64,000 bases of DNA from assembly GCA_000004985.1 (NCBI GenBank), contig GG738916.1. The stretch is one strand, 5' to 3'. The notes under the pieces are model-generated. The model had not been told where the DNA came from, ran no database searches, and was given only the letters and a program-made list of their open reading frames with translations. The position numbers and the translations under genes were made by a program. Of the stretch, positions 1 through 64,000 are shown piece after piece; position 1 is the first letter of the stretch, and every line of letters starts with the position of its first letter. This DNA comes from Naegleria gruberi. Taxonomy: Eukaryota.

Positions 1-504
1 AATTGTGCAATGAATGAAACGCCAGTGGATCCATCAAATAATCATCATATCACAACGATTGGAATGGATTTTGCCATTAAGAATTTCCATTTTGGAGATA
101 CCACTAAAGTCAAGCTGGTAAGTAACATTTCAAACTGACTTTGCAAACTCTAACAGCAATTGTGGGATCAATGTGGACCAGAACGTTTTCGTCAAATAAC
201 TCTTCCATTCTATAGACATGCATCGGTTATTCTCTTACTGGTCGATCCTTCATCAACTCATGTTCTTCGATCAATGAATGAAAAAGTGGAAGTAATCAAA
301 AATAATGCTACAAAACCAGAAGTTATTCTAATCACAACAAAGAAAGATAAGAAAGATGAAGTGAGATTAATTTCAAATGAGCAAGCTGACAAATTAGCCT
401 ATGACAATTTTGGAACTTTACATTTGGATATTACCAATACTCAATTGGAAGAACCCAAAAATATTATTTGGTATTGTGCTTTACTCAAGTATTTACTTTC
501 TTAA
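1..504 (+). CDS. Small GTPase of the Ras/Rab superfamily, 3' partial gene (window starts inside it). Exon 1 is 1..117, a 39-nt intron lies at 118..156 (GTAAGT...AACAG), exon 2 is 157..504. The G3 motif is atypical (WDQCGPERF instead of WDTAGQERF) and there is no C-terminal prenylation Cys.
   Basis: Translation of 1..117 gives ...ITTIGMDFAIKNFHFGDTTKVKL, which joins in frame to QLWDQCGPERFRQITLPFYRHASVILLLVDP... (switch II and G4-like NKxD region, ITTKKD) after removal of the GT..AG intron. Family assignment rests on motif order only. Confidence 0.55.
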
Positions 505-737
505 TTTTAGTACATGTACTGGAAGAATGGTCAAATCTGTCAAATCAAGTATTTTAGATTGGAATTCCATATCATAGGAACAAGTATTATTGTACATTAT
601 TATTAAATGGTTTACCACCCGAGTTCACTCTCCCATCAAGACTCTTTTGAAAATTAAAAACAAAATTAATCAACTGACGTCATTCAATTCACATTGAGCT
701 GGCCATGTTCCATTAAGATTGTTTTTTAATTAAAAAA

Positions 738-2468
738 ATGAAAAAACTATGTGCCAAGAGATGGGATCACAAATGTCCAATCATTTTCCATAACACTCTT
801 TCCGAGCCCATTCAAATGATCTGGATTGATTATGAGGGAAATGAACAACCGTTTACAGTTTTAAATTCTGGCGGGAAATGTTGTCAGCAAGCCGGTGCTA
901 CTCATCCTTTCATAATGAGAAGAATGAATGATGAGAAGAGGAAGGTTGTATCGATTTTTGTTCCGACAGAAGAGACTGTTGATTATTTTGAGGTTGTTCC
1001 TGGAATGTTTATGTATGATGAGGAGAGGGATGGGAAAATGGTTGATGAAGATGATGAAGAAATTGTGGTGGGTGATCAAGTGGAGGAGATAGAGGAAGAA
1101 ATAATTGAGGACCAATCAAAACACGTAACAATTTGCAAGATGACAAAAGCTCGTGAGGAGGATTGGAAATTAATTAGGTCAAGATTTGATGGACATGAAC
1201 TTGTGGATATTAGCATTAGAAATGATACATCTAGGAAATATAATGTATTTAGGGTAGACGAGGAAGGAAATCAAACTTCTCACGGATATTCAGCCCCAAT
1301 CTCAACTTTCTGGGCTACATTTGCATATCCAGGAAACGTATTTTTATTGAAGAACGAATGTGGTTCAGTTGAGTTTGTCTTGAAAGTTTCAGATAAGTCC
1401 ACCGTGTATATTATTGAATCTAACTATCTGGAGTCAACAGCATGTATTGATGATGATAAACAGTCTAGTTGCAGAAATATCCTATTGAAGAATGAAGATA
1501 AGAGAATCGGTCCTCGTAAAATGGGGTTCAATTCTCCTGAAATTGTTCAAGATATTGTTAATGAGCTAAAAAGGAGGAATTCGAAATTTATAGATGAAGA
1601 CTTTCCTCCAAGGAGTGATTGTGTTAGAGCTCAAAATTTATTCAAAAGACCTGCTATTTTCAAGAATATTTCTGTCATGGATCCAATTCAAGGAAAATTA
1701 GAAGATTGCTTTTTAATATCTAGTATTAGTGGGGCTGCATTAAGAACTAGATTATTGAGGAAAGTATTCACTCATTGTGAGGCCATAGATCCAAAGCTAG
1801 GTCTTTATGCTTTGACATTCTATTTAGAGCCAAATAATGAGAAAATGACTCTTCTATTGGATGATTATTTGCCTGCTGAAAATGGACATTTAAAGTTTGC
1901 TCATTCTCAAGATAGAGGAGAGTTGTGGATTTCTCTTATTGAAAAAGGCATTGCAAAATTGGTTGGAGATTATGACAAGATTAACCCTCAAACGAATTCT
2001 CATCTATTCTATCCCTCTAATATTCTTTCATTGCTCCTTGGTGGGAGATCAAAACAATTAGATTGGTTCTCTGGTCAAAGTACAACAGCAACTGATATGA
2101 TGAAGAAGGGAACTTTCTGGCCTCTCATTGAAAAACTAATGGACAGCTCATTAAGCGTTCCGGTTTGTGGAACCAAACCAGGTAAAGAAGGATCTGATTC
2201 GATCAATTCTAATGGCCTTGTAAATGCTCACGGTTATTCGCTTCTTAGCTATAGAAAATTCCCAGAACATGATTTGAAATTGGTCAACCTGAGAAATACA
2301 TGGGGAAGAATTGAGTACAATGGACCATGGTCAGATAATAGTCCAGAGTGGGATCAATATCCAGATGTTAAAAAAGCACTTGAATATCGAAATGCAGATG
2401 ACGGATGTTTCTATATGACCTATGAAGCATTTGAGAATTGTTTCGGAATTGTTTGGTGGAACGATTAA
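738..2468 (+). CDS. Calpain-like cysteine protease (CysPc catalytic domain in the C-terminal half, acidic N-terminal region).
   Basis: The catalytic triad context is conserved: QGKLEDCFLISSI (Cys), NAHGYSLL (His), LVNLRNTWG (Asn), followed by NGPWSDNSPEW typical of calpain domain IIb. The ORF is a single 576-aa frame ending in TAA. Confidence 0.8.
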   Translation: MKKLCAKRWDHKCPIIFHNTLSEPIQMIWIDYEGNEQPFTVLNSGGKCCQQAGATHPFIMRRMNDEKRKVVSIFVPTEETVDYFEVVPGMFMYDEERDGKMVDEDDEEIVVGDQVEEIEEEIIEDQSKHVTICKMTKAREEDWKLIRSRFDGHELVDISIRNDTSRKYNVFRVDEEGNQTSHGYSAPISTFWATFAYPGNVFLLKNECGSVEFVLKVSDKSTVYIIESNYLESTACIDDDKQSSCRNILLKNEDKRIGPRKMGFNSPEIVQDIVNELKRRNSKFIDEDFPPRSDCVRAQNLFKRPAIFKNISVMDPIQGKLEDCFLISSISGAALRTRLLRKVFTHCEAIDPKLGLYALTFYLEPNNEKMTLLLDDYLPAENGHLKFAHSQDRGELWISLIEKGIAKLVGDYDKINPQTNSHLFYPSNILSLLLGGRSKQLDWFSGQSTTATDMMKKGTFWPLIEKLMDSSLSVPVCGTKPGKEGSDSINSNGLVNAHGYSLLSYRKFPEHDLKLVNLRNTWGRIEYNGPWSDNSPEWDQYPDVKKALEYRNADDGCFYMTYEAFENCFGIVWWND

Positions 2469-2710
2469 TCATTTCTAATTAATTTAATAGCTCCAACTGA
2501 ATACTAAAGCTCAAGCTTTGCGTGTTGGTTGCATTTATTTTCCATCACAATGCTGAAACAACTTACCAAATGTGACTTACAAGACATTGTAATGTTGTCT
2601 TTGAATTGTAGCTTGTAATGGAAAAATGGCGTTCAAAAAAAAAATAGCATGTTGAATAGCTTGCTGTCCATCATTCTGAGAAAATATCAATCCATCAATA
2701 ATAGCACAAC

Positions 2711-4459
2711 TTGATAATAATTAATAGTATTAACATGATGAATTATTGTAAAATATTACAATTGAGTCAAGATATATTATGCAATGTAATTATTCCCTAC
2801 TGTAATTCACATACTTTGATTGCTTTTGCTGGGGTTTGTTCCGAGTGGAGAAGAATTGTCAAAGAAAGTGATACTAGAGGAATCAAGTGTGTAAATGTGA
2901 AGCATAAATCAGCAAGATACAGATTTGAATCATTAAATGATGAGGAGGAAATGAGTGGATTAATGAAAGGTGACCTCTTGCAAATATTCTCACAAATGGA
3001 AATAAGAACTTTTCCAGAATTTGAGGAAACTATTTTTCTTAACAGATCTTTTTTTAAAAAGTTATTCAATTCAAAAAAACTGGAATTATTGACATTACAA
3101 AATACTAATATTATTACAATTATTATTCCTGCTAAAGATATTTCACCAATTATAACTCTGAAATTAATAAGTGTTCAAATGGAAGTTGAAAATTTAAGAA
3201 CTATATGCACTAATTTACTAAATTTAACAGATCTAACATTAATTGATAATGGGCTTGATTATAAGGCAACACTTGTATTGACCAAATCAAAGTTGACTCG
3301 TCTAACACATCTTACACTTCGTAATAGAATTGGAGATGAAGGTGTTAATCAATTATTGACTCAACCAGGAAATATTAGAACTTTGAAACATATTAACTTT
3401 GTTGCAAGACCTCCAGAATCATCTCAAAAAGACAATATTTCATACATAGCACCAATTAATAGTTCAATGTTACCAAATCTTGAATCTTTTTCAATAGATT
3501 TGGAGATGTCTACAAAATCAATTATGAATGTGTTGAATAGTGGTAATTCATGGAGAGAATTGACTTTTTTTCACTCACATTTAAATAGTGAATGTATGAA
3601 ACAAATTGGAAAAATTCATACACTCCAAAAACTTTGTTTTCAATCAAAATTGGAAGTAGATTTACCTTACAGATGTTTATTACCTCTTCAAAATAATCTC
3701 ACTCATCTAGAAATTGGTCCTGTTGACAATAATACATTCTCCGAATTGAGTGAGGGTAACTTTGTTAATTTGAAATATTTATGCATTCTAAATACAAAAC
3801 AAGGAAATGAAATAGATGAATATGTAATACGAAAATTCTGTGAAAAAGTTCAAAATCTAACCTATTTAGAGTTAAGAAGAGTAGTAATGAAAAGTGGATG
3901 TATGAATCACATATCCCAACTTTCAAAAATTACTGATTTACGAATTATTCAAACACATATTGATAGTGAAGAAATGAAATATTTATCAAGAATGAGTAAC
4001 TTGACAACATTATATTTAGGAAGTGAAATTACATTTGATGGAATTTCATATTTATGCAACGGAAATTTACTAAATTTACACACTTTAAAGTTTACAAGAG
4101 TTCCTTCAGGCAAGTTCAAATATGACTCAAAGTTTACATCAAGTTTAGCTCATTCAAATTTTCCAAAATTAAGATATTTGAGTTTTTATTATGAATTTGA
4201 TATTTATGCAACTGATATGTTACATTCTGGTCCATCTCTGAAAAATTTGATACATTTAGAACTTTATTGGGTAGATTTAACAATTACACCTATTTTAGTA
4301 CCTATAGTCAATAATCTGGCGCCTAAATATCTGACTGGAATTGGAGGCTTTCCAAAGCTTAAAGCTTTCTCACCAGAAGCCATACCACAATTAAGACAAC
4401 CAACAAAAATCAACTATATGACTGGACATACCGATATACGAATTGATGAATTTATTTAA
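2711..4459 (+). CDS. F-box-like/LRR (RNI-type leucine-rich repeat) protein, copy B of a triplicated gene. The true start is probably the MM codons near 2735.
   Basis: There is an N-terminal F-box-like motif (ILQLSQDILCNVIIPYCNSHTLIAFAGVCSEWRRIV) followed by about 15 LRR-like units (LTHLTLRNRIGDEGVNQLL...). It is more than 95% identical to the genes at 20527..22365(-) and 51448..53166(+), except at the extreme C-terminus. Confidence 0.65.
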   Translation: MIIINSINMMNYCKILQLSQDILCNVIIPYCNSHTLIAFAGVCSEWRRIVKESDTRGIKCVNVKHKSARYRFESLNDEEEMSGLMKGDLLQIFSQMEIRTFPEFEETIFLNRSFFKKLFNSKKLELLTLQNTNIITIIIPAKDISPIITLKLISVQMEVENLRTICTNLLNLTDLTLIDNGLDYKATLVLTKSKLTRLTHLTLRNRIGDEGVNQLLTQPGNIRTLKHINFVARPPESSQKDNISYIAPINSSMLPNLESFSIDLEMSTKSIMNVLNSGNSWRELTFFHSHLNSECMKQIGKIHTLQKLCFQSKLEVDLPYRCLLPLQNNLTHLEIGPVDNNTFSELSEGNFVNLKYLCILNTKQGNEIDEYVIRKFCEKVQNLTYLELRRVVMKSGCMNHISQLSKITDLRIIQTHIDSEEMKYLSRMSNLTTLYLGSEITFDGISYLCNGNLLNLHTLKFTRVPSGKFKYDSKFTSSLAHSNFPKLRYLSFYYEFDIYATDMLHSGPSLKNLIHLELYWVDLTITPILVPIVNNLAPKYLTGIGGFPKLKAFSPEAIPQLRQPTKINYMTGHTDIRIDEFI

Positions 4460-5459
4460 TTAAGCCAATTAATAATTCTTACTTCTAGCACTCCAGAGAA
4501 GATCAAACCAAGTTATCTTTGTTATTAATAATTCGACTAAATCTGAAATATTTGTTACTATAGAGCTATTTATTATAACCTGCACCAAAAAAAATGAGGT
4601 TTATAAGGCAAGCACTGGAGGTTGTAGTGCCTCAATCGGAACAAGGGACCATTTTAATGATGTTTATTGGAACGTGCTCCTTACACTGAAAAAGTTCAAA
4701 ACGGAAATATTGAATGGGTTCCTCATGATGAGTTGGAATTTACCACAAAAACTCAAACTTTATTATCACAAATGAGAGTGTTATGAATGGGTCATCAGGT
4801 GGTTGTTTACAATCTTATCAATGCCAAAAAACTCAAGTTGGTGAGTATACAATTGTTGAATTTCATGGAATTCACTTTGGAGGAGAATTTTGAAAGTGTC
4901 AACATTGCTTGAAGAATATCAAACACTTGAAAGAGAAGAATATCAGATGGTCTGATTGGAATCGATATATTAATAAGTGGGACCATTGTACCTGTAAATC
5001 ACCAACCGGTTTAGCTTACAACTACTCTGTCTCTGTTCATCATCCACTATTTAAAGATGAAAACAAAAAGCTAATTCTTGAGGATTTATTGGAGTTATTG
5101 GATGTTAATATTGAAGATGAACGGTTGGCAAGATTAAAAGAATACCTCCAATAGTAAGATCCCTGTAAGAAAACACTTTCTGTATGATAGATCCCAACTA
5201 AACATAACATTGATATTTACCCATAGAATCTTCAATATCTGATATAAGAAAGAAGGAATTGTTTATAAACATTTATTTATTGGTGGCAATACCATGTTGG
5301 AGGGACTAACTTCTATAGCTCCAGAATATTTCAAGGTAAATGCTCCACCTGAGAGAAAATACTGGTAGTTCAATGTTTGACCATCTTACCTGTTGAAAAT
5401 AGAGCGAGAAGCTTCATAATAATACAATTAGTACATAATTGGTTTATATACATGTGAAA

Positions 5460-5529
5460 TCGGGTGTGGTATAGTGGTAGCATTCCAGACTGTCACTCTG
5501 GCGACCCGGGTTCAATTCCCGGCACTCGA
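5460..5529 (+). tRNA. tRNA-Asp(GUC): tRNA-Asp, anticodon GUC (no encoded CCA, consistent with a eukaryotic gene).
   Basis: Cloverleaf elements are all present. The acceptor stem is tcgggtg/cactcga (one G-U pair). The D-loop is agtggtag. The anticodon stem is ccaga/tctgg with the loop ctGTCac. The T-arm is ccggg-ttcaatt-cccgg. An oligo-T tract lies downstream (5537-5541). Confidence 0.85.
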
Positions 5530-5930
5530 GATCAATTTTTAACTTTATCTCCAATAAATGATTATTACTTTTTACATCCAGGTAGGGATGATATGTAATC
5601 TAGCTAAATATCAATTTTCAAAGTTTCATCTCTTAAAACCACCGAGAAAATAATCAAAGATTTGTCACTCTCATTTAGCTTAAAAATATTACCAAGTTGC
5701 TGCAAGTTCCAAGTTCCTTGCCTTTCAAATTATTTCCGCTTATCAATCAAACTAGAAACAATTCTATTGGTTGATACACCACCAATCTTTCAAAATTGTC
5801 TCCTTTCCACTCCCAATTTGCAACAAGTTTGAACTTTAAAATAGTTATAAATACTTTCATTGTATTCGAAACTTTAGAAAAACAACAAAACAAATATCTA
5901 AACAACTAAAACAACTCAAAACTAATCAAA

Positions 5931-6383
5931 ATGATGCTTAATTGTCAATTCAGTGATGAAATTATCAAAACCTATGAAGAAATGAGAATGGGAAAGGGTT
6001 CGAATAAGGATAACAAGTTCCTCGTATTAAAAATGCAAGAAAGTTCCATTCAAATCGATCAAGAATTGTCTCAACTCTCTTCATTGGAAGAATTGACTTC
6101 CAATCTCCCACCAAAGAATTCTCGTTTCATTTGCTATCATTTAAGTTTCGAAATGCCATCTCAAAACGAAAGTTGTCAAATCAGAGAAGGAACCAGAACC
6201 AAAATGATGTTTCTCACATGGTGTCCAAACGAAACCAATGTTAAGGAAAAGTTTCAAGTAGCTGCCACTGTCAAAACAGTTAAACAAAAATTAAATGGTT
6301 TGAGTGCAACTATTCACTGCTCAACCAAGAGTGAAATTGATGAAAAGACAATGATTGAAAATTGTTTAACTTTTATGAAATGA
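5931..6383 (+). CDS. Cofilin/ADF-family (ADF-H domain) actin depolymerising factor.
   Basis: The protein is 150 aa with the ADF-H hallmarks ...SRFICYHLSF...KMMFLTWCPNETNVKEKFQVAATVKTVKQKLNGLSATIHCSTKSEI... (compare cofilin CRYVVxDY...KIxFVxWCPDxAxIKxKMxxASSKDxLxKxLxGI). Confidence 0.75.
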   Translation: MMLNCQFSDEIIKTYEEMRMGKGSNKDNKFLVLKMQESSIQIDQELSQLSSLEELTSNLPPKNSRFICYHLSFEMPSQNESCQIREGTRTKMMFLTWCPNETNVKEKFQVAATVKTVKQKLNGLSATIHCSTKSEIDEKTMIENCLTFMK

Positions 6384-6396
6384 GTTTGTTTAACAT

Positions 6397-6933
6397 TCAC
6401 AATTTGCTAGATAACCAATCTAAACCTTCGAATAAACCAGTGCCATTCATTGCGCTACATGGTTGGATGTACCAATCTTGTTTGATCGAATTTAAGCGCA
6501 ATATCTTTGAAAGATCTGTAACATTGGTGGCTCTTGGTATATCTTGCTTATTAGCCCATACTAATAACTTGGCATTTGATAGTGATGGATCTTCCATAAC
6601 TTTATGCAATGTTTCTGAAACCTCTTCAAACCTCTCTCTATCATTCGAATCGACGATGAATATGACAGCATCTGTTCCATTATAATAGTGTCTCCACAAG
6701 GTTCTAATCTTATCCTGACCACCAATATCAAAAACTCTGAATTGAACTCTCTTATATTGAATCACTTCAGCATTGAAACCAATAGTAGGAATAGTATCTA
6801 CATTCTCATCTAATTGAATCTTGTACAGAGTTGATGTTTTACCAGCTGCATCCAAACCTAAAAAGAGAATTTTGGCTTGCTTGTTTTCGAATAAGGACAA
6901 GTTCTTGATCATGTTAGAAAGCAATTGACCCAT
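6397..6933 (-). CDS. ARF-family small GTPase (Arf/Arl). The likely start is the internal MGQLLSN, a myristoylation-type Gly2; the ORF as listed extends 18 codons further upstream.
   Basis: [12 protein letters not shown]...[18 protein letters not shown]...TIPTIGFN...[17 protein letters not shown]...VDSNDRERF...WANKQDIP...[20 protein letters not shown]. All the ARF G-box motifs are present. Confidence 0.85.
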
Positions 6934-7234
6934 TGTTGCGTAATGTATTTTGTTGTAGCTTGAAGTATTGTTGCTGTTTTTTTTCAATTTGTTGTTGAGT
7001 AATTTTCATTCAAGTTCAATGCAAAGGTTGTTTTTAAAGTGAAATCCTCGCTATCATTTCGTCACCATTTTTTGTAAACTTCGTCATTAGATAAAAATAG
7101 ACTGTTTTTAAAAAGACAGCAACAATAAGAACCAATGTAGGGAGAAATATTAAAAACAATATTTATTCTCTTCTTCTAAAAGGTAAAATAAAAGCAATAG
7201 TTTTTAATGTTAAAGAATTGAGCTTAATAAAAAA

Positions 7235-7352
7235 GACTACAGCACCACAGGTTCCCAAGTTGTCTCCAACCTCAGTACTGATGTGGCTCGACGATGCTTA
7301 ACTTCTCAAATCGGACGGGATGAGGTGCATTCATCGTGATATGGCCGTAGCC
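7235..7352 (-). rRNA. 5S: 5S ribosomal RNA gene (about 118 nt), lying outside any rDNA unit, followed by an oligo-T Pol III terminator (7231-7234 on the minus strand).
   Basis: The minus-strand read is GGCTACGGCCATATCACGATGAATGCACCTCATCCCGTCCGATTTGAGAAGTTAAGCATCGTCGAGCCACATCAGTACTGAGGTTGGAGACAACTTGGGAACCTGTGGTGCTGTAGTCTTTT. This matches the conserved 5S blocks (CTACGGCCATAC, ATCCCGTCCGATCT, GAAGTTAAGC, TTAGTACT, GGGAGAC, CTGGGAA, GGTGCTGTAGGCTTT). Confidence 0.85.
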
Positions 7353-7878
7353 ATTCCCTATGTATAAATCTTAATGTTGAATAAGAATATTACTGATTTT
7401 TAAATCTAATGTTTTCGTCTATGAATTCTATCTATTCTAACAATATTCTTTTCAATTTACAATTAAGACGGGAAGCCTGCCAGGAATATGGCGACAATCC
7501 CGCTACAGTCTTTGACTGTATGAACAGTGAAGGCAACGATCTTGCGATAGTTGGTTTGTTCAATTTGGTTGAGGAAATTAAGAAGATAACTGGCCTACTA
7601 TTTATTTGTTGGCAATTAGCAAAAAGTTCTTCTTAAATTTTGGTTTGATTCTTTCCCTCAATATTTAAAGCCAAATTGAATGTTCAACCCCAAACTAAAT
7701 ACAAAAACAGTCATCAAAATGTTTTCAACATGGTTAAACAGCAACAATTTAATATACTAATTTGTTAACAAATTATTAATCACTTTGATGTTTTTGATGT
7801 TGTTGTATTCATCGGATCACCTTCATCATCAAAATAATAATAATTTATTAATAAATATTTAAAAAACAAGAAGAAAAA

Positions 7879-9741
7879 ATGAGCGGAATGCCTCAACCAC
7901 GTTCTCCATCTGCTGGTCCACCTCCACCTTCAAGCGGTAGTAGCAGACATCACCACAGCAGTAGTAGTAGAGGTTCCTCTTCTTCCTCTCATCATCGTAG
8001 TGGCGGAAGTAGTAGTGGTTCCCATCATAGATCTGGAAGCTCTAGCAGAGACTCTCATCGTGACTCTCACCGATCATCATCTTCATCAAGAAATTCTAGT
8101 AATCCATCTAGTTCTCATCCACACGATGACAAAAGAAAACGTCCATCATCCTCTAAATCATCATCATCTAAACATCGCTCTAGTGGCTCTAGTAGCAAAC
8201 ACGATAGTCGTTCACAACGTTCTAAACCATCATCCTCAAATACTGTCAAAGCTCCTCCATTGTTTAAAACTGTTGAACATCCATTGAAGGAATTGGTAAA
8301 GAGTTCATTCCTTTGTAATATGAAATTCCAAACAGGTTTACCAGAAATTTTATTGGATCCTGTTTTATTAGAATATCCAAAGGATTTTACAGAAAATTTC
8401 ATCGGATACAAAACAACAAGTTTAGAAAAGAATCACAAATTCGAATTATTGACAGAAAATAATTTAGGAATCAACATGAATCTGATTAATCCTTTTGTAT
8501 ATTATAAAGATGAATCTGCCAAACTTGATCCTGAAGATGAATTATTATTGAAACCAGTTAAATCAGCAAAGAAGGAAATTGCTCGTGAATTGGTTGAAAA
8601 CTTGTCATCAAGACCATCCTGGCTTAAAGCTCCAACTTATGTTGATATGATCAATTATAAGAAGGCTGTTAAAGGTTATGGCGAAGATTTAATTCAAGAT
8701 GTTGAAGAAGAACATGTTCAGAAAATCAAACCAAAAACAGTTCCTAGAAAAGTCGAAGAAAAGAGTAGATTTGAAAAGGCTAAACAATTAGATGCCAAAT
8801 TCCAATCAGATACCTTAACCAGAACATTACCAAATGGTCAAAAAGTTAAAGCTATTGCTTGCTATTCACTTTTACCTAATTTTGCCACAATGGGCACTAA
8901 ATTTATGGCTGCAAACTTTGGAAGTGATAATCATACATTATTAGGAAAGAGAGGACGTTTTGGTGAATTAACAGCAAAGGATGCTAGTGATTCCCTTATT
9001 CTCATTCAACCAACAGATGATATTATTTTAGCAGAAAAGGCAGCTGATGACAGAAATGTTCAAGTTGCTCAATACTATGTTCCAGTTTCTAATAATGATG
9101 AAGAGGAATTATTTAATAGTGAAAAGACTGTTGGTAATATTGTGGAATTAGTTCGTGAATATGGTGGTACAATCTATGAAAAGAATAGCTCCAATGTTCA
9201 AGTTAATAAGGAAAATGAAAAGAGATTCAAATTACCAAACCACTTAATGTCTAAAGATAAGATGACCCAAGCAGAAATTGAACCGTGTGTTGCTTTGAGA
9301 TTTGATGACAATACCAGTCAATGTGTATATTCCTACATTCAAGAAGGTGTCAACTTTAAGGTCTTACCAAAGAAGAAGAAACGTAGAGTTTTCACTAAAG
9401 TTAAATTGAATGGTAAAAATCCAGATGAAGAAGTTCAATTCGAATCTCTGACAGATATCATTGCCAGCACTGAAGAACTTGGAGCAACTAAGCAAGGACC
9501 TTCTTATGAAGATGAAGAAATGCAAGAAGAAACAACTCAACAACAATCAGAAGAAGAGGAAGAAATTATTTCACCATCCGATAGAGGATCAGCAAAGAAG
9601 AGAGCTGTTCAATCCGATGATGAAGATGAAAACATGGAAGAAAGTGCACCAAATGGTGGTGAAGAAAACATGCCATCCTCTCCGACTATTGGTGATCAAC
9701 GTGCACCTTTATCCGAAGATGAATATGATGAAGAAGAATAA
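7879..9741 (+). CDS. paf1: RNA polymerase II-associated factor Paf1 homologue, with an about 130-aa N-terminal Ser/Arg/His-rich (RS-like) extension and an acidic C-terminal tail.
   Basis: The core (FIGYKTTSLEKNHKFELLTENNLGINMNLINPFVYY) aligns to the Paf1 signature ([35 protein letters not shown]). The C-terminal E/D/S-rich tail is as in Paf1 orthologues. Confidence 0.75.
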   Translation: MSGMPQPRSPSAGPPPPSSGSSRHHHSSSSRGSSSSSHHRSGGSSSGSHHRSGSSSRDSHRDSHRSSSSSRNSSNPSSSHPHDDKRKRPSSSKSSSSKHRSSGSSSKHDSRSQRSKPSSSNTVKAPPLFKTVEHPLKELVKSSFLCNMKFQTGLPEILLDPVLLEYPKDFTENFIGYKTTSLEKNHKFELLTENNLGINMNLINPFVYYKDESAKLDPEDELLLKPVKSAKKEIARELVENLSSRPSWLKAPTYVDMINYKKAVKGYGEDLIQDVEEEHVQKIKPKTVPRKVEEKSRFEKAKQLDAKFQSDTLTRTLPNGQKVKAIACYSLLPNFATMGTKFMAANFGSDNHTLLGKRGRFGELTAKDASDSLILIQPTDDIILAEKAADDRNVQVAQYYVPVSNNDEEELFNSEKTVGNIVELVREYGGTIYEKNSSNVQVNKENEKRFKLPNHLMSKDKMTQAEIEPCVALRFDDNTSQCVYSYIQEGVNFKVLPKKKKRRVFTKVKLNGKNPDEEVQFESLTDIIASTEELGATKQGPSYEDEEMQEETTQQQSEEEEEIISPSDRGSAKKRAVQSDDEDENMEESAPNGGEENMPSSPTIGDQRAPLSEDEYDEEE

Positions 9742-9805
9742 ATTTTAATTTATATTAATATAATTACGTGATTTTTAAATATTATGTTTTAATGTATTAT
9801 CAAAT

Positions 9806-10436
9806 TTAAGCAGATCTTGGCTTGGAGATGTAGTTCACACCAAATGAAGACAACAACAATGAAGCAACATAGTTGATACGGACATCAATTCTCTTCAAGG
9901 AATAGAAAGAGAAGAACAAAACCAAAGCGAAGAAGATAATGTTAGAAATGAACAAAGCGTGACCAGTAGCTCCTAATTCAGCCAACTTATCCTTCTTGGC
10001 ATAAGCTTCTTCCTTATCCTTCTTGTTGAATGAACCCTTAGCATTGGTAACAATCTTTTCATAGTTATCAGTCAAAATTGGCTTCTTACGCAAATAATTG
10101 AAAACATAAGCTTTAGAAAGGAAATAAGCAGAAACACAAGAGACGATGAGGAAGAGTAAAATAGTACCTCCAGTGAATTCCAAATTCAAAACTCCTTGGA
10201 AAAGATCTAATATTGTTCATCAATAATAAAATCAATCATCATCATATAATAAATTTGATCGAAATTTAAGTTCATAAATTTAAATACTAACATGATGGTA
10301 AAATAGTGGAAACTAATGCTACAAGATAGAAGAAGAGATTTTGATTAAAGTTGATAGTTCTGTCCTTTTTGGCTTCTCTTACGAGTTGGGTCAAAACTTT
10401 TTCGTCTTCCTTCTTAGCGGCGAGTCTGGTTGACAT
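9806..10436 (-). CDS. ssr3: Translocon-associated protein subunit gamma (TRAP-gamma/SSR3). It has two exons: exon 1 is 10436..10293, an 86-nt intron lies at 10292..10207 (donor GTTAGTATTT), exon 2 is 10206..9806. There is an apparent 1-nt frame slip in exon 1 near 10320.
   Basis: Exon 1 encodes MSTRLAAKKEDEKVLTQLVREAKKDRTINFNQNLFFYL...LVSTILPS. Exon 2 encodes ...LFQGVLNLEFTGGTILLFLIVSCVSAYFLSKAYVFNYLRKKP...EAYAKKDKLAELGATGHALFISNIIFFALVLFFSFYSLKRIDVRINYVASLLLSSFGVNYISK, which is colinear with human SSR3 (4 TM). The listed ORF start is a TTG; the real structure requires splicing. Confidence 0.6.
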
Positions 10437-10769
10437 TTTTTATGTGTGTTGTGTGGTTTTACTTGCTTGTTTGCTGAAGCTCATTTTTCACCACGTCAGC
10501 TGCAAAGCTTGAAAAAAATTCAAATGTTTACAAAAAATCATTAGAAAACACAGCACCAACAAACGATGACTCATCACCATTATCAACATTAACACAAAAA
10601 GAAAAACCCTAAAGAGACCTCTTATTATTCATGGAATAAAGATTACTTTGAGTGATTAGGAAATTTATTAAAAACAATATGTGGTGTGTGGGATAACAAT
10701 TTTGTCAACAAGAATTTATTGTCGGAAGTTGTGCTGATTATATCTGTTCAACATTGAGCTGCAATATTA

Positions 10770-11153
10770 ATGAGATGATGAAGATTGATTGTTTGATCGA
10801 GATGGAAGCTTGGATCTTCTCTCAACAAGTTGCACTTCTTTATCAACCTGTTTAGAACAAAAATCCATACCAAAGAGAAGAATCGAGGAAGATTGATGAA
10901 GTCTTTTGAATAATTGGAATATATTCTTTTAATAGTAGCACTTACTGCTTTTCCTTCTCAATAATGATATTCATATTATCACCTTGAATAAGGATGAGTA
11001 TTGGAAACATGAGATAATGCTGATTTACTTACTACACTCTTTCAAGCCTTTCAAAATTTCCTCAAGATTAGTCAAGGCTGATGATTTTTCTGCACTCAAA
11101 CCCTTTCTGTTTTGGTTTGATAGAGAAGATTCTCCTGGGGTTTGTTTAGGCAT
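10770..11153 (-). CDS. Possible small multi-exon gene of unknown function (MPKQTPGESSLSNQNRKGLSAEKSSALTNLEEILKGLKEC..., GT..AG introns). Very tentative.
   Basis: An ATG at 11153 (minus) opens a 40-codon exon that ends at a GTAAGT donor. Downstream short exons follow with AG acceptors. There is no recognisable domain. Confidence 0.2.
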
Positions 11154-11477
11154 GTTTTTTTAGAATGTTTAATTGATTTTGTCGTCCTTAATCATAACAC
11201 TATTGTACAATTGACATGGTGCTCAACATTGGATGAAGGAATAAATTTGACATTTAACAGAAGAAATTCCTCTGCTATCGAATTTTCACAATACATTACT
11301 ACAACATTGTTTCATCATTACGAAACTATTATTAAAGTTATTTGTTGCTCATCATACAATTCATAGATAATTCTTCTTGCTAGTTTTCTTCTCCATTCAA
11401 CTCATCAAAGGCCGGTAAGCAGCCGGAAAGAAAAACCACAATACAAAAAAAATACATTAACACCCTCACCCTTCACC

Positions 11478-13155
11478 ATGTCTGTTGTATTTGACGAATT
11501 TGGAAGACCATTCATCATCCTCAGGGAACAAGATAAGAAACAAAGATTGAAGGGATTGGAAGCCATCAAGGTTTGTACTGATAATTATCATGAATCACCA
11601 ATATAAAAATTGTACCGAATATTTTTGACTTCTATACAACAATAACAACAATATCAATCATAATAATAATTTAATAATATCTAATACAACAACAACAACA
11701 ACAACAATTAAATAGGCTAACATCCAAGCTGCTATTAAAGTTGTGAATACATTAAAGACCTCTCTTGGTCCAAGAGGGATGGATAAGATGATGGTCAGTC
11801 CCGATGGAGATGTTACAGTGACTAACGATGGTGCTACAATCCTTGAAAAAATGCAAGTCAACCATCAAGTTGCTAAGCTTTTAGTAGAACTTTCTCAATC
11901 ACAAGACGACGAAATTGGTGATGGTACCACTGGTGTTGTTGTTTTGGCTGGAGCTTTGCTCGAAAAATCATTGGAATTACTTGATCGTGGTATTCACCCA
12001 ACCAAGATTTCTGAAGGATATGAAAAGGCTTGCGAATTTGCCTGTGATGAATTGGAAAAAATCAGTGATAGACTTGAATTCTCAAAGGATAATATTGAAC
12101 CACTTTTCAAGACTGCTTCCACAACACTTAACTCTAAGATTATTAACAAGTTTAGAGAAAAGTTCGCCAAGATGTGTGTTGATGCTGTTCTTGATGTTGC
12201 CGATATTGACAGAAAGGATGTTAACTTGGATTTGATTAAAGTTGAAGGAAAGACTGGTGGTAGACTCGAAGATTCATGCCTTGTTGATGGTATTGTTGTT
12301 GACAAAGAAATGAGTCACCCACAAATGGTTAAATCAATTGAAAATGCCAAGATTGCTATTTTGACTTGCCCATTCGAACCTCCAAAGACCAAGAATAAGG
12401 GTAACGTTGAAATTGACACTGTTGAAAAGTATAATTCATTGTATGAACTCGAACAAAACTACTTTGTTGAACAAGTTAAGAGATGTAAAGACTCTGGAGC
12501 CAACCTCATTATTTGTCAATGGGGCTTTGATGATGAAGCTAACCACTTGCTTCTCCAAAATGAACTTCCATCCGTTCGTTGGGTTGGTGGTGTTGAAATT
12601 GAATTGATTGCTATTGCCACTGGAGGCCGTATCATTCCAAGATTTGAAGAATTGTCAGCTGACAAGTTGGGTTCTGCTGGAAGAGTCCGTGAAGTCACTT
12701 TCGGTACAACATCTGATAAGATGATTTTCATTGAAAACTGTGCTAACACTAAGGCTGTCACTATCTTTGTCAGAGGTGGTAACAAGATGATCATTGAAGA
12801 AGCCAAGAGATCTATCCATGATGCTCTCTGCGTTGTAAGAAACCTTGTCAGAGACAATAGAATTGTTTATGGTGGTGGTTCTGCTGAAATTGCTTGTTCA
12901 TTGAGATTATCTAACGAAGCTGATAAGGTTACAGATGTTGACCAATATGCTATTAGATCTTTTGCAGATGCTTTGGAATTCGTTCCGCTTGCTCTTGCTC
13001 AAAACTCTGGTTACAATCCAATCGAATTTGTTTCAAATGTCAAGGGCGAACAATGTATGAATAAGGGAACTAAGGACATGAAGGACCAAGGAGTCTTTGA
13101 AACACTTGTCGGTAAGCAACAACAAATGAGGCTGGCCAGTCAAGTTGTCAGATGA
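11478..13155 (+). CDS. cct5: T-complex protein 1 subunit epsilon (CCT5). Exon 1 is 11478..11570, a 145-nt intron lies at 11571..11715, exon 2 is 11716..13155. The C-terminus appears truncated by a 1-nt frame slip at about 13150; the next frame continues with MILKID, as in CCT5 orthologues.
   Basis: [31 protein letters not shown] joins across the intron to [43 protein letters not shown]...[12 protein letters not shown]...[27 protein letters not shown]...GGGSAEI. This is colinear with human CCT5 along the whole length. Confidence 0.9.
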
Positions 13156-13635
13156 TCTTGAAGATAGACGGTAATTATTTTTTTTTTATATTATTTTCTT
13201 ACATTATTTTAACAAACTTCTATTGTTTAATTATTCGGATATTATTAAATCGTTACTCAAAAATTTTCACAGATGGTAAGTATTTTAAAAATCATTTACA
13301 AATTTACCTTTATTATAGTGATAATGAACAACTCAAGCCAATTCTAAATCAACTTTTTTACATTTTACAACCAAATAAATTATTTAATTTTATAAAATTT
13401 TGCAAAGTGGTGCTCTTTGGATAACTTGAGTGATTTATCCGTTTACAAAAGTAATAAGAAAATTCACATTCTGTTTGTTAATGAATTTGCCATTACAATA
13501 ATTTCTTATTGGAATGTGTTGTGACAATTGCTTAGGCTTCTACATGCACTATCGAATGTTTGCTTTCACGGTTCAGTTCGGTTTTCAACCATACCCTACA
13601 ATGTATAATTCATCGTTCGAGTAACATGAAATAAT

Positions 13636-14400
13636 TTATTCATCTTTGGTTTTTTTGTAAAGTCTATATCTTCTTTTCTTAAAACACAAACAACAAAAGC
13701 TACTAGGAATGCAACAACCAGCACATATAATAACTTTGCATCCTGTACAAAGTGATAAATATTTTGCAAATTTGGGAATTGAGACAAACTTATATTGGAG
13801 TAATATAGAAAGAGACCAAGTTGTAAAATTGAGAATACATAAAACCAATAAACCCCAACTGAGTCCTGTAATTCTTTCAAAGTCTTTAGATTTGCAATTA
13901 TTATAAGCTCCATTTACTAGAACAAATAATACAATTGAACTAATAGACCACACAATACCAAATATTAAACAAATAATTAGCAAAGCAGATCCTGCCTTTG
14001 AATTTCGATATTCCCTTTCTTGTAAATCTATTGAAAAATATGAATACCAAATAAAAGTTGCCGGAACAGCTAAGAGTATGAAAAAACACCTCATATAGTC
14101 AAAGAACATTGTTTGGAAAGCAATACTTGTATAGTCTCTAGAGTCAACTATTATGGATCCAGGAGATGTACTGTTGGTATTTGTTATATTGGCCATTGTT
14201 GTTGTGTTTGTTTCTGTAGTAGATGATAAAGAACAACCATAACCAGGTACATTATTCACAATGATATATGGGTCTGTTTGTAATCTTGAAGCATTACTCC
14301 AAAAAGCTGCATGGCCAATACATGAAATAAATATCATGAGAAAGTTAAATAGGGTTAGGTACTTTCTGATGCGTTCGTTATCTTCTAGTTTGTCTGTCAT
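13636..14400 (-). CDS. Tetraspan (4-TM) membrane protein with a poly-Cys C-terminal tail, member of a six-gene local family (family T).
   Basis: There are four hydrophobic helices with a large first extracellular loop (WSNASRLQTDPYIIVNN..., N-glycosylation sequons). The C-terminal tail is CTGCKVIICAGCCIPSSFCCLCFKKRRY. It is paralogous to 43218..44306 (WINASRLYTEPNII...). Confidence 0.55.
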   Translation of the reverse strand: MTDKLEDNERIRKYLTLFNFLMIFISCIGHAAFWSNASRLQTDPYIIVNNVPGYGCSLSSTTETNTTTMANITNTNSTSPGSIIVDSRDYTSIAFQTMFFDYMRCFFILLAVPATFIWYSYFSIDLQEREYRNSKAGSALLIICLIFGIVWSISSIVLFVLVNGAYNNCKSKDFERITGLSWGLLVLCILNFTTWSLSILLQYKFVSIPKFAKYLSLCTGCKVIICAGCCIPSSFCCLCFKKRRYRLYKKTKDE

Positions 14401-14531
14401 GGTTGTATCGGTATTTTTTTTAGGGTGTGAAAGTTAAGTTGACAATTATGCATAATTAAATTAATTAAATGGTTATTCGAATATTTTATTCGAAAGCTTG
14501 ATAATTATTAGCGAAGAATCATCACACAAGC

Positions 14532-15983
14532 TTATTGATTCAAAACATTTGTTCGTATTGTTCTGGGGTTTGAAGCATTTGGACGTTTTCTCACCACATT
14601 GTGCGTTTGTTGAAGGTAATATGGATCGTTTTGCAAATAAAGAGGGTTTCTATCAATTTTGTGAATTTGGTTAAACGTTCTCACAAATTCTGAAACGTTT
14701 CTATCTTTGGATTCATCCTCATCCCAAAAGACCTTGTCAATTATTGTTGAGATTGCATCACGAATGAGCTTACCATATCGTTTGTGGAACGTCATGCTAT
14801 AGTAACAAATATAAGACAATACCCAAATAAAAACCTGAGCCAACGCCAAAACAAAGACTGTTAACACAACATTAAGTTTGTCTTGTGCATTGGAGGAACA
14901 ATCAGTGTAGACTGCAATGTGCCAAGAAAATTGAATGACCACAGAAGCTACAGCAACAATACATGAAATTCCAAATGAAAGAATTAAGAGAGAGAAACTG
15001 AACATGTCCATAAAATAGTCATATGCTTGATCTCTAACTTGGGAATTAAAATCACCAAACCAAGTAATTGCAAGAGGAACAGCAATAGCAACAATATAAT
15101 TTCTAACAAATTCTGTCAAACCAACCAAAACACTGCTATTATACTGTTCAAATCTTTGGCAACTATCACTAGGAGGATTTGCAACATAGCCATTATTAAT
15201 GATCATCAAATTAGAATCAGTCAATAAACGATTCAACATGGTAAAGAAAATAGCATATGAGACACATGTTGTCATCAAAAACAGGACTGAAAAGCAGCTT
15301 ATCATACTTCTAACTGCTTCATTGGTGGTTTTTTGGTAGCTGTAGAATTCACTATCCAAAAATAAGTCTTTGAGTGATTCTAATGTTTCGTGGTCAATTT
15401 CTTTTGTATTGTTTCTACTCTTTGAAAGTTTAGAAGAACGTAGGATTTTGATTTGTTCATACGCATCTTTAAATTCTTTAGGTGGAAGAGTATCCTTTAC
15501 AAATCTATCAAACTTTTCAATAATTATTCCATAGTCATCGTGCACAATATTTTTGCGTGTCATGGTTGACATTAGTCGAGTGTAAGATATCAACTTTTGA
15601 GCAAGAGACATATTTGGACCAATGTTATTACTACCACCATGTGAAATCAAGGTATTTCCAATATTTAATGTTTGCATAGGTCCATTGGTACCAATAACTA
15701 TAGATGTAACAGGTTGACCACCTGTTGATGAACTTGGTATTACACCATCAGATAAACTATTAATTGTGGAAATTGAGTTGTTAGTTCTTGTCAATACTAT
15801 CTCATCTGTTATGGGTTCAATTTGAGTCAAGACATTTTGTGTTGCTTGCAAATGATTATTTGGTACAACAATAAGAGTTTGTGGTGGTAATGATGATGAG
15901 CGTTGTGGTACTTCCTCCTCGATAATAGTAAGCTCCTCCTCCTCCTCACTCACCAAATTGTTTCTGTTGTTGGATGCTGACAT
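14532..15983 (-). CDS. Family-T tetraspan membrane protein with an about 230-aa N-terminal cytoplasmic extension.
   Basis: It shares FRNYIVAIAVPLAITWF and IWVLSYICYY blocks with 40330..41220 (FRNYLTVIAIPAGISFF, ILWLICYICF). The C-terminal half has four TM segments. Confidence 0.55.
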   Translation of the reverse strand: MSASNNRNNLVSEEEEELTIIEEEVPQRSSSLPPQTLIVVPNNHLQATQNVLTQIEPITDEIVLTRTNNSISTINSLSDGVIPSSSTGGQPVTSIVIGTNGPMQTLNIGNTLISHGGSNNIGPNMSLAQKLISYTRLMSTMTRKNIVHDDYGIIIEKFDRFVKDTLPPKEFKDAYEQIKILRSSKLSKSRNNTKEIDHETLESLKDLFLDSEFYSYQKTTNEAVRSMISCFSVLFLMTTCVSYAIFFTMLNRLLTDSNLMIINNGYVANPPSDSCQRFEQYNSSVLVGLTEFVRNYIVAIAVPLAITWFGDFNSQVRDQAYDYFMDMFSFSLLILSFGISCIVAVASVVIQFSWHIAVYTDCSSNAQDKLNVVLTVFVLALAQVFIWVLSYICYYSMTFHKRYGKLIRDAISTIIDKVFWDEDESKDRNVSEFVRTFNQIHKIDRNPLYLQNDPYYLQQTHNVVRKRPNASNPRTIRTNVLNQ

Positions 15984-16089
15984 TATTTTTTAAAAATGTG
16001 GAAAATTTTAAAAAAACTTTTAAAAAAATCACCTTATAACCATGAATACCAAAAGTGATTTTAAATCCAAAACAGAAAAAATAGCCTAA

Positions 16090-17646
16090 ATGCGCCTGTT
16101 ACCTTTTCTAAAGTTGAATAACAAACCAAGAAGAGAATCAGCACGGCAATTATTGCTCTCTGATGATATTATTTACATTATTCTTCCATGCTTGCATCAA
16201 AATGAAATTATTAAATTTGCTGGTGTTTGTTCATCGTGGAGAAGAATTGTTATTGATGCTTCCGAAGGTAGTTTCTCTAATGTATTATATCATAGGAGTG
16301 AATTTAAGAAAATACCAATGAAAATGGAGAACAAGAGTGAAAACCAACAAGTTTTATTAATGTTTTCAAAATTTGATTTCTCTGATTGCAATTTAACTTT
16401 ATCACAATTCAAAAGAATATTCATGTCAACTAAATTGACATCATTGACACTATGCCGTACAAATATTATGATTTTCCCTTCTGAATCACTCACATTTCTA
16501 ACCATTAATCAAATTAATCTTTCTCTAAACAATATTGAACAATTAATATTTCAATTTAAAAATTTGAAAAATTTAATTTTATTACATACTAATGTTGATT
16601 GTGAGTGCATTGATCTTATTATTAATAATAATCAATTAGAGAGTCTTATTATTGAGCAGAAAATAATATCTGAGAGAGGATTCTCTGCCGTGTTCAATCC
16701 TCATTTCAATTCATCACTCAATACCCTTCATGTTAAGAGTTTGAACACAGAGGAATTTCTTAGTTTTAATATTGATACACTTAAATTTCCTCATTTGAGA
16801 ACATTGGAAATTATTGGATTATTTGATAGATTAGTGCTTGAGAAAATATTTAATTATGGTCTTGAATTAACGTATTTAGCAATATTGACAACGAGCATTA
16901 TGAGCTACGATGTTGATTTTTCATATGTACATCAAATACCCTCTCTCAAATCATTTTCCTATAATGGACCTCTTAATAATGTAGATGTTCAACAATTTCT
17001 TAATAAGGATATGGAACATATTCTGTTTTCAGATCTTGACACAGTATCATCATTGAATTTATCTAGAATACTTTGTGACAAATATACTAGTTTAATTTCA
17101 TTAGAGCTTTCAAATTGTGAATTACCTACAAATTGTGGACAATACATTTACAATTTAAAACACTTGACAAAACTAGATATGGGATATAGTAAAATACAAT
17201 CAACAATTTGTGGATATATTTTCAAGATGAAAACTCTGGTTCATCTCAATCTAAAATGTTGTAAATTAAGAGATGACGGATTGAAGTATTTAGAACATCA
17301 CAACTTGGATAATATACAGACATTAATTCTAGAAGAAAACGAATTTACATATATTGGCTTTGAATACTTAATTCGTGCCAAATTTCACCGTCCATTGAAA
17401 TATCTTTCCATTTTTGACCATATTAATAATAAGGGAACAATACATTTTGACACTGACCACACTCTTAATGTTAAAACACTCTTTATTTGTGATAGGTATA
17501 TAGATTATAGGGGAGTAATTTCTATTCTACAAAATTGTATAATAGAAGAATTAATTATCAAGAAACCACAATTACTCTATCTTGGATCACACTCCATTAA
17601 ACAACTTTCAAAGAAGAATCACGTGAAGGTAGTAATGTTTATATAA
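16090..17646 (+). CDS. F-box-like/LRR protein, a divergent paralogue of the triplicated gene.
   Basis: An N-terminal F-box-like motif (LLLSDDIIYIILPCLHQNEIIKFAGVCSSWRRIV) is followed by LRR-like repeats. Confidence 0.55.
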   Translation: MRLLPFLKLNNKPRRESARQLLLSDDIIYIILPCLHQNEIIKFAGVCSSWRRIVIDASEGSFSNVLYHRSEFKKIPMKMENKSENQQVLLMFSKFDFSDCNLTLSQFKRIFMSTKLTSLTLCRTNIMIFPSESLTFLTINQINLSLNNIEQLIFQFKNLKNLILLHTNVDCECIDLIINNNQLESLIIEQKIISERGFSAVFNPHFNSSLNTLHVKSLNTEEFLSFNIDTLKFPHLRTLEIIGLFDRLVLEKIFNYGLELTYLAILTTSIMSYDVDFSYVHQIPSLKSFSYNGPLNNVDVQQFLNKDMEHILFSDLDTVSSLNLSRILCDKYTSLISLELSNCELPTNCGQYIYNLKHLTKLDMGYSKIQSTICGYIFKMKTLVHLNLKCCKLRDDGLKYLEHHNLDNIQTLILEENEFTYIGFEYLIRAKFHRPLKYLSIFDHINNKGTIHFDTDHTLNVKTLFICDRYIDYRGVISILQNCIIEELIIKKPQLLYLGSHSIKQLSKKNHVKVVMFI

Positions 17647-17701
17647 AGATTCATTTCATTCATTTATTTGATTATCCAGAGTTGTGGTTTTTATCTTGAT
17701 T

Positions 17702-19195
17702 TCAATAAGTTCTGTTTAAATCATTTTCTAGTTCCAACCAATGCCAACTTTTCCATTTCTCAATTGCTTGTTTTTGAGGTTCATTTTTAAGCTTGGTGAT
17801 GGCAACATCCAGCTCATGCTGTCTATTTCCAATTTCTCTGTGTTGAAGTTCAATTTCTTCAGTGGAGTTAGATGCTTGAATAACAGGCTCTGTAAATAAC
17901 ACACTATAGTTCACATTTTGAATGCTGTGTGTTTTGGTATTGTGATAGCTGTAGTATTTTCTTTTCTTTTGGTTTTTTGCCTTCCTAAATTGTCTATTCA
18001 TTAAAATTCTAAAACAACCGAATGCAGGTATAAACAGCATAAACAAAATACTACCAACAACTTGAGTCCAAAATGCACCAAGCATGAGCTTTAGGTATTC
18101 ATTTGGAGCTATTAAATTAATGGCTGTATTAAAACTGATACCAATGGCAATGTTTAAGATAATGGTAATAAAAGTAATGAATTTAAATGTAACCTCGAGA
18201 ACATTTGTAACGGTATCACTATTAATCAATATACTCTTATTGTTGATTGAATTTAACATGGCATCCATAATTGTCAAAAAGGCTGCATATGAACCTGTTT
18301 TGAAAAAGCTTGAATTTAAAATATCGACTATAGAAGCCAATATTTTGCTATCTCTGAAGTTTTGATTATGATCAGTATACTGAGTAGTATCATTTCTGCT
18401 GAAGTAGCTTGGATAGATACCTATAGGGCCTTGTTTGTCAATTCCTAACCCTGACAAAGTGTCGAAGGGAATGAGATCACTAAGAGTGGTCATTACAATT
18501 AACAAACTGATAGCAGCACCGAACGCAAGATTGTACCATGAAACAAGTGAGGTTTCTCTTTTTTGAACAAAGTCCTTCTTGTTTGTTTTGATATCTTTCT
18601 CAAGAGTTTCGTATTTCTTTTCAACTTCTCTTATAGCTGTAAGAAATTTTCTTTTCCCCTCCCAACCATTTTTAGCATCTTGGTTAGCAAACAGATTTAC
18701 TAAAGCTTCAACATCTTCTACCAAAACATTTCCATCAACAAGGATAACACTATTATAAATATTTTTGTAAAGGCTATTCAACTTTGTAATATCTACACCG
18801 TGCCAAAACGATGTCCAAGTAGTTGCACCATTCTCCCCAAAATAAAAATCGTAAAAAGCTATTTCAGTGTTGACTGGTGAATCTGGTATTTTGCTAATTA
18901 CACCCTTCAAACCATAGTAGCTAGTGGCAATCAACTCAATTCTCTCTCCAACATAGTCTGTAGTGTCAATTCCTTCTAAATCACCCAAAGTGTTGTACTT
19001 TCGTATTTTCTCAACATTTGCTTGTACAAAATTATGACAGTTGTGGAAGGATGTAGAGGCAAATTTGATAAGTTTTCCCACCTTTTTCCATTTTTTGTAA
19101 CGCCAAGCATAGTCGCTGGTGTCTCCTGTGCGTGCCACAATACCACAACAACCTTTGTTGGTTTTCTTGCCTTTTGCTTTGTTCTGAGATGACAT
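17702..19195 (-). CDS. Family-T tetraspan membrane protein with an about 220-aa N-terminal domain. It is transcribed divergently from its paralogue at 19362..20504.
   Basis: ...KRETSLVSWYNLAFGAAISLLIV (TM1) is followed by a loop and three further TMs. The architecture is conserved with 19362..20504 (...PREASLIALFNISFGIWMGLFLL). Confidence 0.5.
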   Translation of the reverse strand: MSSQNKAKGKKTNKGCCGIVARTGDTSDYAWRYKKWKKVGKLIKFASTSFHNCHNFVQANVEKIRKYNTLGDLEGIDTTDYVGERIELIATSYYGLKGVISKIPDSPVNTEIAFYDFYFGENGATTWTSFWHGVDITKLNSLYKNIYNSVILVDGNVLVEDVEALVNLFANQDAKNGWEGKRKFLTAIREVEKKYETLEKDIKTNKKDFVQKRETSLVSWYNLAFGAAISLLIVMTTLSDLIPFDTLSGLGIDKQGPIGIYPSYFSRNDTTQYTDHNQNFRDSKILASIVDILNSSFFKTGSYAAFLTIMDAMLNSINNKSILINSDTVTNVLEVTFKFITFITIILNIAIGISFNTAINLIAPNEYLKLMLGAFWTQVVGSILFMLFIPAFGCFRILMNRQFRKAKNQKKRKYYSYHNTKTHSIQNVNYSVLFTEPVIQASNSTEEIELQHREIGNRQHELDVAITKLKNEPQKQAIEKWKSWHWLELENDLNRTY

Positions 19196-19361
19196 TCTCA
19201 GTCCTGTAACCTTGTGTTATTTTTTCTCGGCTATTAAAAGTATATTAACTTTTAAACAGAAAATAATACGGTGCGATTGAGCTCTTGAATGGTTTTGTCT
19301 GGTTGACCGTGAAACCTAATTCAATTTTTGGATAAAAAAAATATTAAAGAGCACTTTCAGC

Positions 19362-20504
19362 ATGGTTAACATTCGTGATTTTGATAAACAGCCTGAAGCA
19401 CGAAGTAAAGCAGCACGAAATGAAGCAACCCTAAAAGAAGAAGAGGACAACACCACACTTTATCAATGGTTCCTAGATCTTGGTAGAGCAATCCAAAATG
19501 CAGGTACAGAAGATAGTCCCTTGTCTAAATTGATGTTAGTTTCCAAAGAACAATGGTTTTTGGATGCCAAAGAATTTGTTTTTAAGCCACCTAAAACACA
19601 ATACAAACATAGATATGTTCTTGTACTTATTTCCAATTTGAAGACTTTGATTGTTGGTACTGAAATTTTACTCAAGAAAAAAGACGACAATGTTGATAAA
19701 ATAGAGCAGCTAACCAGTATAAGAGCTTTGGAAGAAAAGTATTTGGGGTTTAAGAAATCGATCAAGACTCAACAAAACTCATTGCAAAAGCCAAGAGAAG
19801 CTTCATTGATAGCATTGTTCAACATATCATTTGGAATTTGGATGGGTTTGTTCCTTTTGTTGTTGTCCCTTGGTTCAAATGCTGGTTTTGCTTACAAAGT
19901 TGAGACAACTGCAAATGATTTGGCAAAAGCCATAAATTCTACATTCATATCAAAACCTATTAGCAACATGACACTTAATTCTTCAAGCAATATCACACCA
20001 AACAATATAACAAACCACAATGAAGAGATCATTGCAGACATTCGTTGGTACATGGCATCAAGAGGATTCACCAATTTATTCAGCCTTTTCAGTAGCAGTG
20101 TTGTTCGTATTACAACTTTTTCAATCCTGATTACCATTATTGACTTGCTTCTTGGACTTGAATTTAAGGATTACCTTACCTCTGCCTCCTTTAAAAAGAG
20201 AAGACAATATTTTTTCTATACTTTTTACTTTTGGATTAGTTCTGGATTTTTAGCTCACCTTTTTATTTTTGTACTCTTTGTAGCATTGTTTAATGGTGCA
20301 GTAATTGGTGATGGAACAATGTCCTTTCAAACTTTTGTGTCAGTGGTCAAGTCTGTGCAGATTGTTGGCCTAATTGGAATGTCTGTTGTATTGCTCTCTA
20401 CTGTATTCATCAAAATTTTCCTGGTTTGGCAAGTAAGGAAGAGTGAAGAAAGATTTGTTGGTTCTAAAAAATCTAAAGGTTGCTGCCGTTGCTTTTGTTG
20501 TTAA
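19362..20504 (+). CDS. Family-T tetraspan membrane protein that ends in a KSKGCCRCFCC poly-Cys tail.
   Basis: It is paralogous to 17702..19195. Four TM segments sit in the C-terminal half and the extreme C-terminus is Cys-rich. Confidence 0.5.
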   Translation: MVNIRDFDKQPEARSKAARNEATLKEEEDNTTLYQWFLDLGRAIQNAGTEDSPLSKLMLVSKEQWFLDAKEFVFKPPKTQYKHRYVLVLISNLKTLIVGTEILLKKKDDNVDKIEQLTSIRALEEKYLGFKKSIKTQQNSLQKPREASLIALFNISFGIWMGLFLLLLSLGSNAGFAYKVETTANDLAKAINSTFISKPISNMTLNSSSNITPNNITNHNEEIIADIRWYMASRGFTNLFSLFSSSVVRITTFSILITIIDLLLGLEFKDYLTSASFKKRRQYFFYTFYFWISSGFLAHLFIFVLFVALFNGAVIGDGTMSFQTFVSVVKSVQIVGLIGMSVVLLSTVFIKIFLVWQVRKSEERFVGSKKSKGCCRCFCC

Positions 20505-20526
20505 TAATATAAATTAGTTTGCTTTA

Positions 20527-22365
20527 TTAAATAAATTCATCAATTCGTATATCTGTATATGCAATCAAATAGTTGATTTTTGTTGGTTGTCTTAATTGTG
20601 ATATGACTTTTGCTTTAAGGGCTGCAAAACCTCCAATTCCAGTCAGATATTTAGGTGCCAGATTATTGACTATAGGTACTAAAATAGGTGTAATTGTTAA
20701 ATCTACCCAATAAAGTTCTAAATGTATCAAATTTTTCAGAGATGGTCCAGAATGTAACATATCAGTTGCATAAATATCAAATTCATAATAAAAACTCAAG
20801 TATCTTAATTTGGGAAAATTTGAATGAGCTAAACTTGATGTAAACTTTGAGTCATATTTGAACTTGCCTGAAGGAACTCTTGTAAACTTTAAAGTTTGTA
20901 AATTTAGTAAATTTCCGTTGCATAAATATGAAATTCCATCAAATGTAATTTCACTTCCTAAATATAATGTTGTCAAGTTACTCATTCTTGATAAATATTT
21001 CATTTCTTCACTATCAATATGTGTTTGAATAATTCGTAAATCAGTAATTTTTGAAAGTTGGGATATGTGATGCATACATCCACTTTTCATTACTACTTTT
21101 CTTAACTCTAAATAGGTTAGATTTTGGACTTTTTCACAGAATTTTCGTATTACATATTCATCTATTTCAGTTCCTTGTTTTGTATTTAGAATGCATAAAT
21201 ATTTCAAATTAAGAAAGTTACCCTCACTCAATTCAGAGAATGTATTATTGTCAACAGGACCAATTTCTAGGTGAGTGAGATTATTTTGAAGAGGTAATAA
21301 ACATCTGTAAGGTAAATCTACTTCCAATTTTGATTGAAAACAAAGTTTTTGGAGTGTATGAATTTTTCCAATTTGTTTCACACATTCACTATTTAAATGT
21401 GAGTGAAGAAAAGTCAATTCTCTCCATGAATTACCACTATTCAACACATTCATAATTGATTTTGTCGACATCTCCAAATCTATTGAAAAAGATTCAAGAT
21501 TTGGTAAAATTGAACTATTAATTGGTGCTATGTATGAAATATTGTCTTTTTGAGATGATTCTGGAGGTCTTGCAACAAAGTTAATATGTTTCAAAGTTCT
21601 AATATTTCCTGGTTGAGTCAATATTTGATTAACACCTTCATCTCCAATTCGATTACGAAGTGTAAGATGTGTTAGACGAGTCAACTTTGATTTGGTCAAT
21701 ACAAGTGTTGCCTTATAATCAAGTCCATTATCAATTAATGTTAGATCTGTTAAATTTAGTAAATTAGTGCATATAGTTCTTAAATTTTCAACTTCCATTT
21801 GAACACTTATTAATTTCAGTGTTGTAATTGGTGAAATATCTTTAGCAGGAATAACAATTGTAATAATATTAGTATTTTGTAATGTCAATAATTCCAGTTT
21901 TTTTGAATTGAATAACTTTTTAAAAAAAGATCTGTTAAGAAAAATAGTTTCCTCAAATTCTGGAAAAGTTCTTATTTCCATTTGTGAGAATATTTGCAAG
22001 AGGTCACCTTTCATCAATCCACTCATTTCCTCCTCATCATTTAATGATTCAAATCTGTATCTTGCTGATTTATGCTTCACATTTACACACTTGATTTCTC
22101 TAGTATCACTTTCTTTTACAATTCTTCTCCACTCGGAACAAACTCCAGCAAAAGCAATCAAAGTATGCCAATTAAAATAGGGAATAATAACATTGCAAAA
22201 TATATCTTGACTCAATTGTAATATTTTGGAATAAATCATCATGTTAATACTATTATCTGTTGTTGTTGTGCTATTACTATCGGTTGTTGTGTTATTATTG
22301 ATGGATTGATAGTGGGTACTTTCTCTAGAAAAACAACAGAATGATGGACAACAAGTTGTCAACAT
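20527..22365 (-). CDS. F-box-like/LRR protein, copy A of the triplicated gene. The ORF as listed includes an N-terminal extension; the probable physiological start is MMIYSKILQ at about 22245.
   Basis: It is near-identical to 2711..4459 and 51448..53166. The upstream element that is conserved in all copies (catgttgacaacttgttgtccatcattctg) is in frame here. Confidence 0.65.
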   Translation of the reverse strand: MLTTCCPSFCCFSRESTHYQSINNNTTTDSNSTTTTDNSINMMIYSKILQLSQDIFCNVIIPYFNWHTLIAFAGVCSEWRRIVKESDTREIKCVNVKHKSARYRFESLNDEEEMSGLMKGDLLQIFSQMEIRTFPEFEETIFLNRSFFKKLFNSKKLELLTLQNTNIITIVIPAKDISPITTLKLISVQMEVENLRTICTNLLNLTDLTLIDNGLDYKATLVLTKSKLTRLTHLTLRNRIGDEGVNQILTQPGNIRTLKHINFVARPPESSQKDNISYIAPINSSILPNLESFSIDLEMSTKSIMNVLNSGNSWRELTFLHSHLNSECVKQIGKIHTLQKLCFQSKLEVDLPYRCLLPLQNNLTHLEIGPVDNNTFSELSEGNFLNLKYLCILNTKQGTEIDEYVIRKFCEKVQNLTYLELRKVVMKSGCMHHISQLSKITDLRIIQTHIDSEEMKYLSRMSNLTTLYLGSEITFDGISYLCNGNLLNLQTLKFTRVPSGKFKYDSKFTSSLAHSNFPKLRYLSFYYEFDIYATDMLHSGPSLKNLIHLELYWVDLTITPILVPIVNNLAPKYLTGIGGFAALKAKVISQLRQPTKINYLIAYTDIRIDEFI

Positions 22366-22507
22366 GCTCTCTTATTTTTTTTTGAACCTTAACTCCATTT
22401 TCCCCATTTTTCTTTTGATTCGGCAAAATACACAAAAACGTACAAAAATGTAAAAAATATTACAACGATGACTTTTGAAAGAGTTTACCAAAACCGACTG
22501 TTAAAAA
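22366..22507. promoter_or_regulatory. Shared divergent (bidirectional) intergenic promoter region between F-box/LRR copy A and NHL-EGF copy 1. It is duplicated almost exactly at 51228..51447.
   Basis: A 142-bp AT-rich spacer lies between two divergently oriented ATGs. The same sequence separates the copy C pair. Confidence 0.4.
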
Positions 22508-23791
22508 ATGAAGAGAGCTCGAGATGAAATGAGAAGCGCAAACAACATTGTCCTGTTATTATTCTTGTTGATGATGATGACAATCTTTTCCACAACAACA
22601 ACAGCAGCAACTACAAGTTCCACCACTAAATTATCATATATTTCAACAATTGCAGGAAGTGGATTAATATCAGCAGCAGGTATGGAAGGAGATGGTGGTT
22701 TGGCTATCAATGCCCAATTAAATTCTCCCTCCTATTCAATAAGTATTTCCCCTCTCAGCAATAATAATTACACTGAAACACTTATTGTCGATACACAAAA
22801 TGGAAGAATTAGAAAAATATTTATGAATGGTACAATTTTCACATTACCAATTAATATGCAAACAGGTAACAAGTTTAAACCAACCATGGCTGTTTTATTT
22901 AGAAATGAATTATACATGACAGATGTGTTAAATCATAGAATTCTTTCTGTTTGCCTTTCACGTTATTTGGTGACCATTGTTTCTGGAAAGCAAAACTGTA
23001 ATGAACATTCTGATTGTGATGGTTTTAGTGGTGATGGTGGTTTAGCTAGTAGAGCAAAATTAAATTCACCTAATGGTCTCTCTATTTCTCAGAATGGTGA
23101 AATTTACATTGCTGACACATTGAACCATAGAATCAGAAAGATTAATAGTTATGGAGTGATTTCAACTATTGCTGGAACTGGTAGAGCATCCTTTGGTGGT
23201 GATGGTGGATTTGCTGTTCTTTCACAATTAAACTCTCCAAATGGTGTTCATATTTCACAGAATGGTGAAATTTACATTGCTGATACATTGAACCATAGAA
23301 TTAGAAAGATTAATAGTTATGGTGTGATTTCAACAGTGGCAGGAACTGGTAGAGCATCATTTGGTGGTGATGGTGGTTTGGCTATAAACTCTCAATTGAA
23401 TTCACCATATGGCGTCCATGTTTCACAGAATGGTGAAATTTACATTGCTGACACATTGAATCATCGAATTAGAAAGATATTTGTGAATGGAACTATTACA
23501 ACCATTGCTGGAAGTAGTAGCGATGGATCATTTGGTGGTGATGGTGGTTTGTCAATTGCGAGTCGACTTAATTCTCCTAAAGGTGTTTTTGTTTCTCCAA
23601 ATAATAATGAAATATTAATTGCAGACACATCAAATAACAGGATTAGAAAGATCATTGAATGTGGTACAACTCTTCAATTTACACAAGATTTCAATGGAGC
23701 TATGAGTTGTGTGAATACATGCAATGGAACACGATCCAATTCAAAATCAGTTTGTAATGGCAATGGTATCTGTAATGGTTTTAATGAATGT
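22508..23791 (+). CDS. NHL-repeat/EGF-repeat giant surface protein, copy 1 (5' part only). The signal peptide, about six NHL repeats and the first two EGF repeats are present; the rest is lost in the assembly gap at 23792..23841.
   Basis: MKRARDEMRSANNIVLLLFLLMMMTIF is the signal peptide. NHL units are repeated (LNSPNGLSISQNGEIYIADTLNHRIRKI...). The first about 1.2 kb is more than 95% identical to copies 2 and 3. Confidence 0.7.
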
Positions 23792-23841
23792 NNNNNNNNN
23801 NNNNNNNNNNNNNNNNNNNNNNNNNNNNNNNNNNNNNNNNN
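23792..23841. other. Assembly gap (50 N).
   Basis: A run of n characters. Confidence 0.99.
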
Positions 23842-24157
23842 CACCGAATAGTCACTGAATGTTTACCATATAATAACCGAATGGTTACTGAATATTTATT
23901 GAATAGTTACCCACCAATTTCATTCCTTTACCCAACAATCAACCGACTACCAACCAACTAACACTGAACTAAAACGGTCAGGCGATTATGGGCTGATATT
24001 CGATTAATTTCTGGAAAATCGTTCAGTTATTTTCGGAAACAAGTTGGGGGAAATTAGGGTTGTAGTCGGTGGTAGTAGGGTTGTGGATGGGGTTTAGACG
24101 GAACATAGCCAACTAAAAACCAACTATAACACTGTCTATTACCCAAGTACTCCACTC
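23842..24157. repeat. Anomalous GC-richer, non-coding island with short direct repeats (gaatRgtYactgaat, three copies) and an imperfect inverted repeat (caaccgactaccaacc and ggttgtagtcggtggtag). It lies immediately after an assembly gap and may be a transposable element or MITE fragment, or a mis-join.
   Basis: Composition and word content differ sharply from the flanking AT-rich DNA. The motif family gactacc/ggtagtc recurs next to another gap at 31681..31900. Confidence 0.3.
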
Positions 24158-24179
24158 TTAGGAGAGAGCTCGAGATGAA

Positions 24180-27100
24180 ATGAGAAGCGCAAACAACATT
24201 GTCCTGTTATTATTCTTGTTGTTGATGATGACACTCTTTTCCACAACAACAACAATAGGATACTTTTCGTATGTGAAAGCAACAACTGCAAGTTCCACCA
24301 CTAAATTATCATATATTTCAACAATTGCAGGAAGTGGATTAATGGCAGCATCAGGTATGGAAGGAGATGGTGGTTTGGCTATCAATGCCCAATTAAATGC
24401 TCCCTCCTATTCAATAAGTATTTCCCCTCTCAACAATAATAATTACACTGAAACACTTATTATAGATACACAAAATGGAAGAATTAGAAAAATATTTATG
24501 AATGGTACAATTTTCACATTACCAATTAATATGCAAACAGGTAACAAGTTTAAACCAACCGTGGCTGTTTTATTTAGAAATGAATTATACATGACAGATG
24601 TGTTAAATCATAGAATTCTTTCTGTTTCTCTGTCAAGTTATTTGGTGACCATTGTTTCTGGAAAGCAAAACTGTAATGGACATTCTGATTGTGATGGTTT
24701 TAGTGGTGATGGTGGTTTAGCTAGTAGAGCAAAATTAAATTCACCAAATGGTCTCTCTATTTCTCAGAATGGTGAAATTTACATTGCTGACACATTGAAC
24801 CATAGAATCAGAAAGATTAATAGTTATGGAGTGATTTCAACTATTGCTGGAACTGGTAGAGCATCCTTTGGTGGTGATGGTGGATTTGCTGTTCTTTCAC
24901 AATTAAACTCTCCAAATGGTGTTCATATTTCACAGAATGGTGAAATTTACATTGCTGATACATTGAACCATAGAATTAGAAAGATTAATAGTTATGGTGT
25001 GATTTCAACAGTGGCAGGAACTGGTAGAGCATCCTTTGGTGGTGATGGTGGTTTGGCTATAAACTCTCAATTGAATTCACCATATGGCGTCCATGTTTCA
25101 CAGAATGGTGAAATTTACATTGCTGACACATTGAATCATCGAATTAGAAAGATATTTGTGAATGGAACTATTACAACCATTGCTGGAAGTAGTAGCGATG
25201 GATCATTTGGTGGTGATGGTGGTTTGTCAATTGCGAGTCGACTTAATTCTCCTAAAGGTGTTTTTGTTTCTCCAAATAATAATGAAATATTAATTGCAGA
25301 CACATCAAATAACAGGATTAGAAAGATCATTGAATGTGGTACAACTCTTCAATTACACAAGATNNNNNNNNNNNNNNNNNNNNNNNNNNNNNNNNNNNNN
25401 NNNNNNNNNNNNNNNNNNNNNNNNNNNNNNNNNNNNNNNNNNNNNNNNNNNNNNNNNNNNNNNNNNNNNNNNNNNNNNNNNNNNNNNNNNNNNNNNNNNN
25501 NNNNNNNNNNNNNNNNNNNNNNNNNNNNNNNNNNNNNNNNNNNNNNNNNNNNNNNNNNNNNNNNNNNNNNNNNNNNNNNNNNNNNNNNNNNNNNNNNNNN
25601 NNNNNNNNNNNNNNNNNNNNNNNNNNNNNNNNNNNNNNNNNNNNNNNNNNNNNNNNNNNNNNNNNNNNNNNNNNNNNNNNNNNNNNNNNNNNNNNNNNNN
25701 NNNNNNNNNNNNNNNNNNNNNNNNNNNNNNNNNNNNNNNNNNNNNNNNNNNNNNNNNNNNNNNNNNNNNNNNNNNNNNNNNNNNNNNNNNNNNNNNNNNN
25801 NNNNNNNNNNNNNNNNNNNNNNNNNNNNNNNNNNNNNNNNNNNNNNNNNNNNNNNNNNNNNNNNNNNNNNNNNNNNNNNNNNNNNNNNNNNNNNNNNNNN
25901 NNNNNNNNNNNNNNNNNNNNNNNNNNNNNNNNNNNNNNNNNNNNNNNNNNNNNNNNNNNNNNNNNNNNNNNNNNNNNNNNNNNNNNNNNNNNNNNNNNNN
26001 NNNNNNNNNNNNNNNNNNNNNNNNNNNNNNNNNNNNNNNNNNNNNNNNNNNNNNNNNNNNNNNNNNNNNNNNNNNNNNNNNNNNNNNNNNNNNNNNNNNN
26101 NNNNNNNNNNNNNNNNNNNNNNNNNNNNNNNNNNNNNNNNNNNNNNNNNNNNNNNNNNNNNNNNNNNNNNNNNNNNNNNNNNNNNNNNNNNNNNNNNNNN
26201 NNNNNNNNNNNNNNNNNNNNNNNNNNNNNNNNNNNNNNNNNNNNNNNNNNNNNNNNNNNNNNNNNNNNNNNNNNNNNNNNNNNNNNNNNNNNNNNNNNNN
26301 NNNNNNNNNNNNNNNNNNNNNNNNNNNNNNNNNNNNNNNNNNNNNNNNNNNNNNNNNNNNNNNNNNNNNNNNNNNNNNNGCCAATTCTGTGAAATTCCAA
26401 TTTGTAATGGAACAATGGCAACTGATGCTTTGGTTTGTAATGGCAATGGTACATGTATTCAACCAGATATATGTAATTGTACTTCAGAATGGGGTGGACA
26501 GTATTGTGAAATTCCATATTGTAATGGAATATTGGCAAATAATATATCTGCTTGTGAAGGACATGGTAACTGTATTAGCCCAAATATTTGTGAGTGTAAT
26601 TCGACATATGGTGGAGAATTTTGTGAATCTCCAAAATGTAACTTTACACTGGCAACTGATCCTTATGTATGTACTGGAAATGGAGAATGTATTCAACCAG
26701 ATGAATGTATTTGTAATACCAATTGGACTGGTCAATTCTGTCAAACTCCACTTTGTAATGGTACGAGTGCAACTGATGCATTGGTTTGTAATGGAAACGG
26801 TCAATGTGTGAGTCCAAATATTTGTGAATGTAATTCAAGTTGGTCAGGAGAACTTTGTGAAATTCCAATTTGTAATGGAACTTTGGCCATTGATGAATTT
26901 GTGTGTAGTGGTAATGGTGCATGTATTGGTCCAGATGTTTGTGAGTGCAATTCTACATGGGGTGGACAATATTGTGAATCTCCAAAATGTAACTCTACAC
27001 TGGCAACTGATCCTTATGTATGCAATGGTAATGGAGAATGTTTTCAACCCAATGAATGTATTTGTAATTCAAATTGGACAGGTCCATTTTGTGAAATTCC

Positions 27101-29044
27101 AATATGTAATGGTATTAAGGCTACCAATGATAGTAATTCAACTTTAACCACCAATGAAACAGTGGTGTGTAGTGGAAATGGTCTTTGCATTCGTCCAGAC
27201 GAATGTTTATGTAATTCAAATTGGGCAGGTCAATATTGTGAAATTCCAATATGTGGAGATGTTTTGGCAACCAATGAAACAGCATGTAATGGCAATGGTA
27301 AATGTGTTCAACCAAATGAATGCATTTGCGACTCAAATTGGACAGGTCAATTATGTGAAACTCCAATATGTAGTGGTATAATTTCCACTAATATATCTGT
27401 TTGTAGTAGAAAGGGTGATTGTGTTGGTGCCAATCTTTGTATCTGTTTAACTGGTTGGGGAGGTGAAGATTGTTCCACACCAATTTGTAATAATATTCTA
27501 TCTACCAATGCTACTACCAATACTGATAGTAATGGAACTATAGTTAGCAATAATACATTGGTGTGTAGTGGACATGGTGAATGTACTAGTCCAAATCAAT
27601 GCAATTGTAATTTAAATTGGGGTGGTAAACAATGTGAAATACCTAAATGTCAAGGTATTTTGGCTAATAATGAGGCAGTTTGCAACTCTAGAGGATATTG
27701 TGTCAATGAAAATCAATGTCAATGTAATGAAATGTGGGGAGGTCAATTTTGTGAAATTCCATTTTGTAATGGAACTTTAGCCACTGATTCAAATGTGTGT
27801 AATTCATTGGGAGTATGTGTTGGTCCAAATCAATGTAAATGTCTCTCAGGTTGGGGTGGTAAACTATGTACAATACCATCATGTAATGGAATTCTTGCAT
27901 TTGATGAGAATGAAGTGTGTATCGCAAAGAGTAATGCATGTAGTGGAAATGGAAAGTGTATTGATCTTAATCGATGCAAATGTGACAAAGGTTGGACTGG
28001 ACCATTATGTTCAACACCAACATGTAATGGAACATCGGCCACTGAACTAACTGTTTGTAATGGTTTTGGAGTGTGTGTTGCACCAGATACGTGTAATTGT
28101 TATAGANNNNNNNNNNNNNNNNNNNNNNNNNNNNNNNNNNNNNNNNNNNNNNNNNNGCAACACCAACATGTAATGGAATTGTTGCCACAGATCCAAACGT
28201 GTGCAATTCAAGTGGTGTTTGTGTCGATTNTGATAAGTGTGAATGTTTTTCTGGTTATGGAGATGCATTCTGTGGCACTCCAACTTGTAATGGAATTCTA
28301 GCAACTCAAATTAATGTAGAAGTAGCTGTTTGTAGTGGTCGTGGAGTGTGTTTGGGACCAAATAAGTGTGTCTGTGAACCGAATTGGGGTGGTTTCATGT
28401 GTAATATTCCAAAATGCTACGATATTGAAGGAGACAAGAAAGGTGCTTGCTTTGGAAATGGTGATTGTATAGCAGTTGACTCATGTAAATGTTATCAAGG
28501 TTATATTGGTTATGATTGTCGTACTGTTGCTCCTGATAATAATTGTGGTGGATCAGGTTCAGGAACTACTTTTTGGGATGTTGTCTTGGAGGGTATGAAG
28601 ATAATTCGTACAGTGTTATCCGGTGCAGTGTCACTAGCTAGTTCAATTAGTGATGTTATTTCATCCTTAGGAAAAGGTTTGATTGACCTTCTTGGAGGAA
28701 TTGTTCCAAGCATTGCAAATATTTTCAGCTCCATTCCAAAATTAATAGAGAAAATTATTTCCTTTATTATCAGTACGGCAGAGAAGTTTATTAACTTTAT
28801 TCTCGGTTTATGGACAAAGATATTAGATTTTATATCATGGTTATTGACCTATCTTCCAAAAATATTTTCTGGAGTTACAACTCAACAAGTGGCAACAGTT
28901 TTGATTGTCATTGGTGTTGTCATACTTTTAATCATTATTTGTGTATTGTTGTATTTACTTAGTCCATATGTTACATTGGTACTTGAATTTTTCAAAATTA
29001 TTACCAGTTTTTGCTCAGCTCGTAAGAAGGCACTTAAGGAGTAG
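24180..29044 (+). CDS. NHL-repeat/EGF-repeat giant surface protein, copy 2, lying in tandem with copy 1. It is interrupted by assembly gaps (25364..26379 and 28107..28156, plus a single n at 28230), so the reading frame appears broken. The C-terminal Gly-rich hydrophobic domain and TM anchor lie at 28540..29044.
   Basis: The N-terminus starts at the second Met of the copy 1 sequence (MRSANNIV...). The EGF region 26380..28275 is near-identical to copy 3 in inverse orientation; the same alternate-frame ORFs appear on both. The tail after about 28275 diverges. Confidence 0.7.
25364..26379. other. Assembly gap (1016 N) inside NHL-EGF copy 2.
   Basis: A run of n characters. Confidence 0.99.
28107..28156. 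other. Assembly gap (50 N) inside NHL-EGF copy 2. There is an additional single n at 28230.
   Basis: A run of n characters. Confidence 0.99.
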
Positions 29045-29171
29045 TACAATTATAAACCATTTAGTTGTTGTTTCCAATAATCTCAAAAATATTAGATTTT
29101 TTCCCTTGGTCAACCAAAGTTTTCTTGATTAGTTTCAAAAGAAAAGAGACAATAATAAACAAATTCTCAAT

Positions 29172-31185
29172 TTATTTAGGTACCAACTTTTTCTTTTCAA
29201 TAGAATCGCCAGAACAACAACATCTTGCAACACAACAGCAACAAATTGTCAATGAAATGGTAATCAATACAAATAAAACTGATACACCAACAACAACAGC
29301 AATAACTCTGTTTGTGTTAAGTGAAGAAGTATCAAGGAAATCTATAAAGATGAAAGAATCCAAAAAGTCAACAATAACTTGCTTCACTTTGTAGTAAACA
29401 TATAAAAGTTCACCCCAGAAACTACTTGCTGGTGCTTTGTTATCAACTAATGTACCATTGGATGCAATGTAAAAATCATACTCAACTACGAGTGAGGAAG
29501 TATAGGTACCACAAGTGAGAGTCATCATTGCATAGCCTGTGAAATTTTTGGTTGGATAAATTGTAATTGAGTTTGTATCAGAATTTGACAAGGATACATA
29601 AGTTGGTGTAAATGAAGGTGTAGATGATTCAAAGAAACAACCTTGTTGAGTTTTAGATTTAACTACACAAGATGTTGATAAACAACTGACAAGAGTTGGT
29701 TGTGAATTGTCAGTTGTCAATATTGTCATGTTACCAACAATTTTCAATGAAACTGATGCTAATGAAACACCTTTAAATGAAATTGAAGAAAGAACTGTTG
29801 GATCAGTTGGTTCAACAGTAACTGGAATAAAAGATGCTCCATTACGTGTTTCACCTTTGAAAGAAACACGTTTAAGCATATTATCAGGCCAAGTATATGC
29901 TAATATTTGTGTATCTGCATCTCCTTTGATTAATTGTGGGTTAGAATCACCACCATCAGTATATCTCTCTATATAGATACAATTTGGTTCCTTGAAAAAA
30001 AGTTTGGTAGAAATGACTGGATTGGAGTTGATTGAATTTTCTTTGAAATTATAAATTTTAAAATTTCCAGTTATAGAACCACAAGTAGTTGATAAAGTAA
30101 GACTATTTGAAGTTTCAGTGGATTTCCAGCAAGAATTCCTTCAATATTGCTACCAATAATAATAGGTTCAGTTGAATCTATACCTAAATAACCAAATCCT
30201 AGAATATTTTCAGGCCTACTAATGGCATGTGAAATACATCCTTTGAAGCAATGATGGATGCTTGTAAATTCAAATCTGAATATTCGGCAAATTTGGCCAA
30301 GAAAGAAGCTCTACTTGCAGCATGGGCCTCTAAAATACGTCTAGTAATAGAGGCATTATCAAAAGAAGCTACAGTATAAGCAGGGGAACTTTCACAACCA
30401 GTTGAAAAGTGTACCATTGATTGAATTTCTGAGAGTTCAGGAAGTGTAACATCAAAATTACAACTACCTCTTGGTGATTGACAATTATATTTGATTTCAC
30501 TGTTTTTAATATTGCTGACCTTAATCCAACCAATCTTTGAAATATCAGAAACGTTAAAACCATTTACTACTGAAGAAGGTAGTAAGTAAAAATCTGATTT
30601 AGATGTTAAATCAATAACTGAATAATCTGCAACAAATGGAAGGGTAGTTGAATTTAAATCCATAATGAAATTTAAACCAGTGTAACCAATTGGAATTGAT
30701 GCTTGATTATTTACAACTGAAACTTGAGAAGAACTTCCTTGATATTTAACAGTAATAAAACCGCTATAGGTAGGAGGATCCAATTTACAAACTTTGAAAC
30801 GTCTAAAAGCTTCAAATGCCAAATTATAACAAGAAGTACTATAACCTGGGTCAGTGTTTGGAATACTAAAAGAAACGGTGTTCAAATAGTTATTACCTGT
30901 AAAATCAGGTGGAGAACAAACATTGCTTTTTGAGCAAGCAGAAGTATATCTTGGAATTGGATCATCTGTATAATAACAACTAGAAGATGATAATTTAACA
31001 ATAAAATCCATTCCAAGTGTAATATCAACAATGGAATTGTCATCTGTAATCTTGAAACAAACTTTGTCATTCAATGTTCGGGTATAACCAGTATCAACAG
31101 AATAAATACAACTGGTTGAATTATTGGCACCAAGGCATGACTTTTGTTGACCTTTAGAAAGTGCTATTGGAAGACACTGTTCATA
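29172..31185 (-). CDS. Large type I membrane protein, paralogue of 32620..34749. Its 5' end lies in the gap at 31186..31680 and there is an apparent 1-nt frame break near 30150. The C-terminal TM is followed by a CCCCVARCCCSGDS poly-Cys tail.
   Basis: The pieces 30199..31074 and 29172..29879 align colinearly with the N- and C-terminal halves of the 709-aa paralogue (CYNLAFEAFRRFKVCKL..., ...FIPVTVEP...TCGTYTSSL...). The intervening 29880..30198 also aligns, but in a shifted frame. Confidence 0.5.
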
Positions 31186-31680
31186 NNNNNNNNNNNNNNN
31201 NNNNNNNNNNNNNNNNNNNNNNNNNNNNNNNNNNNNNNNNNNNNNNNNNNNNNNNNNNNNNNNNNNNNNNNNNNNNNNNNNNNNNNNNNNNNNNNNNNNN
31301 NNNNNNNNNNNNNNNNNNNNNNNNNNNNNNNNNNNNNNNNNNNNNNNNNNNNNNNNNNNNNNNNNNNNNNNNNNNNNNNNNNNNNNNNNNNNNNNNNNNN
31401 NNNNNNNNNNNNNNNNNNNNNNNNNNNNNNNNNNNNNNNNNNNNNNNNNNNNNNNNNNNNNNNNNNNNNNNNNNNNNNNNNNNNNNNNNNNNNNNNNNNN
31501 NNNNNNNNNNNNNNNNNNNNNNNNNNNNNNNNNNNNNNNNNNNNNNNNNNNNNNNNNNNNNNNNNNNNNNNNNNNNNNNNNNNNNNNNNNNNNNNNNNNN
31601 NNNNNNNNNNNNNNNNNNNNNNNNNNNNNNNNNNNNNNNNNNNNNNNNNNNNNNNNNNNNNNNNNNNNNNNNNNNNNNNN
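31186..31680. other. Assembly gap (495 N) covering the 5' end of the type I membrane protein paralogue.
   Basis: A run of n characters. Confidence 0.99.
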
Positions 31681-31900
31681 TATTTATTTAGTAAAAATTG
31701 TGTAATCGGCAATTTAAATGTGCGAATGACTTTTGTGGCTCAATGGCTTGGTTGACTACCTACCTACGCTTTGGTGTGGCCACAACATGAACCACCTGGA
31801 TTGTTGACTGGGATCCACACTCTTTTCACAACAATTTACTCCCACAACGTGTATCAGAGAAACTAAACTAAAGGTACGAAACTAAACGAAACCAACCTAA
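31681..31900. repeat. GC-richer non-coding island directly after an assembly gap (ggcttggttgactacctacctacgctttggtgtggccacaacatgaaccacctgg...). Possibly a fragment of the same repeat family as 23842..24157.
   Basis: It shows a local composition shift and shares the gactacc / ggttg word family with the other island. Confidence 0.25.
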
Positions 31901-32009
31901 TCATCAAAGTTAACAAGAACATACAATTAGAATAACAAAATCACAATTGTACCATTCCTTTTCAACCAATTATTGATTGTGTTTTTCACAAATTCTTAAA
32001 TTGATAAAA

Positions 32010-32468
32010 ATGAGCAAAATCCAAGAGACATTTTGTCCTGCCATTGAACAGTTGGATCTTACATTGAAAAAGTACAATTTTATTTCTCTATCTAAAGTGA
32101 TTTATTTATACACATGGGTATCTTCAATTACATCAACAACAATTGCTGCCACTTGTCTAATTTTTATGTTTTGTATAATGATTAGTTCCATTCCCGATAT
32201 TTTCAAAACTAATGGAAAGCTTGGTAATTTTTTAGAGAAACGAAAGACAACCTCTACCATGTGGAGGATATTGACACAATACTCAATTCTATTACTTTAT
32301 AGCTTTTGGACAGTTTTTACAAGAACATTTTCATGTGTATTTTATATCGTTTCATCCATTCCTTTATTAATTCCATTATTAATGTACATGATAACTCTGT
32401 CAACTTATCGATTTTTATTACAGGAACTCACAGTAGTGGTTTTACAAATATGTAAAGGAGATTTCTAA
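32010..32468 (+). CDS. Small hypothetical multi-pass membrane protein (three or four predicted TM segments). The start is probably MSKIQETF.
   Basis: It is an uninterrupted ORF with hydrophobic segments (VSSITSTTIAATCLIFMFCIMISSI; LLLYSFWTVFTRTFSCVFYIVSSIPLLIPLLMYMITL). It has no similarity to other genes in the window. Confidence 0.3.
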   Translation: MSKIQETFCPAIEQLDLTLKKYNFISLSKVIYLYTWVSSITSTTIAATCLIFMFCIMISSIPDIFKTNGKLGNFLEKRKTTSTMWRILTQYSILLLYSFWTVFTRTFSCVFYIVSSIPLLIPLLMYMITLSTYRFLLQELTVVVLQICKGDF

Positions 32469-32619
32469 TAAATTATTGGATATCTATTCATTGAAATATT
32501 GTCATGATTCAATAATTTGGGTAGCAATCATTAAACACCACAAGAGATTCTAACAGAATTTTAACTAATCTGTACGAAATCTTGAATGATCAAATCAAAT
32601 GAAACTAATCTTTAAATGT

Positions 32620-34749
32620 TTATTGATTCATACAACAAAACAAGATGGTTACAATTATAGTTGTGAAAATAGCAAGTAAAGTAAAGATTCCAATAGTTAT
32701 CAAGGCCCTCTTCAAACCAGATGTACCATAAAAAGAGGAGATATCATAGTCGAATGAGTCAAAAAACTCAACGAACACTTTCTTCATCTCAGCATATAAA
32801 TAATTCAATTCAGTTGTCCAACTATTAGAAGGAGGATCAATGTCAACGACAGTACCATTAGGTAAGAGTTTGAAATTATAGTCCATCAATAAACTTGATG
32901 AGTATTTACCACAGGTAACTATCATTTCAATGGTACCTGTAAAGTCCTTGGTTGGATAGATCATTAGCTGATTTTTTCTTGAAACTTGAAGTGGTGCGTA
33001 TGTAGGTCTAAAAACTGCTGGTTTTGACTCAAACCAACAACCTTGTTCATCTTTTGAAGAAATTACACATGTTGTGGAGCTACAATTCATCAATGTTACT
33101 TGTGATCTTACTTTTGGTATTGGTATGGTCAATTCTCCACCAACTTGAATAGAAATTGAAGTTAATGAAGAAAGTGAAATTGTAACTGTTGCAAGAGCAG
33201 TTGTATCAAGAGGTTCTACAGTTACTGGAATGAATCCACGTTCAGTATTGTTACCATAAAAAGTAATACGCTTGAGCATATTATCAGGCCAAGTATATGC
33301 AGTCAACTCTGTGTTTTGTGGTGTATCATAACCACCAAGTCCTTGCCATGCAAAAGGTCCATCACGATTAATTGCATCATACCTTTGAATATATGTACAT
33401 GAAGAATTGAAAGAGTACATATATGTAGAAACAGCAGTTGGATTATTTGGAATTGCCTTCTCAAGTGCATGATAAACTTTAGCATCTCCAGAAATAACGC
33501 CACAATTTGTCATTCTATCTGAAACAGTTTCTGTTGATGAGTATGTAACACTTGGTATACCATTAATATCATTACCAATAATAATAGGTTCACCATTAGA
33601 ATCCACACCCAAATAACCATATCCCAAAATATGCTCAGGTCTAGCAATCGCATGAGAGATGAAATCCTTACTAGCTGAAATGGATAAAGCTAAATTCTTG
33701 TCTGAATAAACGGATGATTTAGTTAGCATGGATGCTCTATTGGCTGAATTGAGCTCTAAAATACGTCTTGTGATGGATGCATTATCAAATGAAAGAGTAG
33801 TGGTGCTAGGATTTTTACAATCTGTTGAAAAGTGCATTAGAGATTGTAATACTGAAGTTTGAGGAAGCGTTACATTAAAATTACATGTACCTCTTGGTGA
33901 TTGACAATTAATCATTGATTCTGCGTTATTAACATTATTAACTTTTACCCAACCAATTCTTGAAACATCATTGGTGCTTTCTGAATTTACCATTGAATAA
34001 GGTAAAAAGTAAAAATCTGTTTGCGCAGTCAAGTCAACCACAACAAAATCAGTACTAAATGGGAGAGTAGATGATGTTAAATTAACTACAACACTGACAC
34101 CAGAGGTTCCAAGTTTAACAACACCAACATTATTAGCAATAGGTATGGTGTATGTTAATTCTTGATAGGTAGCAATCACTGAACCAGAATAGGTTGGTTT
34201 GTTTAATTTACAAACCTTAAAACGTCTAAAAGCTTCAAAGGCAACATTGTAACAAGCTCTACTGTAACCTTGCTGTTTGTAAGTTGGAGTTTTATATGAA
34301 AAACTAGAAGGATAAGTATTACCAGTAAAACTTGGTGGTGTACAAACATCAGTACTGCTACAAAATGCTGTATATCTTGGAAGAGGATCGTCAGTATAAT
34401 AACAATAGGAAGATGACAATACAGCAGAAAAATCATCACCTAAAGTAATATTTACCATAGAACTGTCATCGGTCAATTTAAAACAATAATTATCACCAGT
34501 ATAGGAGGTTGTGAGAGCTGTGTTAATATTATACACACAAGCTGTATCAGAACAGGATATCTGTTTTGTTGGAGAAATTGAAACAGGAAGACAATCCTGT
34601 TGGTGAGTGGAAGAAATAGAAACCAAAAGACATGACAATATCAACAACAATACCACGGTGGTAGGAGTGAGCTGCATTTTTTCAAAGTCAATTTTACGAT
34701 TTTGACCATTTTTACCACGATTATCATGACTACCAAAACTGTTAAACAA
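32620..34749 (-). CDS. Large type I membrane protein (709 aa). It has a signal anchor, a Cys-containing extracellular domain with many N-glycosylation sequons, and a C-terminal TM with a short LFCCMNQ tail. It sits in tandem with its paralogue at 29172..31185.
   Basis: It is a single intact ORF. The N-terminal hydrophobic segment is TVVLLLILSCLLVSIS and the C-terminal TM is ALITIGIFTLLAIFTTIIVTILF. No known domain is recognised. Confidence 0.55.
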   Translation of the reverse strand: MFNSFGSHDNRGKNGQNRKIDFEKMQLTPTTVVLLLILSCLLVSISSTHQQDCLPVSISPTKQISCSDTACVYNINTALTTSYTGDNYCFKLTDDSSMVNITLGDDFSAVLSSSYCYYTDDPLPRYTAFCSSTDVCTPPSFTGNTYPSSFSYKTPTYKQQGYSRACYNVAFEAFRRFKVCKLNKPTYSGSVIATYQELTYTIPIANNVGVVKLGTSGVSVVVNLTSSTLPFSTDFVVVDLTAQTDFYFLPYSMVNSESTNDVSRIGWVKVNNVNNAESMINCQSPRGTCNFNVTLPQTSVLQSLMHFSTDCKNPSTTTLSFDNASITRRILELNSANRASMLTKSSVYSDKNLALSISASKDFISHAIARPEHILGYGYLGVDSNGEPIIIGNDINGIPSVTYSSTETVSDRMTNCGVISGDAKVYHALEKAIPNNPTAVSTYMYSFNSSCTYIQRYDAINRDGPFAWQGLGGYDTPQNTELTAYTWPDNMLKRITFYGNNTERGFIPVTVEPLDTTALATVTISLSSLTSISIQVGGELTIPIPKVRSQVTLMNCSSTTCVISSKDEQGCWFESKPAVFRPTYAPLQVSRKNQLMIYPTKDFTGTIEMIVTCGKYSSSLLMDYNFKLLPNGTVVDIDPPSNSWTTELNYLYAEMKKVFVEFFDSFDYDISSFYGTSGLKRALITIGIFTLLAIFTTIIVTILFCCMNQ

Positions 34750-34802
34750 TACATGAAGAGCTCACAAGTCAAAAGTGTGCGAAAGGTTTTCGTGTAAAAA
34801 GG

Positions 34803-37800
34803 TTGCGTGTGAAAAAAATGACAATTTTGAAAAGTGTGTTGCCTTCTAAAGCAGCACCTGTTATTGTTGCGTTTATTGGTGTGGTGATGGTATTGGTTCT
34901 CCATATTTCATTTGTGCAGTCCCAAATACGTTCTCTATCGACTTTTTACTCTACAGGTACATGGATTTCGTCTGTTGTTGTTGATTCTAGCAATACAATT
35001 TATTTCGCATCAAACAATAGATTGTTTAGTCTTCCAAGTGGTTCAGAAACACCTACAGTAATTGCAGGCAGTGGTTTAAACGTATTTTCTGATGGACCAG
35101 CAATGAGTAGTGGAATTCAATCAGTTAAAGCAATGTATTATTGTGCCAATAATGACATTTTATTTATTGACAATGACAGATTGAGAAAACTTTCACAAGG
35201 TATTGTTTCAACATTGGCAGGTACAAAAGAAGCTGGATTTAATGGAGATGGTATTCCAGCTGTTAGTGCTCAGTTAAATTCACCATTAGGTGTTTCAATG
35301 TCAAAAGGCGGTGAAATTTATATTGCAGATAAACTAAATCATAGAATTAGAAAGATTGATATCTTTGGTAAAATTACAACAATTGCAGGAACTGGACAAG
35401 CAGGTTATAATGGTTAGTATTTATTTAAATTCTTTTTTACTAATAATCTTAAAGGTGAATCACAACCAGCAGAATCTGCCTATTTAAATGGTCCAGCAGG
35501 TATTTTTCTTGATGAAAATGATAACATTTTCATAGCAGAAGATTTGGGACATAGAGTAAGATTCATTGATAGATCCACCTCTCTTATTGTAACGTTGGCC
35601 GGAACTGGAGAACCAGGATATGGAGGTGATGGTTCTTTAGCAACTCAAGCTCAACTTAATGGACCAGAGGCTGTTATCCTTTCTGGAACTGGAGCTGTCA
35701 TTATTTCTGATACATATAATCATGCTATAAGAACAATTTTAGATAATAATCTCATTACAATTGCTGGAACTCTTGGTACCAATGGAGATAGTGATGGTAG
35801 TTTGGAAACAAAGCTATATTATCCTATGGGTCTTACTATTACACCATATCAAGCACTATTAATTGCCGACTCATGGAATGACAAAATCAAAATGTTAATT
35901 GATGAGGCCCCAATGATGGCGCTAGCAACAGATTGTAATAATTTTGCCATGGCATGTTGTGTGAATGTTATTGATCGTAATCCATTTGCTACTCAATGCC
36001 ATTGTATATCTGGATGGGATGGAACATATTGTGATATACCAGTGTGTAATGGTGTGAGGGCTGATAGAGGTGCATGTGGTGGTTCATCTAAGGGAGATTG
36101 TACATCTCCAAATAAGTGCACTTGTAAGAATGGATATTATGGTAGTGATTGCTCTCAATTTTCTTGTCCTGGACGTTATGAAGACAGTATAGATTGTTAT
36201 GGTCATGGAACATGTATTGCTCCAAGTACTTGCTCTTGTGATGCTGGGTATTCAGGATATTTTTGTGATCAATTCCCTTGTCCAGATTGTCATGGACATG
36301 GAGTTTGTACTGGTCCAAACACTTGCTATTGTCTTACTGCTGGATGGAAAGGTTCAGATTGTTCCATTCCAATTTGTTTTGGAAATAGTCAGGATTCAGC
36401 ATGTAGTGGTCCAACCAATGGTAAATGTACAAGCCCTGATGGTTGTTCTTGTAACTCTGGATGGACAGGAAATAATTGCCAAACACCAACATGTACAAAT
36501 AATTGTAATGGTCGTGGTGAATGTGTAGGTCCAAACACTTGTTCATGTATCTCTGGATGGGGAGGTGTTGATTGTTCAATGCCTGCCTGTAATTGCCCAG
36601 CAGTTGGTTATCAATATTGTGCCGGCCCAAATACTTGTGCTTGTATTTCTGGATATTCAGGTCCAAATTGTGATATTCCTGTTTGTAGTGGTGGTTGTGG
36701 GAATGGTTATTGTTCAAGCCCAGGTACATGCACTTGTAACCCAGGATGGACTGGTGCAGATTGTTCAACTTTTACATGCACAAATGGTTGTAACTCTCAT
36801 CAACAGTGTACAGGTCCCAATACTTGTACTTGTAATGCTGGATATTCAGGTCCAAACTGTGAAAGTTTTTCATGTTCAAATAATTGCAATGGTCATGGAA
36901 TGTGTGTTGCTCCAAACACTTGTGCTTGTTATTCTCGGTGGTCAGGTTCAGATTGTTCCATTCCTCAGTGTGATACTGGATGTAATGGACATGGTACTTG
37001 TGTTGGTCCAAATGTTTGTGTTTGTAATTCTGGATGGGCAAGTCATTCAACAGGTTGTAACACATTTACTTGTCCAAATGATTGTAGTGGTCATGGAACT
37101 TGTGATGGTCCAAACAGTTGTACTTGTAATTCTGGATGGACAGGCTTAGATTGTTCCATTGTTTTTTGTTTTGGAAATACTCAGGATTTAGCATGTAGTG
37201 GTCCAACAAATGGAAAATGTACAAGTCCAGATGTTTGTTCTTGTAATTCTGGATGGACAGGAAATAATTGCCAAACACCAATATGTACAAATGGATGTGG
37301 TTCAAATGGAGTTTGTACAGCTCCAAACACATGTACTTGTAATGATGGTTGGATGGGTAGTGATTGTTCACTTCCTATTTGCCCAAATCAATGCAGTGCT
37401 CATGGAAAATGTGTGTCTCCTGCTATTTGTTCTTGTACTGCTGGTTGGACTGGAAATGATTGTGGTATGGCAATTTGTACTAGTGGATGTTTACAAGGAA
37501 GTTGTACATCTCCAAATACGTGTACTTGTAAAGAAGGATGGAAAGGTACAGACTGTTCAATTCCTTCATGTTACGGAAACATTCAGAGTTTGGCATGTAG
37601 TGGTCCTACACATGGTAAATGTGTAAGTCCTGATATTTGTAATTGTACAAGTGAATGGACAGGTCTCAATGTGACAAACCAGTATGCATTAATGGATGTG
37701 GTAATTCAAATCAAGGATTGTGTGTAGCTCCAAATACATGTGAATGTAAAGAAGGATGGAATGGTACAGACTGTTCAATTCCTATTTGTTTTGGAAATAG

Positions 37801-39244
37801 TCAAGATTCAGCATGTAATGGTCCTACACATGGTAAATGTGTAATCTTGCTGTTTGCGATTGTACAAGTGAATGGACAGGATCTCAATGTGAAATCCCTG
37901 TATGTAGAGTGGATGTGGTAGTTCAAATCAAGGATTATGCGTAGCTCCAAACACATGCGAATGTAAAGAAGGATGGACTGGAGCAGATTGCTCCATTGCT
38001 ATTTGCTTTGGAAACATTCAGATTTGGCATGTAGTGGTCCTACACATGGTAAATGTTTGAGTCCAGATGCGTGTAATTGCACAAGTGAATGGACAGGTCC
38101 TCAATGTGACAAACCAGTATGCATTAATGGATGTGGTAATTCAAATCAAGGATTGTGTGTAGCTCCAAATACATGTGAATGTAAAGAAGGATGGACTGGT
38201 ACAGACTGTTTAACCCCTATTTGTTTTGGAAATAGTCAAGATTCATCATGTAATGGTCCTACACATGGTAAATGTGTAGATCTTGCTGTTTGCGATTGTA
38301 CAAGTGAATGGACAGGATCTCAATGTGAAATCCCTGTATGTAAGAGTGGATGTGGTAGTTCAAATCAAGGATTATGCGTAGCTCCAAACACATGCGAATG
38401 TAAAGAAGGATGGACTGGAGCAGATTGCTCCATTGCTATTTGCTTTGGAAAAACTCAAGATTCAGCATGTAATGGTACAAATGGTAAATGTGTTAGTCCA
38501 GATGCCTGTAATTGCACAAGTGAATGGACAGGATCTGAATGTGAAAAACCAGTATGCATTAATGGATGTGGTAATTCAAATCAAGGATTGTGTGTAGGTC
38601 CAAACATTTGTAGATGTAAAGAAGGATGGACGGGTAAAAATTGTTTAACTCCAATCTGTTTTGGAAAGGTAAATAACGCAGCCTGTAATAGTATACTACA
38701 TGGACAATGTGTTTCTCCAAATGTTTGCCAATGCAATTCTGGTTGGATGGGACGTAATTGTACAATTCCTGTTTGTTTTGATGAATTTGGTGCTGTTACT
38801 GCATGTGGTTCTCCACAAGTGGTATGTGAATTGGGTTGGACAGGTATTGATTGTTCTGTTCCTGTTTGTTTTGATATTAATAATCCAGGTTGGGCAGGAG
38901 CAGATTGTACCACTCCTATTTGTTATGGAAAAATCAATCCAAGTGCTTGTAGTGGTTCCTCTCATGGAAAATGTATTGCTCCTAATTTTTGTAAATGTGA
39001 TCCAAAATGGATGGGAAAGGATTGTTCACAAACTGCATGCTTTGGAATTTCACAATTCGATAATAATGTATGTAATGGAAGAGGAAAGTGTATTGATTAT
39101 AATACGTGCCATTGTAATGATGGTTCTAGTGGCAACGCTTGTGAAAAACAAGATTTCTCATGGCAATATGTTATTGCCACTGCAATGATTTTATTGCCAA
39201 CAATTGTTGTCTACTACTTTTCAAAATCCGAGTATTTTAAATAA
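34803..39244 (+). CDS. Second NHL-repeat/EGF-repeat giant type I surface protein, a distant paralogue. It has a signal peptide, four or five NHL repeats, about 60 EGF repeats, a C-terminal TM (YVIATAMILLPTIVVYYF) and a short tail. Exon 1 is 34803..35412, a 42-nt intron lies at 35413..35454 (donor GTTAGTATTT), exon 2 starts at 35455. The frame is disrupted by single-nt deletions inside a near-identical internal tandem repeat (about 37650-38050).
   Basis: NHL motifs (LNSPLGVSMSKGGEIYIADKLNHRIRKI) are present. EGF units have the form CxCxxGWxGxDCSxPxC. The frame is restored in 37973..39244, which ends TAA after a TM segment. Confidence 0.6.
37600..38470 (+). repeat. Intragenic tandem array: two and a fraction copies of an about 435-bp unit (about 145 aa, four to five EGF repeats each) at about 95% identity. 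The first copy carries about four 1-nt deletions relative to the second.
   Basis: The unit anchor ggtcctacacatggtaaatgt recurs at about 37605, 37820, 38040 and 38260. Tgtaagagtggatgtggtagttc in the second copy reads tgtagagtggatgtggtagttc in the first. Confidence 0.7.
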
Positions 39245-40329
39245 TCAATCTCTTGGTAATGTTATTGGCTGAGTGCATTTTTTTCTTAAAAACCATCAAG
39301 GCGAAATTAAGGCTCGGCTAAGAACTGAACAACAAAGAGGTGAATAATAAATTGCTTAAATAATTGTTCATCTTGGATTAGAACAACCATTCCGGTGATA
39401 ATATGTTAATTCTATTTTTTCCAAACTTCATAAAAAAATATTCAACATTTCTTCTACTCAAGGAGACATGATGATTTTCGGAGTGGTTTTACATCATGAA
39501 ACCACCAAACTTTCACATCATCATCTCAACATGATCTATATAGTAATAATAATAGTAATTTTTATTGGTGGATTATCATCATGAAATTGGAATTTATTTT
39601 TCATGATGGAAAATCATAAGTTGGTGTTCCATCATCGGATCATTCACCAACCATCGTCATTATTGTTTTCCATCAATATAATAATAGTATTTGTGGAAAT
39701 TAATTTTTAGTAATGTAATTTTGGTGAAATGTCAAAATTTTCACTAAATTCATCATCACTGCTGGATCTACTGGACAAGTTGGAAAACTGTCAATGTATT
39801 ATTGTTCGGAATGGTCAATAGTAGGTAGGAGAACTTTCTCTTATCAATTTTGGTCAAGTTATGATAGGGATAGGTACATGTGAATTTTGAAAAAGTACAT
39901 GGACCATAACTCAACATGTACTTCACCAACTTAAATCATGTCTTTTAGTACTACTGTTTAAATAGATAATAAACATCATATTTATTATCAGATTTTCGTC
40001 ATGTTGTCAATTTACCAAGTTCCGATATTTCATGCTACCAGAGTTGATTCATAGCCCAATTACAAATCAAACAACAATAAAACAACAATAAAACAATAAT
40101 CTAGGTCTTAATGCCCATTAATACTAGATATTAAAAAGTAATCTTCCTTTTTTTCCTTGCATTGGATCCATGACAGAATATTCTTGAAAATAGCAGGTCT
40201 TTTGAATAAAATTTGAGCTCTAACACAATCATTTATTATGTTTTTGAGAAAACAGAGAGTTATTACGTCACAATGTACGAAGTGAGACTCAAGAAGAAGA
40301 CATACTGAAATAATAACTTAATAAACAAT

Positions 40330-41220
40330 TTAATTATCTGATGCAAAACCAAGGACAGACTCTCTAAATTGTTGAACAGGATTAGCACCACAAAATAGAA
40401 TCTTAATAAACTGTGCTTTCCAACCGTCTTCAACATCCTCAAAAAATCGGAAACAAATATAACAAATCAACCACAAAATTACTTGCAAAACACAAATTCC
40501 CAATGCACCACTAGCTACTGAAAGTTTAGGCAATGGATCTCTTGCACCCTTTCCAAACATGTATGTAAAAGGATCACCAATTAAAAAGAGAGCACTAACC
40601 AATGCCAAAACAAATGAACAAAAAACTGAAACAACACAAAAACCAACCAATACTCTACTGAAGCGTAATTTAACCTCTTTGTTTCTGACACCAACTACAA
40701 AATTAGAAAAAAAGGAAATGCCTGCAGGAATTGCAATTACAGTCAAGTAATTTCTAAAAAATTCATTGGTATTACTAAAGAAAGAAACAAAGAAAATTAT
40801 TAAGTTTTCTCTCTCAGTTGGAGGATGATCATTATCATATGATACTTGTATAGTATTATAATTTGGATCTGTCAATAACTTTGAAACCAGTGTCCAGAAA
40901 ACAGCATACGAAATTGAACTCAAAATAATCATTAAAAAAGAGATGAAACTAATGAATTTACCAACAATAATGGTAATGAATTCATCTTTTAACCAATTGT
41001 ACATTTCATCTTCCTTTCCTTCCTTATCTTGAACTGCTTGAGCATATGGTAGAGGTAGAGTAAGCTTTTCAAACCTGGCTTCATGGTCTCCTAAACTTTC
41101 CATTTCCAATAACATATTAACAATATTGCCTTCTGACTTTTTTGTTGATGTTCGTGTATGTGGTGTTTTTGGTGTTGGAGTTATAATGGTGGTTGCTTCT
41201 CTAAAGTTGGGGTTTTGCAT
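40330..41220 (-). CDS. Family-T tetraspan membrane protein.
   Basis: It has four TM segments. It shares FRNY..IAIP and ILWLICYICFRFF blocks with 14532..15983. Confidence 0.5.
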   Translation of the reverse strand: MQNPNFREATTIITPTPKTPHTRTSTKKSEGNIVNMLLEMESLGDHEARFEKLTLPLPYAQAVQDKEGKEDEMYNWLKDEFITIIVGKFISFISFLMIILSSISYAVFWTLVSKLLTDPNYNTIQVSYDNDHPPTERENLIIFFVSFFSNTNEFFRNYLTVIAIPAGISFFSNFVVGVRNKEVKLRFSRVLVGFCVVSVFCSFVLALVSALFLIGDPFTYMFGKGARDPLPKLSVASGALGICVLQVILWLICYICFRFFEDVEDGWKAQFIKILFCGANPVQQFRESVLGFASDN

Positions 41221-41316
41221 TTTTTTTTGAATTTTTTATTATTTATATTTTATCAAATTTTTTAAAATTGTACAAAATGGGTGCACATACATAAAAAGAA
41301 AGTAAACTCTTTAATA

Positions 41317-43077
41317 TTAAATAAATTTTTTTGGAAAGAGCCATACATATTCGTTTTGAAAATGATTTGCTGCTCTTTGTGAAACTTCATACTCACCAAA
41401 ATTCATACCATCATTATATTGAGATGATGATGAAAATATTCTTATACTGTTTTCACTTGCTTTAATTATTTGTAAATTTGGAAATAATGGTTGCAACCAC
41501 CATGTATGGTTATTATCAAAACAATTACGAATTAGTAAAGTTTTCAATTTTGGTAAATTTGATATTTGAAAGAAATTTAATTCTTTCAAATTATGTGAAT
41601 GAATTGAAAGTGTAGTTAGTGAATTAAAAGTAAAAGATGTTTCACTATAAAATTCCAATCTAATATAAAGGTATTCTAAATTTGGTAATTTACAAAGTAA
41701 TTTCAAATCAATTTCGCTAATAGGATTACGAAATGTTAAATCTCTCAATGTTGATATTTCAGATATGTGATGAAATATATTCTTATTATATTTTAAAGAA
41801 ATGTTAAGAATTAATATTTCTAAATTTAATTTACTCAATTCTGATAAATCAATATTATATTCTGATTCAAAATAAAAATATTTAATATTTTTAAATGATT
41901 CCACATTTAATCTATCAGGTAACGGAGTTTCCTTTATAAGATTTAAATGTAAATATTTTAGAGATGGCATTTTCACATTAGAGGCCAAATCCCATGGTTT
42001 TGAATATTTTGTAGTGGAATGATGTTTTTTTGCATATTCATCTATATATAATAATTCTAATGAAGGAAGATTATCAATATTTGTCATCATTTCTGTTCTA
42101 TTTAAAAATAATTTTTTTAAATTTTGTAAATTTTCACTCGAATTAAATTGTAATTTTTCAATAACTTTTCTAATAGTTCCAAATCCAAATTCTTGTAATT
42201 TTGAAATATTATTTGAATTTAATACATTACTAATTGATTCTAATGTATAAATATAGGTAATATCAAGAAATAAATATTTTAAATTTGGAAATGAATTAAA
42301 ATCAAACGTAAAATTATTTAATTTTCCATTACTTGTTGTATAATATTCTTTTACAAATATTCTAATATCAATGAGATTGGATATTGTTGATGGATTAAAT
42401 ATTCCATTTAATAATTTTACAATTTTTTTTTGATTTTCAGGTAATAATTGTAAATGGAGTGTTTCTAATTTATGACAATGTGTACTCAGAAATGATTCCG
42501 TGTTAATTAAACATTCTGTTACTCCCATTCCTAAACTTAAATATTTCAAATTTGGAAGTGCATTAAATAAAGCACGTAAATCTTTCTTTTTCATTTTACA
42601 ATTTAATCCTAATTCAGTAATATTGGATTGTTTTACAGAATTGAATGGTATATTATTTTTAACAATACAAGAATCAATAAATAAACTTTGTAATTTCATT
42701 GAAGAAAGTAGAGTTTTAAATGTTGATTTTGGTATTGTTTGAAACAAATTCAATGTTATGGAAGAAAAGAATTGAAAAAATTCAAATGCATTAGTAATAA
42801 ATCTATAATAACCTATTGAATAAGAGTTTAAAATAAAATTTGTAAATTCCTTTCGGAATGGTTGTTGAACAACAAATCTCCAATATCTACAAACAAATGA
42901 TATTTTAATATAATCTTGTTGATTAAGAAATTGAAATATTATTATTAAAATATCATTAGGAATAAAATTATTGTTATCACTATTATTATAATTATTGTTA
43001 TCACTATTATTAGTATTATTATTGTTATTATTCTTGTTATTGTTGTGTGTCAAAGCCTTGTGTAAAAAAGAAAGCAT
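41317..43077 (-). CDS. F-box-like/LRR protein with an N-terminal poly-Asn tract.
   Basis: The N-terminus is MLSFLHKALTHNNNKNNNNNNTNNSDNNNYNNSDNNNF. The F-box-like motif is PNDILIIIFQFLNQQDYIKISFVCRYWRFVV. LRR-like repeats follow. Confidence 0.55.
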   Translation of the reverse strand: MLSFLHKALTHNNNKNNNNNNTNNSDNNNYNNSDNNNFIPNDILIIIFQFLNQQDYIKISFVCRYWRFVVQQPFRKEFTNFILNSYSIGYYRFITNAFEFFQFFSSITLNLFQTIPKSTFKTLLSSMKLQSLFIDSCIVKNNIPFNSVKQSNITELGLNCKMKKKDLRALFNALPNLKYLSLGMGVTECLINTESFLSTHCHKLETLHLQLLPENQKKIVKLLNGIFNPSTISNLIDIRIFVKEYYTTSNGKLNNFTFDFNSFPNLKYLFLDITYIYTLESISNVLNSNNISKLQEFGFGTIRKVIEKLQFNSSENLQNLKKLFLNRTEMMTNIDNLPSLELLYIDEYAKKHHSTTKYSKPWDLASNVKMPSLKYLHLNLIKETPLPDRLNVESFKNIKYFYFESEYNIDLSELSKLNLEILILNISLKYNKNIFHHISEISTLRDLTFRNPISEIDLKLLCKLPNLEYLYIRLEFYSETSFTFNSLTTLSIHSHNLKELNFFQISNLPKLKTLLIRNCFDNNHTWWLQPLFPNLQIIKASENSIRIFSSSSQYNDGMNFGEYEVSQRAANHFQNEYVWLFPKKFI

Positions 43078-43217
43078 TTTTTTTAAAAGTCATGAGGAGG
43101 AATATGCCTTCCTTTTAAAATATTGAAACATTGAATCGTTCGTGTATTTAAATTTTCCAAACATAGCAACCAACTCAATTGAGACATTAAATTATTGTTG
43201 GTTGTGTTTAAAAAAAA

Positions 43218-44306
43218 ATGTTACCAGCAGAAAGAACGGATCGTTTCAATAAGAAGGAGGCTCAAAAGAAAAATGGAAATTTCTTGCAAATTCAAAGGAA
43301 TGAATTACGTATGGAAGAGTTAAGAAAACAAATTGAGGAGCTAAAGATCGAAAATTCATTACTATATGAACAAAGTATTGAATTGGCCAACACTCAAGAA
43401 ACATTAAAGAATACTAATGATGAGTACAAACGTGAAAATTCAAAATTAGAACAAGAAAACATTGAACAAAAGAGTGATTTGGCCAAAATTAAAGGACTAA
43501 CTAAATTCTTACCTCCTGAATTTACTGCAACTGATGGTTTTGAAGTTAGTCAACAAGTAACCACTACAAATGTTAAGAATGAGAATAGATCAAGATTGTG
43601 GTGTTTTTCACTTTTACAATTTATTACTTTAATGATTTGTGCAGCAACTTTGACACTTTATTGGATTAACGCTTCAAGATTATATACAGAACCTAACATT
43701 ATTAAGATGGTAACTGCTGAATTTGAGTGTCCCGCCAATAATTCTACTGTTAATTCAACAACAACTGATATTATTAGTTTCTATTCTACTACTAATTCAA
43801 CTAGTAATGATAGCACTACTGAACCAATTACAAAAAGAACAGAGGTTGCAACTATTGAAAGCGTTACAGGTTGGATCATGGTCTTGGATTTTTTTAGAAC
43901 TTACTTGATGATTTTGATTATTCCTTCTTCAATTATTTGGTACACTTACTATACAGAAGATTATGAAACCAAAGAATTGAAACACAAATCAAACAAGTGT
44001 AATTTTACTTGTCAAGCCTTTATATGTTCACTTGCATTTGTATTATTGTTAGGATGTTTAATTTTCTTTGGTTATGCTGAGAATACTCTTTCATGGCAAT
44101 GTCCAACAGTATCAAATCCATTGGTTATTTATCTTTCTATGGGAATGTTTTTATGCTCTCTTTTATCTATTATTTTGTACTTTATACAAACTTGTTGTCA
44201 CTCTAGACTATTTAAAGAAAAACCAATCAGAGATGGAACTTTTAAAACAGGATTATTGGTCATAAGAAATATTAACAAGTTGCATGGCATTACAAAAAAA
44301 AAATAA
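43218..44306 (+). CDS. Family-T tetraspan membrane protein with an N-terminal coiled-coil-like region.
   Basis: WINASRLYTEPNIIKM... and IIPSSIIWYTYYTEDYE... parallel 13636..14400 (WSNASRLQTDPYII..., AVPATFIWYSYFSIDLQE...). Confidence 0.55.
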   Translation: MLPAERTDRFNKKEAQKKNGNFLQIQRNELRMEELRKQIEELKIENSLLYEQSIELANTQETLKNTNDEYKRENSKLEQENIEQKSDLAKIKGLTKFLPPEFTATDGFEVSQQVTTTNVKNENRSRLWCFSLLQFITLMICAATLTLYWINASRLYTEPNIIKMVTAEFECPANNSTVNSTTTDIISFYSTTNSTSNDSTTEPITKRTEVATIESVTGWIMVLDFFRTYLMILIIPSSIIWYTYYTEDYETKELKHKSNKCNFTCQAFICSLAFVLLLGCLIFFGYAENTLSWQCPTVSNPLVIYLSMGMFLCSLLSIILYFIQTCCHSRLFKEKPIRDGTFKTGLLVIRNINKLHGITKKK

Positions 44307-44603
44307 ATATGCTATTTGTTTTTAATTCCAACTTTATTGTTCATGTTTTACCATCAAACATGTTTGAAATTGACGTTAATCTGGTGATGAGCCTGTTGTG
44401 TGTCATAATTATCGCACGATGAGACTACCCCTGTTGTGTTGCCAAAAGTTGTTCTGGTGATTCTGTTGAAAATAAAAGTCCTAAATTGAGAATTGGTTTA
44501 TTATCTCATGCAATAAAATCTATCTCTTTTGAAATAATAAAGACAAAGAAAACTTTGGTTGACCAAGAGAAAAAAATCTTGTTTTTGAGATTGTTTGAAA
44601 CAA

Positions 44604-47600
44604 CTACATGTTGTACTCCTTAAGAGCTTTTTCACTACTTGCTAATGCACTCGAAACACCTTTGACAAATTGAAGTGCAATTGTAATATATGGACTAAGG
44701 AAAGATAACAATACTATAATAATGATCAAAAGTAGTGCAACACCAATGATTACTAAAACTGTTACCACTTGTTGAAGCGTAATTCCAGAAAATATTTTTG
44801 GAAAATAAATCACTGCCCATTCTATAAATTCAACAAATGTTGTCCACAAATTGAGAATAAAGTTAATAAACTTCTCTGCATTGCTAATCAAAAAGTTCAG
44901 AATTTTCTCCATTAATTTTGGAATGGAGCTGAAAATATCTGCAATGTTTGGAATAACTCCTCCAAAAAGGTCAATAAAACCAGTTCCTAAGGATTCAATA
45001 ACATTACCAATTGAACTACCTATAGATGCTGCACCAGATGCCATATCACCAATTAAATCCCAACCTTCCACAAGAACATCCCAAAAAGAGGCACCTCTAC
45101 GTGAGTCACCACAATTCTTGTCAGGAACAACACTACTACAATCATAATCCATATAACCCTGATAACATTTACATGTATCAACTGCTATACAATCACCATG
45201 TCCAGAACATACTTCTTTCTTGTCTCCTGAAATATCGAAACATTTTGGAAAGCCACACATGAAACCACCCCAATTCGGTTGACAGATACACTTATTTGGT
45301 CCCAAACACAATCCACGACCACTACACACAGCTCCTTCTACATTAATGTGAGTGGATAAAATGCTATTACAACTTAAAGTGCCACAGAATGCATCTCCAT
45401 AACCAGAAAAACATTCACACTTATCAAAATCGACACAAACACCACTTGAATTGCACACGTTTGGATCTGTGGCAACAATTCCATTACATGTTGGTGTTGC
45501 ACATAATTTTCCACCCCATGAATTGCAACTACATTCATCATTCTCAATACAAATACCCCTCGAGTTACATACTGTTGGATCTGTGGCCAAAGTTCCATTA
45601 CATGTTGGAACGGTACAGAATTCACCTCCCCAATCTCTATAACAATTACACTTATCTGGTGCAACACACACTCCAAAACCATTACAAACAGTTAGTTCAG
45701 TGGCCGATGTTCCATTACATGTTGGTGTTGAACATAATGGTCCAGTCCAACCTTTCTCACATTTGCATCGATTAAGATCAATACACTTTCCATTTCCACT
45801 ACATGCATTACTCTTTGCGATACACACTTCATTCTCATCAAATGCAAGAATTCCATTACATGATGGTATTGTACATAGTTTACCACCCCAACCTGAGAGA
45901 CATTTACATTGATTTGGACCAACACATACTCCCAATGAATTACACACATTTGAATCAGTTGCTAAAGTTCCATTACAAAATGGAATTTCACAAAATTGAC
46001 CTCCCCACATTTCATTACATTGACATTGATTTTCATTGACACATTTTCCTCTAGAGTTGCAAACTGCCTCATTGTTAGCCAATATACCTTGACATTTAGG
46101 TATTTCACATTGTTTACCACCCCAATTTAAATTACAATTGCATTGATTTGGACTAGTACATTCACCATGTCCACTACACACCAATGTATTATTGCTAACT
46201 ATAGTTCCATTACTATCAGTATTGGTAGTAGCATTGGTAGATAGAATATTATTACAAATTGGTGTGGAACAATCTTCACCTCCCCAACCAGTTAAACAGA
46301 TACAAAGATTGGCACCAATACAATCACCCTTTCTACTACAAACAGATATATTAGTGGAAATTATACCACTACATATTGGAGTTTCACATAATTGATCTGT
46401 CCAATTTGAGTCGCAAATGCATTCATTTGGTTGAACACATTTACCATTGCCATTACATGCTGTTTCATTGGTTGCCAAAACATCTCCACATATTGGAATT
46501 TCACAATATTGACCTGCCCAATTTGAATTACATAAACATTCGTCTGGACGAATGCAAAGACCATTTCCACTACACACCACTGTTTCATTGGTGGTTAAAG
46601 TTGAATTACTATCATTGGTAGCCTTAATACCATTACATATTGGAATTTCACAAAATGGACCTGTCCAATTTGAATTACAAATACATTCATTGGGTTGAAA
46701 ACATTCTCCATTACCATTGCATACATAAGGATCAGTTGCCAGTGTAGAGTTGCATTTTGGAGATTCACAATATTGTCCACCCCATGTAGAATTGCACTCA
46801 CAAACATCTGGACCAACACATGCACCATTACCACTACACACAAATTCATAAATGGCCAAAGTTCCATTACAAATTGGAATTTCACAAAGTTCTCCTGACC
46901 AACTTGAATTACATTCACAAATATTTGGACTCACACATTGACCGTTTCCACTACAAACCAAAACATCAGTTGCACTCGTACCATTGCAAAGTGGAGTTTG
47001 ACAGAATTGACCAGTCCAATTACTATTACATAAACATTGGTCTGGATTAATACATATACCATTAGTGTTACAAACTGATTCATTTGTGGCTAAAGTTCCA
47101 TTACAGATTGGAATTTCACACAAATAACCTCCCCATGTTGAATTACATTCACAGGTGTCTGGACTGACACAAATACCATTACCACTACAAACTGATAAAT
47201 CTGTACCAGCTGTTCCATTACAAAGTGGAGTTTGACAGAATTGACCAGTCCAATTGGTATTACAAATACATTCATCTGGTTGAATACATTCACCATTTCC
47301 ATTACATACATAAGGATCAGTTGCCAGTGTAGAGTTACATTTTGGAGATTCACAAAATTCTCCACCATATGTCGAATTACACTCACAAATATTTGGGCTA
47401 ATACAGTTACCATGTCCTTCACAAACAGATATATTATTTGCCAATATTCCATTACAAAATGGAATTTCACAATACTGTCCACCCCATTCTGAAGTACAAT
47501 TACATATATCTGGTTGAATACATGTACCATTGCCATTACAAACCAAAGTATCAGTTGCCATTGTTCCATTACAAATTGGAATTTCACAAAATTGGCCTGT

Positions 47601-50600
47601 CCAATTGGAATTGCAAAAACATTCATCTGGATTAATACAAATACCGTTGCTGTTGCACACTGTGTCATTGGTAGCTAACGTTCCATTACAAACTGGGACT
47701 TGACAAAATTGTCCACCCCATTCTGATGTACAAACACATTCATCTGGTTGAATACATATTCCATTGCCATTACATACAGTTTCGTTGGTGGCTTCAGTAC
47801 CATTACATATTGGAATTTCACAAAATTGACCTGTCCAATTGTAATTGCAAAGACATTCGTCAGGTTGAATACATGCTCCATTGTTGTTACAAACAAAAGG
47901 ATCAGTTGCGAGTGTAGAGTTGCATTTTGGAATTTCACATAAATCACCTCCCCATGTTGAATTGCAGTTACAAATATTTGGATTAATACATTCACCATTA
48001 CCACTACAAACTGATAAATCTGTACCAGCTGTACCATTACAAAGTGGTGTTTCACACAATTTACCAGTCCAATTTGTATTACAAATGCATTCATCTGGTT
48101 GAACACATTCGCCATTACCATTACAAACAGAATAGTTGTTAGCTAAAGTTCCATTACAAATTGGAATTTCACAAAATTCTCCACTATATGTCGAATTACA
48201 CTGACAAAGATTTGGACCAACACATGCACCGTTACCGCTACATACAGATTCGTTAGTGGCTTCTGTTCCATTACAAATTGGAATTTCACAAAATTGCCCA
48301 GTCCAATTGGAATTACATAAACATTCATCTGGGCGAATGCAAAGACCATTTCCACTACACGCCACTGTTTCATTGGTGGCTAATGTCGCATTGCTATCAT
48401 TGGTAGCTTTAATACCTCCACAGATTGGAATTTCACAATAAGGACCTGTCCAATTTGAATTACAAAAACATTCATCTGGCTGAATACATTCTCCATTACC
48501 ATTACAAACAAAAGGATCAGTTGCATTTGTTCCATTACATACTGGAATTTCACAAAATTGACCAGTCCAATTCGAGTTACATTCACAAATATTTGGACTA
48601 ATACATTTACCATGTCCTGCACAAACAGATGTATCATTAGCAAGAGTATCATTACATATTGGAATTTCACAAAATTCTCCACTCCAAGTTGAATTACATT
48701 CACAAACATCTGGACTAATACAAATACCATTACCACTACATACTGTTGAGTTTGCATCCTCTAGGGTTACATTACAGAGAGGAAATTGACAAAATGGACC
48801 ATAATACCCTGATTGACAATCGCAAGTGTCCAGTGAAGTACATATTCCATGAGAAGTACAAACTGTAGAATTTGTACTTTCAATTGAATTACAAGTTGTC
48901 ATATTACAATAAGTTCCAAAGTATCCACTTGTACAAACACAATTATCACTTGAAATGCACAATCCATGAGAATTGCAAACAGTAGTTTCATTTCCTGAAA
49001 TGTTAAAGCAAGTTGGAATTTCACATTGATATCCTGAATAGCCATCATTACATACACATGTATCGTTTGCAACACATGTTCCGTTTTGATTATTACAAAC
49101 CATTGAATCATTTCCCAATATTGAAAAACAAATTGGAATTTCACAATATTGACCTGTAAATCCTGATTCACAATCACAAGTTTCTGGGCTAGTGCAATTA
49201 CCAACACCATTACAAACACTTGAACTATTTGAAAGTGTATTGTTACAAATAGAAAGCTCACAACACACTCCAGCATATCCCTGACAAATACAAGGATCAT
49301 TAGTATCAATCAGAGCAAATGATGTTAAATGGGATGTTTCACAAATAACAGTACTAGAATTCACCATTTTAGTTCTTACACCATCAGATTTCCATGTATT
49401 TTCAATCCTATCCAAATACATACATGTTAAATTGGATGATTTGGTTATGTTTTGTGAGTGTAATGGAATGATCAAAGTGATTGGCTTGTTCAATTGTTTT
49501 ACAATAACTTCTTTACCACTATCACTCAGTAAAGAAACAGAAACTATAGCACTTTTAACTTTAGGTGTTATCTTATCAATATAAATTGATGAAAATAGAA
49601 TTAATGAGCTATCACTGTTCAATCCACTTGTTGAAATCAAATCACTACTCAATGTGGAAGGAAGTGAAATTTGAATACCCATATTAGTATTCGAATAACT
49701 ATAAGAAACATAAATATTCTTCGAATTTAAATCACCCAATTGATTTGCAACTTGATAATTGTAGGATGTGACATTTGTTGAAACAGCTATTGAACAATAA
49801 GATCCAATCCAACCGTAATTGCAAACACAAGTTTCTGGACTAGTACAATTTCCAACACCATTACAAACCTTCTTACTTGTAGCAAGTGTACCATTACAAA
49901 TTGGTGTTTGACAATATTGACCTCCCCAAGTTGAATTACATTTACATTCATTAAAACCATTACAGATACCATTGCCATTACAAACTGATTTTGAATTGGA
50001 TCGTGTTCCATTGCATGTATTCACACAACTCATAGCTCCATTGAAATCTTGTGTAAATTGAAGAGTTGTGCCACATTCAATGATCTTTCTAATCCTGTTA
50101 TTGGATGTGTCTGCAATTAATATTTCATTATTATTTGGAGAAACAAAAACACCTTTAGGAGAATTAAGTCGACTCGCAATTGACAAACCACCATCACCAC
50201 CAAATGATCCATCGCTACTACTTCCAGCAATGGTTGTAATAGTTCCATTCACAAATATCTTTCTAATTCGATGATTCAATGTGTCAGCAATGTAAATTTC
50301 ACCACTCTGTGAAACATGGACGCCATATGGTGAATTCAATTGAGAGTTTATAGCCAAGCCACCATCACCACCAAATGATGCTCGACCAGTTCCTGCTACT
50401 GTTGTAATCAGTCCGTTAACAAATATCTTTCTAATTCTATGGTTCAATGTATCAGCAATATAAATTTCACCATTCTGAGAAATATGAACACCATTTGGAG
50501 AGTTCAATGGTGAAAGAACAGCAAATCCACCGTCACCACCAAATGATGCTCTACCAGTTCCAGCAATAGTTGAAATTACACCATAACTATTAATCTTTCT

Positions 50601-51227
50601 GATTCTATGGTTCAATGTGTCAGCAATGTAAATTTCACCATTCTGAGAAATAGAGAGACCATTTGGTGAATTTAATTTTGCTCTACTAGCTAAACCACCA
50701 TCACCACTAAAACCATCACAATCAGAATGTTCATTACAGTTTTGCTTTCCAGAAACAATGGTCACCAAATAACTTGACAGAGAAACGGAAAGAATTCTAT
50801 GATTTAACACATCTGTCATGTATAATTCATTTCTAAATAAAACAGCCATGGTTGGTTTAAACTTGTTACCTGTTTGCATATTAATTGGTAATGTGAAAAT
50901 TGTACCATTCATAAATATTTTTCTAATTCTTCCATTTTGTGTATCGACAATAAGTGTTTCAGTGTAATTATTATTGTTGAGAGGTGAAATACTTATTGAA
51001 TAGGAGGGAGAATTTAATTGGGCATTGATAGCCAAACCACCATCTCCTTCCATACCTGCTGCTGCCATTAATCCACTTCCTGCAATTGTTGAAATATATG
51101 ATAATTTAGTGGTGGAACTTGTAGTTGCTGCTGTTGTTGTTGTGGAAAAGATTGTCATCATCATCAACAAGAATAATAACAGGACAATGTTGTTTGCGCT
51201 TCTCATTTCATCCAGAGCTCTCTTCAT
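44604..51227 (-). CDS. NHL-repeat/EGF-repeat giant surface protein, copy 3. It is intact (2207 aa, no gaps) and shows the full architecture. The domains in order are: signal peptide; six to seven NHL repeats (aa about 45-385); two EGF repeats; an about 165-aa domain ending in a GPS/GAIN-like motif (aa about 480-645); about 45 tenascin-type EGF repeats rich in N-glycosylation sequons; an about 120-aa Gly-rich amphipathic domain; a TM anchor; and an about 30-aa tail.
   Basis: It is a continuous ORF on the minus strand. The signal peptide is MKRALDEMRSANNIVLLLFLLMMMTIF. The GPS-like motif is TCMYLDRIENTWKSDGV...STVICETSHLTSFALI. The C-terminal TM is VVTVLVIIGVALLLIIIIVLL. Confidence 0.8.
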   Translation of the reverse strand: MKRALDEMRSANNIVLLLFLLMMMTIFSTTTTAATTSSTTKLSYISTIAGSGLMAAAGMEGDGGLAINAQLNSPSYSISISPLNNNNYTETLIVDTQNGRIRKIFMNGTIFTLPINMQTGNKFKPTMAVLFRNELYMTDVLNHRILSVSLSSYLVTIVSGKQNCNEHSDCDGFSGDGGLASRAKLNSPNGLSISQNGEIYIADTLNHRIRKINSYGVISTIAGTGRASFGGDGGFAVLSPLNSPNGVHISQNGEIYIADTLNHRIRKIFVNGLITTVAGTGRASFGGDGGLAINSQLNSPYGVHVSQSGEIYIADTLNHRIRKIFVNGTITTIAGSSSDGSFGGDGGLSIASRLNSPKGVFVSPNNNEILIADTSNNRIRKIIECGTTLQFTQDFNGAMSCVNTCNGTRSNSKSVCNGNGICNGFNECKCNSTWGGQYCQTPICNGTLATSKKVCNGVGNCTSPETCVCNYGWIGSYCSIAVSTNVTSYNYQVANQLGDLNSKNIYVSYSYSNTNMGIQISLPSTLSSDLISTSGLNSDSSLILFSSIYIDKITPKVKSAIVSVSLLSDSGKEVIVKQLNKPITLIIPLHSQNITKSSNLTCMYLDRIENTWKSDGVRTKMVNSSTVICETSHLTSFALIDTNDPCICQGYAGVCCELSICNNTLSNSSSVCNGVGNCTSPETCDCESGFTGQYCEIPICFSILGNDSMVCNNQNGTCVANDTCVCNDGYSGYQCEIPTCFNISGNETTVCNSHGLCISSDNCVCTSGYFGTYCNMTTCNSIESTNSTVCTSHGICTSLDTCDCQSGYYGPFCQFPLCNVTLEDANSTVCSGNGICISPDVCECNSTWSGEFCEIPICNDTLANDTSVCAGHGKCISPNICECNSNWTGQFCEIPVCNGTNATDPFVCNGNGECIQPDECFCNSNWTGPYCEIPICGGIKATNDSNATLATNETVACSGNGLCIRPDECLCNSNWTGQFCEIPICNGTEATNESVCSGNGACVGPNLCQCNSTYSGEFCEIPICNGTLANNYSVCNGNGECVQPDECICNTNWTGKLCETPLCNGTAGTDLSVCSGNGECINPNICNCNSTWGGDLCEIPKCNSTLATDPFVCNNNGACIQPDECLCNYNWTGQFCEIPICNGTEATNETVCNGNGICIQPDECVCTSEWGGQFCQVPVCNGTLATNDTVCNSNGICINPDECFCNSNWTGQFCEIPICNGTMATDTLVCNGNGTCIQPDICNCTSEWGGQYCEIPFCNGILANNISVCEGHGNCISPNICECNSTYGGEFCESPKCNSTLATDPYVCNGNGECIQPDECICNTNWTGQFCQTPLCNGTAGTDLSVCSGNGICVSPDTCECNSTWGGYLCEIPICNGTLATNESVCNTNGICINPDQCLCNSNWTGQFCQTPLCNGTSATDVLVCSGNGQCVSPNICECNSSWSGELCEIPICNGTLAIYEFVCSGNGACVGPDVCECNSTWGGQYCESPKCNSTLATDPYVCNGNGECFQPNECICNSNWTGPFCEIPICNGIKATNDSNSTLTTNETVVCSGNGLCIRPDECLCNSNWAGQYCEIPICGDVLATNETACNGNGKCVQPNECICDSNWTDQLCETPICSGIISTNISVCSRKGDCIGANLCICLTGWGGEDCSTPICNNILSTNATTNTDSNGTIVSNNTLVCSGHGECTSPNQCNCNLNWGGKQCEIPKCQGILANNEAVCNSRGKCVNENQCQCNEMWGGQFCEIPFCNGTLATDSNVCNSLGVCVGPNQCKCLSGWGGKLCTIPSCNGILAFDENEVCIAKSNACSGNGKCIDLNRCKCEKGWTGPLCSTPTCNGTSATELTVCNGFGVCVAPDKCNCYRDWGGEFCTVPTCNGTLATDPTVCNSRGICIENDECSCNSWGGKLCATPTCNGIVATDPNVCNSSGVCVDFDKCECFSGYGDAFCGTLSCNSILSTHINVEGAVCSGRGLCLGPNKCICQPNWGGFMCGFPKCFDISGDKKEVCSGHGDCIAVDTCKCYQGYMDYDCSSVVPDKNCGDSRRGASFWDVLVEGWDLIGDMASGAASIGSSIGNVIESLGTGFIDLFGGVIPNIADIFSSIPKLMEKILNFLISNAEKFINFILNLWTTFVEFIEWAVIYFPKIFSGITLQQVVTVLVIIGVALLLIIIIVLLSFLSPYITIALQFVKGVSSALASSEKALKEYNM

Positions 51228-51447
51228 TTTTTAACAGTCGGTTTTGGTAAACTCTTTCAAAAGTCATCGTTGTAATATTTTTTACATTTTTGTACGTTTT
51301 TGTGTATTTTGCCGAATCAAAAGAAAAATGGGGAAAATGGAGTTAAGGTTCAAAAAAAATAAGAGAGCATGTTGACAACTTGTTGTCCATCATTCTGTTG
51401 TTTTTCTAGAGAAAGTACCCACTATCAATCCATCGATAATAACACAA
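51228..51447. promoter_or_regulatory. Shared divergent intergenic region for the copy C gene pair (duplicate of 22366..22507). It contains the conserved element gcatgttgacaacttgttgtccatcattctg at 51367..51397.
   Basis: The sequence is identical to the copy A spacer. The conserved element is also retained at 2648..2678 upstream of the unpaired copy B. Confidence 0.4.
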
Positions 51448-53166
51448 TTGCCGATGAAATATTCTAAAATATTGCAAGTGAGTCAAGATATATTTTGCAA
51501 TGTAATTATTCCCTATTTTAATTCACATACTTTGATTGCTTTTGCTGGAGTTTGTTCCGAGTGGAGAAGAATTGTCAAAGAAAGTGATACTAGAGGAATC
51601 AAGTGTGTAAATGTAAAACATAAATCAGCAAGATACAGATTTGAATCATTAAATGATGAGGAGGAAATGAGTGGATTAATGAAAGGTGACCTCTTGCAAA
51701 TATTCTCACAAATGGAAATAAGAACTTTTCCAGAATTTGAGGAAACTATTTTTCTTAACAGATCTTTTTTTAAAAAGTTATTCAATTCAAAAAAATTGGA
51801 ATTATTGACATTACAAAATACTAATATTATTACAATTATTATTCCTGCTAAAGATATTTCACCAATTACAACACTGAAATTAATAAGTGTTCAAATGGAA
51901 GTTGAGAATTTAAGAACTATATGCACTAATTTACTAAATTTAACAGATCTAACATTAATTGATAATGGACTTGATTATAAGGCAACACTTGTATTGACCA
52001 AATCAAAGTTGACTCGTCTAACACATCTTACACTTCGTAATCGAATTGGAGATGAAGGTGTTAATCAAATATTGACTCAACCAGGAAATATTAGAACTTT
52101 GAAATATATTAACTTTGTTGCAATACCTCCAGAATCATCTCAAAAAGACAATATTTCATACATAGCACCAATTAATAGTTCAATTTTACCAAATCTTGAA
52201 TATTTTTCAATAGATTTGGAGATGTCGACAAAATCAATTATGAATGTGTTGAATAGTGGTAATTCATGGAGAGAATTGACCTTTCTTCACTCACATTTAA
52301 ATAGTGAATGTGTGAAACAAATTGGAAAAATTCATACACTCCAAAAACTTTGTTTTCAATCAAAATTGGAAGTAGATTTACCTTACAGATGTTTATTACC
52401 TCTTCAAAATAATCTCACTCATCTAGAAATTGGTCCTGTTGATAATAATACATTCTCTGAATTGAGTGAGGGTAACTTTCTTAATTTGAAATATTTATGC
52501 ATTCTAAATACAAAACAAGGAAATGAAATAGATGAATATGTAATACGAAAATTCTGTGAAAAAGTTCAAAATCTAACCTATTTAGAGTTAAGAAAAGTAG
52601 TAATGAAAAGTGGATGTATGAATCACATATCCCAACTTTCAAAAATAACTGATTTACGAATTATTCAAACACATATTGATAGTGAAGGAATGAAATATTT
52701 ATCAAGAATGAGTAACATGACAACATTATATTTAGGAAGTGAAATTACATTTGATGGTATTTCATATTTATGCAAGGGAAATTTACTAAATTTACACACT
52801 TTAAAGTTTACAAGAGTTCCTTCAGGCAAGTTCAAATATGACTCAAAGTTTACATCAAGTTTAGCTCATTCAAATTTTCCAAAATTAAGATATTTGAGTT
52901 TTTATTATGAATTTGATATTTATGCAACTGATATGTTACATTCTGGACCATCTCTGAAAAATTTGATACATTTAGAACTTTATTGGGTAGATTTAACAAT
53001 TACACCTATTTTAGTACCTATAGTCAATAATCTGGCACCTAAATATCTGACTGGAATTGGAGGTTTTGCAGCCCTTAAAGCAAAAGTCATATCACAATTA
53101 AGACAACCAACAAAAATCAACTATTTGATTGCATATACAGATATACGAATTGATGAATTTATTTAA
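51448..53166 (+). CDS. F-box-like/LRR protein, copy C. The start is probably MKYSKILQ at 51454.
   Basis: It is near-identical to copies A and B. It shares the C-terminus GIGGFAALKAKVISQLRQPTKINYLIAYTDIRIDEFI with copy A. Confidence 0.65.
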   Translation: MPMKYSKILQVSQDIFCNVIIPYFNSHTLIAFAGVCSEWRRIVKESDTRGIKCVNVKHKSARYRFESLNDEEEMSGLMKGDLLQIFSQMEIRTFPEFEETIFLNRSFFKKLFNSKKLELLTLQNTNIITIIIPAKDISPITTLKLISVQMEVENLRTICTNLLNLTDLTLIDNGLDYKATLVLTKSKLTRLTHLTLRNRIGDEGVNQILTQPGNIRTLKYINFVAIPPESSQKDNISYIAPINSSILPNLEYFSIDLEMSTKSIMNVLNSGNSWRELTFLHSHLNSECVKQIGKIHTLQKLCFQSKLEVDLPYRCLLPLQNNLTHLEIGPVDNNTFSELSEGNFLNLKYLCILNTKQGNEIDEYVIRKFCEKVQNLTYLELRKVVMKSGCMNHISQLSKITDLRIIQTHIDSEGMKYLSRMSNMTTLYLGSEITFDGISYLCKGNLLNLHTLKFTRVPSGKFKYDSKFTSSLAHSNFPKLRYLSFYYEFDIYATDMLHSGPSLKNLIHLELYWVDLTITPILVPIVNNLAPKYLTGIGGFAALKAKVISQLRQPTKINYLIAYTDIRIDEFI

Positions 53167-53231
53167 CAATTCTACAACTCTTGCTTCTAACACTCTAGAG
53201 AATATCATAAAATCAAGATATAACCCTAGTA

Positions 53232-53345
53232 CAAATTGCCATACCACAATCATTTCCAGTCCAACCAGCATTACAAGAACAAAGACACACATTTTCCGTG
53301 AGCATTGCATTGATTTGGGCACAACATAAGTTAGAACATCCAGGT
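53232..53345 (-). pseudogene. Degenerate fragment of an EGF-repeat gene (relic, about 110 bp) in the 3' flank of F-box/LRR copy C.
   Basis: The minus-strand sequence tgtgcccaaatcaatgcaatgctcacggaaaatgtgtgtc..tgttcttgtaatgctggttggactggaaatgattgtggtatggcaatttgtact matches 37381..37480 of the 34803..39244 gene (CPNQCSAHGKCVSPAICSCTAGWTGNDCGMAICT). It carries an 8-nt deletion and has no flanking ORF. Confidence 0.6.
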
Positions 53346-53496
53346 CCAAATGATTTTCAGAAACGGATGGATTTTGGTTATATAGAAACCCAACAGTTCT
53401 CTTTAAAATTTGACAACAATGTAATTGAGAAATATGCAGTAATGTAGTTTAACAAATCTGTCTGCAAAGTTTCCAACAAATATCACATTAAAGAAT

Positions 53497-54781
53497 TTAT
53501 TGTTGAGGAATTGATGGAAAATATTGATCAACTAAATGCTTTGAAAGTAATTGGTCAACCATTTCACATGGAATCAATTCTGGATAGTAAACTCCCATTA
53601 TACATCCAGTAATAGCTCCATATGTATCAGCATCTGCTCCAGTTAATACTGAAAATATGACAGATTCGAAACCTCTTGGTTGATCCTCAAATACCCATGA
53701 AGGTAATTGAGGAGGACATTCAACTTTTCTATCAAAGTTTACCGAATCAACTTTAGCAGAGTGATAAAGACACCATAAAGCAATCTTTAAACTCAAAACA
53801 CTCCATCCTGAAATATTCTTGTAATTGAAATTGTATGGATTAAATGTTTCGAACTCTTTCAAGTTTCCTAAAACTTTCTTTTCTTCCATTTCTAATGCCT
53901 TCTTTCCACCATTATTCTTAATCCATTCCAAAATTATAGGATGAACCTTCTTTTCATTACATAATTGTTTAAAATTGAACCATTCACCTGTCTTTCCACA
54001 TAAAATATTAGTAACAGTTTCAGTAGTAATAATTTCTAATGGTTTTTGATTTCTATACGATTCCAAAGCTCTATGAATTACAATTGAATGAACAATACAT
54101 GGAAGAATTGCCTCAAATGTATAATGAGTAATAATAGAATGTAATATAGTCCATTCCAATATCTGTGAAATGTCACTACTCAATAATGGAATAACTCCAT
54201 TTCTCATGAGAGCTCCATTTGAAGGTGGAGATTGATTTTCATTAAACAATTCCAAAGATCCACAACTCCAATAATTTTCCTTACTTTGTGAATGAGCTCT
54301 TTTAGCATATAAAAGTGATTTTCTTGTTGTAAAACCAACATCCTTTGGTTCCTTATTGAGCCATTCTAAAAATTTATCACAAACATGTTCTGGATTGAAT
54401 TGAGAATTACACTCGTGAAAACTTTGTAAAATTGCCAAGGCCATCTGATGGTAATTTTGTAAATATTTCAATAATTATTACAATAAATTTACAATAACAT
54501 ACATCACTATCATCTGTTGATTCACCCTTCTTCCAAGTTAAATTAGCACACAATTCAAATGGCCATCCAGCTTTTTCACTCTTAATTAAATTTTGAACTT
54601 GATTTGGATGTTTGAATTCACTTGTGGATCCCAAACAATCTCCGATAATTAGTCCGAAAATGGTTGATTTTTTAATATCGGACAAGTTGGAAGAGAAATT
54701 GTAATAGTTTATCAATGGGATAGATGAGTCAGAGGAGGATGGAAAGAGCTTGCGAGTAGTGGTACTTGGATGTTGAGACAT
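53497..54781 (-). CDS. ADP-ribosylglycohydrolase (ARH) family protein. It has two exons: exon 1 is 54781..54503, a 58-nt intron lies at 54502..54445 (GTATGT...ATCAG), exon 2 is 54444..53497.
   Basis: Exon 1 encodes ...IFGLIIGDCLGSTSEF...GESTDDSD. Exon 2 begins MALAILQSFHEC... and contains the C-terminal VLTGADADTYGAITGCIMGVYY block. These are the GxxxGDAxG, GxxTDDT and DxDT motifs of the ARH fold. The splice junction restores the colinear TDDSD-MALA sequence. Confidence 0.75.
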
Positions 54782-54907
54782 TTTTTTTTATGAAATTTTT
54801 ATTGTTGTAAAATTCTTCTTTTTTTGTAACGTGACGATATCAAGTTCACAGTTCATTGATGTAAATTGTAAACTTCAATAATAATAATAAATCTTTCTGT
54901 AAATAGT

Positions 54908-56370
54908 TTATTCAACTGTTGATGTTTCTTTTTGATACATTGTCCAAAATCTATTCAAAACCCTTTTGATAATTTCCATTTTTGGTTTTACAACAGTGGA
55001 AATTGACAATGATACAGAATCTTGAAATTTTCTAATTCTATCATTTTCATTTGCTTCCTTTTCTTCAGTTACTGAATAGATTACAATTCCAATAACAAGA
55101 ATCACCAATGAAACAACATCAAACATACTCAATTGAGATTCCAATGCTTCTCCTGCAATGAATTTCAATAAAAAGAAGAGATTTGAAAGAGCTAATCTGG
55201 AAACAGCTGCAATGACAGCTAGTGTTGAACTTCCATATTGGAAAACATATAACTTTCCAAAATTAGAAAATTCCAAATATGTAAAACTTACTTCTAAGGT
55301 TGCGTAGGTAAAATTAAAGAATATATCTGCCCAGAAAACAAGTGGAAATGATTCACATCTATCAGGTGATGATCCACCAACAATTGAATTAATTCCAACA
55401 CTACATTTAATCCCATTCCAAATATAGGTATTTAAATCAGACCATGAAATTGAAACTGTTTGTGGAATTGGTACAAAAACAAATACAGATGTAATAATAC
55501 CAAATAAAACTTGCCAAACTGAAACCCAATAATTAACTAACCATACATCCAATTTTTCCTTTTTTAAACATTTTTCCTTATATACATTACTTGCTGCTTG
55601 TGGAATATTGGAACAAAATAAAAGTAAAATCCACAACCAATCCATAGATGATGATGAAGCAATACTAGATGCATCTTCCTGTGCAAAAACTGGATATAAA
55701 TTAATTATCAAACCACATAAAACAAGTAAAACTCCTGAAAAGTGAAAAGTATTGTAACGAGTGTGGAGGAATGTGAAACTCATGATAATGTTAATGAGAA
55801 TTACGGATTGACTGAGCATGGTATTGAGACTACCACTGACATAGGCTGCTGGAATGGTTTGGAGTGTGTTTGTGGCATTATCTAGGAAGGCCATGATTAC
55901 ATACTTAATTTGGGAAGTACTATTTTTGGAAATAGTTGTAAAAATTAATAGTTTGAATTTGATACATACTCTCATTTTTTTTGTAATTTTACCTCTCCAT
56001 ATTTGAAATACAACAATTGGAGCCAAAATTACAACATACACAACATTTACCAAATTTGTCAACATGTAACTGTTACTAATTCTACCAAATATGTTACATC
56101 TTTCACTACTTACATGTAATTTTGAATTTCATATGTTAATCTCACATATAAAACAGTATCACAACTTCTAGCAATGACCATAATACATGTCAATGCATAA
56201 ACAATTAGAAATCTCCACCATTTAGATTTCTTACTTGGCAAATTAACATCTTTTTGTGCTTCATCACTGCTTGTTTGCATGTTATCTTGATTATCAATAT
56301 TGTCATCATCTTGAATTGAAGTGTTAATTGAGAAATCCTTTGCTAAAAGTGCAGTTTCTTCTTGAGCCAT
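54908..56370 (-). CDS. CRT-like (chloroquine-resistance-transporter-like, drug/metabolite transporter superfamily) membrane transporter. Exon 1 is 56370..56114, a 38-nt intron lies at 56113..56076, exon 2 is 56075..54908.
   Basis: The total length is about 470 aa with about 10 TM segments. IMAFLDNATNTLQTIPAAYVSGSLNTMLSQSVILINIIMSFTFLHTRY aligns to the PfCRT core ([50 protein letters not shown]). C-terminal blocks are also colinear. Confidence 0.7.
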
Positions 56371-57031
56371 TTTTTATGTGTTTTGTTTTGATAAACTGTT
56401 GAAAATGGAGCAGTGAAATAGTTCTACGACGGAGTTGGAGTGAGAATAAGAAGGATATGTGTGTGAAATTGGTAGAATAAAGTGCATTTTCGAATTGGAG
56501 GAAGGAAAATCACCGAGAATCAAGTGCAAATACCATTATCTATTCTCATGGATATGGAAACAAGTATTATTCAGAACATGAATTCCATACCAAGATACTC
56601 AATATGATTCAATTGCATTTTAAGGAAAATAAGGTAAACTGTAAAATTCTTTCCTTAACAACAATCATTATTCGAAAATGACTAGTAGAATTACCATATA
56701 TTACAAGGAAAGAGATAAACTTAAGATGCAATCAAACTTAGTATGTGTTTAGAAATTACTATATATGAATTGGCGCCAAATTTTCCCGTTCACTATCCCA
56801 TCAAAAAAAATACAACAACGATATTTTAATGTTTGTTGACTTGTTCCGAGCATGAAAATTTTCATTGGAACCAACATCAAAGCCTATAAATCAATACATG
56901 TTCGGAAGAGATGATGGAAATATTAACCTGAGAGGGGTTCTATCAACAACTATCAACAACTTACTAAAACATCAACAACTTTATAATTGCTTCATAATAA
57001 CAAAAGCAAAAAGAATTCAATTAATATATAT

Positions 57032-59682
57032 ATGACTAGAGTATCACCCTATATTGTCGATCATCAACAAGAACAACCGAATGCTGAAAAGAATGATGAT
57101 GGTGGTGTTGGAGCAGCACAATTATTTTCTGATACCGCCGATAATGCTTCTTCACTAATGAGTAGTAGTGAATATTCGACAACTCATAAAAGTGTTTCCT
57201 TCTTTACTTCTATTAAATTTTGTTTAATATTGGCAAAGTTTATGGTTGTCTTGTTGAGTGTATCAACATTGTCTATTATTTGGATTAGTAGTTTTGCACC
57301 AACTGTTTCAGAATTAAGTAGTAAAGTGAGAGATTCTGAAATTAATGTAATTATTAAGAATACTGTCAATACATTGAGTGAGATTGCTCATGTTGGAAAG
57401 ATAATGAGACAACAAGTTTTAAGTTATGGATATGGAATATCAGATTATTCAAAGGTTGAAGTTAGTATGTATGGAAATTATAAGGTAAGACTTGTTGTTG
57501 TTTTTAATTGTCAATTAATTGTCATTTATTGTAAACAACTAACATGTCATCATCATGAAACAACTTACATGTATAGACCTCTCAAGAATTATATGGTGGT
57601 GTAACTATTGCTAGTTATATTGGAGATCCATATAATAATTGTTTTGGAACAATGACATGGACATCTACTGCATCAGGAGCTGCCACATTTAACATTACAC
57701 CAACTGATTTTCAAATCTTTTATTGTGCTAGTATGTCAGATAATGAAAGATGTATTAGAGATTCAACTCCAAATGAGGTGTTAGGATTCTATGATATGAA
57801 AATACTTATTGAATCATGTAATAATTATCCAAATGATGTGGTATTTACACCTAGTTTTGCTGATCCTATACTTCCTCAATATACTTGGGTCAGTATGCTT
57901 TCATGTGTACCAAGAACAACACCTGATGCATATGGAAATAAGTTTTCTCTCTATTATGGAATGGATTTGACAATTACTTCCATTTCTGATTTTTTGAAGA
58001 ATAAGACTAGATCAATATATGGAGCTAGAGGATTCTTTATAGAAACCAAGTCAAGTTACCTAATTGCAGTTGATAGTGATATTCCCACATCTAAATCTCT
58101 ATCAGATGGAACTATTCAAAGATTTACCATTTACACAATTGATGATAAGGAAGTAGTCATGTTTTCACAAACTATTCTCTCATCAATTGGATCATTAACA
58201 ACATTAACATGTAACTCTCTCAATATTATATCAGATTCATCTCATTACATTCTTTCATATAGACTTTGTACAGATACTCATATTGATTGGGTTTTAGTTT
58301 ATGTTGTTCCTCAATGGAATTACATTTCTTCTACAATTATTGCTGTCATTATTGCCATGATTGGTAGTATTTTAATTATTTGTATTGGTATCATTGTTGC
58401 TACATTTGTTTCTCTCAAGATTGTTAAACCATTTTATAGTTTAATTTGAAAGTGTAGCGAATATGAATTTGGATGAAATGTCAATAAGAGAATCTGGTTT
58501 CTCTGAAGTTAAACAACTTCAAAAACAGTTCATTTTCATGGTTAATCGTATCAAGTTATACAAGTCATTCATACCTTCACATTTGTTATCTGAAATTGAG
58601 AATAATTCTGCAGAAAATTTACCAATGATGGTAAGAGATGACAAGACAGCAAGTCTAGCAGAAGAATCAACACAAGTGGGAGAAGAACAATCCTCTATTA
58701 CAGGTTCAAGATTTTCACATGATGATAGCCATAGACAGAGTTTTAAGAAAATCAAAAGAAGAATGGAAAATATCAATAGATTTGCATTATATCTTGAAAC
58801 TAAATCTGTAACACTATTAATGACCAAACTAAGAGGATTGAATGAGTGGGTTGAACATCTTCTACCAAGTGAAACTGTCATATTATTAACTGATGTTTTT
58901 GATATCATGAATGGCATTTCTAGACTTGCTAGAGGTGCTCATTTGAGTCTTTTTGAAAATGATTCAATCATGTTGAGTTTTAATGCAGTTGGTCAAGAAG
59001 AATCAAATCATCAAGAGAAGGCACTTAATGCTTCTAGAATGCTCGTTGAAAAACTTTCAAATGTAAAGTCTACAAAATGGAGGAATCATCAACTTTTGAG
59101 TAAGAGACCAAAACTTGCAGATGCACTCAAATTCAATTTTGCCATCACTACACAAGAGAGTGTATGTGGTAATATTGGAACCAAAGATTCAAAATACTTT
59201 ACAATTATGGGAAGTGGAAAGAATAATTTGGAAAACATGTTACACTCTTCTAGCTCATTAGATGTTCAAATAGTTTGTTCAGATAATGTTAAATTAGTTT
59301 GTGAAAATAGTTTCATGATGAGATTACTCTTTCCATTCACTTTCTTAAATGATAGCTCACTATCTAATAGACAAGATGAATCAATCACAAGAAATGGATA
59401 TGTCTATCAAGTAGGTTCAGCACTTGCCACCTCCAATGATGATGAATGGATGTAAGTAACTTAAATTTAAATCAAAACTAACTCATTTTAAACAATAGGT
59501 ATGAACTTGAAGATCAACAAAAGAAGAATATTTGGAATTTATATAATGAAGGAGCACAACTCTTCCAACAACAAGCATATGAGAGTGCATTGGAAAAGTT
59601 TGAAAAGTTCAGTAATGAAAATCCAAATGATAAAGCTGTTCGACACATGATTTCCCTTTGTAGCATTCCATCAACCAAATGA
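57032..59682 (+). CDS. Receptor-type protein with a divergent class III nucleotidyl-cyclase-like (CHD) domain. The domain order is TM1, an about 300-aa extracellular Cys-containing sensor domain, TM2, a cytoplasmic cyclase-like domain, and a short helical C-terminal exon. Exons are 57032..57484, 57577..58449 (there is probably a 1-nt insertion artefact at about 58446, and the frame continues at 58450..59451), and 59499..59682. Introns are 57485..57576 and 59452..59498.
   Basis: The TMs are FCLILAKFMVVLLSVSTLSIIWI and STIIAVIIAMIGSILIICIGIIVATFVSL. The cytoplasmic region VILLTDVFDIMNGISRLA...LSLFENDSIMLSFNAVG...NASRMLVEKL...KFNFAITTQESVCGNIGTKDSKYFTIMGSGKNNLENM is colinear with the CHD motifs (FADIVGFT...KTIGDAYM...RIGIHTGPVVAGVIG..YDVWGDTVNLASRM). 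The two listed ORFs are separated only by an out-of-frame TGA; removing one T in the ATTT run fuses them. Confidence 0.5.
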
Positions 59683-59706
59683 ATCAGAGTTCTATAACAC
59701 ACTTGT

Positions 59707-60462
59707 TTACTTCTTTTTTTTAGAAGGAGGATCATCATCTGAAGAAGAAGGAGGTGGTGCTATTGTTGTTGGAACTACCAATACCTTTCCTTTTCTCAAT
59801 CTCTTCAATTGAGAGGGAAGTCCTGGCATTACTTGCTCTGAAAAAGCAACACAATGATTCTGTTCAACATGTGTTTTGAGTTCATTCATGCTAAATACCT
59901 CATAAACATTTTCCTTACAAACTTTACAATATTTAACATTTGGAGAGACAACTTTAAAGGCATTTGATTTAAGTGGACATTCATATTCCCATTCACAATT
60001 CTCAATGAATTGACTATCCTTATCAATTCTAAACACCTTATCAATGGATGTATTGATCACTCTCTCTTTCAAAAGTGGTAATTCATTTGGAAATTTGTTT
60101 TGCAAGTGAGTCACTCTTCTTCTCATGACATGCATCCAATTCTTTATATTCAAAGTTTGTGAATAATTTGGAAAATAATGGAGAACGATAGGTTTCCAAA
60201 TGACTTGTTGAACAACATTACACGATTCATCCTTCTTATAATTATCCTTGATAGCAATCAATTGAGCATCAATATTCTTCTTACTCAAATCTTTCTTTCT
60301 CTTTGCAATGGCTTCAACTTTTTCCACTGTCAAGTTGAAGAATACTTCCAACATGTTTTTATCACATCTTGCAAAGTTGTTCAAATCTCCAAGTGGAAGA
60401 AAAGCACCAACTGCAATGAGCATATCCTTGTTCAAAGAGGTTCCGTTCAGTGTGGATGCCAT
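59707..60462 (-). CDS. Hypothetical protein (251 aa) with a weak F-box-like N-terminal motif, a Cys-containing central region and a Pro/Ser/Asp/Lys-rich tail.
   Basis: It is an intact ORF. MLIAVGAFLPLGDLNNFARCDKNM is F-box-like. ...CPLKSNAFKVVSPNVKYCKVCKENV may be a zinc-ribbon-like element. There is no confident family assignment. Confidence 0.35.
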   Translation of the reverse strand: MASTLNGTSLNKDMLIAVGAFLPLGDLNNFARCDKNMLEVFFNLTVEKVEAIAKRKKDLSKKNIDAQLIAIKDNYKKDESCNVVQQVIWKPIVLHYFPNYSQTLNIKNWMHVMRRRVTHLQNKFPNELPLLKERVINTSIDKVFRIDKDSQFIENCEWEYECPLKSNAFKVVSPNVKYCKVCKENVYEVFSMNELKTHVEQNHCVAFSEQVMPGLPSQLKRLRKGKVLVVPTTIAPPPSSSDDDPPSKKKK

Positions 60463-60596
60463 TTTTTTGGATTTTGGATTTTTAGTGTCATGCTAAATTT
60501 CAAATCTTACAATTATGGCATGTATTAATTGGGCATGTAACCCCTCATCTTGTTAAAATAATCCTTTTTATTAAGAAAATAAATTCTCATTCATTC

Positions 60597-62288
60597 TCAT
60601 TCCACCAATGAAGCAATAAAATCATTTTGATCCACTAATCGTTGTTGTAAATCTAATAAATCTTGTAAACATAAAGTTTCAACATTTTCAAATAATTCAA
60701 TTGGAATATTTGTTTCATCTTTTTCAATAATATTTAATAAATCTCTTCTCATAACATTTATATTTGGTAAATTTAATTCCAATGGAGCAGATAGACTAAT
60801 ATAGGAATCAATCATTTTCAAAGCCTTTTCTTTTCTATCCTTTTTAGGTAATTTTTTAAATTTTTGAATATCAGTCCAACATAATACTGGTTCAGGTGTA
60901 TAACTTCTACGTGCAAAATCTAGAAATATTGAATATGTTTTTGGATCTTTAAGTAATATTTCAGTTGTACTAAATGAAGTAATATTTCTATTTTTACTAT
61001 TTATAGAAAATAATCCACCATTTCTAATAAAATCCAATCTAATATCATAACATACAGGTAATACAACACATACAAATATTTCAAATACACTTCCTGCTAA
61101 TAAAACTAATAAGTAAGGTACAAAATAATCAACTAATTCAGCAATTATAGGAATACTTCCCAAAACAATAAATAAAATTACTAAAAATGGTTGAACAATA
61201 ACATGTACAAGTGTTTCCTTTTTAATATTCCATGTATCTCTATCTGATCTAATACATAATACTAATGTAATCCATTCAACTATATAATAAACTAATGCTT
61301 CTGCTATAATTATACCAAACATGGCACTAGATCCAATACATCCATATGAGAATTGAAAAAATCCAGGAATTACAAAGAAATGAGGTTCATTTTCATTTTT
61401 AGTATTGGAATGAATAATTTCATCAATTCCACCTAAAATTATCCAAAATAGAATTTGACTAAGAAAACATAAAAAATAGGCTGAAATTACAAATGTATGA
61501 CTTGTCATGAATTGATAAAATTTAAATATTCTCCATTCTTTTTTTGTTATTAATCTCTTTTCTATATTATTTTCATTATTTTCATTATTTAATTCTATAT
61601 TAGTATTTTCATTATTATTTTCATTGATATTTAATTCTATATTATTTTCATCATTTAATTCTATAGAATTAGAAATATGAATACTATTATTTAATTCAAT
61701 TTCTTTTATATTATTTTTTAATTCCATATTAGTAAGTGATATTCCATTTTTAGAATTAATAATTAAATAATTATCATTATATATTCTAGTTTTAAATAAA
61801 TTTAATTTATAACTAAAATATAATTTTAAACATCTACAAGTGACAGGTAAACTAGTTAATGGACCAGCAACAAAGAAACTCAAAGTATATAAACTACATG
61901 GAAATACCTTTCTTCCAATAATTATTCGAAGTGAAAATATGACAACAAAAAAACAAGATGAAAGCATTGTTAAAAACATGTGTGAAATACTTCTAGCTTG
62001 AATATTACCTGATTTACGTTTCCAAATAATTGAAATTGATGTGAAAAATAATAAAAAAAGATAAAATATTAGAAAGGCTAACATTAATGCGAATGATACA
62101 TTAGTATCGGGACACATTTGATTTTCAATACTGGGATTTAATTCTCTACTTAGACCTATTGTAAATAATATTGGATGACAATAAGTTGTTGTCGTGTTAT
62201 TAGTAGTGGAATTAGTAGAATTACTATTCGAAAGTGCAATAATATTACTATTCGAAAGTAGTTGTTGTGCGATAGTTTCCAGCATCAT
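60597..62288 (-). CDS. Seven-transmembrane receptor-like protein with a C-terminal RGS (regulator of G-protein signalling) domain; the 7TM-RGS architecture is as in plant RGS1. It has a long Asn/Glu-rich cytoplasmic loop.
   Basis: There are multiple TM segments in the first 450 aa. The C-terminal RGS box is SFSTTEILLKDPKTYSIFLDFARRSYTPEPVLCWTDIQKFKK...KALKMIDSYISLSAPLELNLPNINVMRRDLL...LFENVETLCLQDLLDLQQRL. Confidence 0.55.
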   Translation of the reverse strand: MMLETIAQQLLSNSNIIALSNSNSTNSTTNNTTTTYCHPILFTIGLSRELNPSIENQMCPDTNVSFALMLAFLIFYLFLLFFTSISIIWKRKSGNIQARSISHMFLTMLSSCFFVVIFSLRIIIGRKVFPCSLYTLSFFVAGPLTSLPVTCRCLKLYFSYKLNLFKTRIYNDNYLIINSKNGISLTNMELKNNIKEIELNNSIHISNSIELNDENNIELNINENNNENTNIELNNENNENNIEKRLITKKEWRIFKFYQFMTSHTFVISAYFLCFLSQILFWIILGGIDEIIHSNTKNENEPHFFVIPGFFQFSYGCIGSSAMFGIIIAEALVYYIVEWITLVLCIRSDRDTWNIKKETLVHVIVQPFLVILFIVLGSIPIIAELVDYFVPYLLVLLAGSVFEIFVCVVLPVCYDIRLDFIRNGGLFSINSKNRNITSFSTTEILLKDPKTYSIFLDFARRSYTPEPVLCWTDIQKFKKLPKKDRKEKALKMIDSYISLSAPLELNLPNINVMRRDLLNIIEKDETNIPIELFENVETLCLQDLLDLQQRLVDQNDFIASLVE

Positions 62289-62829
62289 TTCTTGTTGATG
62301 ATGAAGTTGTGATTGTGTGATGTTTTTTTAAAGTGGAAACAGTCAACACAGATGATTATGATATTTCTCCACAACAATATGGAAATGCAACTGTTACAAG
62401 AGAGAATCTCAACTAGAATTGGCAGAGCCTTTTAAAGAAAAATTATGGCGCCAAATAATGATTTTGGTTTGTTCGAAAAATATTGTATCGCATTGTATCA
62501 AGGCTAATGATGATGGTGATGGTGTTAAATAGATATCATTTCTAAATAGATGTCAGGGAATTTTGCATCTCATCATTGAAACTTTCCATATCATTCAAAA
62601 TGGAAATTTGTAATATTCGGATATGATTATTTAATACCCGAAATCCGAAACACCTTCCATTTAAATTTCTATAAATCGAATGAAATCCAATTTCATTAAA
62701 GCCTTAACACTTCTCATTGACCAATGTAATATAAATAATAATTAAATTAAATGATAATTAATATAAAATGAATTTAAATAAATAATAATAAATAAATAAT
62801 ATAAATGAATTTTTGAATAAATTTAAAAT

Positions 62830-63864
62830 TTAATGAATACCAAATACAGAATGTAAAACCAATGACATGAGAGTAAGTGAAAAAGCAGATAAACAATGAG
62901 CTTCATATCCTTGATAAAGTGCTAATACACCTTCTTCTCTAATAATTTTTTTAGCACATTGAATTGTATTTGTAAATTTTCTATCTTCAGATTTTTTACA
63001 TGCTTGTAATTGTAATCTTCTACTAATAGTATCTAATGGATAAGCTAATGCAGATGCACTAGCAATACATAATTGTGCTAATATAATTTCAGATATTACA
63101 ATACTCCATTGTGACATGTTGTCAAAATAGAGTGATGGACGAATATTTCTCAATATTTGATAAATTAATGAAAATGATTTTCTATAAATTAAACCACCTA
63201 ATATATAAGTAATAAATCCATGATAATGTGATACTAATCCACTTTCATTACTTCTCTTAATAAAGTAATCAATTACACCTGAATATTGTTTTTCATTATT
63301 ATGAATATTATTATTACCATCATTCTTATTCTTATTATTATTATTATTAGCACCACCATAATTTAAATGATGAACATGTTCATCTACCAATAATATTGTT
63401 TTACATTGTTCTAATGGATAGGAAATGATTGAATTAATAATTGAGGCTAAAAGTGGAGAGTTTGAAATATTGGTAAATACAAATCTAGACACTGGAATGG
63501 TTGAATAATGAACCAATAAAACACTTGCTAATTGTGCTGAAAAACCTTTCCATAAACTGAGAATACCTTCTTGTTTAATTATTTTAATTCCACAATCTAT
63601 TACATTACTACTATTACTGGTATTATTATTATTAGTATTATTAGTATTATTGGATGATGATGATTTTAATGATGATGGATCGGAAAGGCTTTGTTTAGTA
63701 GTATTGGTAGTAGTTTTAATATCATTTTGTGTTTGAAGGATAATTCTAATTCTATTGAATGGTGATGATATGATGGCACGTGAGATGGGACTAACAAGTC
63801 CAATTAATTGTTCACTTAGAATGGCTGATGCTGATAATGTAAATGTTGTTGACATTTTTTTCAA
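62830..63864 (-). CDS. Mitochondrial carrier family (SLC25) protein with Asn- and Thr-rich low-complexity inserts.
   Basis: The carrier signature PLDTISRRLQLQ (PxD/ExxK/RxR/KxQ) is present. The tripartite repeat organisation is YSGVIDYFIKRSNESG...; ...FTNTIQCAKKIIREEGVLALYQGYEAHCLSA. There are six hydrophobic helices. Confidence 0.7.
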   Translation of the reverse strand: MKKMSTTFTLSASAILSEQLIGLVSPISRAIISSPFNRIRIILQTQNDIKTTTNTTKQSLSDPSSLKSSSSNNTNNTNNNNTSNSSNVIDCGIKIIKQEGILSLWKGFSAQLASVLLVHYSTIPVSRFVFTNISNSPLLASIINSIISYPLEQCKTILLVDEHVHHLNYGGANNNNNKNKNDGNNNIHNNEKQYSGVIDYFIKRSNESGLVSHYHGFITYILGGLIYRKSFSLIYQILRNIRPSLYFDNMSQWSIVISEIILAQLCIASASALAYPLDTISRRLQLQACKKSEDRKFTNTIQCAKKIIREEGVLALYQGYEAHCLSAFSLTLMSLVLHSVFGIH

Positions 63865-64000
63865 TCAATTTCAATTATAAAAAGTTGCACAAAGCCTTCA
63901 ATTTTATTATTCACAAGCCTTGATGTTGTTCGTGATGATATGGTTTAATCATCTAAATAACTTATGTTGAACAATAATGGAGAATGGAAGTCCGTATCAT

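Follow-up and report, generated by a model that had tools for sequence, protein, structure and literature searches.

A GAIN subdomain-B domain between an NHL propeller and an EGF array in a single-pass surface protein of Naegleria gruberi

A predicted surface protein of Naegleria gruberi, encoded in a 64,000-nucleotide stretch of contig GG738916.1 (assembly GCA_000004985.1; hereafter the window), carries a domain that, on homology and fold alone, is almost certainly a genuine GAIN subdomain-B (GAIN-B) with a GPS motif, a homologue of the self-cleaving domain found in polycystin-1 and in the adhesion GPCRs of animals. The gene is here called copy 3, as two paralogues (copies 1 and 2) lie in the same window (Table 1). 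Its product comprises, in order: (i) a signal peptide; (ii) an NHL propeller; (iii) two EGF units; (iv) the GAIN-B domain; (v) 35 EGF units; and (vi) one transmembrane (TM) helix with a short tail. The distinctive feature of copy 3 is that its GAIN-B domain is not juxtamembrane; the placement is unusual, but neither the domain nor the mechanism is new. The whole explanation, in which the domain also cuts itself within a type-I Naegleria surface protein, is rather probable.

Translation of the reverse strand gives a single uninterrupted ORF of 2207 codons, which contains the peptide ...NLTCMYLDRIENTWKSDGVRTKMVNSSTVICETSHLTSFALID that the preliminary description had taken for a GPS motif; the interval it gave, 49293-49790, corresponds to aa 480-645. 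The signal-peptide-like segment has its hydropathy peak at IVLLLFLLMMMTIFSTTTT (mean 2.06) and is presumably removed, and the TM helix is the only other hydropathy peak of the protein. A Pfam scan of the whole protein matched no 7TM (7tm_2), REJ or PLAT domain, in agreement with the earlier view of a single-pass, non-GPCR NHL-EGF protein. EGF_Teneurin was matched in 36 stretches across the protein, and EGF_DL_JAG had its best stretch at aa 459-480, in the EGF-like units ahead of GAIN-B. The array after the domain contains 210 cysteines and 35 CxC motifs with a modal spacing of 39; the estimate of about 45 EGF repeats was therefore too high, since 35 units of 39 aa follow the domain and 2 precede it. 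The region between the array and the membrane gave no match in the Pfam scan and has no family resemblance. Other ORFs near copy 3 match EFC37618.1, EFC37659.1 and EFC37660.1 exactly.

Table 1. Features of copy 3 and its paralogues in the window
Feature	Position	Strand	Remarks
Paralogue copy 1, NHL part only	22508..23791	+	ends at N gap; 97.5% nt identity to copy 3
Paralogue copy 2: NHL, 1016-N gap, EGF array, TM	24180..29044	+	97-99% nt identity to copy 3 outside its last 0.9 kb
NHL-EGF-GAIN-B-EGF array-TM surface protein, type I (copy 3)	44604..51227	-	complete ORF; Pfam TEN_NHL/NHL, EGF_Teneurin, EGF_2
Signal-peptide-like segment, N-terminal, aa 1-32	51132..51227	-	hydrophobic core aa 14-32
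NHL beta-propeller region, aa ~45-385	50073..51095	-	Pfam TEN_NHL 96 bits, NHL 89 bits
Linker and two EGF-like units, aa 386-478, N-terminal to GAIN-B	49794..50072	-	13 Cys, 2 CxC motifs
GAIN subdomain-B domain, aa 479-644, without subdomain A	49296..49793	-	~13 beta-strands and 2 short helices
GPS motif proper, aa 601-639	49311..49427	-	C602, Y604, W612, G616, V617 (C2 position), C629, T631 (C4 position)
Predicted catalytic triplet H633-L634/T635	49323..49331	-	in 4-residue turn between last two predicted strands
Last beta-strand TSFALID, aa 635-641	49305..49325	-	predicted strand E159-164
35 teneurin-type EGF units, 39-aa period, aa 646-2035, between GAIN-B and membrane	45123..49292	-
Pre-membrane region, Cys-poor, amphipathic, aa 2036-2153	44769..45122	-	below TM hydropathy threshold
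Single strong transmembrane helix, aa 2154-2177	44697..44768	-	hydropathy peak 3.58, VVTVLVIIGVALLLIIIIV
Cytoplasmic tail, ~30 aa, and stop codon	44604..44696	-	sequence; topology inferred

When the domain was isolated as a 166-aa query (aa 480-645), a profile-HMM comparison gave a significant match to Pfam GPS (PF01825; 30.7 bits against a cut-off of 22.5, E 4.6e-7) over residues 122-160 of the query, and the 48-aa motif alone scored 34.4 bits. An exhaustive phmmer search with the domain returned 139 relatives at E<1e-3. A family profile built from 16 sequences matched the GAIN domains of ADGRG6, ADGRG1 and ADGRL3 (E 2e-10 to 2e-8, profile positions 33-165), and against PDB sequences it retrieved, at E<=0.1, only adhesion-GPCR GAIN domains (best 2.1e-10). 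The profile alignments span approximately 130 residues and thus extend beyond the 45-aa motif. These matches are the reason for rejecting a coincidental GPS likeness in an unrelated beta-rich spacer, the chance of which is negligible, although the whole-protein Pfam scan does not list GPS and a single-sequence phmmer search of the PDB reaches only E 0.024; the preliminary description had likewise considered chance improbable. Word-indexed searches were less productive: the domain alone found no match, the family profile found a single N. gruberi protein, and the 700-aa N-terminal half found mostly bacterial NHL-repeat proteins with no close match.

The fold prediction points to the same assignment. 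While a single-sequence AlphaFold run on aa 465-660 was unusable (pLDDT 36), the AF2 model that used the 16-sequence alignment instead has a pLDDT of 89.9 and a pTM of 0.84, and consists of approximately 13 strands and 2 short helices, the make-up that characterises the twisted beta-sandwich of subdomain B. As had been anticipated, it is a beta-sandwich in which the SHLT residues occupy the turn joining the last two strands, where GAIN domains carry their H-x-S/T triplet, with H633-L634-T635 in the loop that links strand E149-154 to strand E159-164; the predicted scissile bond falls between 49326-49328 (L634) and 49323-49325 (T635). The isolated domain gave no Pfam GAIN match even at E<=10, the EGF units adjoin the beta-sandwich directly and the model holds just two short helices, which together indicate that subdomain A is absent.

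Several residues around the triplet are strongly conserved. The aromatic residue at C1+2 is Y604 (Y, F or W in 157/161 relatives) and the glycine of the Gly-Cys motif is G616 (kept in 151/161), both assigned by alignment to ADGRL3, ADGRG6 and ADGRG1; F637 is kept in 152/161. Together with F637, the His and Leu of the triplet do not vary among the 16 aligned family sequences, which are 20-36% identical. In GAIN domains, the aromatic at F S10.49 positions the His, the Gly before C2 is conserved, and a latrophilin-1 F803Y mutant keeps full activity (PMC13062082).

GAIN domains have two conserved disulphides, C1-C3 and C2-C4 (PMC3321182). Copy 3 retains C1 and C3 (C602 and C629) but has V617 in place of C2 and T631 in place of C4. 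A C602-C629 disulphide and an H633-Y604 contact are the geometry to be expected from the alignment. The earlier suggestion that two cysteines had been lost as a pair is borne out by the relatives: C2 and C4 are concordant in 157 of 160 related domains (58 with both, 99 with neither), and just one of the two occurs in the other 3. Since the two are lost jointly (99/160) while HLT is retained, the one-disulphide GAIN-B reads in the alignments as a coherent class and not as decay.

On this sequence pattern, the copy 3 protein would probably undergo autoproteolysis. During folding in the ER, T635 would attack the carbonyl of L634, with H633 as the base, and break the L634-T635 bond. TSFALID, now at the N-terminus of the downstream fragment, would remain in place as the final strand of the sandwich, and the mature protein would then be a non-covalent heterodimer in which a ~600-aa NHL-head fragment sits on a membrane-anchored stalk of 35 EGF units. 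Since a tethered agonist would find no 7TM here, the cut would likely serve as a pre-formed separable joint, through which a ligand-binding NHL head could be shed, or pulled off under load; this shedding or breakaway role is pure inference.

Against cleavage stand the missing subdomain A and the missing C2-C4 disulphide. In latrophilin-1, deletion of subdomain A abolished autoproteolysis, and both disulphides, of which C2-C4 (C820-C834) is one, hold the scissile turn in position (PMC3321182). No human adhesion-GPCR GAIN domain lacks the C2-C4 disulphide, several animal GAIN domains resist cleavage despite HLS or near-consensus sites (BAI2 and BAI3 are cleaved poorly), and flap regions, which cannot be judged from sequence, also affect cleavage (PMC13062082). 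The copy 3 domain could accordingly be a true GAIN-B fold that does not cut, a rigid spacer or binding module joining NHL head and EGF stalk in which HLT is structural; L634 and F637 have packing roles as well. This alternative is somewhat unlikely, as the triplet is kept throughout the related domains (H in 159/161, L/M in 151/161, T/S in 159/161), including the 99 without the second disulphide, as are the His-positioning aromatic and the Gly, whereas cleavage-dead animal GAIN domains typically lose one such residue (PMC13062082). For a triplet, an aromatic and a Gly conserved at such low identity, catalysis is the easier explanation.

Nearly all that is understood of GAIN autoproteolysis comes from adhesion GPCRs, in which cleavage uncovers a tethered agonist that acts on the 7TM. 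Copy 3 and its Naegleria paralogues keep all catalytic determinants that can be read from sequence without a 7TM, subdomain A or second disulphide. They are thus a natural test case for whether subdomain B alone is sufficient for self-cleavage, what purpose a cut serves without an attached receptor, and which form of GAIN is older. Pre-animal GAIN ancestry (PMC3321182) and Naegleria GPS motifs (PMC9283941) have already been published. A broader proposal, unlikely as it stands, is that GAIN-B here forms a self-cut, force-separable joint midway in a long adhesin and does so without depending on a 7TM receptor. If it were true, and if the widespread B-only, one-disulphide form were the older, GAIN autoproteolysis would have served ancestrally for the controlled shedding or mechanical release of an ectodomain, and tethered-agonist signalling would be a later holozoan addition. 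A role for the exposed TSFALID strand in trans, on Naegleria 7TM-RGS receptors that bear a GPS, is much less likely.

The closest relatives of the protein form a Naegleria NHL-(EGF)-GAIN-B-TM family: P0146, XP_002678376.1 and XP_002678052.1 (N. gruberi), XP_044547328.1 (N. lovaniensis) and XP_044559224.1 (N. fowleri). Family members share with copy 3 a signal peptide, the NHL propeller, teneurin-type EGF units and a one-disulphide GAIN-B domain with the pattern C..[YF]..W..DG[VIL]...C.T.HLTSFAVID (HLTSFA[VL]ID in the triplet region). Copy 3 is 28-47% identical to them in GAIN-B and 28-39% identical in the NHL region. In the Naegleria relatives, the TM helix follows the GPS by approximately 25-40 aa, with a conserved 'NFKK' linker, whereas in copy 3 the 35 EGF units and a 118-aa region (~1,500 aa) separate the two. 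Among relatives generally, the TM helix is <=80 aa from the GPS in 104/159 domains, the remainder being mostly fragments or tandem GAIN-B repeats, and none of the 139 phmmer relatives has an EGF array C-terminal to the GPS. The family members are uncharacterised; P0146 is named 'predicted protein', and several carry the automatic name 'GAIN-B domain-containing protein'.

The preliminary description had called this context undescribed, and mentioned the non-juxtamembrane position but did not single it out. The claim is only partly correct, as NHL-(EGF)-GAIN-B-TM paralogues occur in three Naegleria species and the GPS motifs of N. fowleri 7TM-RGS proteins have been published (PMC9283941). A 2012 study had already reported GAIN domains outside Holozoa (PMC3321182). 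Literature searches on Naegleria with GAIN, or with NHL and EGF, found no relevant report, and the Acrasis kona genome paper mentions neither GAIN nor NHL/EGF domains.

Because other family members have the GPS adjoining the TM helix, the layout of copy 3 could be an artefact, in which near-identical paralogues (an NHL-EGF-GAIN-B gene and an EGF-array gene) were misjoined, or an unexpressed pseudogene. The scaffold does contain N gaps and paralogue copies that are 97-99% identical, and the EGF units flanking GAIN-B share a 42-nt core (39/42 identity). However, positions 31681-64000 are free of Ns, the shared core, with three synonymous differences, is not long enough to lead a Sanger assembly astray, which makes a chimera through it unlikely, and a pseudogene would not be expected to keep a 6.6-kb ORF free of stops at a genomic GC content of 33%. 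Copy 2, moreover, has the same NHL start and EGF-array/TM end around its gap, although its last 0.9 kb is only 82.5% identical to copy 3 at the nucleotide level. An artefact is therefore very improbable. GAIN-B itself is seen in copy 3 only; as the corresponding region of copy 1 is unassembled and that of copy 2 would fall in the gap at 25364-26379, these N gaps leave both copies uninformative on the domain. Scanning all six frames of the window with the family HMM detected no GAIN-B domain other than that of copy 3, and by the same scan the neighbouring NHL-EGF gene (34803-39244) is without one. The NHL-GAIN-B half of copy 3 is missing from the annotated N. gruberi proteins in the collections searched, which could be held in favour of an artefact; together with the failure of Pfam to list GPS in the whole Cys-rich protein, it exposes an annotation gap.

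Compared with known systems, other self-cleaving modules, namely ZU5 (UNC5, ankyrin), FIIND (NLRP1/CARD8), the Nup98 APD and the mucin SEA domain, score below GAIN domains, have HFS or FS as catalytic motifs and give no GPS profile match. Teneurins are type II proteins whose EGF repeats precede the NHL domain and which also have a YD shell and, at the C-terminus, a toxin-like domain. The best Pfam models for copy 3 are teneurin-derived (TEN_NHL, EGF_Teneurin, EGF_TEN), but only the domain types are common to the two and not the architecture; membership is rejected on the type-I layout with NHL first and on the lack of a YD or Tox match in Pfam. The adhesion GPCRs (latrophilin/ADGRL1, BAI3, ADGRG1/3/6, CELSR1, CD97) share with copy 3 the subdomain-B sandwich, the GPS motif and the HL/T turn (PMC3321182; PMC13062082), and in addition the aromatic residue that pairs with the His, the conserved Gly, the C1-C3 disulphide and a last strand of hydrophobic character (TxFAxx). 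In contrast to them, copy 3 has no helical subdomain A, second disulphide or 7TM, and its domain is not juxtamembrane. With no 7TM after GAIN-B, a tethered-agonist role in cis is impossible, and membership in class B2 is rejected, as there is no 7tm_2 match and the single TM helix lies ~1,500 aa downstream. Within the same genus, N. fowleri has 7TM-RGS proteins that combine GPS motifs with EGF-like repeats or lectin ectodomains at the cell surface (Bosch et al. 2022, PMC9283941); in these a 7TM-RGS module follows the GPS, whereas copy 3 has one TM helix and a ~30-aa tail. A 7TM-RGS ORF in the window itself (60597-62288) is without a GPS. The polycystin-1/sea-urchin REJ family likewise places GAIN/GPS in a non-class-B protein, but copy 3 is not a member, having no REJ or PLAT domain (Pfam) and a single TM helix instead of an 11-TM region. 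Some of the phmmer matches (P0041, P0045) do carry REJ together with GPS.

The 44604-51227 (-) gene, copy 3 of three near-identical genes in the window (copies 1 and 2: 22508-23791 and 24180-29044, both +), is a single uninterrupted ORF of 2207 codons without N gaps near it, and its translation contains the motif peptide quoted in the preliminary description. In the product, Pfam detects an NHL propeller (TEN_NHL 96 bits; NHL 89 bits) together with a very large array of EGF units, and no 7TM, REJ, or PLAT domain. Its hydropathy has only two peaks, a signal-like segment and a TM helix followed by a tail of about 30 residues; the protein has a type-I topology. The stretch 49293-49790 corresponds to aa 480-645, and the proposed scissile bond between L634 and T635 maps to 49326-49328 and 49323-49325. 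Two EGF units lie upstream of this domain and 35 downstream (39-residue period, 210 Cys, 35 CxC motifs), against the approximately 45 repeats first reported; a Cys-poor region of 118 residues separates the array from the TM helix.

The domain is homologous to subdomain B of the GAIN autoproteolytic domain (GAIN-B), which ends in the GPS cleavage-site motif. Pfam GPS (PF01825; curated cut-off 22.5 bits) scores 30.7 bits (E 4.6e-7) on the isolated stretch and 34.4 bits on the 48-residue motif by itself, and phmmer, run exhaustively against 1.84 billion representatives, returned 139 matches at E<1e-3. A family profile built from A1, an alignment of the window domain and 15 full-length relatives, matched only adhesion-GPCR GAIN domains among PDB sequences at E<=0.1 (best: ADGRG6, 2.1e-10; ADGRG1, 1.1e-8; ADGRL3, 1.8e-8); these alignments cover profile positions 33-165, and therefore most of subdomain B is matched, beyond the motif alone. 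The resemblance was claimed from the outset to exceed chance, and Pfam GPS, phmmer, and the A1 profile agree that it does; a chance match, contradicted by each of these independent tests, is extremely improbable. GPS is missing from the Pfam results for the entire Cys-rich protein and for the full-length paralogues P0002, P0012, and P0016, where it is likewise found on the isolated domain, so routine annotation would probably overlook the motif.

AlphaFold gave a pLDDT of 36 from the single sequence and of 89.9 (pTM 0.84) with the A1 alignment. Two short helices and about 13 strands make up the A1-based model, in agreement with the twisted beta-sandwich published for subdomain B (13 strands, 2 small helices; PMC3321182), and SHLT lies in the four-residue turn joining the last two strands of the model. 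In the PDB, the best nine Foldseek matches are without exception to GAIN domains (query-normalised TM-score 0.49-0.65), among them BAI3, CELSR1, BAI2, latrophilin-1, latrophilin-3, GPR110, and CD97. The claim of a GAIN-B domain thus survived both computational tests proposed for it, a GPS HMM match and a GAIN-B sandwich with the HLT turn, because the GPS profile matches and the GAIN-B fold is predicted.

Residue equivalents were assigned by alignment to solved GAIN domains (see table; C1-C4, canonical GPS cysteines). Latrophilin-1 has its disulphides between C801 and C832 (C1-C3) and between C820 and C834 (C2-C4) (PMC3321182), so the two cysteines missing here are partners. Their suggested loss as a pair is borne out by 160 related domains, of which 58 have both C2 and C4, 99 have neither, and just 3 have one without the other, while the C1 and C3 pair is complete in 159; the one-disulphide form is therefore a large coherent class. 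The catalytic determinants are conserved in related domains: H (159/161), L/M (151/161), T/S (159/161), the aromatic residue at C1+2 (157/161), and Gly (151/161). The aromatic orients the catalytic His, latrophilin-1 F803Y being fully active, and the Gly of the Gly-Cys motif is strictly conserved among cleavage-competent human receptors (PMC13062082). The window domain has both (Y604 and G616).

By analogy with adhesion GPCRs (PMC3321182; PMC13062082), H633 would act as the base for an attack by T635 on the carbonyl of L634. The chain would be cut and the TSFALID strand would remain docked, leaving a heterodimer in which an NHL-head fragment of about 600 aa is bound non-covalently to a membrane-anchored EGF stalk. 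Self-cleavage is somewhat favored. Cleavage is not to be assumed, mainly because the domain has neither a helical subdomain A nor a second disulphide; EGF units adjoin the sandwich, and Pfam GAIN gives no match to the window domain even at E<=10. Deletion of subdomain A abolishes cleavage of latrophilin-1 (PMC3321182), and the disulphide of the C2 cysteine occurs in every human adhesion-GPCR GAIN domain (PMC13062082). Both absences argue for a structural, cleavage-dead GAIN-B domain, which we regard as possible, if rather unlikely. The protein is chiefly of value because it offers a natural test of two points: whether subdomain B can self-cleave by itself, and what the cut does without a receptor. 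Since the window protein has no 7TM domain, no tethered agonist could act in cis; most economically, the predicted cut would serve as a pre-cut separable joint, through which the head could be shed or mechanically released.

About 1,500 residues separate the window GPS from the membrane, a position without precedent among 159 GPS ends in relatives. Of these ends, 104 have a TM helix no more than 80 residues downstream (1-2 TM helices in 72, 3-5 in 18, and at least 6 in 14), 33 are in fragments terminating soon after the GPS, and the other 22 are remote from any TM helix. Most of the 22 are the inner units of tandem GAIN-B repeats in 7TM proteins, and a few belong to REJ-type or unknown proteins; none has a downstream EGF array. 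The 7TM relatives P0001, P0006, and P0070, with as many as six GAIN-B/GPS repeats (HMT[LP]FAV) in tandem in one ectodomain, resemble the window protein in having GPS motifs distant from the membrane. The EGF units flanking the window GAIN-B have a 42-nt core in common, VCNGVGNCTSPETC, with 39/42 positions identical and three synonymous differences. This suggests that the domain is located between duplicated EGF units and hints that the arrangement possibly arose by recombination between EGF units of an NHL-EGF-GAIN-B gene and an EGF-array gene. The shortness of this core and its differences at synonymous sites speak against an assembly chimera, and an artefactual arrangement is very unlikely.

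Features of the window and of the 2207-codon product
Feature	Position	Strand	Remarks
N gaps	23792-23841, 25364-26379, 28107-28156, 31186-31680		
Paralogous Cys-containing type-I membrane proteins	29172-31074, 32620-34749	-	EFC37662.1, EFC37664.1
Divergent NHL-propeller, EGF-array, TM gene	34803-39244	+	three ORFs (introns or frameshifts)
Shared EGF core	49827-49868, 49176-49217	-	aa 454-467, aa 671-684
ORF, 563 aa	60597-62288	-	6-7 hydrophobic helices, C-terminal RGS domain
Signal-like segment, N-terminal	aa 14-32		hydropathy
TM helix, strong	aa 2154-2177		hydropathy
C1	C602		
Aromatic at C1+2	Y604		
Conserved Trp	W612		
Gly-Cys motif	G616-V617		Val in place of C2
C3	C629		
C4 position	T631		Thr in place of C4
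HLT triplet	H633-L634-T635		predicted cut between L and T

The nearest relatives of the window domain are NHL-(EGF)-GAIN-B-TM proteins of N. gruberi, N. fowleri, and N. lovaniensis (28-47% identity in GAIN-B, 28-39% in the NHL region), which have in common the pattern C..[YF]..W..DG[VIL]...C.T.HLTSFAVID; several are auto-named 'GAIN-B domain-containing protein'. Non-animal GAIN domains were reported in 2012 from Dictyostelium and Tetrahymena (PMC3321182), and a 2025 survey places GAIN before Holozoa and its 7TM fusion only in stem holozoans (PMC12716839). Family-2 GPCRs of Amoebozoa have no GAIN domains (PMC10445921), and 7TM-RGS proteins that combine GPS motifs with EGF repeats have been known from N. 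fowleri since 2022 (PMC9283941). Our literature search found no paper on the Naegleria NHL-EGF-GAIN-B family and no GAIN domain in mid-ectodomain ahead of an EGF array. The proposal that this context is undescribed is only partly right, since the Naegleria relatives exist.

The window lies on a 245,038-bp scaffold of N. gruberi NEG-M, where proteins encoded in it exactly match EFC37616.1, EFC37618.1, EFC37658-60.1, EFC37662.1, EFC37664.1, EFC37668.1, and EFC37670.1. Protein collections that include the N. gruberi proteome hold no close counterpart of the 2207-aa product, its GAIN-B domain, or its N-terminal 700 residues, so that its NHL-GAIN-B half seems to have been left unannotated or mis-modelled.

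Copies 1 and 2 are 97-99% identical to copy 3 in nucleotide sequence, falling to 82.5% in the last 0.9 kb (pre-TM region and tail); copy 2 is about two EGF units shorter. The copies may be tandem paralogues, or else haplotypes that were mis-assembled. A six-frame HMM scan found no second GAIN-B domain in the window, the N gaps of copies 1 and 2 falling exactly where one is expected. The divergent 34803-39244 (+) gene, from which GAIN-B is absent, adds to these copies and gives the scaffold a cluster of NHL-EGF surface-protein genes. The 563-aa ORF belongs to the 7TM-RGS class known from N. fowleri (PMC9283941), but has no GPS motif. The paralogous type-I membrane proteins have no Pfam match, and the N gap at 31186-31680 separates their genes.

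What the first reader, a model, noticed from the sequence alone, without database searches (positions are those of the whole stretch)
57032..59682. Receptor-type cyclase-like gene (two TM segments flanking a large extracellular domain, then a divergent CHD domain) split by a single-base frame slip
The two ORFs at 57652-58449 and 58463-59455 plus a 5' exon and a 3' exon reconstruct one gene. It has a short cytoplasmic N-terminus, TM1, an about 300-aa extracellular domain with conserved Cys, TM2, a cytoplasmic domain colinear with class III adenylyl/guanylyl cyclase motifs, and a helical tail. Both metal-binding Asp positions are retained but other positions are substituted, so it may be an active but divergent cyclase or a pseudo-cyclase. 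A sensor-cyclase of this topology is typical of bacterial and kinetoplastid receptor cyclases and of the osmosensing cyclase of social amoebae. This one looks like an undescribed paralogue. The only obstacle to a continuous ORF is one extra T at about 58446.
Basis: partly seen in the sequence, partly recalled or inferred. Interest (0 to 1): 0.55.

Follow-up and report, generated by a model that had tools for sequence, protein, structure and literature searches.

The report
Frame-broken Naegleria pseudo-cyclase receptor gene
This is an already-annotated but mis-modelled Naegleria gruberi gene for a two-pass membrane sensor whose cyclase-like domain has lost most catalytic residues, and whose reading frame is broken in this assembly by what looks like an 8-base loss rather than one extra T.

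Summary
The gene is real. It has three exons (57032-57484, 57577-59451, 59499-59682), and the frame changes at 58444-58449. The window is Naegleria gruberi, not a dictyostelid. The locus is already deposited as NAEGRDRAFT_74695 (XP_002670368.1). That model hides the break with a false 52-nt intron (58439-58490) and omits the last exon.

The claim that both metal-binding Asp residues are kept is wrong. The first is Lys. The substrate Lys and Asp and the transition-state Arg are also replaced. Only Asp2 and Asn remain. The same holds across relatives: of 118 aligned relatives (cluster representatives plus a few cluster members), only one keeps the canonical residues. The protein is most likely a pseudo-cyclase receptor: sensor ectodomain, HAMP-like segment, Ser-rich linker, dead cyclase domain, TPR-like tail.

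Dropping one T does give an open frame, but the resulting HAMP-like helix is 3 residues shorter than in every relative examined. A single 8-nt deletion explains the sequence exactly. The rest of the gene looks undecayed, so this is either a very recent null allele or an assembly error. Reads could not be checked. Interest is modest.

The parts
57032..57484 (+). Exon 1: start codon, cytoplasmic N-terminus, TM1 (about 57212-57289) and the first part of the ectodomain
   Evidence: It translates to MTRVSPY...GNYK. The N-terminus aligns with MTKVQPF and MTARTKIHP of the N. fowleri and N. lovaniensis relatives. Hydropathy peaks at aa 65-83.
57485..57576 (+). Intron 1, 92 nt: GTAAGA...ACTAAC...TATAG
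   Evidence: An intron lies at the same protein position (after ..YK) in the N. lovaniensis gene.
57577..58446 (+). Exon 2, first part (frame 1): rest of the ectodomain (to about 58323), TM2 (58324-58416), and the start of the HAMP-like helix (KIVKPFYSLI, then TGA at 58447-58449)
   Evidence: 290 stop-free codons. tblastn segment 57577-58446. Four conserved Cys and the motifs DW..V..VPQWNY across 17 relatives. The ectodomain fold is unresolved: no PDB sequence hit, AF2 pLDDT below 50, and only sub-threshold MCP-like_PDC_1 hits in distant relatives.
58444..58449 (+). Frame break: ATT TGA in frame 1 overlaps TTT GAA in frame 2 by two bases. Relatives have two more codons here (LI-xL-FES).
   Evidence: The N. 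lovaniensis DNA reads TTA ATT CAA TTA TTC GAG AGT. Removing 8 nt (CAATTATT, bounded by ATT microhomology) from an SLIQLFES-type sequence gives the window sequence exactly. The deletion itself is an inference.
58439..58490 (+). False 52-nt intron of the deposited model XP_002670368.1. It is really coding sequence for the HAMP-like AS1 and connector.
   Evidence: Exons 57032-57484, 57577-58438 and 58491-59455 translate exactly to P0001. The skipped stretch encodes FESVANMNLDEMSIRE in frame 2, which matches the family consensus FESVSNMDLDxL. Its donor is GTTTAA and it has no CTAAC, unlike the two real introns. N. lovaniensis has no intron here.
58445..58591 (+). Exon 2, second part (frame 2), first segment: rest of the HAMP-like domain and the conserved FIPSHLL motif
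   Evidence: Profile A6 aligns colinearly to the whole NarQ HAMP domain (E=0.11) and to Af1503 HAMP (hhalign E=0.0019, probability 14%). F, P and H of the FIPxHLL motif are invariant and the final L nearly invariant in A6. Pfam HAMP gives no hit.
58592..58768 (+). Ser- and charge-rich low-complexity linker, about 60 aa, variable in length among relatives
   Evidence: The alignment is gappy and unconserved here. AF2 pLDDT is 27-40 over fragment residues 54-111.
58769..59451 (+). Degenerate class III cyclase homology domain. Catalytic positions: Lys568 (58826-58828, where metal Asp1 should be), Asp613 (58961-58963, metal Asp2), Asn701 (59225-59227), Met705 (59237-59239, where the Arg should be).
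59452..59498 (+). Intron 2, 47 nt: GTAAGT...ACTAAC...AATAG. It splits the conserved DEWM|YEL motif.
   Evidence: The same intron position occurs in N. lovaniensis.
59499..59682 (+). Exon 3: helical, TPR-like tail and the TGA stop (59680-59682). It is missing from the deposited model.
   Evidence: tblastn 59500-59679. It aligns to the tails of P0002, P0003 and P0004. TPR_2 E=0.073. Fis1_TPR_C 2.4e-4 in relative P0054. The orthologue model has three helices at 779-834 with pLDDT 80-89.

Best explanation
The locus is Naegleria gruberi gene NAEGRDRAFT_74695. It belongs to a large family, named members of which are heterolobosean, of two-pass membrane receptors. Each has a short cytoplasmic N-terminus, TM1, an ectodomain of about 310 aa with two probable disulfides (possibly PDC/Cache-like), TM2, a HAMP-like four-helix relay, a conserved FIPxHLL helix, a disordered Ser-rich linker, a class III cyclase-homology domain and a short TPR-like tail.

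The cyclase domain keeps the fold but lacks the first metal-binding Asp, the substrate-selecting Lys and Asp, and the transition-state Arg. It almost certainly cannot make cAMP or cGMP. By inference, intact members sense a signal outside the cell and pass a conformational change through the HAMP-like relay to a dimeric dead-cyclase module. That module would act as a scaffold or nucleotide- or partner-binding switch, with the TPR-like tail as a docking site, rather than as an enzyme.

In this assembly the copy is broken inside the first HAMP-like helix. The simplest history is one 8-nt deletion between short ATT repeats. That would truncate the protein after TM2 (...KPFYSLI*). Nothing else in the gene has decayed, so the lesion is very recent: a null allele, possibly tolerated in a long-cultured laboratory strain.

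Shown: gene structure, homology, residue substitutions, the frame break and the spacing anomaly. Inferred: loss of catalysis, the signalling mechanism, and that the lesion is biological rather than an assembly error.
For: Identity:
- P0001 is the N. gruberi predicted protein, 98% identical. It equals the window exons exactly.

Family:
- Full-length relatives in N. lovaniensis, N. fowleri and N. gruberi reach E down to 0.
- 128 cluster representatives reach E<=1e-30, many colinear over profile positions about 4-809.
- Named members come from Naegleria species, Willaertia and Percolomonas.
- All 17 close full-length members checked share the two-TM layout.

Cyclase homology domain (CHD):
- Sequence profile E=2.9e-9 to CyaB.
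- Foldseek E about 1e-10, target TM-score 0.7-0.79, for the orthologue model.

Degeneracy:
- Three independent alignments give the same mapping.
- Only P0120 of 118 aligned relatives shows the canonical motifs.

Lesion:
- The Pro-to-Met/Leu spacing is 14 in 59 relatives scored automatically, and by eye in most of the other 12 regex matches (three are unalignable or spurious). It is 11 in the one-T repair.
- The NarQ HAMP alignment is ungapped over this helix.

No long-term decay:
- 78 of 84 family-conserved positions are kept (0.929), within the range of the other close members, 0.78-0.96.
- There are no other stops.
Against: - No reads, traces, cDNA or second N. gruberi assembly could be reached. 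An assembly or sequencing error therefore cannot be excluded.
- If the error is a single extra T, the real protein would be continuous, though with an unusual 3-residue-shorter helix.
- Loss of catalysis is inferred from residues, not measured. Some class III cyclases with non-canonical substrate residues are still active (own knowledge: Rv0386).
- The HAMP assignment is statistically weak (E=0.11; Pfam silent).
- The ectodomain fold is unknown.
- No flank synteny with the N. lovaniensis locus was found, so strict orthology rests on a distance tree only.
Confidence: 0.6

Rival explanations
1. The frame break is a sequencing or assembly error. In the organism the gene is intact and makes a full-length receptor, either with the family-standard helix (8 bases missing from the assembly) or with a helix 3 residues shorter (one spurious T).
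For: The rest of the gene is undecayed: 92.9% of family-conserved positions are kept, and both halves are long stop-free frames. The break lies in an A/T-rich run (TTTAATTTGAAA). The deposited model had to be forced around the same break, so no independent sequence supports it.
Against: A one-base error would imply a HAMP-like helix 3 residues shorter than in every relative checked. An 8-base omission is an unusual consensus error. From my own knowledge, the assembly is Sanger-based, where homopolymer errors in a run of only three T are uncommon.
Confidence: 0.3
2. The protein is an active but divergent adenylyl or guanylyl cyclase.
For: The cyclase fold, the second metal Asp and the transition-state Asn are kept. 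UniRef and JGI label relatives 'guanylate cyclase domain-containing' or 'adenylate/guanylate cyclase'.
Against: The first metal Asp is Lys, and His, Leu, Tyr or Gln in relatives. The substrate Lys, the substrate Asp and the Arg are all replaced. PF00211 is not reached by the protein, and close relatives reach E=0.02 at best. No pairing within the family can rebuild a full site, because none of the close relatives (CHD score above 100) carries Asp1, and only 2 of the more distant, less reliably aligned ones show D there besides the canonical P0120.
Confidence: 0.06
3. The deposited gene model is right: 58439-58490 is a genuine 52-nt intron, and the protein simply lacks that stretch.
For: The stretch has GT..AG ends, and a length similar to the 47-nt intron of the same gene. 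Splicing it restores the frame.
Against: The stretch encodes 16 residues matching the family consensus in frame 2. Its donor is GTTTAA with no CTAAC branch motif, whereas both real introns have GTAAG and ACTAAC. N. lovaniensis has continuous exon sequence here. Splicing would delete half of the HAMP-like domain.
Confidence: 0.02
4. A programmed +1 ribosomal frameshift at AUU-UGA-A joins the two halves during translation.
For: A stop codon lies in the zero frame exactly at the shift point, with the continuing frame at +1. This is the general layout of antizyme- and RF2-type sites (own knowledge).
Against: No relative has a shift here. The product would lack 3 residues of an invariant-length helix. 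By inference, an Ile-tRNA re-pairing from AUU to UUU is poor.
Confidence: 0.02

Closest known systems
Bacterial class III (IIIb-type) adenylyl and guanylyl cyclase catalytic domains: P. aeruginosa CyaB (3r5g), Synechocystis Cya2 (2w01), Spirulina CyaC (1wc0/1wc1), M. tuberculosis Rv1625c
   Same: Same fold, and detectable sequence homology over about 150-200 residues. The second metal Asp and the Asn are kept.
   Different: Asp1, the substrate Lys and Asp, and the Arg are replaced. A Ser-rich insert of about 60 aa separates the signalling helix from the domain. A TPR-like tail follows it.
[quoted passage not shown]
   Same: Same lineage and the same general layout: sensor ectodomain, TM, HAMP-like relay, one class III domain. 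One N. gruberi paralogue (P0015) is annotated 'adenylate/guanylate cyclase'.
   Different: This subfamily's domain lacks the catalytic set. Pfam recognises neither Cache nor HAMP in it. I found no paper that notes the degeneracy.
Non-catalytic class III cyclase-like domains, such as the P. aeruginosa 'class III adenylyl cyclase-like ATP-binding protein' (6yii) and the degenerate second site of mammalian AC C1/C2 and sGC heterodimers
   Different: 6yii is a soluble bacterial transcription regulator. Here the domain sits on a two-TM receptor in a eukaryote. Whether it binds nucleotide was not tested.
Dictyostelium ACG and kinetoplastid receptor cyclases
   Different: The organism is different. 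From my own knowledge, those enzymes keep the catalytic residues and kinetoplastid ones have a single TM. No specific relationship was found here.

Membership tests
Class III nucleotidyl cyclase (CHD, Pfam PF00211) | Cyclase homology domain fold and sequence homology | tested here: met
Class III nucleotidyl cyclase (CHD, Pfam PF00211) | Protein reaches the Pfam gathering score for PF00211 | tested here: not met
   No PF00211 hit at E<=10 for the 836-aa model. Best among the 7 closest members is E=0.02. 22 of 53 more distant relatives do match at E<=0.01, and at least two pass the gathering score.
Class III nucleotidyl cyclase (CHD, Pfam PF00211) | Two metal-binding Asp residues | tested here: not met
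   The first is Lys568, the second Asp613. No close relative has Asp at the first position, and only 2 distant, less reliably aligned ones do besides P0120.
Class III nucleotidyl cyclase (CHD, Pfam PF00211) | Substrate-selecting pair (Lys/Asp for ATP, Glu/Cys for GTP) | tested here: not met
   Leu and Tyr at those columns. Relatives have Ser, Asn or Ala, and Asn, Gln or Ser.
Class III nucleotidyl cyclase (CHD, Pfam PF00211) | Transition-state Asn and Arg | tested here: not met
   Asn701 is kept. The Arg position is Met705, and Leu, Met or Ile in relatives.
Class III nucleotidyl cyclase (CHD, Pfam PF00211) | Cyclase activity | not testable with these tools
   Needs an enzyme assay.
HAMP domain | About 50 aa directly after the last TM: conserved Pro, helix AS1, connector, helix AS2 | tested here: inconclusive
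   Colinear, ungapped alignment to NarQ HAMP 174-228 at E=0.11. hhalign to Af1503 HAMP E=0.0019, probability 14%. No Pfam HAMP hit.
HAMP domain | Intact AS1 of standard length in this copy | tested here: not met
   The frame break lies inside AS1. The one-T repair gives Pro-to-Met spacing of 11 instead of 14.
dCache / PDC extracellular sensor | Recognisable PDC/Cache fold between the two TMs | tested here: inconclusive
   Sub-threshold MCP-like_PDC_1 hits (18-24 bits against a cutoff of 27) in three distant full-length relatives. No PDB hit for a 17-sequence ectodomain profile. AF2 pLDDT below 50.
Heterolobosean 2TM / HAMP-like / degenerate-CHD / TPR-tail family (defined here) | Full-length colinearity and the motifs PQWNY, KPFxxLI, FIPxHLL, CGNxG, DEWxYEL | tested here: met
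Pseudogene (unitary, recent) | Frame-disrupting lesion relative to intact relatives | tested here: met
   Present in this sequence and in the deposited reference model. Whether it is in the organism's DNA was not testable.
Pseudogene (unitary, recent) | Further decay: extra stops, or loss of conserved residues | tested here: not met
   No other stops. 78 of 84 conserved positions are kept.

The most novel reading that the evidence does not exclude
The gene stands for a large, unrecognised class of eukaryotic receptors in which a catalytically dead class III cyclase domain has been kept as the output module. There are at least 128 clusters at 50% identity, in Naegleria, Percolomonas and uncultured relatives, some with N-terminal ankyrin repeats. 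These receptors would signal through partner binding at a conserved DEWxYEL/TPR-like tail rather than through cAMP or cGMP. If so, a sizeable share of the much-cited Naegleria 'cyclase' repertoire would not make cyclic nucleotides.
Probability: 0.45. Interest if true: 0.55.

Novelty: new variant of a known kind. Interest (0 to 1): 0.3.

Why it matters
Naegleria genome papers use the large number of membrane 'adenylate/guanylate cyclases' as evidence for elaborate cyclic-nucleotide sensing (PMC9928731; PMC6366073). This family keeps the receptor architecture, but nearly every member examined has lost the catalytic residues. Gene counts may therefore overstate cyclase capacity, and these proteins would need another output.

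In practical terms, the deposited model of NAEGRDRAFT_74695 is wrong in two places. It has a false intron and lacks the last exon. The copy itself is probably non-functional in the sequenced strain. None of this changes a major question, and the gene itself is ordinary.

Tried and rejected
- Exact-protein look-ups, to find independent N. gruberi DNA across the break. I tried both window ORFs, P0001 and P0004, and none is on record.
- A gapped DNA pattern spanning the break, scanned against JGI metagenome contigs: 0 hits.
- A word-indexed protein search with the family alignment added only one protein. The exhaustive profile search was needed to see the family.
- A full-length AF2 model of the orthologue was poor outside the cyclase domain and tail (mean pLDDT 49.9). 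No conclusion was drawn on the ectodomain.
- An ectodomain profile against PDB sequences gave nothing.
- The AFDB fold library was unavailable.
- Flank synteny with the N. lovaniensis locus was not detected.
- Literature searches for pseudo-cyclases in Naegleria found nothing relevant.
- Stop-codon readthrough was rejected, because frame 1 hits another TGA eight codons later.
- Two separate genes were rejected. Only 13 nt separate the ORFs, and every full-length relative is fused.
Full report
**What is at the coordinates**

The full gene has these parts:
- an upstream exon, 57032-57484
- a 92-nt GT..AG intron, 57485-57576
- a long exon, 57577-59451
- a 47-nt intron, 59452-59498
- a last exon, 59499-59682

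These give an 836-codon reading if one T near 58445-58447 is dropped. tblastn of that model back onto the window recovers exactly these four segments and finds no second copy in the window. Both halves of the long exon are stop-free for 290 and 336 codons. The longest stop-free run in 2000 shuffles of the region was 157 codons. Both halves are therefore genuine coding sequence.

**Where it comes from**

The window is AT-rich, about 31% G+C, with short GTAAG...ACTAAC...AG introns. The best protein match is a 759-aa 'predicted protein' of Naegleria gruberi at 98% identity. Its accessions are XP_002670368.1, EFC37624.1 and NAEGRDRAFT_74695.

Joining window exons 57032-57484, 57577-58438 and 58491-59455 reproduces that protein exactly. 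Three things follow:
- The window is the reference sequence.
- The reference annotation steps over the frame break with a 52-nt 'intron' (58439-58490).
- The deposited model stops at DDEWM and misses the last exon.

The dictyostelid framing in the finding is therefore wrong, and the locus is not unannotated.

**The false intron**

Several observations show that the 52 nt are coding sequence and the deposited intron is an artefact of forcing a model across a frameshift:
- In frame 2 they encode FESVANMNLDEMSIRE. Every relative reads FESV(S/A)xM(D/N)LDxL at this place.
- The donor is GTTTAA and there is no CTAAC. Both real introns of the gene have GTAAG and ACTAAC.
- The N. lovaniensis gene is continuous exon across this stretch.

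The first and last introns of my model fall at the same protein positions in the N. lovaniensis gene: after ..YK, and inside DEWM|YEL. The last exon aligns with the C-termini of three full-length relatives.

**The frame break**

Frame 1 reads ...KIVKPFYSLI then TGA at 58447-58449. Frame 2 reads TAA then FESVANMNLD... from 58445. The two readings overlap by two bases.

All relatives have ...KPFYNLI-xL-FESV..., which is two more codons. Relative to the family the window lacks 8 nt.

N. lovaniensis has TTA ATT CAA TTA TTC GAG AGT at this point. Deleting CAATTATT (bounded by ATT repeats) from an SLIQLFES-type sequence yields the window's AGTTTAATTTGAAAGT exactly. That reconstruction is an inference.

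In relatives the distance from the conserved Pro to the conserved Met/Leu-x-Leu is 14 residues. An automatic count found this in 59 of them, and inspection by eye confirms it in most of the other 12 regex matches (three are unalignable or spurious matches). In the repaired window protein the distance is 11. The same helix aligns without gaps to AS1 of the NarQ HAMP domain.

So 'one extra T' is not the whole story. Either one 8-nt event occurred, or two events occurred, one of which shortened an otherwise invariant helix.

**Is the lesion real?**

I could not reach reads or a second N. gruberi sequence. Exact-protein look-ups of both ORFs, P0001 and P0004 found nothing. A DNA pattern spanning the site had no metagenome hit.

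Two observations argue against an old pseudogene. The gene keeps 78 of 84 family-conserved positions (0.929), inside the range of the other close members, 0.78-0.96. It also has no other stop.

The break is therefore either very recent or an artefact. I favour a real, recent 8-nt deletion, because one event explains everything and an 8-nt consensus error is unusual. I put this at only about 0.6, against 0.3 for an artefact.

The other readings are unlikely:
- Readthrough fails, because frame 1 meets another TGA eight codons on.
- A programmed +1 shift at AUU-UGA is not excluded. No relative has one, and the product would have the short helix.

**The domains**

- **Topology.** Hydropathy gives two TM segments (about aa 61-86 and 401-431) with about 310 aa between them. 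The same layout occurs in all 17 close relatives checked.
- **Ectodomain.** A 17-sequence alignment has four conserved Cys, two invariant and two nearly invariant. Its fold is unresolved. There is no PDB sequence hit, AF2 confidence is low, and there are only sub-threshold MCP-like PDC hits in three distant but full-length-colinear relatives.
- **HAMP-like segment.** The segment after TM2 is HAMP-like: colinear with NarQ HAMP at E=0.11, and with Af1503 at hhalign E=0.0019 but 14% probability. Pfam does not call it.
- **FIPxHLL motif.** This motif follows, with F, P and H invariant in A6. It resembles the signalling helix in front of class III domains. That resemblance is from memory and was not tested.
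- **Linker.** Next comes a disordered, Ser-rich linker of about 60 aa.

**The cyclase-like domain**

The protein alone does not hit PF00211 at E<=10, and it hits PDB cyclases only at E about 0.002. The evidence becomes clear at profile and fold level:
- A profile of seven family members hits CyaB at 2.9e-9, Cya2 at 1.3e-6 and CyaC at about 1e-4.
- The N. lovaniensis orthologue model gives Foldseek E about 1e-10.

The fold and ancestry are therefore confirmed.

The catalytic set is not. Three alignments agree on the mapping:

| Catalytic position | Canonical residue | Window residue |
|---|---|---|
| Metal Asp1 | Asp | Lys568 |
| Substrate Lys | Lys | Leu |
| Metal Asp2 | Asp | Asp613 |
| Substrate Asp | Asp | Tyr |
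| Transition-state Asn | Asn | Asn701 |
| Transition-state Arg | Arg | Met705 |

**The family**

An exhaustive profile search found 6731 proteins at E<=0.001 and 128 cluster representatives at E<=1e-30, many colinear over the whole length. Named members come from N. gruberi, N. lovaniensis, N. fowleri, Willaertia magna and Percolomonas. Others come from metagenome contigs, some labelled 'ankyrin repeat protein/class 3 adenylate cyclase'. 13 of 53 long relatives carry ankyrin repeats.

Of 118 cyclase-domain segments aligned, only one shows the canonical D-K-D-x-N-R pattern and motifs: P0120 from Willaertia. Apart from it, no close relative (domain score above 100) has Asp at the first metal position. 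Two distant, less reliably aligned sequences do. Alignment of the most distant members is less certain, but the roughly 55 with domain scores above 100 are clear.

Each active site of a class III dimer needs the two Asp from one subunit and Lys, Asp, Asn and Arg from the other (established knowledge). No pairing within this family can therefore build a site. A pairing with a canonical cyclase would cripple both sites. That last point is an inference.

**Mechanism proposed**

Intact members would work as follows:
1. The ectodomain senses an external cue.
2. The signal passes through TM2 and the HAMP-like bundle.
3. This changes the state of a dimeric dead-cyclase module.
4. That module signals by binding something, with the conserved DEWxYEL junction and the three-helix TPR-like tail as the likely docking surface. 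The tail evidence is pLDDT 80-89, and weak TPR hits.

The architecture and the residue losses are shown. The output mode is inferred. In this copy the protein would end after TM2 and so lack any output.

**Comparison with what is known**

Receptor-type class III domains with HAMP and Cache in Discoba, and the large Naegleria 'cyclase' repertoire, are described in the literature (PMC6366073; PMC9928731). Non-catalytic cyclase-like domains are also known; for example 6yii appears among the fold hits. I found no paper noting that this Naegleria family is degenerate.

The finding is therefore a variant of a known kind, in a gene already deposited. Its practical yield is a corrected gene model and a caution about counting cyclases by domain name.

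**Surroundings**

The gene is convergent with an unannotated 251-aa ORF that ends 24 nt downstream. Nearby genes include an RGS-domain protein, a CRT-like transporter, an ADP-ribosylglycohydrolase and an LRR protein. Nothing suggests a functional cluster.

Noticed in passing
window 24180-28301 (+) and 44604-51227 (-): Two large paralogous ORFs (1373 and 2207 aa) combine NHL repeats with many teneurin- or Delta-type EGF repeats. This is an animal-like extracellular architecture in a heterolobosean.
   Followed up: partly
window 25294-26811: Inside the first NHL/EGF gene, the DNA is also stop-free for 350-500 codons in five other frames on both strands. GC skew is strongly positive nearby. This looks like repetitive EGF-coding sequence that is poor in stop-forming triplets.
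   Followed up: no
window 58439-58490 and 59499-59682: The deposited model XP_002670368.1 (NAEGRDRAFT_74695) contains a false 52-nt intron and lacks the last exon. The database entry needs correction.
   Followed up: yes
window 60597-62288 (-): An ORF with an RGS domain (E=3e-8) lies two genes downstream of the cyclase-like gene. There is no evidence of a functional link.
   Followed up: no
window 59707-60462 (-): A convergent 251-aa ORF ends only 24 nt after the cyclase-like gene's stop codon. It has no Pfam match.
   Followed up: no
L001 6001-8844 (N. lovaniensis PYSW02000005.1): The closest N. lovaniensis relative has one extra intron (near aa 589). No neighbouring genes were shared with the window at tblastx 1e-8. 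Local gene order is therefore not conserved between the species.
   Followed up: partly
relatives P0063, P0067, P0074 and others (metagenome contigs of 23-50 kb): A subgroup of the family carries about 390 aa of N-terminal ankyrin repeats ahead of TM1. Three relatives have NIT sensor domains instead. Their organisms are unknown.
   Followed up: no
window 53497-54471 (-), 54908-56065 (-), 51448-53166 (+): These ORFs encode an ADP-ribosylglycohydrolase, a CRT-like transporter and an LRR protein, upstream of the gene. They look like ordinary neighbours.
   Followed up: no
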